A stretch of 44,087 nt of DNA from Gemmatimonadales bacterium (GTDB taxonomy: Bacteria > Gemmatimonadota > Gemmatimonadetes > Gemmatimonadales > GWC2-71-9): contig JBBDNM010000073.1 in assembly GCA_040877595.1 (NCBI GenBank), positions 1 to 44,087 of the forward strand, written 5' to 3'. This document shows, piece by piece, positions 1 to 44,087 of this stretch; the stretch's first letter is position 1, and every line of letters starts with the position of its first letter. The notes under the pieces are model-generated. The model did not search any database. It had not been told where the DNA came from and saw only the letters and a program-made list of their open reading frames with translations. The position numbers and the translations under genes are program-made.

Positions 1-62
1 AGGCCGACCTCCCGGCCGGGGTACTCAACTAACCGAGCCTCCGGAAAAGCCGGGGCGGTTCA
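1..62 (+). mobile_element. Right end of an IS3-family (IS51 group, IS6110/IS629-like) insertion sequence, truncated by the window start
   Basis: 35-62 GAGCCTCCGGAAAAGCCGGGGCGGTTCA ends in the IS3-type ...CA and matches the IS6110 right inverted repeat as I recall it (GAGTCTCCGGACTCACCGGGGCGGTTCA) at about 23/28. It is preceded by an open frame ending ADLPAGVLN* (TAA 30-32), where a transposase C-terminus would be expected. Confidence 0.8.
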
Positions 63-74
63 CTCAAAGATTCC

Positions 75-305
75 TCAACCGCCGAAAAGAAACGCCTCCG
101 ATTGCTGGGTGAGGAAGCGGCGGGCGTCGGCGTTCTGGAGATTCAGGGCGTAATGGTTGATCAGGGACGTCTGGTGCTTGATCCAGTCCTGCCAGCAGGT
201 GGCGCAGATGGCCTGGAAGACGCGGGTACCCATCGGGCCGGGCATCGGTGGGGCATCGAGGGCCGGCCCGGGCTTGCCACAACGGGCGCAGGTGAAGTCG
301 GCCAT
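75..305 (-). CDS. yggX: Fe(II)-trafficking / oxidative damage protection protein
   Basis: Similar to the YggX family (N-terminal Cys, PxPGxxGxRxxxxI, W..W..HQTxLIN...LN, ARxFL, FLFG). ATG at 305 chosen as start. Confidence 0.85.
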   Translation of the reverse strand: MADFTCARCGKPGPALDAPPMPGPMGTRVFQAICATCWQDWIKHQTSLINHYALNLQNADARRFLTQQSEAFLFGG

Positions 306-340
306 GGGCGACAAATGTAAGCCCCAAGCTAGGTTTCGGC

Positions 341-544
341 ATGGTTTCCGGCCATGACGCAGTGGGACTTTGCCGCAGCTGCCGGCATCACCGGGAGATT
401 ACGACTCAGGAGTCCGTCTTCTGGCGCTGCGGGCGGTCGGACACGGATCCGGCGTATCCGCGTTATCCGCAGCTACCGGTTCACGCCTGTGCCGGTTACG
501 AACGCTTGCCAATGCCCCCGACGGATGGTGACCTTACGCCATGA
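341..544 (+). CDS. Small conserved Cys-rich hypothetical protein (CxxC...C...YPxLPVxxCxGY)
   Basis: 67 aa ORF with four Cys. Its stop overlaps the next start (ATGA) and a TAGGTT box lies 5 nt upstream. Confidence 0.7.
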   Translation: MVSGHDAVGLCRSCRHHREITTQESVFWRCGRSDTDPAYPRYPQLPVHACAGYERLPMPPTDGDLTP

Positions 545-1800
545 CCCGATTCTTCGTTTATATGGTCGCGGCGAGCCTGACGCTCCCGGTGGCTGCGCAG
601 CGGGGCGATCCACACCTCGCCCGCGCCCGGGCGATTCTCCGGGAAGTGCCGTTGGTGGACGGCCACAACGACTTGCCTTGGGAACTCCGCAGCAACTGGG
701 CCCTCACGTTCGACTCTCTCGACATCCGGCGCACCACGCCAAATCACACCGATATCGCCCGACTGCGCTCGGGCATGGTGGGGGCGCAGTTCTGGTCCAC
801 CTACACGCCGTCAAGCTTCGGGCCGGGCCATATCGCTGCCCGCGGCGCGATGGAGCAGAACGACGTCGTCTATCGGCTAGTGGAGCGGTACCCGGACGTG
901 TTCGAGATCGCCCTCACCGCCGAAGACGTGTGGCGCATTTTCCGGGCCGGCAAGATCGCCTCGATGCTGGGCTTGGAGGGCGGGCACATGATCGAGAACT
1001 CGCTTGGCGCACTCCGGGCGTTCTATCGGGACGGCGTGCGGTACATGACGCTCACGCACTCCCGGAACACCGACTGGGCCGACGCGTCGACCGACACGCT
1101 GGCCCACGGGGGGCTCACGCGGTTTGGCGACGAGGTGGTCCGGGAGATGAACCGGCTGGGCATGCTGGTGGATATCTCGCACGTAGCGGACTCGACCATG
1201 TGGGACGTGCTCCGCGTATCGGAGGCGCCGGTCATCTTCTCGCATTCCTCCTCGCGGCACTTTGCCCCGCACCCGCGCAACGTCCCGGACGATGTCGCCC
1301 GGGCCCTGGCGCAGAACGATGGGGTCATCATGGTGACGTTCGTGCCGGGGTTCATTCATGGGCCGACGTACGAGTGGGGCCAGCGGCAGGACAGCATCCG
1401 ACGCGCGTCGGGTGACGCGGCGGCGCAGGGGTGGGCGCAGGCCAACCCGACCCCGATGCCGGACCTCGGCGTGATCGCCGATCACCTGGAACACCTGCGC
1501 GACGTGGCTGGTGTGGATCACGTCGGCATTGGCGGAGATTTTGACGGTATCGGTTCGGTGCCGGTCGGTCTTGAGGATGTGTCCACGTATCCTGCGCTGG
1601 TCGCGGAGTTGTTGCGGCGCGGGTGGAGTGACGGCGACGTCAAGAAGGTCGTGGGCTTGAACGCCTTGCGGGTGATGGCGGAGGCGGAACGGGTGGCGGC
1701 GCGGTTGCAGCGTGAGCGAGCCCCGAGCACGGCACAGATTGAAATCCTCGACGGCTGGGAGACTTCACCACCGTGGCGCGTACCCTCCTCGCGGCCGTAG
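541..1800 (+). CDS. Exported membrane/renal-type dipeptidase (peptidase M19)
   Basis: Signal peptide; DGHNDLPW, GAQFWS, GLEGGH, TLTH, DISH, FSHSS and GIGGDFDG motifs. Confidence 0.93.
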   Translation: MTRFFVYMVAASLTLPVAAQRGDPHLARARAILREVPLVDGHNDLPWELRSNWALTFDSLDIRRTTPNHTDIARLRSGMVGAQFWSTYTPSSFGPGHIAARGAMEQNDVVYRLVERYPDVFEIALTAEDVWRIFRAGKIASMLGLEGGHMIENSLGALRAFYRDGVRYMTLTHSRNTDWADASTDTLAHGGLTRFGDEVVREMNRLGMLVDISHVADSTMWDVLRVSEAPVIFSHSSSRHFAPHPRNVPDDVARALAQNDGVIMVTFVPGFIHGPTYEWGQRQDSIRRASGDAAAQGWAQANPTPMPDLGVIADHLEHLRDVAGVDHVGIGGDFDGIGSVPVGLEDVSTYPALVAELLRRGWSDGDVKKVVGLNALRVMAEAERVAARLQRERAPSTAQIEILDGWETSPPWRVPSSRP

Positions 1801-2219
1801 TCGCCCTCGCCGCGTGCGGTGGGCCGGACCTGGAGTCCCTCAAGGCGGACGAGCTTGAGGGCGCGCAGGCGGCGTTTCTCGAGAATATCGCCGCCATTAA
1901 CGCCCGAGATGTCGAGCGATACCTCGCCGGGTACGTGCGATCGGATGACTTGGTGACGCTGAGTCCTGAGGGGTTGGTACAGGGATTCACGTCACTCGAC
2001 GCCAGTCGGCGGGCGTCGGATATGTGGCCCGATACGCTGGTGGCCGGGCGGCCACACCTGGTGTGGCTCGGTCCGGGTGTGGTGTGGGGGGCGTATCAGT
2101 ATGTTGCAGTACAGGGTGGGGAGAGTGCGGAGGGGTGGTCGGAGCGGGTGTTCGTCAAGACCGCGGGCGGGTGGAAGATCGCGGTCACCGGAGTCATCCC
2201 CAGTGGAGCAACACCATGA
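1773..2219 (+). CDS. NTF2/SnoaL-like (DUF4440-type) lipoprotein
   Basis: Lipobox LAAC, helix followed by beta strands, C-terminal 'VFVKTAGGWKI' typical of the NTF2-like fold. GTG start uncertain. Confidence 0.7.
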   Translation: MARTLLAAVVALAACGGPDLESLKADELEGAQAAFLENIAAINARDVERYLAGYVRSDDLVTLSPEGLVQGFTSLDASRRASDMWPDTLVAGRPHLVWLGPGVVWGAYQYVAVQGGESAEGWSERVFVKTAGGWKIAVTGVIPSGATP

Positions 2220-2689
2220 TGTTCAGGCTCACGATTCTCTTGCCCCTGTTGTCCCTCCTCCTCTCGCCCGTAGCGGCACAAGACACGCACCAAATGCACC
2301 ATCAGCGCCAGGCGATCCGGATGCCCGGGTCGGCGGAGGGGCTGCCGTACTCGTCGGCAATCCGCGTGGGGCCGATGTTGTATTTGTCGGGTCAGGTTGG
2401 TGTGGTGCCCGGTTCGCGTACGCTGGCGCCGGGCGGCATCGAGGCCGAAACGCGCCAGGTCCTGGACAACATCAAGGCCGTCCTCGAGCATGCGGGGTCG
2501 TCCATGACCCGCGTGGTGAAGTGTACGGTGTTTCTGCTGGATATTGCGGACTATGCCGCAATGAATCGGGTGTACGCGAGTTACTTCCCGACGGACCCGC
2601 CGGCACGGAGCGCCTTCGCGACATCGGGCCTGCCGCTCAATGCCCGAGTTGAGATTGAGTGTATCGCCCTGGTCGGGGAGGTGATGTGA
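2216..2689 (+). CDS. RidA/YjgF/YER057c family protein with N-terminal signal peptide
   Basis: PYS.A, LYLSGQ, NIKAVL, VVKCTVFL, MNxVY, PPARS (catalytic Arg) and VEIECIA. ATG at 2216 overlaps the upstream stop. Confidence 0.9.
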   Translation: MMFRLTILLPLLSLLLSPVAAQDTHQMHHQRQAIRMPGSAEGLPYSSAIRVGPMLYLSGQVGVVPGSRTLAPGGIEAETRQVLDNIKAVLEHAGSSMTRVVKCTVFLLDIADYAAMNRVYASYFPTDPPARSAFATSGLPLNARVEIECIALVGEVM

Positions 2690-3207
2690 AGGTCCGCCGC
2701 CAGCTGGAGCGCTTGAAAGAAATGACCTTGGGCGACCTGAAGGATGTGAAGGGGGCGGCGTGGCATGAGGCACCGACAGGGAAGTGGTCGCTGGCGCAGA
2801 TCGTGGACCACTTGGCGCGTGCGATTGACACGATCGTCGGAGCCTTTGAGGCGCAGGCCGATGTGCCTCCGCGTCCGCGCCATGCCACGCCGCGTCAACA
2901 CCTGCTGCGCCACCTGATGCTTGGCGCCAACCAGTTGCCGAGCCCGCGGGCCATCAGTGAGCGCAACCGACCGAGTGACCGTCCCGATCCGGAGATGGTG
3001 ACGGCCGCGTTCCGCATGGCGGTCGAGCGACTCACGGAACTCACGGAGTCGTGGCCGGCCCCAAAGCAGGAAGGCCTCTTCGTGCCGCACCCGGTGCTGG
3101 GCGAGCTCAATCTGCCGGAGTGGGCGCGGTTCTTCTATGTGCGTGGACTGCAATACGCGCACCAGATCGGCGTCCGGCGCCGTTGGCTCGGGCGACGCGC
3201 TTCCTGA
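2686..3207 (+). CDS. DinB/DUF1569-like four-helix protein
   Basis: GKWSLAQIVDHL and HPVLGELNLPEW motifs; GTGA overlap with the RidA stop. Confidence 0.75.
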   Translation: MKVRRQLERLKEMTLGDLKDVKGAAWHEAPTGKWSLAQIVDHLARAIDTIVGAFEAQADVPPRPRHATPRQHLLRHLMLGANQLPSPRAISERNRPSDRPDPEMVTAAFRMAVERLTELTESWPAPKQEGLFVPHPVLGELNLPEWARFFYVRGLQYAHQIGVRRRWLGRRAS

Positions 3208-3770
3208 TCATTGCGTTCGTACTCGGCGTGGCGACCCCTGCGATAGCCCAGGGGACGCCAGGTTGGGTGCGCTTTGTGGCCGGCGCGGTCAGTTCGGTGC
3301 TCGTGCATGAGGCGGGGCACGTGACCGCCGCAGCCGTCCTTGGTGGTTCTCCCTCTGTTGGCTTCGATCGTGCCCGCCCGGTGGTCTATTCCGGCCTCGA
3401 CCCGGCGCTGGATCCCGACGCCCAGTTCGTCTTTTCGGCCTCCGGCATGAGTGTGCAGTTGCTGCTCAACGAGGCGCTTCTGGCGTGGCCGCATGAGACG
3501 GGCGAGCCGGCCGGCCCGCTTGAGCGCGGGGTGCTGGCAGGTGGTATCGGCACCGTGCTGTTCTACTTTACCATCGGTCGGAGCGCGTCGGTGAGCGATG
3601 TGCAGCAAATGGCGCAGTACTCCGGTCTGTCCAAGTGGACCTTGGGGGCGATGTTCGGTGGGGTGGCTGCTCTCGAAGCGGTGCGGATCTGGCGCAGCGA
3701 CCGCTATGGTCCGCATTTCTTTGTGCTGCCGGGGCCGGAACGGACGGTGCGCGTTGGGGTGGCGTACTAG
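3183..3770 (+). CDS. Hypothetical exported/membrane protein with HExxH motif
   Basis: Signal-like N-terminus, HEAGH in a hydrophobic helix, further hydrophobic segments. TTG start at 3183 inferred. Confidence 0.65.
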   Translation: MARATRFLIIAFVLGVATPAIAQGTPGWVRFVAGAVSSVLVHEAGHVTAAAVLGGSPSVGFDRARPVVYSGLDPALDPDAQFVFSASGMSVQLLLNEALLAWPHETGEPAGPLERGVLAGGIGTVLFYFTIGRSASVSDVQQMAQYSGLSKWTLGAMFGGVAALEAVRIWRSDRYGPHFFVLPGPERTVRVGVAY

Positions 3771-3842
3771 TCCCAGCTGCCCTGACCCCTGAGAGGAACC
3801 CCATGGTTGATCTCATCGCAGACGTCCGTTTGTGAGGCCCTG

Positions 3843-4073
3843 ATGCCTTTCAAGTATCGCTTGGTGTTTGCGTTGCTCGGTGTCCTGCTGCTTTGCAGCG
3901 GTTTGCTCGGGCTGTACGTCAGCCCTCGGCTCGCGGGTTGGCCGCAGTTGCGTGGTGTACTCGGCGGACTGATCGCCGCCGGCTTGGGTGCGCGAGTGAC
4001 GTGGTATGCCTACGACAATCGATTGCCGGAGTGGCTCACTGCCGTGCTGGGAGATCCGGAGGGGCGAGAATGA
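3843..4073 (+). CDS. Small two-TM membrane protein
   Basis: Two hydrophobic helices; GAGG upstream of ATG 3843. Confidence 0.6.
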   Translation: MPFKYRLVFALLGVLLLCSGLLGLYVSPRLAGWPQLRGVLGGLIAAGLGARVTWYAYDNRLPEWLTAVLGDPEGRE

Positions 4074-4194
4074 ATAGCCAGGCCGCATGTGACGGTGGCT
4101 CAAAGAGTTACGGGCCAGTGACTGGGGCGGTTACCCGGCGCACCTAGCGCCATCCCGGGTCTCGGGCCATTGTTGGGAAGGACGACCGAACCCC

Positions 4195-5604
4195 ATGATC
4201 TGCCCCCGCTGCCAACTCGGCGACCTCACCCCGGGCGAGACCTGCCCGCATTGCGCGTTCGTGATCCTGGCGGACGCGAGCGTCGACGATGCCATGCTCA
4301 AGGAACTCGAGCGCGTGGCCCGCAGTGAACTCGAAGGCGACTTCGATATCGAACGTGTGCTCGGTCGAGGCGGCATGTCCGTGGTGTTCCTCGCCCGTGA
4401 AAGCGAACTGGGCCGTCACGTTGCCCTGAAGGTGTTGCCACTCCAGCTGTCCTTCGGGCCCGATGCCGCGGAACGATTCAAGCGCGAAGCCCGTATCGCT
4501 GCCGGCCTCGATCACCCGCACATCGTGCCCGTGCACCGTGTGGGCTCTTCGCCCCGGCTCATGTGGTACTCCATGAAGTACGTCCGCGGCGCGAGCCTCG
4601 CTACCGTGCTCAATCGCGATGGCGCCCTGCCGCTCGACATCACGCGCCGCCTGATTGGCACGGTTGCGGGCGCCCTCCAAAGCGCGCACGACCGCGGCAT
4701 TGTCCACCGCGACGTGAAACCCGGCAACTTCATGATTGACGAGCGCGGCTGGGCCTGGGTGGCCGACTTCGGGGTGGCCAAGGCGTTCGGTGCCGTCCCG
4801 CTTACGCAGACCGGCGGCGCACTCGGTACGCCAGGCTACATGGCCCCAGAGCAGTTCTACGGTCGCGAACTGGACCACCGGGCCGATCAGTACGCGCTTG
4901 CGGTGGTCACCTACGAGTGCCTCGCCGGCGCCCCGCCCTTCATGGCCCACTCGCTGGGCGAGTACGTCCACAAACACACCCAGGTGCCGGCACCGGACAT
5001 CCGGCAGATCGCCCCGGACGTGCCCGACGACGTGGCGCAGGCTGTGGCCAAGGCGCTGAACAAGCAACCCGAGGGCCGCTTCAGCTCCATCGTGGAGTTT
5101 GCCACGGCAATCGGCGCGCCGAATGACTCCCAGGCCCTGCCGTCGATCGCGGCGTCCACAACGGTGGAGCACTCGGTCACGTCACCGATGGACCGTCCCA
5201 CGACCCCCATCACGCTGCAGCCCCGTCGCTTGCACGCTGTGCCGCGCCTCACTCGCCCTCGTGCGATCGCCGCCGCAGCGGCCATCGTCGTGCTGGGCCT
5301 GATCGGGGCCCTGACACTTCCCGATGGTGACACGCCAGACGAGGCGATCGTTCCAGAAAGCACCCTCGTACCGGCGAGCGGACCAGGCACGCTGATTCTT
5401 ACCACCATCCCCATCGGGACGTTAAGCATTGATGGCCGTCCGGCGGGTGAGGCGCACACGTTCCCTGACGGGGTCTCGTTGCCCGTCGGCCAGCACGAAT
5501 TGCGGGTCACCCATCGTGGGTTTGTGCCGTGGGTGGATACCGTCACGGTGCGCCCAGGAGACACGATTCGCCGCGTCGCGATTCCGCTCCGCGCCATCCA
5601 GTGA
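4195..5604 (+). CDS. Hanks-type Ser/Thr protein kinase with N-terminal Zn ribbon, TM helix and C-terminal PEGA-like domain
   Basis: CPRC/CPHC; LGRGGMSVV, VALK, HRDVKPGN, DFG and GTPGYMAPE; TM 'AIAAAAAIVVLGLIGAL'; PEGA-like beta domain. Confidence 0.93.
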   Translation: MICPRCQLGDLTPGETCPHCAFVILADASVDDAMLKELERVARSELEGDFDIERVLGRGGMSVVFLARESELGRHVALKVLPLQLSFGPDAAERFKREARIAAGLDHPHIVPVHRVGSSPRLMWYSMKYVRGASLATVLNRDGALPLDITRRLIGTVAGALQSAHDRGIVHRDVKPGNFMIDERGWAWVADFGVAKAFGAVPLTQTGGALGTPGYMAPEQFYGRELDHRADQYALAVVTYECLAGAPPFMAHSLGEYVHKHTQVPAPDIRQIAPDVPDDVAQAVAKALNKQPEGRFSSIVEFATAIGAPNDSQALPSIAASTTVEHSVTSPMDRPTTPITLQPRRLHAVPRLTRPRAIAAAAAIVVLGLIGALTLPDGDTPDEAIVPESTLVPASGPGTLILTTIPIGTLSIDGRPAGEAHTFPDGVSLPVGQHELRVTHRGFVPWVDTVTVRPGDTIRRVAIPLRAIQ

Positions 5605-6572
5605 TTCGCCCGCTGTTCCTACTGCTGCTCGCGGCTGGTCCGTTGGGCGCTCAGGCGCCACGCGCCCTGTTGGAAGAGGCGCGCCAGGCCTACCTGCAGC
5701 TCGAGCTTGAGCGCGCGCGCGCGCTGGCGCTTCGCGTGCTCGACGGGGAGCGCGCCGCCACAGCGCCCGACAGGGCCAACGCGCTCATGCTGCTCGGTAC
5801 GATTGCCGTGCTGCAACGTCGCGAGCCGGAGGCCCTGACACGCTTCAGCGCCCTGATCGCGCAGGCGCCGCGGTACCAACCCGACACGCTCATCACGCCG
5901 TCCGAGCCCCTGCAGGTGTTCCGGCGCGCGCGCGAGAATACCAAGGCGACCGATGTGGAAGCGTGGGGAGGTACCACCCTGCGCGCAACCGTGCGCGTAT
6001 CGTCGTTGCACCAGGTGACGGTGGTGGTGCTCGGTCGTGCGGGCGACACGGTGGAGGTCCTCTGGTCCGGGCCCATCCGTGATGAGGCGCCGGTCACCTG
6101 GAGTCCCATGCAGGCGGAGGGACGGCTTACCCTCGTGAGCGCGTCGATCGTGCAGGGGCGCGTGGTCCGTGAGGTTCGCCTCCCGCTTGAGGTGACTCGC
6201 CGCGCGCAGGATACGTTGCCTCTGCCAGTCGCCCCCCGGCTTCAGCCGGTCAGTGAACTCGCGAGCAGCGATTGGCGACTGTTGGCGGGAGGTCTCGGAG
6301 CCGGATTCGTCGTGTTGGCGCTCCCACCACTTGTGGGGTGGGAAACCAGTGCCGCCGCGCGCGGTGTTCTCGCACTTGGTCTCGGCGCCGGGGGCTTTGT
6401 GCTGTATCGCCGAGCGACGTCCGGCGAGGGGGCGGAGGTGGCGGCCGCCAATGCTCGGGCGCGCGCCCAGTGGGAGCGGGAGAGGCGCACCCGGATACAG
6501 GAGAACGCGCGGCGGCGTGCGCAGGTGGTGGTGGACGTGCGGGTCGGTGCGGGGGTGCGGGTCGAGCGGTAG
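5601..6572 (+). CDS. Exported TPR-like/membrane protein coupled to the kinase
   Basis: GTGA overlap with the kinase stop, signal peptide, TPR-like helices and two C-terminal hydrophobic segments. Confidence 0.7.
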   Translation: MIRPLFLLLLAAGPLGAQAPRALLEEARQAYLQLELERARALALRVLDGERAATAPDRANALMLLGTIAVLQRREPEALTRFSALIAQAPRYQPDTLITPSEPLQVFRRARENTKATDVEAWGGTTLRATVRVSSLHQVTVVVLGRAGDTVEVLWSGPIRDEAPVTWSPMQAEGRLTLVSASIVQGRVVREVRLPLEVTRRAQDTLPLPVAPRLQPVSELASSDWRLLAGGLGAGFVVLALPPLVGWETSAAARGVLALGLGAGGFVLYRRATSGEGAEVAAANARARAQWERERRTRIQENARRRAQVVVDVRVGAGVRVER

Positions 6573-6778
6573 GGCCGGTTCGACCCCCCCAAGGAAAAAC
6601 GAGGCTTCGCCGGAGGGTCGCGGTACCTCCGAAGATGTACGTCCAATCTCACCCATTCGATCAATACCCCACCAATCGCGTCGTACGTACTGTGTCTTCG
6701 TAGCAGGGCAACCGTGTCTGCACGATGGGGAAGCGAAGCGAATGCTGCCGGAGCAGCTCACTCAGCCGATTGACTACC

Positions 6779-7000
6779 ATGAAACTGTTGATGATTGCAG
6801 GACTCGTGCTCGCAGGGCTTGGCGTCTACAGCCTCACCGAAGGCCTCAGCTACGGCTCCGATAGCAGCGTCGTGAGGGTCGGCGACTTCCAGGTATCCGC
6901 CGAGGCAGAACGTGCGGTTCCTCGGTGGGCTGGTTGGCTTGCCGTGCTTGGTGGCGTGGCACTCATCGGCGCCGGCGTCGGCAGGCGGCGTTCGCGCTGA
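6779..7000 (+). CDS. Small two-TM membrane protein (DUF3185-like)
   Basis: MKLLMIAGLVLAGLG...VVRVGD...VPRWAGWLAVLGGVALIGAG pattern. Confidence 0.75.
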   Translation: MKLLMIAGLVLAGLGVYSLTEGLSYGSDSSVVRVGDFQVSAEAERAVPRWAGWLAVLGGVALIGAGVGRRRSR

Positions 7001-7018
7001 GCCTTCGCGCCCACAACA

Positions 7019-7846
7019 TCAAGAGTGTGCCGCGACCACCCCCGGCGCCATCGGCATCGCCAGCGTCCCCGCTCGGGTCAGCGCTTCTGCCATCGCCTCT
7101 GCTACACCGTCAGCAATCGCGACATCCGTGATTGCGAGCACGGTGGATCCGGCGCCCGAGATGGTGACGCCCCACGCTCCGCTATCCAGCCCTGCCGCCA
7201 CCGCGTCGTCATATCCCGGGATGAGATCCTTACGTACGGGCACTGCCAGACGGTCGTCCATGCCGTAGTCAACGAGGTCCGCATCACCATGCACCAGCCC
7301 ATGCACCAGCGCCGCGGCACGCTGGGCTTGCTGGACCACGATAGCGCGCGGTACTTCGAGCGGGAGCCGCTCGCGCGCGGTCCGGGTAGCAACGATCAAC
7401 TCCGGTACGGCCAGTGCCACCCCAATGGACCGGTGCAGCGGGAGCCGGGTGGGTTTGTGCGCGGCAAGCACCAGTCCGCCGTAGATCGCGGGCCCCACGT
7501 TGTCCGGATGCCCCTCGCGCACCACCGCTTCGCGGTAGAGGTCGTCGCTCGTGAGACCTGCCAGTCGCAGGGCCGCGACGGTCGCCGCCGCCGAGCTTCC
7601 CAGCCCGCGGCCCACCGGAATCTGCGATGTGACCCGCAACCGCCGGCCCTTGATCTGCCCCAGTTCCGAGAGAATGGCGACCATGAGGTCCTGATTCGGG
7701 TCCAGCTCGGCCAGCGTGCCGCCGTATTCCGGCTCGCCGCGGCCCGGCTCGAGTGTGGCTTCCAGCCACAAGTCCAGCGCGAGTCCAAGACAATCAAACC
7801 CGGCACCCAGATTGGATGTCGACGCGGACACGCGCACGGTGTTCAT
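7019..7846 (-). CDS. thrB: Homoserine kinase
   Basis: ASTSNLGAGFDCLG, IPVGRGLGSSAA (GHMP motif), EGHPDN and ISGAGST. Confidence 0.93.
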   Translation of the reverse strand: MNTVRVSASTSNLGAGFDCLGLALDLWLEATLEPGRGEPEYGGTLAELDPNQDLMVAILSELGQIKGRRLRVTSQIPVGRGLGSSAAATVAALRLAGLTSDDLYREAVVREGHPDNVGPAIYGGLVLAAHKPTRLPLHRSIGVALAVPELIVATRTARERLPLEVPRAIVVQQAQRAAALVHGLVHGDADLVDYGMDDRLAVPVRKDLIPGYDDAVAAGLDSGAWGVTISGAGSTVLAITDVAIADGVAEAMAEALTRAGTLAMPMAPGVVAAHS

Positions 7847-9084
7847 ACGCGGCTTCGCAGGGCTTCAAGTGTGGGGGCGATCACCGGTGCCTCGGGCACC
7901 ACACCGATGAGCGCTTCGGTGGTCTTGAGACCGGTGCCCGTGAGTACCATGACCACATCGTCCTCGCGCGTAAGCGTGCCAGCCCGTGCCAAACGCTCGG
8001 CCGCCGCCATGACGACCCCGCCCGCCGTTTCCGTGAAGACCCCCTCGTGGCTCGCGAGCGTCGTGATGCCCTCCACCAGTTCCGCATCACTCACCGCCAC
8101 ACCGCCCCCGTGCGTGGTGCGGAGTGCGTGGACCGCCCACCGTCCATCCACCGGGTCGCCGATTGCCAGGGACTTGCAGATCGTGTTCGGTGTCACGGGC
8201 GTGATGGTCTCGGTATGCGCGCCAAACGCCGCCACAATGGGCGCACACCCCTCAGCTTGCGCCCCATAGATGCGCGGGCGCGCCGACACCCAGCCAAGCG
8301 AGGCGAGCTCGCCAAATCCTTGCGCGAGCTTCGTCACCAGCGCCCCGCCCGCCATCGGCGCTACCACGGCGCTCGGCGGCGTCCACGCGCTCTCGGCCGC
8401 GATCTCGTAGGCCAGGGTCTTCGAGCCCTCGGCATAGTATGCGCGCAGGTTCACGTTCACGACGCCCCAGCCGAGCGCCGAGGCCGCCTCTCGGCACAAG
8501 GCGTTGATTTCATCGTAGGTGCCGGATACGCGAACCAGATGTTGGCCGTACACGGCCGACGCAATGGTCTTGGTGGATTCAATGGATTCCGGAACGAGGA
8601 TCCATGCGTCGAGCCCAGCCGCCGCCGCCTGGGCCGCGACGCTGTGGGCCAGGTTGCCCGTGCTGGGGCACGCTACGGTGCGCAGGCCCAGTTCCAGCGC
8701 CCGGTTGATGGCGACCGCCACCGGGCGATCCTTGAACGACCACGACGGATACGCATAGCCATCCATCTTGAGCCGGAGGCGCCGAAGGCCAAGGTGCCGC
8801 GCCAGTTGCGGGGCGTCGACCAAAGGGCCACCCCGGGTGGCAAGAGAGACCCGTGGAGAGCCGGAGAGAGGGAGAAAGGGAGACCAGGTCCAGATGGTAT
8901 CGGGGACCAAGGCATCACGATCGAGGGTCCGCCATACCGCCGCGTCATACAGGGGGTCCAGCATGCCGTCACAATCGCAGGCTATGCGTGCGGTGGCCGG
9001 AAACTCGCGGCCGCACGCGCGGCACGCCAAGCGCTCGCGGAACGCGCCCTCTCCCTTTCTCCCTTGCTCCCTTTCTCTGCTCAT
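7843..9084 (-). CDS. thrC: Threonine synthase (PLP, fold type II) with N-terminal Zn ribbon
   Basis: SFKDR (PLP Lys), STGN, EGSKT, PMAGG and TGTGLK. ATG 9084 overlaps the upstream TGA; adjacent to thrB. Confidence 0.88.
   Translation of the reverse strand: MSREREQGRKGEGAFRERLACRACGREFPATARIACDCDGMLDPLYDAAVWRTLDRDALVPDTIWTWSPFLPLSGSPRVSLATRGGPLVDAPQLARHLGLRRLRLKMDGYAYPSWSFKDRPVAVAINRALELGLRTVACPSTGNLAHSVAAQAAAAGLDAWILVPESIESTKTIASAVYGQHLVRVSGTYDEINALCREAASALGWGVVNVNLRAYYAEGSKTLAYEIAAESAWTPPSAVVAPMAGGALVTKLAQGFGELASLGWVSARPRIYGAQAEGCAPIVAAFGAHTETITPVTPNTICKSLAIGDPVDGRWAVHALRTTHGGGVAVSDAELVEGITTLASHEGVFTETAGGVVMAAAERLARAGTLTREDDVVMVLTGTGLKTTEALIGVVPEAPVIAPTLEALRSRV
8863..8885. repeat. GGGAGAAA-type octamer remnant inside thrC; 15-bp perfect inverted partner of 9050-9064
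   Basis: AGGGAGAAAGGGAGA (8869-8883) is the reverse complement of TCTCCCTTTCTCCCT (9050-9064). Confidence 0.6.
9047..9080. repeat. Octamer tandem array (CTCCCTTT/CTCCCTTG)x3 encoding the thrC N-terminal extension
   Basis: ctcccttt ctcccttg ctcccttt at 9051-9074, translated as REQGRKGEG. Confidence 0.85.
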
Positions 9085-11396
9085 AGCCTGAACAAGTAGC
9101 TCAGCTTCACGAAGAACCCATCCTGCACGCGCGTCACCTGCTGGAACGCAAACGCATCCGCCTCCGTGAGGCTCGATCCGTAGCCCGCAAACAGCACGGT
9201 GCCGGGATTGGGGCGAAACGACACAAGCCAGTCCACACGCAGATCGTTGGTGGCGGTCGCTGACATCGAGGCGTAGCCCCCGGCACCGTCCGCGATCAGC
9301 AGCGGCTGATCCGTGCGCGGGTCGCGCAGGGCATCCCGTTCCTGGGCGTTGTACTGGCCCACGAATCGCACAAACAGCGGCCGGCTGAGCTGGTACTCGA
9401 GTTTGAGACGCGGGATGTTGGCCGTCGAGAGTCGGGAGCCGTCGCGCTCGCGGTTGAGAGCTGAGTACATATAGCGCGCGTCCACCCGGATCTGATCCGT
9501 CGGACGCCACTCGACCGAGGCGTTGACGCGGCGGGACCGCACGCGGGCGCCCTCGAAGAAACCGGGCACCTCTCCGAAGCCGCCGCCGAAGGAAGCGGAG
9601 AAGCCCGCAAACCGCGGCGTGGACACGCCGGCGTCGACTCCCACCAGGTTGCTGAGCCGGTCAGGGGTGACGAAGGCGACCGTATCCGCGCCGCGATCCA
9701 CCGCGTAGTCGTCGAAGAAATCCGGATCGAACGCGATGGACTGCCAGCTCGGGGACACCGTGGCGCCCCATCCACCCCGCAGGGTCAGGAATGTCGTGTG
9801 CCCGATGCTGAGCTCGATCGGCGTGGTGCCGCCAAAGAAGTCATCCCAGGCCCAGAGCGGCTCGATGCCGAAGAATCCGGTCCAGTTCTCGACCAGTGCT
9901 CCTGGCGCTCCATAGGCGGTAAGCCGGTTGAACGCCCGGCCGTTCACCACGTCGGTCCGATTGACGAACCCGGCCTGTGCCTGGAACTCGGGGTGAATGC
10001 CGGTAACGCTGTAGTGAAATCCCCAATTCCGCCCCGTCCGGTCGAACGTCGCGGCCCAGAGTGGAGCCGTGGTCGTGGAGCCACCGTCGGTATGCGTGGC
10101 GCTCCCGGCGACCTGGGCCTCGACGTAGTACATCCGGCCGAACACGATGCGGGTATCGAGGCTGGCAACGCGGTTCCAGTTCCCGCCATCCACGCGGTCG
10201 GTGTAGGTGAAGCCGGCCGAGGAATTGCCCCCCAGGTCGCGCCGGATTCGCGCCGCACTGACGATGGGATGATCAGCCCCTGTAGCGGACGCCGTCTCGT
10301 CGTCGAGCACGGAGAGCACCGCGATGGTCGTTCCGCCGACCTTCCCGGTCAGCTTGGCGCCGCCCAGCGGATTCCGGATGCGGCGGGTGTAGATCAGGGA
10401 GTTGGGCGTCGCAAACTGCTCGATGCCCTCGAGAAAGAACGGGCGCTTCTCGGGGAAGAACACCGCGAATCGCTCGTTCACGGTCACCTGCCCGACGTCG
10501 GCTTCGATCTGGGAGAAATCGGGGTTGATGGTCGCGTCGAGCGTGAGATTGGTCGTGACTCCCCACGTGGCGTTGAGGCCGATCTCGGGCGTGGCGTCGT
10601 ACGCCCACGTGCCGGTGGCATCCCGCGCACCCAACGCCCGGCCCGTCGCGAACGGGTTCAGGTCAAGCACCAGGCCGCGGCGGAGGTCGGTGAGTCCTTC
10701 CAGCGTGCCTGACTGCGTGAGAAACGAGGCGTTCGCGCGGACGGCCGGCGTCCACGTGTCTTCGTAGCCTGAGTGCTGGATCTTGCGAATGACGTTGATG
10801 GCCCATGTCTGGGGATCGGCGGTCTGGTACCGGATGCTCTTGAACGGGATCCGGATCTCGACCTCGTAGCCCCACGCTGTGACCCGTCCACGCGACTCGT
10901 ACTGGAAGTCGGGGTTCAGGTCCACGTTCTCGAACCGTCCGCCCGCGCCCGGCCCGCTCGCCGCACCCGGGCTCGCCTCAACGCGGATCCCGTCGGCCTG
11001 CACCCCGAGCGGATTGACCCCGATCACGAGCGCGCGTCGGCGATCGTTGAACGTGTCGAGCAGGATCTGGACGTAGTCGTCCCCGTCAATGTTGTCCCGA
11101 TCGGCCAGGGTGGCCCGCACTGTGCCATGTGGCTCCCAGGCGCGCACGCCAAACCAGATGGCGTCCGGCGCGTACCAGACCAGCACCGCGGTGGAGTCCA
11201 CCGCCGGGCGGCTGTCCACGGGCCGATACTGTGAGAACCCGGTGAGCAGGGCGGCCTGTCGCCATACGGGCTCATCCAGGATGCCGTCCACGCGCGCCGA
11301 GGCTGCGAGACGCGGGGGCTGGACGGACAGGGAACCGTCGCGGCCGTGGTGGATGGCCGGCGAGGTCTGGAGGGCGAGCAGAGTGGCGAGAAGCAT
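9081..11396 (-). CDS. DUF5916-family outer-membrane beta-barrel protein with N-terminal CBM9/DOMON-like domain
   Basis: VDGILDEPVW, EIRIPFKSIRY, TINPDFSQIEAD, FFPEKRPFF and C-terminal FFVKLSYLFRL. Confidence 0.85.
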   Translation of the reverse strand: MLLATLLALQTSPAIHHGRDGSLSVQPPRLAASARVDGILDEPVWRQAALLTGFSQYRPVDSRPAVDSTAVLVWYAPDAIWFGVRAWEPHGTVRATLADRDNIDGDDYVQILLDTFNDRRRALVIGVNPLGVQADGIRVEASPGAASGPGAGGRFENVDLNPDFQYESRGRVTAWGYEVEIRIPFKSIRYQTADPQTWAINVIRKIQHSGYEDTWTPAVRANASFLTQSGTLEGLTDLRRGLVLDLNPFATGRALGARDATGTWAYDATPEIGLNATWGVTTNLTLDATINPDFSQIEADVGQVTVNERFAVFFPEKRPFFLEGIEQFATPNSLIYTRRIRNPLGGAKLTGKVGGTTIAVLSVLDDETASATGADHPIVSAARIRRDLGGNSSAGFTYTDRVDGGNWNRVASLDTRIVFGRMYYVEAQVAGSATHTDGGSTTTAPLWAATFDRTGRNWGFHYSVTGIHPEFQAQAGFVNRTDVVNGRAFNRLTAYGAPGALVENWTGFFGIEPLWAWDDFFGGTTPIELSIGHTTFLTLRGGWGATVSPSWQSIAFDPDFFDDYAVDRGADTVAFVTPDRLSNLVGVDAGVSTPRFAGFSASFGGGFGEVPGFFEGARVRSRRVNASVEWRPTDQIRVDARYMYSALNRERDGSRLSTANIPRLKLEYQLSRPLFVRFVGQYNAQERDALRDPRTDQPLLIADGAGGYASMSATATNDLRVDWLVSFRPNPGTVLFAGYGSSLTEADAFAFQQVTRVQDGFFVKLSYLFRL

Positions 11397-11408
11397 GGCG
11401 GAAGATAG

Positions 11409-11483
11409 AAGGGAGAAAGGGAGAAAGGGAGAAAGGGAGCCTCCGCCGTCGCCCTTTCTCCGCTACTCCCTTTCTCCGCTACT
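11409..11483. repeat. Inverted octamer arrays (AAGGGAGA)x4 and (CCCTTTCT CCGCTACT)x2 forming an intergenic hairpin
   Basis: Read directly at 11409-11440 and 11452-11483; the second arm overlaps the permease stop codon. Confidence 0.9.
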
Positions 11484-12696
11484 CGTATCGCAACGCCTGA
11501 ATCGGATCCAGCCGCGCCGCCCGCTGTGCCGGCCACATGCCGAAGAAGATGCCGACAACCCCGCTGAAGGCGACGGCGATGCCGATCGCCATGGGCGGGA
11601 CCTGCGTGTTCCAGTTGGCGAGTTCTGACAAGGCGACCGCGCCGCCGATGCCGACCGCCACGCCTACGATGCCGCCGAGCAGGCAAAGCACCATGGCTTC
11701 GATGAGGAACTGGGTCAGGATGTTCGCCTTGGTGGCGCCCAAAGCCTTCCGCACGCCGATCTCGCGCGTGCGCTCGGTGACGGACACCAGCATGATGTTC
11801 ATGATGCCGATCCCGCCCACGAGCAGGGACACGGCGGCAATGCCGGCGAGCAGGAAGGTGAACGTCCGTGTGCTCTCCTCGCGTGTGGCGAGGAAGTCAC
11901 CGCGGTTGCGGATCTGGAAATCGTTGTCGTTACCCGGCCGGATACCGTGCTCCCGGCGCATGATGCGCTCAATGCTCAACATGCCGACGTTCATCGAGTC
12001 CGTTGACCCCACCTGCACGGTGATGGACCGCACACGGTCGTGGCCAAACACGCGAAACCGTCCGGTCTGGATCGGGATGAAGATCTGCTCGTCCGCGTTG
12101 CTGAAGCTGTTGGCGGAACCCTTTTCGATCAGGACCCCCACCACTTCGAACGGGATGCCACCGATCTGGATCGTCTGGCCAATCAGGCCGACGGGGTTGG
12201 CATCGAGCAGTTTCGGTACCGCGCCCGCGAGCACCGCCACCCGGCGACGGTTCTCGTCGTCGCCGCGCGTGAAATACCGCCCGGCGATCAATTCATACTT
12301 GTTCACCGGGAAGAAGTTGGGCGTGGTGGAGTTCACGCTGACATTGATGTTGCGATTGCCGTACTTGATCTGGCGGTTGCCGGCGAGCTCCGGCACCACT
12401 TCCGCCAGGAGCGGACCACCGTCGCGGCTCAAGGCGGTCGCATCATCTACGGTGAGCGCCACCCGTTGTTCACTGGCTACGCCGCGCTGAAACGACTGGC
12501 CCGGGTGGACCGAGAGCAGGTTGGTGCCCAGCGCGTCAATCTGCGCCTGAATAGCCTGCTGGGCCCCGTTGCCTAGGGCGACCATGGTGATCACAGCGGC
12601 GACGCCGATCACGATGCCCAGCATGGTCAGCAGGGACCGCAACTTGTTGGCGCGGACCGCGGACAGGGCCACGCCGATGGTTTCGCCGATCAGCAT
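11479..12696 (-). CDS. MacB/FtsX-family ABC transporter permease
   Basis: RSLLTMLGIVIGVAAV, GGIGIMNIMLVSVTERTREIG and PAQRAARLDPIQALRYE. Confidence 0.95.
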   Translation of the reverse strand: MLIGETIGVALSAVRANKLRSLLTMLGIVIGVAAVITMVALGNGAQQAIQAQIDALGTNLLSVHPGQSFQRGVASEQRVALTVDDATALSRDGGPLLAEVVPELAGNRQIKYGNRNINVSVNSTTPNFFPVNKYELIAGRYFTRGDDENRRRVAVLAGAVPKLLDANPVGLIGQTIQIGGIPFEVVGVLIEKGSANSFSNADEQIFIPIQTGRFRVFGHDRVRSITVQVGSTDSMNVGMLSIERIMRREHGIRPGNDNDFQIRNRGDFLATREESTRTFTFLLAGIAAVSLLVGGIGIMNIMLVSVTERTREIGVRKALGATKANILTQFLIEAMVLCLLGGIVGVAVGIGGAVALSELANWNTQVPPMAIGIAVAFSGVVGIFFGMWPAQRAARLDPIQALRYE

Positions 12697-12698
12697 GG

Positions 12699-14171
12699 TC
12701 AGTTCCTCTGCACGCCGGGCAGGCCCTGCCCGGTCATCCGCTGAAGCCGCTCAGCGAACTCCGCCTGTGACTGGATGAGTGAAGCACTCGGCAGCAAGAG
12801 TACCGTGTCGGTCGCCAGGAGACCCGAACGCACCTCCGAGTAGTCGAGGTCGGTCAGGCCGGTGCGCACTTCCACCGGCGTGGGTTGTCCGTTGCGCAGT
12901 ACGAACACGATATACTGGCCCCCGAACATCGCGTCATTGTTGTTGCCCTGGGGGCGGGCGCCACGGGCATTGGGACCGCCGGCGGCGCTCATTACCCGCT
13001 GCATGATGGACCGCTCGTTCGCCGACAGGGTTTGAAAGCCGCCGTTCGAGACCCGGGTCATGATGGCATTCATCTGGGTCGCCGTGACGCCGTTCGGCAA
13101 CCGGACCACGCGGCCGTCGCGCGGGTTGCGCCACATGCCGGCCGGCACGACGGTATCAGTAGTGGTGACACCACCGAGCGATGCCCGCCCGCTGTCGCCC
13201 TGTGCCGCCTGTCGCGCGGCGGCGAGTTGGCGTGTTACGGCGTCGGGATCGAGGCCTACGACCAATGCGGCCGAGCCGACGTCCCGCTGGGTGCGGAGCG
13301 CGGCATTCGGCACAGCCAGCACGCCTGCGCGGTTGCCGATATGCACTTCGACCTCGGCGTTCATGCCCGGCTTGAGCAGGGACTCGGTGTTGAGAATGCG
13401 CACCAGCACCGGGAACATCGTCACGTTCTGCTGGGTCACGGCCTGCGGCTCAATCTTGAGTACCTCGCCGCGGAACGGCCGGTTGGGATACGCATCCACG
13501 CGGATGGTGACTGGCATGCCCGGCTGGATCTTGCCGATATCGGTCTCGTCCACCAACGACCGGATCTGGACCGTATCCAGGTTGGCCATGCGGAGCAAGG
13601 TGGTGCCGCCGCTCACGTTGCTGGTGGCCGAGGAAATCACCGAGCCGACCTCGACGGTCCGCCCGATGATGATACCGTTGATCGGCGCCCGCACTTCGGT
13701 GTCCTCAAACGCAATCCGCGCGTCTTCGAGGCTGCGCTGCGCCCGGACCAGCTGGGCGTTGGCATTGGCCGTCTGCAGCCGTGCGTTCTCGTATTCCTGC
13801 TCGGTGATGGACTGCGTCTGATGCAGCCCTTCCGCGCGTCGGAGTTGCGATTGCGCGTTGGTCAGCTGGGCGCGCGCCACTTCCAGGTCGGCTTCAGCCT
13901 GCGTGAGCGCGTTCTGCGGTACGCGACGATCCACGCGCACCAGGCGCTGCCCCGCGCGGACGGCATCACCGATCTCCACGGTGACCTCGGTGATCTCGCC
14001 CGAGGCCTTGGACTTGACCTCGACCGTGGTAATGGGCTCAATGGAGCCGGCGGCATTGGCCGACACCACGATGTCGCGGATCGAAACGGGGACCGCCTGG
14101 TACAATGGCGGCAACTCCTTTTCGCCGCAGGCTGCCAGGACAATGAGCAACAGCAATGTCACATGCTTCAT
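12699..14171 (-). CDS. Periplasmic adaptor (MacA/HlyD family) lipoprotein
   Basis: Lipobox LAAC, lipoyl half-motifs (G..V.AGQ.L; APINGII), coiled-coil hairpin, VDETDIG and LLKPGM. Confidence 0.93.
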
Positions 14172-14902
14172 GCGATACCTGCAGTCACAGTGTCACTCGC
14201 GACGCGTCCGTCCTTCAGCATGATCTGCCGGCGGGCGTACGCCGCGATGTCGTGTTCATGGGTGATCAGGACCACCGTTTGGCCCTGAGTGTGCAACTCC
14301 TCGAAGACCTTCAAGATCTCCTCGGAGGTCTGGCTATCCAGATTGCCGGTCGGCTCGTCCGCCAACAGGATGCTCGGGTTGTTCACCAGGGCGCGGGCGA
14401 TGGCCACACGCTGGCGCTGGCCGCCGGACAGCTCGTTGGGGCGGTGATCCATGCGGTCAGCGAGCCCGACGCGATCCAGGGCCGCCGCGGCATTCTCGCG
14501 ACGCACCTTCGCCGCCTGGCCGGCATAGATCAGGGGGAGTTCGACATTATGCAGCGCATTGGCGCGCGGCAGCAGGTTGAACGTCTGGAACACGAATCCG
14601 ATTTCCTTGTTGCGGATCCGGGCCAGCTCGTCGTCGTTCAACTCGCTCACCTTCTGGCCGTTCAGCCAGTACTCGCCGGACGACGGCGTGTCGAGGCAAC
14701 CGATCAAGTTCATCAGCGTGGACTTGCCCGAGCCCGACGGGCCCATGATGGCCACGAACTCGTTGCGCCGGATCTGGAGATCCACACCCTGCAACGCATG
14801 CACGGTTTCCGCACCGAGTTGATACTCACGCGTCAGCTTGTGCGTGAGGATGATGATGTCGGGAAGCGGCGTTTCGCCCGTCTTGAATTCCTGCCAGCTC
14901 AC
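14168..14902 (-). CDS. ABC transporter ATP-binding protein (MacB/LolD type)
   Basis: [29 protein letters not shown] and ITH. Confidence 0.96.
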
Positions 14903-16173
14903 AGGGCCCTCCCAAGCAGCGCTTCGAGCTGCGCTTTGGCCACCAGGAAATCGAGTCGCGCTTGAACCAGCGCGACCTCGGCCTCGTCCAGGGCGAGCTG
15001 TGAAGCCAGCACTTCGACGATGGTTGCCGCGCCGAGCCGATAGCGCTCGTTCTGGACGCGCAGGTCTTCCTGACCCGCGGCCGTGCTGGCGACACCGATG
15101 TCAATCCGGGCACGCGCGGCTTCGAGCAAATTCACGAACTGGGTAAGCTGTGCCGCGGCCTGCCGCCGGGTGTCGGCGACGCGGGCTTCGGCGGCATCAC
15201 GGCTCGCGTGAACGCGCGCCACGCCCGCTTCCCGCGTGAAGCCGTTGAAGAGACTCCACGACAGCGAAAGGCGCGCGTTCCAGCTTGGGTTGAGCGAACC
15301 GAAGTCCGAACCCGCGAACGACCGGGAATAGGATGCGCTCAAGCTCGGCATGTACTGGGCACGCGTCACGGCCACCTGGGCCTGCGCGGCCTCACGGGCC
15401 GCTTCCGCCGCCAGTACGGTTGGTGCGGCGCCGAGCAGTTCGGTCTCAAGCGCGCCACGATCGAACGGCTCCAGGGCGTAGAGCGATTCGTCAGGTACAG
15501 GCGTCACCGGTCCGTCCACGCCAATCAGTCGGGACAGGGAGGCGATCGCGTTGGCGCGCTGTGTCTGCGCGTTGAGCAGTTGGAGCCGCGCGTTGCCAAG
15601 CTCCACCGTGCTGCGCAGGGTGTCGGAGCGGGTGGCACTGCCGGCGGCCAGCTTGTCGCGCGCCACCTTCAACTGCTCGTCGGCGCGCCGGATGCGGGTT
15701 TCCGAGACGCGCACGAGCTCTTCCCCGGCGAGCGCGTTGAAGAACGCCTGCTTGGTCTGGAGCGTCACCTGGAATTCCTGGGTGACCAGGGCCGCGTCGG
15801 CGCTGGCTTGACCGGCGTTGGCGGCGCGCGTCTGGGCAAACCGCCGGAACCCGTCGAACAGTTCAAGGCCGGCTGACAGGCCTGCCGAGGCCGACGTGGA
15901 GCTTCCGGACACGGTCAGCTGTGTCGCGGGATCAAAGCGTTCCGACGAACTCGTGCTCATGCTCGAGCTCACGCTGAGCGACGGCAGCCAGTTGCCCACC
16001 GCTTCCCGACGGCCAGCCGCGGCCACGGACACATCGCCCCGCGCCTGGATCACGGCGGGCTGGTTGCGTAGCGCGAGGCGAATCGCCTCGTCGAGCGTCA
16101 CCGTTGGCGCCTGATCCTGGGCCACGAGGGCCATGGGCAGGGCGCAAAAGGCCAGCAGCCTAGCGGTTGCCAT
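14899..16173 (-). CDS. TolC-family outer-membrane efflux protein
   Basis: Signal peptide, [10 protein letters not shown], duplicated helical repeats with LFDG/LFNG and ERYRLG. Confidence 0.92.
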
Positions 16174-16540
16174 TGTTCCCCTCCCGCGCCGCGCGCAGTG
16201 AATCGGAGCGGCGAGCCAGCGAGTCGTACACGGCCAGTTGGTCCAGTGTGAGCACCGTACGGATCTGGCGGCGAATGTCCGCCCGAATGGCGTCGAGCTG
16301 CGGCCGGACCTCGCTCCACACCCCCTGCATGGCCGTATCGGAATTGGCCAGGATGCCCGCGATCGAGTCGCGCTGCGCTTCCGAAAGCGTCAGTTCCCGC
16401 GCAAGCCGTTCCACATAGCTCGGCCGCGGTCCGCGGCGCTTGTCGTCGCCGGCTGCGTGGGCGCCAACACCCACCGCGATGCCCGCCGCAAAGGCCGCGA
16501 ACAGCAGGCCGAAGGCCCAAAGTTTCGATCGATTCAACAT
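16160..16540 (-). CDS. Spy/CpxP/ZraP-like periplasmic sensor protein
   Basis: N-terminal TM followed by two LTxxQ-type motifs (ELTLSEAQ, VLTLDQ). Confidence 0.75.
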   Translation of the reverse strand: MLNRSKLWAFGLLFAAFAAGIAVGVGAHAAGDDKRRGPRPSYVERLARELTLSEAQRDSIAGILANSDTAMQGVWSEVRPQLDAIRADIRRQIRTVLTLDQLAVYDSLARRSDSLRAAREGNNGNR

Positions 16541-16552
16541 GTCTCGTGTCCT

Positions 16553-16882
16553 CTAGTTTTGCGGACGCGCCACGGCAAGCATCACATCCACCGTGGGCGG
16601 CCGGTCAGCGGCCAGCAAGGCGCCACCGGAACCCGGGGCGGCGGCCGCAATCGTTTCGTCAAACATCCCATTGCTCGATGATGCCGCGGCGCCGAGCCAG
16701 AGCCCGGCCAACGCGATCAACGTGATCGCGGCGGCAAGCCCCGGACGCGCCCAGATGTTCAGCACCTCCCACCACGTGGGCGAGGCGGTCATCTCGGCGC
16801 GGATGCGCGCGATGAACGCGCCGTCCGGTCCGGCCTGCAGGGCGGCCCGCAGGGCCTGACCCAGTTCACGATCCTGCAGCAT
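16553..16882 (-). CDS. Putative single-TM anti-sigma factor
   Basis: Directly follows and overlaps the ECF sigma gene; GGAGG upstream of ATG 16882; one TM. Confidence 0.7.
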   Translation of the reverse strand: MLQDRELGQALRAALQAGPDGAFIARIRAEMTASPTWWEVLNIWARPGLAAAITLIALAGLWLGAAASSSNGMFDETIAAAAPGSGGALLAADRPPTVDVMLAVARPQN

Positions 16883-17435
16883 CGGTACCTCCTTCGTCGT
16901 GCCAGTCTGCCAACAGGCGCCGGAGCGCCCGCCGGGCGTGGAAAACATCTGACCGCACCGTGCCCTCGGGGATCTTGAGGGCCCTGCCGATTTCCGCGGC
17001 GCTGTATCCTTCGACATCAAACAGCACCACGGCGGTCCGCTGTCGCTCCGGCAGCTCAGCCAAGGCCGCTCGCAGCGCGTCACCCAAGGCCAGGCGCTCG
17101 GTCTCCTTGGCCGGACTCGGATCGCTGGACGACAGCGTCGGGCCCAGGACCTCCGCCCGGCGCACCCGCCGCCGGCGGAGCCGGTCCGTCGCCGCATTGG
17201 CCACGATCCTGAGCAACCACGGACCGAACGGCCGGGCGGGATCAAAGCGGCTGATGTTACGCCAAGCCGACAGAAAACCGTCCTGTGCGGCATCATCCGC
17301 CTCATCATCATCCAGCAGCACTGCTCTGGCGGCTCGCCGGGCAGCCCCGGCATACCGGCTGACCAGTTCCCCAAACGCGTCCCGATGTCCTGCCTGGGAT
17401 CGCGTGGCAAGGACCGCGTCCTCCACGTGCTTCAT
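16866..17435 (-). CDS. ECF RNA polymerase sigma factor
   Basis: AFGELV, DAAQD, FGPWLLRIVAN (region 2); LPERQR, EGYSAAEI and GTVRS (region 4). ATG at 17435. Confidence 0.93.
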   Translation of the reverse strand: MKHVEDAVLATRSQAGHRDAFGELVSRYAGAARRAARAVLLDDDEADDAAQDGFLSAWRNISRFDPARPFGPWLLRIVANAATDRLRRRRVRRAEVLGPTLSSSDPSPAKETERLALGDALRAALAELPERQRTAVVLFDVEGYSAAEIGRALKIPEGTVRSDVFHARRALRRLLADWHDEGGTDAAGS

Positions 17436-17466
17436 ATACGCGGCCCGGGAGAGGCCCGTTGAGGGG

Positions 17467-18792
17467 TCAGTCGCGCCACCGGGCCACTCCGCGGCTGGCG
17501 GCGAGACCAGCCAATCCGAACGCCACAGCGGCCATAGCGTAGGCCACCACGGTCGGAAGTGTGACGGACAACACGCCAACGCCCACCAGGACAAACGTGA
17601 CCGCACCCGCCAGGCCGCGCTGGGCGCCCCCGGCTACCTGACGGAGGGTCCGTACCGCCCGACGCGGCAGTTCGCGGGCCGGGCGCCGCTTCCGTCGCCG
17701 CGCCGACGCCACGACGGCGGGCGGCAACGCCGTTGTCAGGCGCGGTGCCCGCAGGATGACCTCGACTGACTGGCTGATATCGCGACGAAATGCGTGCGCA
17801 GCCTCGGTGGCCATTGTCGGGTCGTCGACCAGTGCGTCCAATTCCCAGTTACCCATCAGGCTGGAGGGGTTCAGGTTGCTCGATCCGACCTTGACGTACC
17901 GTCCGTCCACCACGGCGGTCTTGCTGTGCAGCATGGGACCGTGCCACTCCCAGATCCGGACACCAGCGATCAAGAGCTCGCGGTAGCCGACGCGCGTAAA
18001 CGTACGCACCACTGGAAGGTCAGAATGTCCGGGAACCATCAGTCGTACGTCCACGCCGTCGCGGACAGCCGCGATCAAGGCGCGAACCAGGCTTGGCGGG
18101 GCGACAAAATACGCATCCGTGATCCACATCTGACGCTCGACAATGGCGGCGAGATATTCCATGGTGCGGTGCAGGCGAAACGCGCCCGGTGTGCCTTCGA
18201 TAATCCTGAGTTCGGCGGTGCCCGCGGGTGGGGCGGCCGATCCGTCCAGCGTGATCGGGTCGCCACCCATCGCGACCCAGGCCTCGGCGAATCCTGCGTC
18301 GAGCACCCGCACGGCCGGTCCGCGCACACCCAAGGCCACGTCGCGCCACGCCTCTTCGCCGTCCCACGAGTCGGCAATGCAGACGCCTCCAAGCACGGCG
18401 TCGGTGCCGTCCACCACGCACAGCTTCCGATGATCCCGTTGCAGGAGGCGGAGTGGGTGGGCGAGGGAGGGCCGATTGGCTGCGCGTACGTGACAGCCGG
18501 CCGCGAGGAGATCGCGCCAGAACCAGAAGGGCGTACTGCGACTTCCCAGCCAGTCGTACAGGATACGGACGATCACGCCGCGGCGCGCGGCGTCAGTGAA
18601 CAGCTGCGCGAACCCTCGCCCAGTGGCGTCCGCGGTCACGATGTAGTTCTCGAAGTGGACCGTGTGGCGGGCGTTGGCTATGGCGTGACGCATGACCGCG
18701 AGGGCGGCCGGCGCATCCAGCAGGGATGCCGCATTGCCCGCGACCGGGCGTGATCCGGTGGCGCGGTCCAGCGCGCGGTCAGGGTTGGCCAA
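17467..18792 (-). CDS. cls: Cardiolipin synthase / phospholipase D family (ClsB-like) with C-terminal TM segments
   Basis: Two HKD motifs (HRKLCVVD, HSKTAVVD), WRD, AYFVA and GSSNL. Confidence 0.88.
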   Translation of the reverse strand: MANPDRALDRATGSRPVAGNAASLLDAPAALAVMRHAIANARHTVHFENYIVTADATGRGFAQLFTDAARRGVIVRILYDWLGSRSTPFWFWRDLLAAGCHVRAANRPSLAHPLRLLQRDHRKLCVVDGTDAVLGGVCIADSWDGEEAWRDVALGVRGPAVRVLDAGFAEAWVAMGGDPITLDGSAAPPAGTAELRIIEGTPGAFRLHRTMEYLAAIVERQMWITDAYFVAPPSLVRALIAAVRDGVDVRLMVPGHSDLPVVRTFTRVGYRELLIAGVRIWEWHGPMLHSKTAVVDGRYVKVGSSNLNPSSLMGNWELDALVDDPTMATEAAHAFRRDISQSVEVILRAPRLTTALPPAVVASARRRKRRPARELPRRAVRTLRQVAGGAQRGLAGAVTFVLVGVGVLSVTLPTVVAYAMAAVAFGLAGLAASRGVARWRD

Positions 18793-19354
18793 GACCGAGC
18801 CGAGCCTCGTGCGGACGCAGGGCCTCGATCAGGAAGCCGATGTGTTCATCCAGCGGAACCCCCATTTCCTCGACGCCGCGCGCGATATCTTCGCGGCTCA
18901 CACCGCGCGCGAACGCCTTGTCCTTGAGCTTCTTCTTGACGCTCCTCACCTCGAGATCGTTAAGGCTCCTGGACGGCCGCACCAGGGCGCAGGCCACGAG
19001 GAAGCCGCACAGTTCGTCCACGGCGAACAGGATCTTGGCCATGGGCGTGGCGCGGGGGACCCCGCAGTACGTCGCATGGCCGAGGATGGCCTGGCAGGAC
19101 GCTTCCGGAAACCCCCGTTCGCGGAGCAGACGGACCCCCCACGCCGGGTGTTCGTCGTCGGCTTTGTGCTCGGGGTTGGGATACCGCTCGTAGTCGAAAT
19201 CGTGCAACAGGCCGACGAGTCCCCACGCTGCTTCGTCGGCGCCCAGCTTGCGCGCATAGGCACGCATGGCGAGCTCGACCGCGTACATGTGCTTGCGGAG
19301 GGCATCCGAGGGGGTGAACTCGTGCATCAGGGCCAGCGCGTCGTCATACGTCAT
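18779..19354 (-). CDS. HD-domain metal-dependent phosphohydrolase
   Basis: LRKH, GLLHDFDYE, AILGH, DELCG and KKKLKDKAFARGV. Confidence 0.9.
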   Translation of the reverse strand: MTYDDALALMHEFTPSDALRKHMYAVELAMRAYARKLGADEAAWGLVGLLHDFDYERYPNPEHKADDEHPAWGVRLLRERGFPEASCQAILGHATYCGVPRATPMAKILFAVDELCGFLVACALVRPSRSLNDLEVRSVKKKLKDKAFARGVSREDIARGVEEMGVPLDEHIGFLIEALRPHEARLGLGQP

Positions 19355-19406
19355 GGGGCGGTGTTCTCCGCGAATGGTTCCTGTAAGGATAAGGGGACCG
19401 TACGCG

Positions 19407-19424
19407 GCGTGCGATGACGCACGC
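19407..19424. other. Perfect 7-bp hairpin downstream of the asnB-like gene
   Basis: GCGTGCG-ATGA-CGCACGC. No clear U-tract, so not called a terminator. Confidence 0.4.
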
Positions 19425-19448
19425 TCTGGCTGGGCTGAATGCCACGGT

Positions 19449-21242
19449 TCAGGTCAAGCTGCCCGCGCATTCGCGCCACCGTTCAAACGTGAAGAGCGTC
19501 CACAGCGCCCGGCTGTGGTCGGCGGTGCGGGCGCGATGTTCCGCGAGCATGGAAGTGACCGCATCGGAGCGCACGAGTCCCAACGCGTCAAGGCGCTCCC
19601 GACGGAACAGGCGGTCGGCTTCCTCCCGCAAGGCACCATTCAGCAGGCCTCCCACGGGCACCGTCATGCCACGCTTCGTGCGCCGCAACACGTATGCAGG
19701 TACCCGCGTTCGCGCGAGCGCGCGCAGGAGCCGTTTTCCCCGCCACCCCACGTGAGTTGCCGCACCGGCCCGCCGCGCCAGCCGCACCACCCCGGGATGG
19801 AGGAACGGCACTCGACCTTCGAGACCGACCCGCATGGTGGCCCGGTCGAACTTGACCAGCAGGCGCTCGCGGAGCCACAGCGTACGGTCGAACTCCATGA
19901 TCTCGTCGAGGATGTCGGTGCACGGCGCACGGTGCACGGTGCACGGGCTGGTCAGGGCGTGGGGTGGCATTGCACCACTGAACCACGCAATGTGGCGCTC
20001 GATCGCCGGCTTGCGGGCTTCTTCCAGGAATCGTCGTACCAGGAAGGATGTGGTTAGCCGCCGATCGCCGGACCGAGGACGGAACCACCGGGCACCGTGC
20101 ACCGTGCACCATGCCACAAAGGGAATCTCGGCCAACCGATGCGCCAGATACGTAGGATAGCCGCCGAAGAGCTCGTCGGCACCCTCGCCGGAGAGCACGA
20201 CCGTGACATCCTGACGGGTGCGCTCGGCGAGAAGAATCGTGGGCAACAGGGCCGGGTCCGCGATGGGTTCGCCGAGGGTGCGGGCGATGTCGAGGGCGCG
20301 AAGCAGGTCGGCGGTGCCGGCTTCCACCTCGGTGAGTGGCAGGCCGAGGTCGCGCGCCACGCGACGGGCCATTGGGCGCTCATCGTATGAACTCTCGGGA
20401 AAGCCCACGCAGAACGCCGGCATGCCGGGCTGGTGCCTCGCTGCGGCCTGGGCGACCAGGGACGAATCGAGCCCGCCACTCAGGAACACGCCGATCGGGA
20501 CATCCGACTGCAACTCGGCGGCGACCGCGTCGTCAAAGGCCTGCGCCAGTTCGGACGGCGCGACGGGAGCGTATTCGACCGGGTCCTCGGCATCATACCG
20601 TACGATCTGCACGCCGGATGGCGTGAACACCACCGCGCATCCCGCCGGCACCTTGCGCACACCGGCGAAAAGGGTGCGGGGTTCGCGCACGACGCCGAGG
20701 GCCAACTGGTCGCGCGCGGCGTCGAGGTCGAGCGCGATGGCCAACTGCGGGTGATGCCGCAGGGGTTCGGGGGCCGAGGCAAACCAGACCTCGCTGCCAA
20801 CGTGCGTATAAAACAGGGGCTTTTCACCGTGGACGTCCCGGGCCAGCACGAGGGTGCGCGTGTCGGGTGCCCACCACGCCAGTCCGAACATCCCCTCGAC
20901 GGCGCGCAGGCCGACGGGGCCGTGCTGGTCGAGGATCGGTAGCAGCGTCTCGCCGTCCGTGCGCGACCTGAAGGGATGACCAGCGAATCGGCGGCGCAGG
21001 TCGGGCGCGTTGTAGATCTCGCCGTTGACGGCAAGGACATGGCGCTGGTGCGTGAACGGTTGATCCGCCTCAGGGCGGGGATCGACGATACGGAGCCGAT
21101 GGACGCCGATGATGGCCTCAGGCAACGTATGGACATGGTGGGCGTCCGGGCCGCGCGGCTGGACGCTGGTCGCAAGCCGATCGGCGCGTTCAGGCCACCG
21201 CAATGCCCCCGCGAGGGCGACCATGCCGTAGATGCCGCACAC
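19449..21242 (-). CDS. asnB: Asparagine synthetase (glutamine-hydrolysing)-like amidotransferase
   Basis: N-terminal MCGI, RGPD, NGEIYN, LSGGLDSS, SGEGADELFGGY and E.RVPFL. Confidence 0.88.
   Translation of the reverse strand: MCGIYGMVALAGALRWPERADRLATSVQPRGPDAHHVHTLPEAIIGVHRLRIVDPRPEADQPFTHQRHVLAVNGEIYNAPDLRRRFAGHPFRSRTDGETLLPILDQHGPVGLRAVEGMFGLAWWAPDTRTLVLARDVHGEKPLFYTHVGSEVWFASAPEPLRHHPQLAIALDLDAARDQLALGVVREPRTLFAGVRKVPAGCAVVFTPSGVQIVRYDAEDPVEYAPVAPSELAQAFDDAVAAELQSDVPIGVFLSGGLDSSLVAQAAARHQPGMPAFCVGFPESSYDERPMARRVARDLGLPLTEVEAGTADLLRALDIARTLGEPIADPALLPTILLAERTRQDVTVVLSGEGADELFGGYPTYLAHRLAEIPFVAWCTVHGARWFRPRSGDRRLTTSFLVRRFLEEARKPAIERHIAWFSGAMPPHALTSPCTVHRAPCTDILDEIMEFDRTLWLRERLLVKFDRATMRVGLEGRVPFLHPGVVRLARRAGAATHVGWRGKRLLRALARTRVPAYVLRRTKRGMTVPVGGLLNGALREEADRLFRRERLDALGLVRSDAVTSMLAEHRARTADHSRALWTLFTFERWRECAGSLT
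19916..19946. repeat. Heptamer array (GGTGCAC)x4 in frame inside asnB
   Basis: ggtgcac ggcgcac ggtgcac ggtgcac, translated as PCTVHRAPCT. Confidence 0.9.
20086..20111. repeat. Heptamer array (TGCACCG)x3, inverted relative to 19916-19946, inside asnB
   Basis: ggcaccg tgcaccg tgcacca, translated as WCTVHGARW. Confidence 0.88.
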
Positions 21243-21362
21243 TTACGATCCTCGCCGACCCGACTTGGCCGACGTTGCCCACGGCTTGCCGGTGGCTTTG
21301 GGGGGCTTGGGAGTGGCCGGCTTGATCTTCTTGATTTGGGGTTTGCCGCGTTTGCGTGGCAT
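21243..21362 (-). CDS. Putative 39-aa Lys/Pro-rich basic small protein
   Basis: MPRKRGKPQIKKIKPATPKPPKATGKPWATSAKSGRRGS. Fills the gap between the kinase stop and the asnB start; its TAA directly abuts the GTG. Confidence 0.6.
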   Translation of the reverse strand: MPRKRGKPQIKKIKPATPKPPKATGKPWATSAKSGRRGS

Positions 21363-21373
21363 CCCAGTGGCCG

Positions 21374-24349
21374 TCAACGGCCGAGCGACTGGAGGGTCTC
21401 GCGTGCGCGGCGCACCCACTTGAACCCGGAGTCGGCTTCCGACCACACGTCGAGGGCCGCCTGCACCTCGCGCCGCGCATCCTCACGACGGCCCATGTCG
21501 CGGTAGAGCAGCCCGAGCTGGTATCGCGTGAGTGGATCGGACGGGCGAACGCGCAGGGCTTCCTGGAACAGCGCCAACGCGCGGTCGTGGTTGCCGAGGC
21601 CACGGTGCGCCTGTCCGAGCTGGCGATTCACCGTCCAGTCGCCGGGGTTGAGCGACTGCTCGTCCTGCCAGCGCTCGAGAGCCTGCTGGTACTCGCCGCG
21701 CAGGTAGTGCGCGAGCCCGCGCGCGTAGACCACGTTTGGTTGGAACGCCGCGATGCCAAGGGTGGCGATGGCGCGTTCGAGTCCTGCGGCGGCGCTGTCG
21801 AGCCGGACCGGATCCTCGAGTTCCACGGCTATGGAGACATGCGCGAGGGGCAGGAACGCGTCGAGTGGAGGTTGCAGGGCCTCGCCGTATTGCGTCAGTA
21901 GGCGGAACGCCTGCGCCGTGTCGCCCGCGGCGATGTGGTGGCCGAGCGTAAAGAGGGTCCGCAGTTGGGTCTGCACGGGCGCGGAGAACCGAGCCTGCAG
22001 GTTGAGGCCCTGCACGCCGACGGTCAGGGCTTGGCGCATCTGGCCCCGTGTCCGGTGATAGTTCTCGATGGCCCCGAGCGCGGCGACACTATCCTGTGCG
22101 TTGCGGGCATCGGCCAGCGTGCGCTGGTAGGTGGTCAGGGCGGCCGCGAAGTTGCCCAGGCCCAGGTCAATGTTGGCGAGGCGAAGCCGGAGTGTCACGT
22201 CGTCCGGGTTGGTGAGGAGACCGCGCTCATAGGCGTCCCGGCCCGCGCCATGGTTGCCGCGCTCGCGCTGCAGGTCGCCGGTCTCGATGAAGCCACGGCG
22301 GTCGCGCGGATTCGCGTCGGTGTACCGTTCGAGCGTGGTGAGAGCGGCGTCGTAGTTGCCCTGCGAGCGGTGCAAATTGGCGATAACCAGCAAGTAGTCG
22401 TGTTGCCCGGGGTCCAGTTCGAGAATCCGCTCGTAGGTCCGGATGGCGTCGTCGCGTTGATCCCGGAGCACTTGGATCTGTCCCAAGGCCGCGAGGGCGA
22501 GCAGGTCGGTGGGGAACAGCTCGGCGTTCATCTCAATGACGGCGTAGGCGCGGTCCTGCTCTCCGCGGATCTCGTACCACGCCGAGCGGACCTGGTTCTG
22601 AATGCGCTCCGGCAACCGGTAGATGTGGTCCATCGCGGCCTGAAGGGCAGCCGCGCCATCCTGCGGCCGTCCCTGAAACAGCCGCACGGCATACAGCTGG
22701 AACTGTGCGATCGTGTATGTCGGGTCCTCGGCCACGGCACGCTCCGCATGCGCGGCGCCCGCGGTGTAGTCGTCGGCCACGGTCAGGGCCTGGATCCCCC
22801 GGCCGAGATGGGCGAAGGCCGTGGGTGAGGACGTCAGGAGTTCGCTGGCCGGGAGGTCGCGCAGCTCGCCCCGGTAGCCCTCCGGCACCTGCACCGTGCC
22901 GCTCACCGCCTCGGTGATGGGATCAATCAGGTCGAGCGGGTTGGCGCTCCGCAGGGTGCCCTGGCGCAAAGCGTTGCCGCTTGCGGTCTCGTACAGCGTG
23001 TAGTCCACGACGTACTCGCCGCCTTCGCGGCGCACCTGGCCACGCAGGAACTGCTCGCGGAACTGCTCACGCGCGATGTCACGCGCGAGCGCATTGGGCA
23101 GACCGGTCAGCGTCGGGAATCCGTCGCGACGCACGCGATCCCGTACGTGAGCCGGATCGCGCACATCCAGAAACATGTTCTGCAGGAGGTCCACACCGAC
23201 GGCCGAGGGCAGAGCATACGCCAGCCAGGCCGTGGCGGTGTCGTTCCGGTCGTGATCGAAGAAAAAGATCCCTACACGGCGTCGCGCCTCGGCACGCGGA
23301 ATAGTACGCTGGATCGTGTTGCCGTCCGCGTCGATGACCGTCACCTCCATCGTGGCCGCATCGAGCGTACGACCGCGCAGGAGGTAACCGCCGACCGCCA
23401 CCGCCCCCAACAGGACGACGGCCGCCGCCACTCGCGGCAGCGTGCCCAGGGCCTTCCGTCGGGTGTCGAGGGCGCGCACCGCGCCGGAAGATGGCGTGAT
23501 TTGCCGAGAGCCCCCCAGCGCCAGCGCCTCGCTCATCGCCGTGGCGGTGGAGAACCGGTCCGCCGGGACCTTGGCGAGCGACTGCGTGATCACGGCCTCG
23601 ATTCCCTCCGGGACCGTCGGCCGCGCCGGGCGCAGCGGTGGCACCGGATCCATGGCATGGCGGGCCATCACCTCGCGGCTGTTGCGGCCGTCAAAGGGCG
23701 GCCGGCCTGCCAGCATCTCGTACAGGACGCATCCCAGGGCATAGATGTCGGATCGTCCGTCGACATGAGCATCACCTGCCGCTTGCTCGGGGCTCATGTA
23801 GGCGGGTGTGCCGATGGCCATGCCGGTCTGCGTGATCTGGGTGAACTGGTCGCCCGCAGCATCTACGGCACGCGCGATGCCGAAGTCCGCCACGACGGGC
23901 CGCCCCGACAGAAAGAGAATGTTCTCGGGCTTGATGTCGCGATGGACCACACCCACACTGTGCGCGTGTCCCAGGGCGTCGGCCACTTCGCGCGCGATGG
24001 CGATGGCCTCGTCCACGGGGAGCTGCGCTTCGCGACTCAGGCGATCGCGGAGGGAGCCGCCCTCGACGAACGGCATGACGTAGTACAGGACGCCGACGGC
24101 CTCGCCGGAGTCGTACAGCGGCAGAATGTTGGGATGGTTCAGGACGGCGGCCGTGCGGATCTCCCGCAGGAATCGTTCCGTGCCGAGTTGTGCGCTCAGT
24201 TCATGGCCCATCACCTTGATGGCGACGCGCCGCCCATGGCGCAGGTCCTTCGCGAGGAACACGGTGGCCATGCCCCCGCGGCCGAGTTCTTTCTCGAGGG
24301 CGTAGCGGTCGGCCAGGGCGTCACGGAGGCGGCTGAGCAGGTCCGTCAT
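21374..24349 (-). CDS. Ser/Thr protein kinase with TM helix and long C-terminal TPR region
   Basis: LGRGGMATV, HRDIKPEN, DFG and GTPAYMSPEQ; TM; multiple TPR repeats. ATG at 24349. Confidence 0.93.
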   Translation of the reverse strand: MTDLLSRLRDALADRYALEKELGRGGMATVFLAKDLRHGRRVAIKVMGHELSAQLGTERFLREIRTAAVLNHPNILPLYDSGEAVGVLYYVMPFVEGGSLRDRLSREAQLPVDEAIAIAREVADALGHAHSVGVVHRDIKPENILFLSGRPVVADFGIARAVDAAGDQFTQITQTGMAIGTPAYMSPEQAAGDAHVDGRSDIYALGCVLYEMLAGRPPFDGRNSREVMARHAMDPVPPLRPARPTVPEGIEAVITQSLAKVPADRFSTATAMSEALALGGSRQITPSSGAVRALDTRRKALGTLPRVAAAVVLLGAVAVGGYLLRGRTLDAATMEVTVIDADGNTIQRTIPRAEARRRVGIFFFDHDRNDTATAWLAYALPSAVGVDLLQNMFLDVRDPAHVRDRVRRDGFPTLTGLPNALARDIAREQFREQFLRGQVRREGGEYVVDYTLYETASGNALRQGTLRSANPLDLIDPITEAVSGTVQVPEGYRGELRDLPASELLTSSPTAFAHLGRGIQALTVADDYTAGAAHAERAVAEDPTYTIAQFQLYAVRLFQGRPQDGAAALQAAMDHIYRLPERIQNQVRSAWYEIRGEQDRAYAVIEMNAELFPTDLLALAALGQIQVLRDQRDDAIRTYERILELDPGQHDYLLVIANLHRSQGNYDAALTTLERYTDANPRDRRGFIETGDLQRERGNHGAGRDAYERGLLTNPDDVTLRLRLANIDLGLGNFAAALTTYQRTLADARNAQDSVAALGAIENYHRTRGQMRQALTVGVQGLNLQARFSAPVQTQLRTLFTLGHHIAAGDTAQAFRLLTQYGEALQPPLDAFLPLAHVSIAVELEDPVRLDSAAAGLERAIATLGIAAFQPNVVYARGLAHYLRGEYQQALERWQDEQSLNPGDWTVNRQLGQAHRGLGNHDRALALFQEALRVRPSDPLTRYQLGLLYRDMGRREDARREVQAALDVWSEADSGFKWVRRARETLQSLGR

Positions 24350-24357
24350 AGTCGGTT

Positions 24358-26031
24358 CTAATGATACGCCATCGCCAGCCCACCGCCACCACACGGGCCA
24401 TACACCGCGTACCGTCCCGTCTCAGCGAGGAACGGCAGAGCGCTGGCGAGTTCGGTGCGCGTGAGCGGATCGTTGGCGGACACCACAAAGATCCGTGGCC
24501 GTGCGCAGGAAAGAATCGCGCGCTGCCACCAGAGGCCCGACCGGAGAGGTGACTCAGGCCATGCCTGGGCAGCCTCGCGATTGCGCGTCACCCAGTTGCT
24601 GGTGAGCACCTCGGGCCGATCGGTGCTGACGGTGATCTGCCTGCCGAGGTAGAACCCCAGGCCCGGCGGCCATGCGTCCACGCCCACGACGTCGGTTTCC
24701 TCGGTGAGGACCGGCGTCATGACGGTGGCCAGTCCCGCGGCCGAGCGGTCGTCAGCGATGGCTATCATCAGCGGGCCAGCGATGAACGGAATCACGGCGA
24801 CCGGTGCGGCGAGCGCGAGCAGGACTTTCTCCCGTTGATCGCTCAGTGCGTACACGGCCGAGCCGCCCATCAGCAGGGCGACACCCAACCACAGGGCGGT
24901 GCTGGGAATGACGGTGGCGACTTCGGGTGTCGTTTCAAACAATTCGACCAGGCGATCACGGAATCCCACGAGGCCCGCCCCAATCAGGATGAGGACGTTG
25001 GCGGCAACGCGGGTTCCCGCCAGCGTCTCGCCGTCGGCGTGCCATACGCGCGCCGCCAGCAACGTGATCGCCGGAATCAGCGGCAGGATGTATTGCGGGC
25101 GCTTCGACTGGGCAAGCGTGAAGAAGATCAACGGCACGATGATCCAGATAAGCAGGAACATCGTTCGACCGTCGCGTTCGCGTACCAGATCGCGCAACTG
25201 CTTCGGTGCGCCGAGGACCAGGGCGGACCATGGAAGTGCCGCCGCCGGCAGGATGGGCAGGAAGTACCAGAACGGGCCTGAACGTCCGACGTCGTCCGTG
25301 GCGAACCGTTGGGCGGTTTCCACGAGCAGGACGTATTCCATGTATCCAGGTACGTGCCCGCCCATGGCCCAGACCCACGGCAAGATCATCGCGACGGCTG
25401 CCAGGATGCCGACAGGGTCGAGCACCGCTTTCCAGCGTCCTTCGCCGCACCATACCGCCCACGGCAACACCACCATGAACGGGAAGACGAGCACGACGGG
25501 TCCTTTGGTGAGCAGGCCGCCCGCGATGCCGGCCCACGCCAGCAGGGACCATGCCCAGCCCTTGGGCGTGTGCATGGCGCGCCAGAACCCGTACATCGCC
25601 ACCAGCACCCAGAACACGACGGCCGCATCGAAAATCACAACGCGTGCGTAGGCCACCGCGAATGGCGTGGCGAGGAACGCGAGGGTGGCTGTCCAGGCGC
25701 CGTCTTCGTCGAACATCCGGCGCGCGAGCAGCCAGAGCATCGCCGCCGCCGCAATGGTAAACAACAGGGAAGGAAACCGTGCCGCCGTTTCGGTGGGACC
25801 GAACACCTTCATGGCCGCGGCACCCACACCGAAATAGATGACCGGTTTGTCGAGATACGGCAGCCCGTTGAGTTGGGGCAGCACCCATTCGCCCTGCTCG
25901 GCCATCTCCCGCATCACAGTGGCGTTGCGGCCTTCATCCGGGTCCAGCAGCGCCCAGCCATCCAGGTTGAAGGCCAGGGCGCTCAGCAGGAGGGCGGCTG
26001 CCGCCGCGTACCACAGGTCGGCGCGGCGCAT
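24358..26031 (-). CDS. ArnT/PMT-family (GT-C) membrane glycosyltransferase
   Basis: DPDEGRN, LNGLPYLDKP, ARFPS, LTKGP, SKRPQYILP and many TM helices. Confidence 0.9.
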   Translation of the reverse strand: MRRADLWYAAAAALLLSALAFNLDGWALLDPDEGRNATVMREMAEQGEWVLPQLNGLPYLDKPVIYFGVGAAAMKVFGPTETAARFPSLLFTIAAAAMLWLLARRMFDEDGAWTATLAFLATPFAVAYARVVIFDAAVVFWVLVAMYGFWRAMHTPKGWAWSLLAWAGIAGGLLTKGPVVLVFPFMVVLPWAVWCGEGRWKAVLDPVGILAAVAMILPWVWAMGGHVPGYMEYVLLVETAQRFATDDVGRSGPFWYFLPILPAAALPWSALVLGAPKQLRDLVRERDGRTMFLLIWIIVPLIFFTLAQSKRPQYILPLIPAITLLAARVWHADGETLAGTRVAANVLILIGAGLVGFRDRLVELFETTPEVATVIPSTALWLGVALLMGGSAVYALSDQREKVLLALAAPVAVIPFIAGPLMIAIADDRSAAGLATVMTPVLTEETDVVGVDAWPPGLGFYLGRQITVSTDRPEVLTSNWVTRNREAAQAWPESPLRSGLWWQRAILSCARPRIFVVSANDPLTRTELASALPFLAETGRYAVYGPCGGGGLAMAYH

Positions 26032-26468
26032 CAGTGCAATCCGGAGGCCGATGGAGGTTGGTTAGGCGCGCGGCCGGGGGTGGCTTCGCTCACGGTGAGG
26101 GGCACGGTCGCAGCAAGCTCGCCGTCCACGGTCACCTCGAATCGATACCGGCCCGCCTGCGCGAGGGGCACGTCAAACGCGAGCACGGCCCCGGCCTCAA
26201 TCTCGAGGACGCCTGCCACGGGTTCCGCGAACGTGACCGTGCCGTTGCCGTGCAGGATCTCGCTGTCCGCGTTGTCCAGCAGCCGGATCAGGACCGGGTG
26301 CTCGCCGATCTCGGTCCGCTTGCCCTTCAACCGAAGCACCAGGTGCAGGCGAGGGTGCACGGTGGGGAAGCGGGCCACCCAGATATGCTGGAAGATGCCC
26401 AGCACCGAGAGCTTGCCGTGCTGGTCTACGATTGCATAGTCACACACCACCGCAAAGTCGACAATCAT
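26031..26468 (-). CDS. Conserved hypothetical beta-sandwich protein (DUF6941-like)
   Basis: CDYA...GKLSVLGIF and GRYRFEVTVDG; translationally coupled on both sides. Confidence 0.75.
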   Translation of the reverse strand: MIVDFAVVCDYAIVDQHGKLSVLGIFQHIWVARFPTVHPRLHLVLRLKGKRTEIGEHPVLIRLLDNADSEILHGNGTVTFAEPVAGVLEIEAGAVLAFDVPLAQAGRYRFEVTVDGELAATVPLTVSEATPGRAPNQPPSASGLH

Positions 26469-28363
26469 GCCGTGAGGGCCTCTCGCAGGTCATCGGGGGT
26501 TGCCACCGGCGCGCGGCACGCGGCGCCGATACAAACGTACGCGCGCGGATGCGCGGCCGTCAGCATGGCCCGAACCGGCTCGGGGAGACGGGCCGGGTCG
26601 GCGCCGGGTCGGAGCAGGGTGAGCACTCGGCGGGGTGCCCACGTGGTGCGGGCAGCATACGCCAGGGCACGCCCGGCCTCGTCATCCTCCGCCACGACCA
26701 CGACATGCGTTGCGGGCTGCAACAAGCGGTCCGCCGCCAGCAGGAGGCTGGCCCCGTGGACCCCCAGATCGCCCAACGTTTCGCCCAGGGCCTCAAGCAA
26801 CCGTTGTGCGGCGGCCCGGTATTCGACCACCCCCGTATGCTCGGCGAGGCGTACGAGGACATCGGCAGCGACGCCGTTCGGCGACGGCGCGGGCGCGTCA
26901 TGAATCGGGATGACCGGGTCGGACAACATGCCATCGCCGTCAGTGCCCGCGCGGTCTCGCAGGGTGCCGGCCGGCGTGAGGTAGTGCGCCAAGACGTGAT
27001 CCATCAAGTCCGCACCGCGATCCAACCACGCGCGATCACCGGTGTGCTCCCAGGCATCCAAGGCGAGTTGCGCGGCATAGACCTGGTCTTCGAGCAGACC
27101 ACGAACGGGTGAACCGAGCGCGTGCCGGAGGCCGCCGGAGCCGTCGGCGCCTTCGGTGAAGAGCCGGTGCGCGGTGTGTAGTGCGTGTTCGTGGGTGCGT
27201 GGTGCGTGGTGCGTGGTGCGGAGGAGGGCCGAGGCCATTAATGCGGACCAGCCAACGTAGATCGTGCGATCCACATAGGGTGCTTTGCGCTCCGCCCGGG
27301 TGGTCCGGAGGGCGGCGCGGCCCGTCGCCACGAGTGCGGGGTCCGCGGTCGGATCCACGACATGCAGGACAGAGCGTTCATCCGTGATGCCGTAATACCG
27401 AATGACCGCATCCGCGGCGTCCGGATCGCATACATTACGTACCTCTTCGCGTGTCCACGTGAAGTAGTCGCCATCGTCATCGAGCCCGACGTCCGCATCC
27501 TGGGAACCGGCGTAGCCGCCCGCGGGATCAGCCATCAGCTCCATCGCCCAACGTGCGATGTCGGCCGTCACGGTCTGATACGCCGAGCCGGCATCGGCAT
27601 AGATGCCCAGCAGCTCGGCGTTGTCATACAGCATCTTCTCGAAGTGCGGGACGTGCCACCGGGCATCCACGCTGTACCGATGGAAGCCGCCGCCCACATG
27701 ATCGTAGATGCCGCCGTTGGCCATGGCGGTGAGCGTGCGATCCACCAGGTCGCGGTGACGGGTGAGCAGGAAACGAAGCGCGCCGGGATGCGGGAACTTG
27801 GGACTGGTGCCGAAGCCGCCGTAGTGGAAGTCGAAGACGCGAACCATGCTCTCGGCGGCCTGCGCAAGAAGGTCCGGTGTCACCGCGCCCGCCGTAACGG
27901 TGTCCTCACCCACGTCGGCCAGGCGGGCGCGGATCAGGTCGGCCTGTTGGGTCAGCTTGTCGCGTTCTTCACGCCACAGGCGCCGCAGCTCGACCAGCAT
28001 GGTGCGGAACCCCGGCCGGCCGTGCGTGCCATCCGGCGGGAAGTAGGTGCCGCCAAAGAACACGGATCCGTCGTGCGTGAGGAACGCGGTGAGCGGCCAG
28101 CCGCCCTGCTGGGTCATCGCCTGCACCGCGCGCTGATACCGGGCATCCACGTCAGGCCGTTCGTCGCGGTCCACCTTGATGCACACCCACTCGGCATTCA
28201 GCAGCTCGGCCAACGAAGGGTCCTGGTACGACTCGCGATCCATCACATGGCACCAGTGGCACCACACCGCCCCGACGTCGAGGAGAATGGGTCTGTCCTC
28301 CGAGCGGGCCTTCGCGAACGCTTCGGGTCCCCAATCCATCCAGCGTACCGGCCCGTGCTTCAT
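26465..28363 (-). CDS. Thioredoxin-domain protein (YyaL/SPATA20, DUF255)
   Basis: WCHWCHVMDRES, KVDRDERPDVD, GGWPLT, GGFHRYSVD and PHFEKMLYDNA. ATG 28363 overlaps the nth stop. Confidence 0.92.
   Translation of the reverse strand: MKHGPVRWMDWGPEAFAKARSEDRPILLDVGAVWCHWCHVMDRESYQDPSLAELLNAEWVCIKVDRDERPDVDARYQRAVQAMTQQGGWPLTAFLTHDGSVFFGGTYFPPDGTHGRPGFRTMLVELRRLWREERDKLTQQADLIRARLADVGEDTVTAGAVTPDLLAQAAESMVRVFDFHYGGFGTSPKFPHPGALRFLLTRHRDLVDRTLTAMANGGIYDHVGGGFHRYSVDARWHVPHFEKMLYDNAELLGIYADAGSAYQTVTADIARWAMELMADPAGGYAGSQDADVGLDDDGDYFTWTREEVRNVCDPDAADAVIRYYGITDERSVLHVVDPTADPALVATGRAALRTTRAERKAPYVDRTIYVGWSALMASALLRTTHHAPRTHEHALHTAHRLFTEGADGSGGLRHALGSPVRGLLEDQVYAAQLALDAWEHTGDRAWLDRGADLMDHVLAHYLTPAGTLRDRAGTDGDGMLSDPVIPIHDAPAPSPNGVAADVLVRLAEHTGVVEYRAAAQRLLEALGETLGDLGVHGASLLLAADRLLQPATHVVVVAEDDEAGRALAYAARTTWAPRRVLTLLRPGADPARLPEPVRAMLTAAHPRAYVCIGAACRAPVATPDDLREALTA
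27181..27220. repeat. Heptamer array (GTGCGTG)n in frame inside the YyaL-like gene
   Basis: gtgcgtg ttcgtgg gtgcgtg gtgcgtg gtgcgtg gtgcg, translated as RTTHHAPRTHEHA. Confidence 0.88.
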
Positions 28364-29025
28364 CGCTTCTTCCTCCTTGCTCCCTTGCTCCCTTGCTCCC
28401 TTGTCCCCTTGATCCCTATGCGCGGACACCACCGATTCACTGGGCAGATCTCGCACCTGGGCTTGAGCGCCGTGCACACCGCCCGCCCGTGATGAATCAT
28501 CAGGTGCGGAAACAGGGTCCACTGCCCCTTGGGCACGAGCTGCATCAGATCACGTTCGATCTTGACCGGGTCCTTGTGTTTGGTGAATCCCAGGCGCTGG
28601 CTGATGCGGCCCACGTGCGTGTCCACCACCACGCCTTCTTCGATCCCAAAGGCGTTGCCGAGCACGACGTTCGCGGTCTTCCGGCCCGCGCCGGGCACGG
28701 TGACCAGCTCGCTCATGCTGGAGGGCACCTCGCCGCCGAAGCGCTCGACGAGCGCCCTGCCCATGCCAATCAGGCTCCTGGTCTTGTTGTTGAAGAATCC
28801 CGTGGACTTGATGTACTCGGCGAGCTCGTCGGGACTGGCGTCGGCGAAATCCTGCGCGGTGCGATAGCGGGCGAACAGGGCGGGGGTCACCTTGTTCACG
28901 CGTTCATCGGTGCATTGGGCCGAGAGGATGGTGGCGACCAGCAGCTGGAGCGGACTCGCATAGTCCAGCGAACACTTCGCGTCGGGATATGCCGTCTGGA
29001 GCGCGGCCAGGACCTGCTCGATCAT
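28360..29025 (-). CDS. nth: Endonuclease III
   Basis: LVATILSAQCTD, HhH motif PGAGRKTANVV, VDTHV and the [4Fe-4S] motif C-x6-C-x2-C-x5-C. Confidence 0.96.
   Translation of the reverse strand: MIEQVLAALQTAYPDAKCSLDYASPLQLLVATILSAQCTDERVNKVTPALFARYRTAQDFADASPDELAEYIKSTGFFNNKTRSLIGMGRALVERFGGEVPSSMSELVTVPGAGRKTANVVLGNAFGIEEGVVVDTHVGRISQRLGFTKHKDPVKIERDLMQLVPKGQWTLFPHLMIHHGRAVCTALKPRCEICPVNRWCPRIGIKGTREQGSKGARRKKR
28373..28411. repeat. Octamer array (CTCCCTTG)x~5 encoding the nth C-terminal tail
   Basis: ctccttg ctcccttg ctcccttg ctcccttg tccccttg, translated as KGTREQGSKGARR. Confidence 0.9.
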
Positions 29026-30743
29026 CCGCGGCGGGCCGCGACGTGCTCGAGGAAACCGCTCAAGGGACGCGCGTTAAGCACCTGATTGGCCGTGAGCCAG
29101 CCCTTGCGAGCCAGGGCGACGCCGACATCGGCATGACTCATCTGGTTTACTCCGTGCGCGTCCGCGCCGATGGAAATGATCACCCCCATGGCGGCGGCTT
29201 CCCGCACATGGCGCCAGTCCAGGTCGAGGCGCTGTGGGTCGGCGTTGATCTCAATGGCCACGCCGCGCTCGGCGGCGGCGCGAAACACGCGATCGAGATT
29301 GAGGGGGAACGGATCGCGCGCCAGCAGCAGGCGGCCGGTCGGGTGGCCGAGGATGGCGACCGTGGGATCGTCCATCGCGCGGATCACGCGGTCGGTCATC
29401 GTGCGTTCATCCTGGCCGAACCGCGTGTGGATCGACGCGATCACGAAATCGAAACTGCGGCGTTCTTCGTCGGTGTAGTCCACCGTGCCGTCCTCCAGGA
29501 TGTCGGCTTCGACGCCCTTGAGCATGTGCACATCGCTGCATTGCCGGTTGACCGCATCTATCTCGGCGTGCTGGCGCCCGATATCGGCACCGCGGAGGCC
29601 GCCGGATTCGAGCGCGGCTTCCGAGTGATCGGTCAGCCCGATGTATTCGTAGCCGGCGGCGACGGCACCCTCGGCCCACTCGGCCACCGTGTTGGTTCCG
29701 TCCGAATAGTTCGAGTGGCAGTGCAGGAAGCCTCGCATGTCCTTCCGCTCGACCAGCTGCGGGAGCTTGCCCGCCACCGCTGCCTCGATTTCACCGCGGC
29801 CTTCGCGCAGTTCGGGCGGGATCACGGGCAGGTTGAGCAGACGATATGCAGCCGCCTCGTCCTTGGTGGGCACCAACACGCCGTCCCGTGTGAGACCCGC
29901 GTCGGTCCACGTGAGGCCCAGCCCGGTCGCGCGTTCATGCAGGGCCGCCACGTGTTCGGCGCTCCCGGTGCCGCGCAACACATGGAATCCCCACTGATCG
30001 GGGGTGGCGAGGAAAATGTCGGCGACCGTACCACCCGCGAACCGGAGCGTGACCGCGCGTTCCTGACGGCGCACGAATTCCGTGACACCGGGCGCTCGGC
30101 CCAATCGGTCGTACAGCACGTCGGGCGTCACAGCGGGTTCCACGACGAAGTCCAGGTCACGCACGATCTCGCGGTACCGCCGCACGGCACCCACGATCAT
30201 CACGCGGCGGATTTCAGGAAGCTGGCCAAGTACGCGTTCCAAATCGGCTGCGGCCGTGCGGGCGTGGTGCAGCAGTCTGGCGCCCACCGATTGGCGCAAG
30301 GACGCGATGCCCTTGAGCACGTTGGCAGCCGTCTTGGCGCCGAACCGGGGCAACCGGGCGAGACGCCCGTCGCGCGCCGCCTCTTCGAGCTCGTCCAGCG
30401 AGTGCACATGCAGGTCTTCGTGGATCTGACGCACCTTGGCAACACCCAGACCAGAGATGCCGAGCATCTCGACCAGGCCCGGCGCCACCTCGTCGCGGAG
30501 CTGTTCGAGCACGCGGCTCTGGCCGGTGGCAAGAAGGTCGCGGACCACAGTCTCCGTGGCCGGACCTACCCCCTTCATCTCCGCCAGAACACCGTTGGCG
30601 ATGGCGGTCTGCAGGTCGCCCGCATAGGCCTGAATTGCGCGCGCGGCCTGTTGGTAGGCGCGGACACGAAACGGGTTTTCGCCCTTGAGTTCCAGGAAGG
30701 CCGCGATCTCCAGGAGCGACCGGGCAACGTCATTGCGATCCAT
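29022..30743 (-). CDS. polX: DNA polymerase X family protein with PHP domain
   Basis: GENPFRVRAY, HhH repeats, RDLDF and TGS; PHP motifs HCHSNYSDG, TDHS, GHPTGR, EIN and DAH. Confidence 0.93.
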   Translation of the reverse strand: MDRNDVARSLLEIAAFLELKGENPFRVRAYQQAARAIQAYAGDLQTAIANGVLAEMKGVGPATETVVRDLLATGQSRVLEQLRDEVAPGLVEMLGISGLGVAKVRQIHEDLHVHSLDELEEAARDGRLARLPRFGAKTAANVLKGIASLRQSVGARLLHHARTAAADLERVLGQLPEIRRVMIVGAVRRYREIVRDLDFVVEPAVTPDVLYDRLGRAPGVTEFVRRQERAVTLRFAGGTVADIFLATPDQWGFHVLRGTGSAEHVAALHERATGLGLTWTDAGLTRDGVLVPTKDEAAAYRLLNLPVIPPELREGRGEIEAAVAGKLPQLVERKDMRGFLHCHSNYSDGTNTVAEWAEGAVAAGYEYIGLTDHSEAALESGGLRGADIGRQHAEIDAVNRQCSDVHMLKGVEADILEDGTVDYTDEERRSFDFVIASIHTRFGQDERTMTDRVIRAMDDPTVAILGHPTGRLLLARDPFPLNLDRVFRAAAERGVAIEINADPQRLDLDWRHVREAAAMGVIISIGADAHGVNQMSHADVGVALARKGWLTANQVLNARPLSGFLEHVAARRG

Positions 30744-30755
30744 GGACTGCGGAAG

Positions 30756-31388
30756 CTACGCCCGGCTCACCGTGAGCGCGACCTTTAGCAGGTGGAGTAA
30801 CTCGGCCGTGGTGGTCACAGACCTGAACCCGGCCTGCGCGCCTCCCTCCATCTGGGGGGCGAACGCACTGACGGGGAGCGCCTCCCCTGCGTTTTCGAGA
30901 TCAATGGCCAGGACGTTGAGCGCTACGGTGGTGACGCCCGACCTTCCGGCGTGCAGGCCGTTGAGCGCTACGATGAGCAATTCATCGCGCGGGAGCGGAA
31001 TGATGTAGGCGCCGTCCAGCGGTTCGTGCGGGCCGTCGGGATTCGGCTGCATCCAGAAGGCGCGTTGCGGGAGCTGCACGTAGAGCGGCTCGCGCGGAGG
31101 CGCGGAGGGCGCGGAGGACAAGAGGTCGTCTGGAACGCGTTCCACGGCGCGCATGGCGAGACCGGTGCGCCAGTGTCGCCATGCAGCGAATAGCAGATGC
31201 AGGTACTCAGCCGCCGCGAGCGGGTGTTGCTCCAACAGTTCGGGTGACTCGATGTCGCCGACCAAGCGCTGGACGTCCGGCAGACGGCTGAACGTGGCCA
31301 GGTCGCCTGCTGCGTCACCCAAGGCGACGAAGCGGTCTTCAAGGCCGGCAAAGAGTAGTTGGTGCGGCGTTACGCGCTCGGCAGCCAT
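30756..31388 (-). CDS. Hypothetical protein
   Basis: ORF packed into the operon with typical composition; no recognised family. Confidence 0.65.
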   Translation of the reverse strand: MAAERVTPHQLLFAGLEDRFVALGDAAGDLATFSRLPDVQRLVGDIESPELLEQHPLAAAEYLHLLFAAWRHWRTGLAMRAVERVPDDLLSSAPSAPPREPLYVQLPQRAFWMQPNPDGPHEPLDGAYIIPLPRDELLIVALNGLHAGRSGVTTVALNVLAIDLENAGEALPVSAFAPQMEGGAQAGFRSVTTTAELLHLLKVALTVSRA

Positions 31389-32125
31389 GCCCCCACCTCC
31401 GCGACGAACCGATCGGTCTCCTCGACGTACGGGCAGTGTCCCGAATGCTCGAATACGACGAACTGCGCCTTGAGCCGCCGGGCGGTGTCTTCGGCGGTAT
31501 CGAGGGGCATCACGTCGTGCCGGCCATGAAACACGCGCGTGGGGATATCGAACTGGTCGAGGTCCGCGCGGATATCGTAATCGCCGAGGCTCTTCCAGAC
31601 CGCGTCCTGCGTGCGGCCGGTGATGCGGAACGGCGTCAGGTCGTGCACATGGTCCACATCGTGGAAGTACCCCGCCACCGCCCGCTCGAACGGACTCAGG
31701 CGCTCATGAGCGGCGAGGGTCTCTGGTGAAGCACTGCGTGCGGCAAACCGCTCGTTGAAGCGCGCGCGGCCTTGCGTGGTACTCGGGGCGGGCGAGACGA
31801 GCGCCAGCCGGCGCACACGCCCGGGATGCGTGATCGCGAACAGCATCGCGAGCAGGCCGCCCCACGAGTAGCCGAGCAATGTGGCCTGATCGAGGTCCCA
31901 TTCGTCCATCAGGCCGAGCAGGTCGGCCACATGGGTTTCCCACCCAAGCGGCTCGTCGCGTGGTGCCGGTGACTGCCCGCCACCCCGCTGGTCGTAGCAA
32001 TGGAGTCGGCGACCGGTAGCAAGGAGATCGAACTGTGGCAGGAGATAGTCGTGATGGGCGCCGGGACCGCCATGCAAAACCACGACGTCGGGGCCCTCTC
32101 CGACGGTACGCGTGAACAGTTTCAC
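31370..32125 (-). CDS. Alpha/beta hydrolase (proline iminopeptidase-like)
   Basis: HGGPG, YDQRGGG, GYSWGG nucleophile, GRHD and SGHCP. Confidence 0.9.
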   Translation of the reverse strand: MKLFTRTVGEGPDVVVLHGGPGAHHDYLLPQFDLLATGRRLHCYDQRGGGQSPAPRDEPLGWETHVADLLGLMDEWDLDQATLLGYSWGGLLAMLFAITHPGRVRRLALVSPAPSTTQGRARFNERFAARSASPETLAAHERLSPFERAVAGYFHDVDHVHDLTPFRITGRTQDAVWKSLGDYDIRADLDQFDIPTRVFHGRHDVMPLDTAEDTARRLKAQFVVFEHSGHCPYVEETDRFVAEVGAWLPSA

Positions 32126-32586
32126 AACAGGGTCGCGAGTGCGTCAGCGACCTTCCGGACCTCCGCCTCCTCGGCCGGCGTGAACGGATTGATCGCGTCG
32201 CTGTCAATATCAATCTGGCCGAGGATCTCGGCGTGGCGCCGGATCAACACCACCAGCTCGCTGCGTGTTTCCATGCTGCAGGCCAGGTATCCGTCGGCCC
32301 TGGACACGTCCGGGACGTTGATATCGCGCGACTCTGCCACGGCTCGTCCGCAGATTCCCGTCCCAACGGGAATGCGCGTGTGGTCGGTGGGGCGCCCGTC
32401 GAAGGCTTCGAGGACGAGATCCTTGCCATGCAGCATGTACATGTACACGCCGGTGTACGGCGATCCCGCCTCGCGGATGCGGGTCGCGGCGAGGGTGAGC
32501 AGGCCCTGCCGGCCGGCGTCGCGCGCGTACGCTCCCTGCAACGCCCGGACGACGGCGTCGCCGTCCAGCGTGGTGTTAGCTGCCAC
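32122..32586 (-). CDS. GAF-domain protein, free methionine-R-sulfoxide reductase (MsrC)-like
   Basis: RIPVGTGICG, VPDV, YLACSMETRSELVV and IDIDS. Confidence 0.8.
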   Translation of the reverse strand: MAANTTLDGDAVVRALQGAYARDAGRQGLLTLAATRIREAGSPYTGVYMYMLHGKDLVLEAFDGRPTDHTRIPVGTGICGRAVAESRDINVPDVSRADGYLACSMETRSELVVLIRRHAEILGQIDIDSDAINPFTPAEEAEVRKVADALATLL

Positions 32587-33826
32587 GGCGCCCGAGCGTC
32601 GCGGTGAACACGCGGCGCACGTCTTCGCGGATCACCTCGACCTCCACCACATCACCCGGGCTGTACGCGGCGAGTGCCGCCGTCATGGCGTAGAGGTCGG
32701 TGACGGCGTGCGTGCCGATGCGGACGATGATGTCGCCCGCCTGCAGCCCGGCGACCGCGCCGGCGGTGCCCTGCCGGACGCCGGTGATGCGCACCCCGCC
32801 CGGCGTGCTCGACATGTCGGGAATAGTGCCCAGTGATGCGCCATCTCCGCCGCTGATGGGTGCTGGGGGCGGTGCCGAGACGTAGGTGAGACGGGTTGGC
32901 CGCACGGCGAGCGCCCACACGAGGTCGGCCGAGAGTGCCGCCACCCGCGCGATGCCCTGTGCGTTGATCAGCGGCACGTCGTCTACCACGCGGTGGTATT
33001 CCTCGTGCGTATCCGTGAAGAAATGGATGACGGGAATGTTCTTGCCGTAGAACGACGAGTGGTCACTCCGGCCCCAGCCGTCGCCCGACGCAAGGATCGC
33101 CAGATCGTAGCGGTTGAGCGAGTCGAGCAAGGGCTGCCACTCCGGCGCGCTTGCGGCGCCGAGCGCGAGCAGGCGGTTTTCACGTAACCGGCCGACCATA
33201 TCCAGGTTGACCATGGCGACCGTCTGTGCGTTGGGCAGGACGGGATGGTCCACGTAGTACTGCGACCCGATCAGCCCGAGTTCCTCCGCCGTGAATGCCA
33301 CGATGATGATCGTGCGGCGGTCCACTGCGGGACGCTGGCGCAGGTTCCGTGCGATCTCGAGCAGGGCGGCGGTACCGGAGGCGTTGTCGTCGGCCCCGTT
33401 GTGGATGACGCCGGTGCTATCGGGATCCATGCTGCCCATGCCGCCCAGGCCCAAGTGATCGTAGTGCGCGCCGACAACCACCGCTTCACCGGCTAGAGCG
33501 CCGCGGCCGGGCAGGATGCCGACCACGTTGGCCACCCGCACGCCACCCAAGCCGGCGTGCGCCGCCGCGGGCGCCGAGGCATCAATGGTGAACCACTGGA
33601 GGAACTGAGTCACGCCTTCGGGCTGCACCAGGCCGAGTTGGGCAAAGCGGCGGGCCAGCCATTGGGCGGTGGAGTCAAGACCGGCGGTCCCGACCCCACG
33701 ACCTTGGCGGGCGTCGTCCGCGAGCCAGTCAACCGACTCGCGAATACGGCGGGCACCGTCCTGGGCACCTATGGGGAGCGCGACGAGCGACAGCAGAAAC
33801 GCAATCCACATGCGTGAACTTGGCAT
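32576..33826 (-). CDS. Exported M28 family peptidase with C-terminal PDZ domain
   Basis: GAHYDHLG, GADDNASG, AEELGLIGS, NLDMVG and SDH; PDZ motif GLQAGDII. Confidence 0.92.
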   Translation of the reverse strand: MPSSRMWIAFLLSLVALPIGAQDGARRIRESVDWLADDARQGRGVGTAGLDSTAQWLARRFAQLGLVQPEGVTQFLQWFTIDASAPAAAHAGLGGVRVANVVGILPGRGALAGEAVVVGAHYDHLGLGGMGSMDPDSTGVIHNGADDNASGTAALLEIARNLRQRPAVDRRTIIIVAFTAEELGLIGSQYYVDHPVLPNAQTVAMVNLDMVGRLRENRLLALGAASAPEWQPLLDSLNRYDLAILASGDGWGRSDHSSFYGKNIPVIHFFTDTHEEYHRVVDDVPLINAQGIARVAALSADLVWALAVRPTRLTYVSAPPPAPISGGDGASLGTIPDMSSTPGGVRITGVRQGTAGAVAGLQAGDIIVRIGTHAVTDLYAMTAALAAYSPGDVVEVEVIREDVRRVFTATLGRRGS

Positions 33827-33876
33827 AGCCCGAAAATAACATGGACGGTATTGGGCCGGACTGCGGTCCCGAGTAC

Positions 33877-34944
33877 CTACCGCGGCGTGAAATCACTTTC
33901 CGCTGTCACCCGCCGACAAAACGCCGCCATCAACTTGGCCGCGGCTTCCACATCACTCAAGGCCACCATCTCATTCGGCGAATGCATGTAGCGATTGGGC
34001 ACGGAGATGAGTCCGGTGGCCACCCCGCGATGGCTGTTCCAGATGGCGTCTGCATCGGTGCCGGTATCGCGCGGCGCCGCCTGCAACGTGTACGGAATTC
34101 CCTCCGCCTCGGCGGTGGCGACCAGCAGGTCGAGCACCACCGGGTTGACGGCCGAGCCGCGGGCCAGCACCGGGCCGCCACCCAGCTTGGCCTCGCCGAT
34201 TTCCTTTTTCTCAACGCCCGGCGCGTCGCTGGCGTGCGTGACGTCCACCACCAGCGCCACGGTGGGCGTGATGTCCGTCGCCCCCACGCGCGCGCCGCCG
34301 CCCGCCCAGGCGATCTCTTCCTGGACGGTCGCTACCGCCCAGATACCCGCCTTGGGTTTGTCCGCCGCGAGCAAGCGCAACGCCTCAAGTACGACGAACG
34401 CGCCGATCCGGTTGTCTATCGAACGCGACACAAGCCGACCATTCGGGAAGTCGAGTGCGCCACCATGAATGACGGCGGGGTCACCAACGCGCACACGCTT
34501 CAGCGCGTCGGCCTTGTCGGTGGCCCCGATATCAATCCAGAGGTCCTTGATCTTGGCGACCTTGTCGCGCTCCTCGGTTTCCATCAGGTGGATGGCCTTG
34601 CGGCCGATGACGCCGAGAACCGGACCGTCCTTGCCCTGAATGACCACACGTTGTCCCGGAAGCACCTGCCGATCCCACCCGCCGATGGGCTGGAACGTGA
34701 GGAATCCGTCGTCATCCACATGCACCACCATCAGGCCGATCTCATCAATGTGCCCGGCCAGCATCACGCGGGGCGTCTTGTCGGGGCCCAAGATGGCACG
34801 GGAGTTACCCGCGACGTCGGTTTCGACCTTGTCGGCCAAGGTTTCGGCCTCAGCCCGCCACACGCGGGCGGGGGCGACCTCGAAGCCCGACGGTCCGGGG
34901 GTGTCGAGCAGGCGCTTGAGGAATGCGAGGGAATGATTGTTCAT
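33877..34944 (-). CDS. M42 family aminopeptidase
   Basis: PSGFE, GHIDEIG, DNR, VQEEI, DVTH, GTDA and RYMHSPNE. Confidence 0.93.
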   Translation of the reverse strand: MNNHSLAFLKRLLDTPGPSGFEVAPARVWRAEAETLADKVETDVAGNSRAILGPDKTPRVMLAGHIDEIGLMVVHVDDDGFLTFQPIGGWDRQVLPGQRVVIQGKDGPVLGVIGRKAIHLMETEERDKVAKIKDLWIDIGATDKADALKRVRVGDPAVIHGGALDFPNGRLVSRSIDNRIGAFVVLEALRLLAADKPKAGIWAVATVQEEIAWAGGGARVGATDITPTVALVVDVTHASDAPGVEKKEIGEAKLGGGPVLARGSAVNPVVLDLLVATAEAEGIPYTLQAAPRDTGTDADAIWNSHRGVATGLISVPNRYMHSPNEMVALSDVEAAAKLMAAFCRRVTAESDFTPR

Positions 34945-34990
34945 GCGTGCATTCTAATCATCTTGCCTCAAAGTACCGTCAAACGGGTGC

Positions 34991-35020
34991 TTGACACCCG
35001 GCGGACCCGGGGCGCATCCT
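34991..35020 (+). promoter_or_regulatory. Candidate sigma70 promoter for the OPT gene (probably leaderless)
   Basis: TTGACA (34991-34996), 18 nt spacer, CATCCT (35015-35020), then 7 nt to the ATG with no SD sequence. Confidence 0.5.
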
Positions 35021-35027
35021 CTGCCCC

Positions 35028-37055
35028 ATGAGCGACCAACATCAGCCGTATATCCCGGCCTCGCAATCCCTGCCCGAAATCACGATCAAGGCCGTCCTGC
35101 TGGGTGGCATCTTGTCGGCCGTCCTTGGCGGGGCGAACGCGTATCTGGGGCTCAAGGTGGGCCTCACGGTCTCCGCGTCCATACCGGCGGCCGTGCTGTC
35201 GATGGCCATCTTCCGGATGTTCCGCAATTCGAACATCCTGGAGAACAACGTGGTGCAGACCGCCGCGTCGGCCGGCGAATCGCTGGCGGCAGGCGTGATC
35301 TTCACCATTCCGGCCCTGGTCCTGCTGCAGCACTGGGCGGGGTTCCATTACGGCTACACCATGATGATCGCCATGGCGGGCGGCATCCTGGGCGTCATGT
35401 TCACAGTGCCGCTCCGGCGGGCCCTGATCATCGAGGCCAAGCTCCAGTTCCCGGAGGGCGTCGCCACCGGCGAGGTCCTCAAAGCGGGCACCGAAGGCGG
35501 CAAGGGCGCCAAGCTCATTGCCATCGCGGGCATCGCCGGTGGCCTGCTCAAGCTGTCGCAGACCGGGTTCAAGCTGGTGGCCGGCACGGCGTCTGGATCG
35601 GTCACGGTCGGCCGCGGCTTGTTCGGCATGGGCAGCGAACTGGGTGTCGCCCTGCTCGGCGTGGGCTATATCGTGGGCCTCAACATCGCGGTCCTGGTGT
35701 TTGGCGGCGGGCTCATCTCGTGGGCGTTCGGCATTCCCCTGTTCACCATGCTCAATTCGCCCGAGCGGATCCAGGCCATTGCCGGCGATGCGCAGGGCTA
35801 CGACCTGGCGCTCACCATCTGGAGCCGCCAGATCCGCTACATGGGTGTCGGTGCCATGGCGACCGGTGGTCTCTGGGCCCTCATCGCGCTCATGACGCCG
35901 ATTCGCGACGGCATTCGCTCGTCCCTTGAGACGTTGCGCGCCGCGAAGACAGGCCAGGCGACCGATGTGCCGCGTACCGAGCGCGACACGCCGCTCAACG
36001 TGTTGCTCATTCTCGCCGGTGTCATGGCCCTGCCGATCTTCTTTGTCATGATGCAGGTGATTGATCAGGCGGCGCTGGGCATTGCGGGCGGGTTGTACTG
36101 GACCACCATCCTGGTGTCGCTCGTGTTCGCCTATATCGCGGGATTCCTGTTCTCGGCCGTCGCTGGATATATGGCAGGGTTGGTCGGTTCGTCGAACAAC
36201 CCGATTTCGGGTGTCACGATTGCCACCGTGCTGTCCATCTCGTTCATCCTGCTGTTCCTGCTCCGGGGTCAGATTGACTTTGGTGTGGATACCGCGCGCA
36301 GCACCCTGGCGGCCGCCACGGCGATTCTGGTCGGCGCCGTCGTGTGCTGTGCCGCCGCGATTGCTGGCGACAACCTGCAGGACCTCAAGGCCGGCCGCAT
36401 TGTGGGCGCCACCCCTTGGAAGCAGCAGACGATGCAGATCGTGGGTGTGGTGGCGGGCGCGCTGGCGATACCGCTGGTGCTCAGCCTGTTGTACAACGCG
36501 TACGGCATGGGTGGCATGTTCCCGCGCGAGGGCATGGACCCGAGTGAGGCGCTGCAGGCACCGCAGGCCACGTTGATGGCGTCGGTCGCTAATGGCGTGT
36601 TCGCGCGGAACCTGCCGTGGACCATGATCTACATCGGTATCGCGATCGCGGTGGCCATCATCGCGCTGGATCAGGTACTCAAGGCGCGCCGTTCGTCGTT
36701 CCGCACGCCGGTGCTGGCGGTGGCGGTCGGTATCTACCTGCCGATCGAACTCTCGACACCGATCTTCGTGGGCGGTGTCATCGCGTGGTTGGCCGAGCGG
36801 GCGTTGCGTGCGCGCGGAGCCGATCAGGCTCGCATCGAGGCGGGTGGTCGGAACGGCCTGTTGTTCGCGTCGGGTCTGATCACGGGTGAGGCGCTGGTCG
36901 GAATCATGCTGGCGATTCCGTTCGCGGCCGCACAGAGCACGGCTGTGCTGCGGGTGGCGCCCGTGGAGGGCTTCACCACCATCGCGATGGGCCTGGGGCT
37001 CGTGCTGTTCGGCGTGTTCACGTGGTGGACCTATCGCGTGGCGGCCAAGGGATAG
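35028..37055 (+). CDS. OPT-family oligopeptide transporter
   Basis: EITIKA, NAYLGLKVG, ENNVVQT, FPEG, SNNPISG, DNLQDLKAG and APQATLM; many TM helices. Confidence 0.95.
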   Translation: MSDQHQPYIPASQSLPEITIKAVLLGGILSAVLGGANAYLGLKVGLTVSASIPAAVLSMAIFRMFRNSNILENNVVQTAASAGESLAAGVIFTIPALVLLQHWAGFHYGYTMMIAMAGGILGVMFTVPLRRALIIEAKLQFPEGVATGEVLKAGTEGGKGAKLIAIAGIAGGLLKLSQTGFKLVAGTASGSVTVGRGLFGMGSELGVALLGVGYIVGLNIAVLVFGGGLISWAFGIPLFTMLNSPERIQAIAGDAQGYDLALTIWSRQIRYMGVGAMATGGLWALIALMTPIRDGIRSSLETLRAAKTGQATDVPRTERDTPLNVLLILAGVMALPIFFVMMQVIDQAALGIAGGLYWTTILVSLVFAYIAGFLFSAVAGYMAGLVGSSNNPISGVTIATVLSISFILLFLLRGQIDFGVDTARSTLAAATAILVGAVVCCAAAIAGDNLQDLKAGRIVGATPWKQQTMQIVGVVAGALAIPLVLSLLYNAYGMGGMFPREGMDPSEALQAPQATLMASVANGVFARNLPWTMIYIGIAIAVAIIALDQVLKARRSSFRTPVLAVAVGIYLPIELSTPIFVGGVIAWLAERALRARGADQARIEAGGRNGLLFASGLITGEALVGIMLAIPFAAAQSTAVLRVAPVEGFTTIAMGLGLVLFGVFTWWTYRVAAKG

Positions 37056-37060
37056 GGACC

Positions 37061-38206
37061 CTACGCCAGCACGGCCTTCGCGATGGTCTGGAGTTGCATG
37101 TTGTTGGTGCCTTCGTAGATCTGGCCCACCTTGGCATCGCGATAGAACTTCTCGACCGGGTACTCCTTGGTGTACCCGTTGCCGCCCAGCAGCTCGATCG
37201 CCATGCTGGTGATGCGCTCGGCGGCCCGTGAGGCGTACAGTTTGGACATGCCGCCTTCCGTGGTGTGCGGCAGCCCCGCATCCTTGAGTCGGGCGGCGTT
37301 CCACGTGAGCAGCCGCGCGGCTTCCAGGTCCGTGGCCATTTCGGCCAACTGGAACTGCACGCCCTGGAACTCGCCGATGGCTTTCCCGAACTGTTTCCGT
37401 TCCTTCACGTAGGCGCGCGCGCAATCGTAGGCGCCTCGCGCGATGCCGAGCATCTGGGCGCCGATGCCCACGCGCCCGCCGTTCAGCGTTTCAATGGCCA
37501 CCTTGTAGCCTTTGCCGACCTCGCCGACCACATTCTCGGCGGGCACTTCGACGTCCTGCAGGATCAACTCGGTGGTGCTGGACGCCCGGATACCGAGTTT
37601 GTCTTCTTTCTTGCCGACCGCGAACCCCTTCTGTTGGCGTTCGACCAGGAACGCCGTGATGCCACGATAGCCCTGACTCGGATCGACGTTGGCGAACACG
37701 ATGTAGATCTCGGCCTCGGCGCCATTCGTGATCCAGAGTTTCTGGCCGGTCAAGACGTAGTGGTCGCCCTTCTTGACGGCGCGCGTTTCGAGCGCAAAGG
37801 CGTCGGAACCGGAATTGGCTTCAGAGAGGGCGTAGGCGCCGAGCGCGCCGGCGGCGAGGCGGGGCAGGAAGCGGGTCTTGACGTCGTCATTGGCCCAGGC
37901 CATGAGCGCGTCGCACATCAGCGTGTTGTGCACGTCCACCATGACCGAGGCGCTGCCGTCCACGGCAGCCAATTCTTCGATGGCGAGCGCGCTCATGAAG
38001 AACGTGCCGCCGGCGCCGCCGTACTGTTCCGGGACGTTGATGCCCATGAGCCCGAGCTCGGCAAACTTGGGGATCAGCGACAGGTCGAACTGCGCCGTTG
38101 CGTCCATGTCGCGGACCTTCGGGCCCACCTCCGCGATGGCGAAGTCGCGGACGGCGTCGCGGAACATGGATTCGTCTTCGGAGAGGACGGTCAGGGGGGT
38201 GGTCAT
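37061..38206 (-). CDS. Acyl-CoA dehydrogenase (short/branched-chain type)
   Basis: ALSEANSGSD, KLWITN, KLGIRASST, RKQFG, GGNGY and IYEGT. AAAGGGA SD before ATG 38206. Confidence 0.95.
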   Translation of the reverse strand: MTTPLTVLSEDESMFRDAVRDFAIAEVGPKVRDMDATAQFDLSLIPKFAELGLMGINVPEQYGGAGGTFFMSALAIEELAAVDGSASVMVDVHNTLMCDALMAWANDDVKTRFLPRLAAGALGAYALSEANSGSDAFALETRAVKKGDHYVLTGQKLWITNGAEAEIYIVFANVDPSQGYRGITAFLVERQQKGFAVGKKEDKLGIRASSTTELILQDVEVPAENVVGEVGKGYKVAIETLNGGRVGIGAQMLGIARGAYDCARAYVKERKQFGKAIGEFQGVQFQLAEMATDLEAARLLTWNAARLKDAGLPHTTEGGMSKLYASRAAERITSMAIELLGGNGYTKEYPVEKFYRDAKVGQIYEGTNNMQLQTIAKAVLA

Positions 38207-38238
38207 GTCATGATCCCTTTGGCTGGCCAAATCTAGTC

Positions 38239-38325
38239 CCGGGAGCGGGGAGCAGGGAGCGGGGAGCGGGAAAAGCCACTACGACGGGGAGCTGGGAGCG
38301 GGGAACGGGGAGCGGGAAAGCCACA
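38239..38325. repeat. Left heptamer array: two blocks of (GGGAGCG)x4, each followed by GGAAA(A)GCCAC
   Basis: Blocks at 38241-38280 and 38287-38325 (46-bp higher-order duplication). Confidence 0.93.
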
Positions 38326-38376
38326 AACGGCGTCATTCTGGTACAGCAACTCGCACAGGGCGCGGTATGGTAGGTT

Positions 38377-38730
38377 ATGGACAAGTACCGGTCGTTGGTC
38401 GCCTGGCAGTACGCCCATCAGGCGCTCTTGCTTGGGCTGCCGCTCTGTGAAGAAGCTCGAACACATGTCCGCTCGTGGCTGATCGACCAGCTTGGCCGAG
38501 CACTGGTGTCTATCGAAGCGAATATCGTGGAGGGCTACGCTCTGGGTTCGACAGCCCAGTTCAAGCGGCACCTGGTCATTGCGCGAGGATCTGGTTCGGA
38601 GGCTGAGACGCTCTTGCGAGGCGCTGTTGAGTTGACGTGGGTAGACGCCGGTCGTGCCGCTGCGGTACTGCAGGCGCTTGATCGAACATTGGGCGCCATC
38701 CATGGTCTCATTCGCAAGCTATCCAACTAG
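38377..38730 (+). CDS. Four-helix-bundle protein (TIGR02436 / 23S rRNA IVS protein / bAvd-like superfamily)
   Basis: YRSLVAWQ, DQLGRALVSIEANIVEG, F.RHL.IARGS..E and GLIRKL; 117 aa. Confidence 0.9.
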   Translation: MDKYRSLVAWQYAHQALLLGLPLCEEARTHVRSWLIDQLGRALVSIEANIVEGYALGSTAQFKRHLVIARGSGSEAETLLRGAVELTWVDAGRAAAVLQALDRTLGAIHGLIRKLSN

Positions 38731-38732
38731 GT

Positions 38733-38802
38733 CTTCCCGCTTCCTGCTCCCTGCTCCCCGTCCGGGGCTTCCCGCTCCCCGCTCCCCGCTTTCTGCTCCC
38801 CG
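38733..38802. repeat. Right heptamer array (CTCCCCG)-type, ten contiguous 7-nt phases, inverted relative to the left array
   Basis: cttcccg cttcctg ctccctg ctccccg tccgggg cttcccg ctccccg ctccccg ctttctg ctccccg; ends flush against the pilX-like stop codon. Confidence 0.93.
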
Positions 38803-39873
38803 TCAATACGTCGCCCAGTTGTCCACGAAGGCATTATCGATTGGGGCGAAGCCCGTGAGGCCCGACATGGCGGCGTCAATGTTGCACTGGTTGTAGCGGA
38901 TTTGCACCGTGTGCGATGTCGTGAGGTTGCTCCGGGCCCCGCCGAGGTTCCCCACTTGGCTGTAGAGGCCGCTTACGAGCATCCCATAAATGTATGAACC
39001 GATGAAGCCACCCTCAAAATCGATATCCTCACCCACCAGGACGACCCCGCTCCAAATGATCCAGCTTCGGATTCGTAGCCGCCCCGTCACAATCAGCAGT
39101 CCAGATCCATAGATACCGGACAGGATCCCGGTGCCAGTCGTGTAGTCACCACTGACAATCGTAATGCTCGACTGATCGCTGTATTGAGGATAGATCGTCG
39201 GGGTCGGGCTGTCCTCCTTGATCCCGCCGTCGAGAATGGACTGCCAGTCGATTTTCGAGGAATCGGCGAGCCCGGCCTCGCTGAGGTTCTCGTTCGGGCT
39301 GCCGGACGTCGCAATAGTCTTTCCAGACGGTCCGGTGACGGAGGCCGCGCGGAGACCGGCGGTCGTCGGGGAGCCACCACACTGGTTGAAGCCATCCACG
39401 GTGACGGGCAGGGGGCCCGGGGGGCCTCCGGGCTTCTGGATACCATCGGCAGCCACCCAGGCAGCGCGCACACGTATCGTCCCCGTTTGCCACTCCGCAA
39501 ACTGTGCTACCGTCCGCTGAGCGCGCGGCACACTCCCCGTTCCCGCGTCAATCACGTAGCCCGTTGACCGCACGATCCACGTCTGGCTCGCCATGGTGTC
39601 AGCCGGATTCTGAACAATGGTGGCCGTCACGATGGCGTAGCCGCCGGTCACGTACATCGTGTCAACGATCCCGTCGGCAGGGCGGGTCGCCTGGGCCTCG
39701 AGGAATAGATGCAGCCCGCTACGCGCCACGGACAGGGCTTCGCTGCTCACCTCCTGCCCTTCGGCCACTTGACGATCCGCCCGCACACGAACGAAGCCCG
39801 AGGTGAGCATCACGGTGATGAGTGCCACCAACAGCACCACCATGGGGATCGCGAAGCCGCGGTCGTCGCGCAT
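38803..39873 (-). CDS. PilX/GspK-like minor pilin with large C-terminal domain
   Basis: Class III signal RG|FAIPM lacking Glu5, 'ALSVARSG' and 'IVRSTG'; last gene of the minor-pilin cluster. Confidence 0.8.
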   Translation of the reverse strand: MRDDRGFAIPMVVLLVALITVMLTSGFVRVRADRQVAEGQEVSSEALSVARSGLHLFLEAQATRPADGIVDTMYVTGGYAIVTATIVQNPADTMASQTWIVRSTGYVIDAGTGSVPRAQRTVAQFAEWQTGTIRVRAAWVAADGIQKPGGPPGPLPVTVDGFNQCGGSPTTAGLRAASVTGPSGKTIATSGSPNENLSEAGLADSSKIDWQSILDGGIKEDSPTPTIYPQYSDQSSITIVSGDYTTGTGILSGIYGSGLLIVTGRLRIRSWIIWSGVVLVGEDIDFEGGFIGSYIYGMLVSGLYSQVGNLGGARSNLTTSHTVQIRYNQCNIDAAMSGLTGFAPIDNAFVDNWATY

Positions 39874-40694
39874 CAGTCGAGCGGCTTGTTGCCGAGCCGC
39901 ACGCGCGGCCGGAGGTCGTACGTGATGGGCGCCGTGCGACCGGATGGTGTGACAGAACTCTCAGCGATAAGGCGCAATTCGAATCCTGTGACGGTGTTGA
40001 GGTTCGATGGCACTGTGGTGGTCAACGTGAGCCGCGAGCCTGTAAGATAGGCGAATCCTGCTGTGCTGGCGAATGGCGCCAAGAGTTCCTCCGCCGTCCC
40101 GCCTGACACACGGTACAGTGCGCGTCGTCCGGGCAGCACGCCCGAGGTGGCAAAGCGATACGTCACCGTCTCGTAGAGATACATCAGCCCGCCCGCGTTG
40201 GCCGACGACAGGACGCTGGACGGTGAGAGCGCGATCAGCGCGCCGCCAGTGACGACGCGAATACTGTCGCTGGTGCACGCGGACGTGGCCGCCGACGCAG
40301 CCACCGTGACCGATCCCGCAGGACGGAAACCGCCTCCAGTGCGCCAGGCGACACCCGGACTGACGGCATTGTCCCACGCCGCGGAATCGTACGGCAGGAC
40401 GCTGGCAATGCGCGCCCCCCCACTCACTCCGCACAACATGCCGAATGCGTAGGGCACCCGCACGGTGATACTATCGAACGCGACGCGAACCACCCCACTG
40501 TCCGACACCATGCGCAGTTCCGTCGCCAGCAGGTTCATGGCCTGCCGCGACGTCTGCCGCGCTTCCATGAGCGCTTCCTGCTCGCCCACATAGCGCGACT
40601 GATTGATGGTCAATCGCACCAAGGCGCCACCCAGGATGCCCATGACCGCCATGGTGACCAGTAACTCGACCAGGGTGAATCCGCGGCGTGTCAT
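39873..40694 (-). CDS. PilW-like minor pilin
   Basis: RRG|FTLVELLV prepilin motif, 'ELRM' helix end and a Cys pair. Confidence 0.85.
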   Translation of the reverse strand: MTRRGFTLVELLVTMAVMGILGGALVRLTINQSRYVGEQEALMEARQTSRQAMNLLATELRMVSDSGVVRVAFDSITVRVPYAFGMLCGVSGGARIASVLPYDSAAWDNAVSPGVAWRTGGGFRPAGSVTVAASAATSACTSDSIRVVTGGALIALSPSSVLSSANAGGLMYLYETVTYRFATSGVLPGRRALYRVSGGTAEELLAPFASTAGFAYLTGSRLTLTTTVPSNLNTVTGFELRLIAESSVTPSGRTAPITYDLRPRVRLGNKPLD

Positions 40695-41086
40695 GGCCGG
40701 TACAACGGTGACGGCAGCAGGGGCTTGTGCCGCTGGACCGTGAGGGTCTCGGCCTTGAGCGTAAAGAGCGACGCTGGAGACACGATCACCCGCACCGTGC
40801 GGAGCGAGTTACTCACGGTGGTCAATTCGTAACACTGTGTGTAGGTGAAGGACGCGATACTGTCGTTGGCGCAACCCACCAGCGTGCTCAAGGAATCCCA
40901 GGCCGCTCCCTGCGCCTGGGAGGCCGCGGTTTCGAGAGCCGCGGCACGTGCCGTGGCATAGCCCGCATACCGCCCTTGCCGCGCCATCTGCCACATCAGG
41001 CCTGACAATGCCAAGAGCGTGGTGCTCAAGATGGCAATGGCGACCACGACCTCAACCAACGACACGCCCCGACGGTTACGAACCAC
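40691..41086 (-). CDS. PilV-like minor pilin
   Basis: RRG|VSLVEVVVAI. GTG at 41086 overlaps the end of the fimT-like gene. Confidence 0.8.
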   Translation of the reverse strand: MVRNRRGVSLVEVVVAIAILSTTLLALSGLMWQMARQGRYAGYATARAAALETAASQAQGAAWDSLSTLVGCANDSIASFTYTQCYELTTVSNSLRTVRVIVSPASLFTLKAETLTVQRHKPLLPSPLYRP

Positions 41087-41528
41087 TCGACACCCGAATC
41101 TGCCCGGCACGGGAAAGCGTAACGATGCGTGAATACGTATTGGTGGCCACGGTGATCGAGGCGGTGCCGCTGGTGATGCCGTTGGGGTAGAACTGAATGG
41201 CCGCGACACTCGACTTGAGCGTATCCACTCCGTAATCAGTCGCGCTCGTCATCGTGCGCGTGAGGTACACGGTGTCGGCGGCACGGGTCGTGATCTCGTA
41301 GGTGCGGGCCGTCGTGTTGATGTTGAGCACTATCGGCTTCCGTTCACGCGCTGCCAGGATCTGCGCGGTTTGCAAGTCGGCCGCGACAATGTTGGCCGCG
41401 GCCCGGACGCGCGACCGCTCAAACGCAGGTCCGAACCGGGTGTATGCCAAGCCGGTCATGATCCCGACGATGATCATCACGATCAGGATTTCAATGAAGC
41501 TGAACCCGGCGGTTCGGTGCACTCTCAT
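41076..41528 (-). CDS. FimT/GspH-like minor pilin
   Basis: G|FSFIEILIV, 'ADLQTAQ..A', IQFYPNG and LSRAGQIR. Confidence 0.85.
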   Translation of the reverse strand: MRVHRTAGFSFIEILIVMIIVGIMTGLAYTRFGPAFERSRVRAAANIVAADLQTAQILAARERKPIVLNINTTARTYEITTRAADTVYLTRTMTSATDYGVDTLKSSVAAIQFYPNGITSGTASITVATNTYSRIVTLSRAGQIRVSSGS

Positions 41529-41592
41529 GGCCTGCCAAACCTATCCTAAGTAATTGCCGCCTAGCAACTTCGCGGTATCTTTAGCCCCCGAT

Positions 41593-42603
41593 ATGGCCAC
41601 CAGCTCTGCTACCCGTTCCCGCCAATCCGCGGCGCCCATCGCGACCACGGCTGCGACGCACCGCAACCCGGGTATCCCCCTGGAACTCGACTGGGTGCGC
41701 GAAATCCGGGTCAACCGGTCGGCCGTCGAACGCCGGGCCGCCACCATCCCCAAGCGCCGCACGGTCAAGAAGTCGTGGCAGGCCGCCTGGCTGGCCCGCG
41801 CCGTCACGCTGATGGACCTGACCACCCTGTCCGGTGATGATACGCCCGGCACCGTGCGCCGACTGTGCGCCAAAGCACGACAACCCGTGCGGGCCGACCT
41901 GCTCGATGCGCTGGGCCTGGGCGGACGACCGTTCCATGTGGCCGCCGTGTGCGTGTACCACGAATTGGTGGCGACGGCCGTCGAGGCGCTGCGCGGAACC
42001 GACATCCCCGTAGCCGCGGTGGCCGCCGGGTTCCCGCACGGCCTGTCCCCGTTTTCGCAGCGCGTCGCCGAGATTCGGGCGAGCGTGGCCCTGGGCGCGC
42101 GCGAGATTGACATCGTCATCACGCGCGGGCACGTGCTCACGGGCAACTGGGAAGCGCTCTACAACGAGGTGCGGGCGTTTCGCGAAGCCTGCGGCTCAGC
42201 GCATTTCAAGACGATCCTGGCCACCGGCGAACTCGCCACCCTCAGTAATGTGGCGCGCGCGAGCATGGTGGCGATGATGGCCGGCGCCGACTTCGTGAAG
42301 ACGTCCACCGGCAAGGAATCGGTGAATGCGACGCTGCCGGTGGGGCTCGTCATGGCGCGCGCCGTGCGGGCCTATCACGAACGCACCGGCCATGTCGTGG
42401 GCTTCAAGCCGGCCGGCGGGATCCGCAAGGCCAAGGATGCCCTCGACTGGATGCTGCTGATGAAGGACGAGCTGGGCACCGCATGGCTCACCCCGGAGCG
42501 GTTCCGCTTCGGCGCCAGCACACTGCTCTCCGATATCGAGCGGCAGCTCGAGTACTTCGTGACCGGCCGCTACTCGGCGACCCACCGCCACCCCATGGCC
42601 TGA
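41593..42603 (+). CDS. deoC: Deoxyribose-phosphate aldolase (long type)
   Basis: DLTTLSGDDT, AAVCVY, GFP.G, EIDIVI, KTILATGEL, DFVKTSTGK, GFKPAGGI and FRFGAS. Confidence 0.95.
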   Translation: MATSSATRSRQSAAPIATTAATHRNPGIPLELDWVREIRVNRSAVERRAATIPKRRTVKKSWQAAWLARAVTLMDLTTLSGDDTPGTVRRLCAKARQPVRADLLDALGLGGRPFHVAAVCVYHELVATAVEALRGTDIPVAAVAAGFPHGLSPFSQRVAEIRASVALGAREIDIVITRGHVLTGNWEALYNEVRAFREACGSAHFKTILATGELATLSNVARASMVAMMAGADFVKTSTGKESVNATLPVGLVMARAVRAYHERTGHVVGFKPAGGIRKAKDALDWMLLMKDELGTAWLTPERFRFGASTLLSDIERQLEYFVTGRYSATHRHPMA

Positions 42604-42604
42604 C

Positions 42605-44087
42605 ATGACTGACGTCGCCGGCATCTTCGACACCCTCGACTACGGTCCCGCGCCGGAAAGCCCGGAGCTCGCCAAGGCGTGGCTCACACAGCACAGGGCC
42701 AAGTTCGACCTGTTCATCGGCGGTGGATGGAAACAACCCGCCAAGGGCACGTGGTTCGCCACGCACAACCCCGCGACAGGAAAAGAGATTGCGCAGATCG
42801 CGCAGGGTGAGGCGGCGGATGTGGATGTCGCGGTGGCCGCAGCGCGTCGGGCGCAGCCGGCGTGGGAAGCGCTTGGTGGACACGGGCGCGCGCGATACCT
42901 GTATGCGATTGCGCGACATCTCCAGAAACACAGCCGATTGTTCTCGGTCTTGGAGACCATGGACAATGGCAAGCCGATCCGTGAGGCGCGCGACATTGAT
43001 ATCCCACTCGTCGCGCGCCACTTCTATCATCATGCCGGTTGGGCTCAGCTCCGTGACGAGGTACTCCCCGGCTACGAGCCGGTAGGCGTGATCGGCCAGA
43101 TCATCCCGTGGAACTTCCCGCTGCTCATGCTGTCATGGAAAATCGCGCCGGCGCTGGCGTGCGGAAACACGGTGGTCCTCAAGCCCGCAGAGTTCACGTC
43201 GCTCACATCATTGCTGTTTGCCGAAGTGTGTCAGGCGGTGGGCCTGCCCCCGGGTGTCGTAAACATGGTGACGGGCGACGGCCAGACCGGGGCGGCGCTG
43301 GTGGCCCATCCTGATGTCAACAAGATCGCGTTTACGGGTTCGACGGACGTGGGCCGGATCATTCGGACCGCCACGGCGGGCACCGGCAAGAAGCTCTCGC
43401 TTGAGTTGGGCGGGAAGTCGCCGTTTGTCGTGTTTGACGATGCCGACCTGGACAGCGTGGTCGAGGGCGTGGTGGACGCCATCTGGTTCAACCAGGGTCA
43501 GGTGTGCTGTGCGGGCTCGCGGATCCTGGTGCAGGAAGGCGTGGCCGAGCAGCTCACCGCCAAGCTCAAGGCGCGGATGGAGACCCTCCGCATGGGGGAT
43601 CCGCTCGACAAGGCAGTGGATATCGGGGCCATTGTGGCACCGGTGCAGCTCGAGAAGATCACGCAGCTCGTGGAGCAAGGCCGCCGGGAGGGCGCGCAGG
43701 TCTGGCAGCCATCGTGGAGTGTGCCCAAGGACGGGTGGTTCTACCCGCCCACGTTGTGCACCGATGTTTCGCCGGCCGCCACCATCGCGCAGGTGGAGAT
43801 CTTCGGACCGGTGGTGGTGCTCATGACGTTTCGCACACCCGCTGAAGGTGTGGCGATGGCCAACAACACGCGCTACGGCCTTGCCGCGAGCGTGTGGACG
43901 GAGAACATCAACCTGGCGCTGGACGTCGCGCCCAAGATCAAGGCGGGTACGGTCTGGGTGAACTGTACTAACGTGTTTGATGCGGCGAGCGGATTTGGTG
44001 GCTATCGCGAGAGCGGCTTTGGGCGGGAAGGTGGGCTTGAGGGGATCTATGAGTACGTGAAGAAGACGGGAGACGGGAGACGGGAGA
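42605..44087 (+). CDS. Aldehyde dehydrogenase (deoC-associated), 3' end outside the window
   Basis: Absent from the ORF track because it has no stop. Read by hand from ATG 42605: [47 protein letters not shown] and GFGREGG. Confidence 0.92.
44064..44087. repeat. Heptamer array (AGACGGG)x3+, cut by the window end
   Basis: agacggg agacggg agacggg aga, in frame after ...GIYEYVKK. Confidence 0.88.

Follow-up and report, generated by a model that had tools for sequence, protein, structure and literature searches.

What is a gene of the type known from 23S rRNA intervening sequences (IVSs) doing between two protein-coding genes, and what are the repeats that enclose it? We addressed this question at a locus in a window of 44,087 nucleotides, contig JBBDNM010000073.1 of a Gemmatimonadales genome (G000; assembly 92.7% complete), in which inverted GGGAGCG/CTCCCCG arrays, two blocks on each side, enclose a 117-aa four-helix-bundle gene. 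The unit occupies positions 38241–38804 and does not lie in a 23S or 16S rRNA helix; no LSU rRNA is assembled in this genome. An initial annotation had called it an "IVS-like mobile or RNA-processed cassette." Its features and neighbors are as follows.

37061–38206, minus strand: acyl-CoA dehydrogenase gene (neighbor)
38241–38324, no strand: left purine-rich arm of GGGAGCG-type heptamers, in blocks 38241–38272 and 38285–38318, each closed by a GGGAAA(A)GCCAC cap
38325–38376, plus strand: spacer 5' of the gene, with a TGGTAC box at 38339–38344 and a TATGGT box at 38366–38371
38377–38730, plus strand: PF05635/TIGR02436 four-helix-bundle gene, 117 aa
38729–38804, no strand: right pyrimidine-rich arm of CTCCCCG-type heptamers, in blocks 38733–38762 and 38767–38804, each opened by a GG(T/G)CTTCCCGC cap
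38803–39873, minus strand: 356-aa "pilX-like" gene (neighbor), beside pilin-like genes

Open reading frame and Tandem Repeats Finder calls agree with the original description of a plus-strand ORF set between two minus-strand genes and bracketed by heptamer arrays. The left array (38241–38316) has a period of 7 and 10.3 copies of GGGAGCG, and the right array (38736–38802) has the same period and 9.6 copies of CCCGCTC. The two blocks with matching caps that had been noted on each side were also evident: the two left blocks, spaced 46 nt apart, match at 91% and bear the caps GGAAAAGCCAC and GGGAAAGCCAC, and the right array carries caps GGTCTTCCCGC and GGGGCTTCCCGC. Over the 70 nt from 38733 to 38802, the right arm contains 39 C, 18 T, 13 G, and no A. 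Inverted matches join 38283–38318 to 38769–38804 (36 nt, 89%), 38241–38272 to 38769–38800 (32 nt, 88%), and 38246–38272 to 38734–38760 (27 nt, 93%). In cassette arms, the number of units varies, and variant units in one arm are not mirrored in the other. As had been proposed, either strand is predicted to fold into a long stem with the gene in the loop. The arrays formed the nested terminal stem at -293.1 kcal/mol on one strand (z = -6.43) and -257 kcal/mol on the other (z = -5.88), and 0 of 100 shuffles were as good in either case. No transposase is encoded within the cassette, in keeping with its description as a self-contained unit that lacks one, and a search of Rfam returned a single chance-level match (E = 0.55).

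The protein belongs to the IVS/S23p family to which it had been assigned. It scored above the cut-offs for PF05635 (E = 6.6e-16; 58.9 bits, cut-off 33.8) and TIGR02436 (E = 2.4e-16; 59.9 bits, cut-off 24), and the conserved N-I-x-E-G and G-S-x-x-E positions of these families are present. Residues W10, Q38, N49, E52, G53, S72, and E75 were invariant in an alignment of 25 sequences, and N49, I50, E52, and E75 were invariant in an alignment of 51. The structure model (pLDDT of 96.7) places helices at residues 8–28, 34–56, 59–85, and 91–116. Its TM scores were 0.86 to PDB entry 2gsc, 0.85 to 2rld, and 0.76 to Avd (4dwl_D), so that the fold shared with Avd, as suggested by the initial annotation, holds for the predicted model. 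Entries 2gsc and 2rld contain five chains each. Purifying selection acts on the protein: among syntenic pairs of PF05635 genes, pN was lower than pS in 35 of 35, and dN/dS had a median of 0.138 across the 19 pairs for which dS was finite. PADLOC returned nothing for it. Structures have been solved for members of the large PF05635/TIGR02436 family, but it is not known to have a function outside diversity-generating retroelements (DGRs).

The empty site that had been suggested as a comparison was found in relatives. In eight of them, the acyl-CoA dehydrogenase gene adjoins the pilX-like gene and lies directly downstream of it, and tblastn detected no PF05635 match in these eight loci. The spacer between the two genes measures 56, 70, 70, 73, 91, and 156 nt at six loci and 372 and 531 nt at the other two. 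The window cassette is an insertion at the pilX-like/dehydrogenase junction. Neither neighbor is damaged, as had been claimed, and both keep the conserved ends seen in relatives. The right array runs to 38802 and abuts the stop codon (38803–38805) of the 356-aa gene exactly where the initial annotation had placed its end, and the C-terminus of the encoded protein is conserved as in relatives. On the other side, the left array starts 34 nt upstream of the ATG (38206) of the dehydrogenase gene. The name "pilX-like" has its only basis in the neighboring N_methyl/GspH pilin-like genes; the 356-aa protein itself matches no Pfam or NCBIfam family.

We also examined DNA contigs from four metagenome runs of one study. 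The cassette was intact in X1, the possible source, and in X2; in X3 and X4, contigs were interrupted at the arrays. No empty-site, excised, or inverted form occurred in the contigs of these four runs, and the excision or inversion that had been envisaged is thus not seen there.

The spacer upstream of the gene may bear on how the cassette is transcribed. In the window, the TATGGT box lies 5 nt 5' of the ATG, and the spacer (38325–38376) contains no Shine-Dalgarno-like run. When 32 PF05635 loci were aligned at the ATG, a TTTGG/TTTGA box recurred about 35–42 nt upstream and a TAnnnT-like box 6–14 nt upstream. These boxes are a possible promoter of the cassette's own, which would yield a leaderless mRNA. 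A consensus scan of 38100–38950 returned 0 sigma-70-like promoters; the TAGATT hexamer that had been read as a box for the dehydrogenase gene is present, but the scan gives it no promoter role.

If the cassette were a classical IVS carried on an mRNA, a read-through transcript would fold the stem, a double-strand-specific endonuclease would cut it, and the cassette would be removed, with the arrays serving RNA processing. The architecture and gene family are those of the Coxiella, Leptospira, and Salmonella IVSs, which are excised by RNase III according to the available text of PMC4990558. The strong stems predicted for both strands also fit, as does one relative's cassette that lies immediately next to the 3' portion of a 23S rRNA gene and has the orientation of the rRNA. 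However, an RNase III gene was not found in G000 with PF14622, PF00636, or TIGR02191, nor in 12 relatives, several of them 98–100% complete, with PF00636 or TIGR02191; in these searches, controls matched in 8–9 of 14 genomes and Thermus was missed. The stem mismatches (n = 257) comprise 61 that are G:U-compatible on the gene-sense strand, 52 that are so on the antisense strand, and 144 of transversion type (P = 0.45). They show no G:U enrichment, and nothing in them points to pairing at the RNA level. Furthermore, the left arm would be missing from a transcript that starts at the cassette's own promoter, since the conserved boxes 5' of the gene are located inside this arm. RNase III-type excision in this lineage appears quite unlikely, and we consider an mRNA-borne classical IVS improbable as an account of the locus. 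The initial proposal is supported as to an insertion with an IVS-type gene and is not supported as to RNA processing.

Arrays also surround most of the other PF05635 genes examined. G000 has eight PF05635 hits, seven over the cut-off and one weak (one of the eight is truncated and one contains a run of Ns), and inverted arrays flank 8/8, with eight different units. To match arms, we scored the best ungapped alignment between the upstream and downstream flanks of the same gene at 77 PF05635 loci. The median score was 17, compared with a median of 8 and a 95th percentile of 11 for 300 random cross-locus flank pairs, and 56 of the 77 loci exceeded 11. Counting shared inverted 7-mers (threshold 5) had proved non-discriminating, being passed by 61 of 77 own pairs and 1,950 of 5,852 cross pairs; the alignment scores were used in its place. 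At 21 of the 77 loci there was no convincing second arm; some of these loci coincide with a contig end or a run of Ns, and in one syntenic group a left array alone is present. In a Bacteroidales metagenome-assembled genome (G041), AT-rich inverted arrays were present at 6/6 PF05635 loci. The flank check advised for the PF05635 genes of this genome was thus positive throughout G000, and homologs carry inverted arrays at every locus in G041 and at most loci in relatives.

The unit is a property of the locus. Even among loci that occupy the same genomic position but differ in unit, each locus has two arms that match. Homologs at 50–56% identity mostly have GGGAG[A/C]N units, and similarity of protein and of unit correlated among non-syntenic pairs with r = 0.176, a value reached by 0 of 500 permutations; this weak correlation was computed from a noisy measure based on 7-mers, and common descent confounds it.

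The same kind of array also occurs with no gene inside. G000 contains 39 short-loop, gene-less array hairpins in 2,661 kb, and 8/8 of its cassettes share at least two 11-mers with some G000 hairpin, compared with 5 of 27 foreign cassettes drawn from the best hits of other genomes. For the pattern GGGCAGAC, G042 had 249 hits, G017 had 4, and three other genomes had none; for GGGGCAC, G042 had 351, G026 had 190, and three others had none. We relied on such cross-genome comparison, reversed-pattern controls being meaningless for a tandem unit (one was a rotation of the unit itself). Cassettes and gene-less hairpins have in common a set of units that is specific to the genome. We then sampled ten relatives (1.69 Mb in total). 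Five PF05635-positive genomes yielded 9 hairpins in 699 kb, and five PF05635-negative genomes yielded 2 dubious, GC-rich hits in 988 kb; G007 (13 PF05635 hits) had 0 hairpins in 93 kb, and G031 (8 hits) had 0 in 200 kb. A six-frame profile search of G000 recovered the known loci, C41:25966–26502 (E = 0.008), and a weak hit on C60, and it revealed no four-helix-bundle remnants in hairpins with loops of 67–196 nt.

Two further kinds of array site were observed. One array hairpin (C67:2019–2555) holds a GxxExxY gene (TIGR04256) as cargo. Within ORFs, as in alaS and an Asn-synthase-like gene, pairs of arrays take the place of sequence and add no net length. The picture drawn by the initial annotation was incomplete in these respects, having missed the gene-less hairpins of the same unit, the other cargo genes, and the arrays within ORFs.

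These observations raise the alternative that the gene is a passenger. Array hairpins would then be an independent, genome-wide repeat class (3'-end stem-loops, terminators, or insulators, much as REP elements are) in whose loops small orphan genes such as PF05635 and GxxExxY land or survive, and the protein would have no relation to the repeats. Hairpins do outnumber genes, by 39 to 8 in G000 and by hundreds of pattern hits to 8 genes in G042, and GxxExxY is a different cargo. Many hairpins directly adjoin a stop codon. With a crude ORF caller based on GC3, which yielded 938 pairs of adjacent genes in the whole genome, 18 hairpins were within 20 nt of an ORF 3' end, and 4 were no more than 40 nt from an ORF 5' end; the orientation classes from this caller are unreliable, and its short stop-codon distances alone are usable. 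The largest hairpin families in G000 (ACGGTGC, GGGAGAC, and GTGCGTG) have no resident PF05635 gene in this 92.7%-complete assembly. On the other hand, hairpins are nearly absent from the 988 kb of PF05635-negative relatives, the eight G000 cassettes have eight different units, and related units accompany close homologs in other genomes. The window locus, moreover, has no U-tract, and 0 terminator-like sites were found in 38100–38950. We regard the passenger model as unlikely.

The inverted termini, the insertion into a spacer, and the many short gene-less copies could also suggest a non-autonomous, MITE-like transposon, with the arrays as terminal inverted repeats for a transposase encoded elsewhere, and G000 does have two Y1-transposase (RAYT/IS200-like) genes. 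These genes, however, are flanked by ordinary REP-like hairpins and not by tandem arrays. A single transposase would not suit all of the roughly 16 or more different units in G000 (grouped by eye). The arms vary in unit number and have unmirrored variants, and the outer borders of the window cassette, where CCC meets GGGAGCG and CTCCCCG meets TCA, show no target-site duplication. Such a transposon is highly improbable.

The polarity of the arrays is strict: the purine-rich arm lies 5' of the loop in 47 of 52 cassettes and 39 of 39 hairpins. A retroelement-like mechanism, in which an Avd-like protein and a reverse transcriptase write arrays from a pyrimidine-rich RNA template in the manner of telomerase or a DGR, would explain this purine-first polarity and the replacement of coding sequence by arrays at constant length, and the fold resemblance to Avd is in its favor. 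Yet a profile search matched no RVT_1 reverse transcriptase anywhere in G000 (92.7% complete), a template/variable repeat pair is absent, and no mechanism of this kind is known. We give this reading almost no weight.

What we favor, if by a modest degree of belief, is a selfish IVS-type cassette that follows a REPIN/RAYT-like logic with no transposase. Within this reading, the existence of a class of IVS-type cassettes is quite likely; that the hairpins depend functionally on the PF05635 protein is tentative, somewhat short of an even call. The window unit is a cassette of ~565 bp in a protein-gene spacer rather than in 23S rRNA, made up of the PF05635 gene, a conserved upstream box (maybe its own promoter), and two mirror-image arms of GGGAGCG heptamers, and it entered between the pilX-like stop and the dehydrogenase start with damage to neither. 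The class would take in nearly every PF05635 gene in Gemmatimonadales and in one Bacteroidales genome, each set between purine-first inverted arrays of a locus-specific unit.

The arms may pair in single-stranded DNA, in read-through RNA, or in both, and this pairing could keep the arms alike and insulate the insert. By analogy with 2GSC and Avd, the protein would form a pentameric ring, and it may bind its cognate repeat arms or hairpins; recognition of the repeat is putative, and correlations of the kind described above point to it. Gene-bearing and gene-less copies would exchange and spread with no transposase involved, through recombination between arrays that share a unit (compare REPIN/RAYT). 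The array pairs that replace ORF sequence are left unexplained by this simple cassette model. A broader proposal, which we hold to be doubtful at present, is that PF05635 proteins and purine-first array hairpins constitute an unrecognized, transposase-free, self-maintaining repeat system across phyla, a counterpart of REPIN/RAYT. In that case, the pentamer would recognize its own 7–16-nt unit and sustain both gene-less hairpins and array patches that overwrite variable loops in essential genes, and the rRNA IVSs would be a special case.

The question why rRNA IVSs carry this ORF has stood since the early 1990s. Array-wrapped genes, gene-less hairpins of the same unit, and the scarcity of hairpins where the gene is missing turn it into the concrete, testable one of whether the protein binds its own repeat and whether it maintains or copies the hairpins. 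The repeat class also matters for annotation, as it breaks metagenome assemblies (contigs end at arrays) and can sit in frame inside housekeeping genes. We found no published description that links PF05635/S23p genes to flanking inverted tandem arrays or dispersed gene-less hairpins, in a search of the openly accessible literature.

Shorter IVS forms with no ORF occur in other bacteria. In the Coxiella IVS, as described in the available text of PMC4990558, the terminal stem measures 28 bp, heptameric repeats in variable number precede the S23p ORF, and RNase III cuts the element; the remark on these repeats is the closest published mention that we found. Likeness to the 23S rRNA IVSs of Coxiella and Leptospira lies in the same protein family in the loop, in terminal inverted repeats that form a stem around the ORF, in the heptameric direct repeats 5' of the Coxiella ORF, and in a total size of about 430–560 nt (PMC4990558, same text). 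On the same source, the Coxiella arm is a single 28-bp stem and its ORF is decaying, whereas the window arms are two-block tandem arrays and the PF05635 ORF here is under purifying selection. Unlike a 23S rRNA IVS, the window cassette is antisense to both flanking protein genes, and RNase III, the enzyme that excises known IVSs, was not found in this lineage.

In REPIN/RAYT systems, a REP-associated tyrosine transposase accompanies dispersed REP doublets, with inverted short repeats flanking the gene; the same repeat recurs genome-wide as gene-less hairpins, in genome-specific sets and with long-term vertical inheritance. The PF05635 cassettes resemble them in that inverted short repeat copies flank one gene, that the flanking repeats recur as dispersed hairpins (8/8 in G000), and that the sets are genome-specific and inherited vertically over the long term. 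They differ in that the gene encodes a four-helix bundle (117 aa at the window locus) that lacks any HUH or Y1 domain, and in that the repeats are tandem arrays of 7–16-nt units rather than single palindromes; G000 has, besides, two genuine RAYT-like genes with REP hairpins of their own.

The predicted model shares the four-helix-bundle fold of Avd (PDB 4dwl and 8ube; TM of 0.76–0.82), and family relatives of the window protein likewise crystallize with five chains per entry. Sequence identity to Avd is about 10% (Foldseek E = 0.088), and, unlike avd, the window gene has no adjacent reverse transcriptase and no template/variable repeat. Avd binds RNA stem-loops, as stated in the available part of 10.1101/2023.10.23.563531. 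In Xanthomonas, the accessible text of PMC4692102 describes GGGAATC heptamer arrays, of which 70–75 occur as closely spaced inverted pairs, mostly intergenic and read as G-quadruplex formers, and in that text the terms "four helix" and "intervening" have 0 occurrences. These convergent G-rich heptamer pairs (PMC4692102, same text) resemble the arrays described here, and Xanthomonas also has a PF05635 protein, XCC0516 (PDB 2gsc). A protein that binds or maintains its own repeat would also account for the abundant, unexplained heptamer arrays of Xanthomonas and other bacteria.

The cassette is built around a gene for a four-helix-bundle protein (4HB), located between a 356-aa ("pilX-like") gene and an acyl-CoA dehydrogenase gene in the Gemmatimonadales genome under study, G000 (2.66 Mb in 97 contigs, 92.7% complete, 66.8% G+C), of which the window is contig C73.

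Features of the cassette
38241-38316, left array of GGGAGCG, 10.3 copies
38377..38730, plus strand, 4HB ORF of 117 aa, matching PF05635 (E 6.6e-16) and TIGR02436 "four helix bundle protein"
38736-38802, right array of CCCGCTC, 9.6 copies

The longest complementary stretch between the left and right arms is 36 nt, at 89%; each side carries two blocks with repeated caps, and predicted folds of both strands (z -6.4 and -5.9) put the arrays in a terminal, nested stem. This inverted-array pattern is genuine and greatly exceeds what chance would give. The architecture described in the initial annotation, a 4HB gene enclosed by inverted heptamer arrays, with two capped blocks per side and a long stem available to either strand, was recovered. 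The AlphaFold model of the protein, made from 51 sequences, has four long helices (pLDDT 96.7). Its top matches among solved structures were 2gsc (TM 0.86) and 2rld (TM 0.85), followed by the DGR accessory protein Avd (4dwl_D; TM 0.76, E 0.088) and then by Avd chains in DGR ribonucleoprotein entries. The closest protein relatives with named records are Gemmatimonadales MAGs.

The same check applied to every PF05635 match in G000 was positive throughout: inverted tandem arrays flank all eight, and the unit, of 7, 8, 15 or 16 nt, differs from locus to locus. Seven of these matches exceed the profile cut-off; the one on C60 is weak and truncated, the one on C26 is frameshifted, and the one on C94 contains an N run. 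PF05635 is present in 34 of 41 relatives' genomes (a tally that counts the unpublished G014, which enters no other analysis). We compared the upstream and downstream flanks of 77 loci, comprising the 8 in G000, the best matches from relatives (27) and homologs of the protein in the window (42). Flanks from the same locus scored a median of 17, compared with 8 for 300 cross-locus pairs (95th percentile, 11); 56 loci scored above 11, and 37 exceeded the 99th percentile. Among the rest are loci at contig ends, loci with N runs and a syntenic group that has the left array alone, and a few loci, L047 and L056 among them, have long non-tandem inverted repeats in place of arrays. AT-rich inverted arrays flank 6 of 6 loci in a Bacteroidales MAG (G041), so the design follows the gene across phyla and base compositions.

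Two loci were observed in addition. At L041 (G038:C92), a PF05635 cassette with GGCACGG-type arrays (1758-2075, minus strand) lies immediately after a 23S rRNA fragment of matching orientation. The fragment is the 3' part of the gene and matches the LSU model from position 2595 on, at 83 bits. Beyond the cassette comes a gene for an Era-like GTPase, not the rest of the rRNA, and the locus is either a genuine rRNA intervening sequence (IVS) or the product of an assembly that was joined across an array. C41:25966-26502 (plus strand), some 400 nt away from the C41 cassette, gives a weak, full-length 4HB-profile match (E 0.008, profile positions 2-99) and may be a divergent tandem paralog of the cassette gene.

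We compared the junction of the cassette's two neighbors across genomes. Including G000, 16 of the 41 genomes searched have a homolog of the 356-aa gene; the nearest homologs are 37-39% identical, and G000 is the only member of its genus in the set. In eight relatives' loci the dehydrogenase gene comes directly after the 356-aa gene on the same strand; a ninth locus, L026, gives a partial match, and no PF05635 match was found in any of them. Spacers measure 56, 70, 70, 73, 91 and 156 nt in six of the loci; the other two have longer ones, of 372 and 531 nt. The window spacer is 596 nt, about 562 nt of which is the cassette. The right arm ends one base ahead of the 356-aa gene's stop codon (minus strand), and the left arm starts 34 nt before the dehydrogenase ATG. 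The C-terminus of the former (..W.TY*) and the N-terminus of the latter (..PLTVLSE.E) resemble those in relatives, in agreement with the earlier view that neither neighbor is damaged. The cassette is an insertion relative to these loci. Neither an empty nor an inverted form of the site appeared in the contigs of four metagenome runs, all from one study.

Among 35 syntenic locus pairs, defined by common flanking DNA, pN was lower than pS in all 35, with a median dN/dS of 0.138 (19 pairs with finite dS), and the protein has therefore been maintained over long periods. At syntenic sites the unit varies by species and the arms of each locus still match (for instance GTGCGCN, GGTGAGT and GTGCGTR in one group). 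The two arms of a locus undergo concerted evolution. GGGAG[A/C]N predominates as the unit of homologs with 50-56% identity to the window protein, and other units accompany more divergent homologs. Protein and unit are only weakly correlated (r 0.176, a value reached in 0 of 500 permutations), on a noisy similarity measure.

Arrays also occur without the gene. Scanning all of G000 yielded 66 pairs of inverted arrays at most 1.5 kb apart, 39 of which have loops of at most 40 nt and fall by eye into about 16 unit families. All eight G000 cassettes have at least two 11-mers in common with a gene-less G000 hairpin, as do 5 of 27 relatives' best-match cassettes and 23 of 42 window-protein homologs. 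The hairpin at C55:7246-7306 has the window cassette's unit, its arms 4 nt apart. All 39 hairpins, and 47 of 52 cassettes, have their purine-rich arm on the 5' side of the loop, a polarity identical from either strand. The unit of one G042 cassette matched 249 times in G042, 4 times in G017 and never in G000, G026 or G043; a second unit matched 351 times in G042, 190 times in G026 and never in the other three. Such pattern counts indicate that unit sets are genome-specific.

Regions of ten relatives were then sampled. In PF05635-negative samples, hairpins numbered 0 in 504 kb (G008), 1 in 149 kb (G005), 0 in 103 kb (G023), 0 in 108 kb (G006) and 1 in 124 kb (G028); the G005 and G028 matches are rich in GC, repeat every 9 to 23 nt and do not resemble the other arrays. 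Positive samples gave 0 in 93 kb (G007), 3 in 125 kb (G015), 3 in 81 kb (G019), 0 in 200 kb (G031) and 3 in 200 kb (G020), and G000 has its 39 in 2661 kb. Hairpins appear scarcer without PF05635, a clear trend in a small sample of non-independent relatives with two positive genomes at 0.

Elsewhere in the window, a gene-less short-loop hairpin at 11409-11484 ((AAGGGAGA)x3.9, then CCCTTTCTCC-type repeats, gap 1 nt) lies between two minus-strand ORFs, and a related pair at 8844-8883 and 9050-9077 encloses 166 nt. Single arrays are found at 27166-27220 (GGTGCGT x7.9, within minus-strand ORF 26468..28549), 28375-28417 (CCTTGCTC x5.4, near a gene boundary) and 44064-44087 (AGACGGG x3.4, at the window's end); their unit families recur elsewhere in G000. 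In three of the metagenome runs (X2-X4), contigs other than the window's carry an identical 30-36-nt GGGAGCG array (window 38237-38272) in unrelated contexts at up to ~265x depth, so commoner community members use this unit too.

Arrays are also found inside reading frames, as in one gene of the window.

19452..21242, minus strand, Asn-synthase-like gene of 597 aa, holding an array pair at 19916-19946 and 20086-20114

This pair (CGGTGCA/CACCGTG, inverted, 139 nt apart) is in frame, and alignment with five relatives' homologs places its peptides in variable stretches with no net insertion. Similarly, alaS (C75:2181-4820, partly covered by L003) is open for 880 aa with in-frame array stretches at four variable loops (aa 188-200, 448-456, 518-527 and 757-767), whose units match those of intergenic hairpins. 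Array hairpins also hold another type of cargo: at C67:2019-2555 (L118), inverted CACGGAGGA-type arrays enclose a minus-strand GxxExxY gene (TIGR04256; PF13366, PD-(D/E)XK-like). G000 also has two Y1-transposase (RAYT/IS200-like) genes (C37:11103-11450 and C5:23050-23391) flanked by ordinary REP-type hairpins, e.g., CCACGGCTAAAGCCGCGG; these are a second system, separate from the tandem-array hairpins. On the 12-kb contig C77, dense AGGGAGCA/CCCTTGCT arrays (1030-6520) separate small modules, which by eye alone look like antitoxin plus MazF/PemK-like toxin pairs, in a layout resembling a cassette array. At C84:3650-4280, a small DUF559-like ORF (Vsr-type endonuclease-like by eye) has inverted CCCCCTCTCCGC..GCGGAGAGGGGG flanks, which are not tandem arrays.

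Alignment of 32 subfamily loci at the ATG revealed a recurrent TTTGG/TTTGA box ~35-42 nt upstream and a TAnnnT-like box 6-14 nt upstream. No Shine-Dalgarno-like run was found upstream of the ATG in these loci, and a sigma-70 consensus scan at the window's cassette found nothing. The boxes suggest that the gene may have its own promoter and a leaderless mRNA without the left arm.

In a textbook IVS, the stem is cleaved by RNase III. Profile searches for RNase III were empty (PF14622 in G000; PF00636 and TIGR02191 in G000 and 12 relatives), with search controls matching in 8-9 of 14 genomes and several of the relatives searched being 98-100% complete. If this absence is real, the order lacks a canonical dsRNA endonuclease. 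Nor are the 257 stem mismatches enriched in G:U (61 versus 52 by strand, 144 transversion-type). The proposal of an IVS-like mobile or RNA-processed cassette stands as to kind, and its RNA-processing part is not supported. With the RNase III step unsupported here, we favor a working model in which the arms would pair and homogenize at the DNA level. Spread and exchange could occur by recombination between arrays with a common unit. By analogy with Avd, which binds RNA stem-loops (10.1101/2023.10.23.563531), a pentameric 4HB protein would be expected to bind its cognate arms.

The cassette shares two of four listed IVS features, the stem and the ORF family, and differs from an IVS in not being in rRNA. 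The fourth feature is stem cleavage by RNase III, the enzyme for which the profile searches above gave no match. The Coxiella IVS ORF, according to Warrier et al. (PMC4990558), has variable heptameric repeats upstream and is decaying, whereas the 4HB protein is kept here. The resemblance to Avd is one of predicted fold only. The cassette behaves like REPIN/RAYT systems but without a transposase. In Xanthomonas, Rehm et al. (PMC4692102) reported GGGAATC heptamers in 70-75 convergent pairs, which they did not tie to the PF05635 family. A search of full-text literature found no description of a general link between gene, arrays and hairpins. The locus points to what may be a new class of repeat system.
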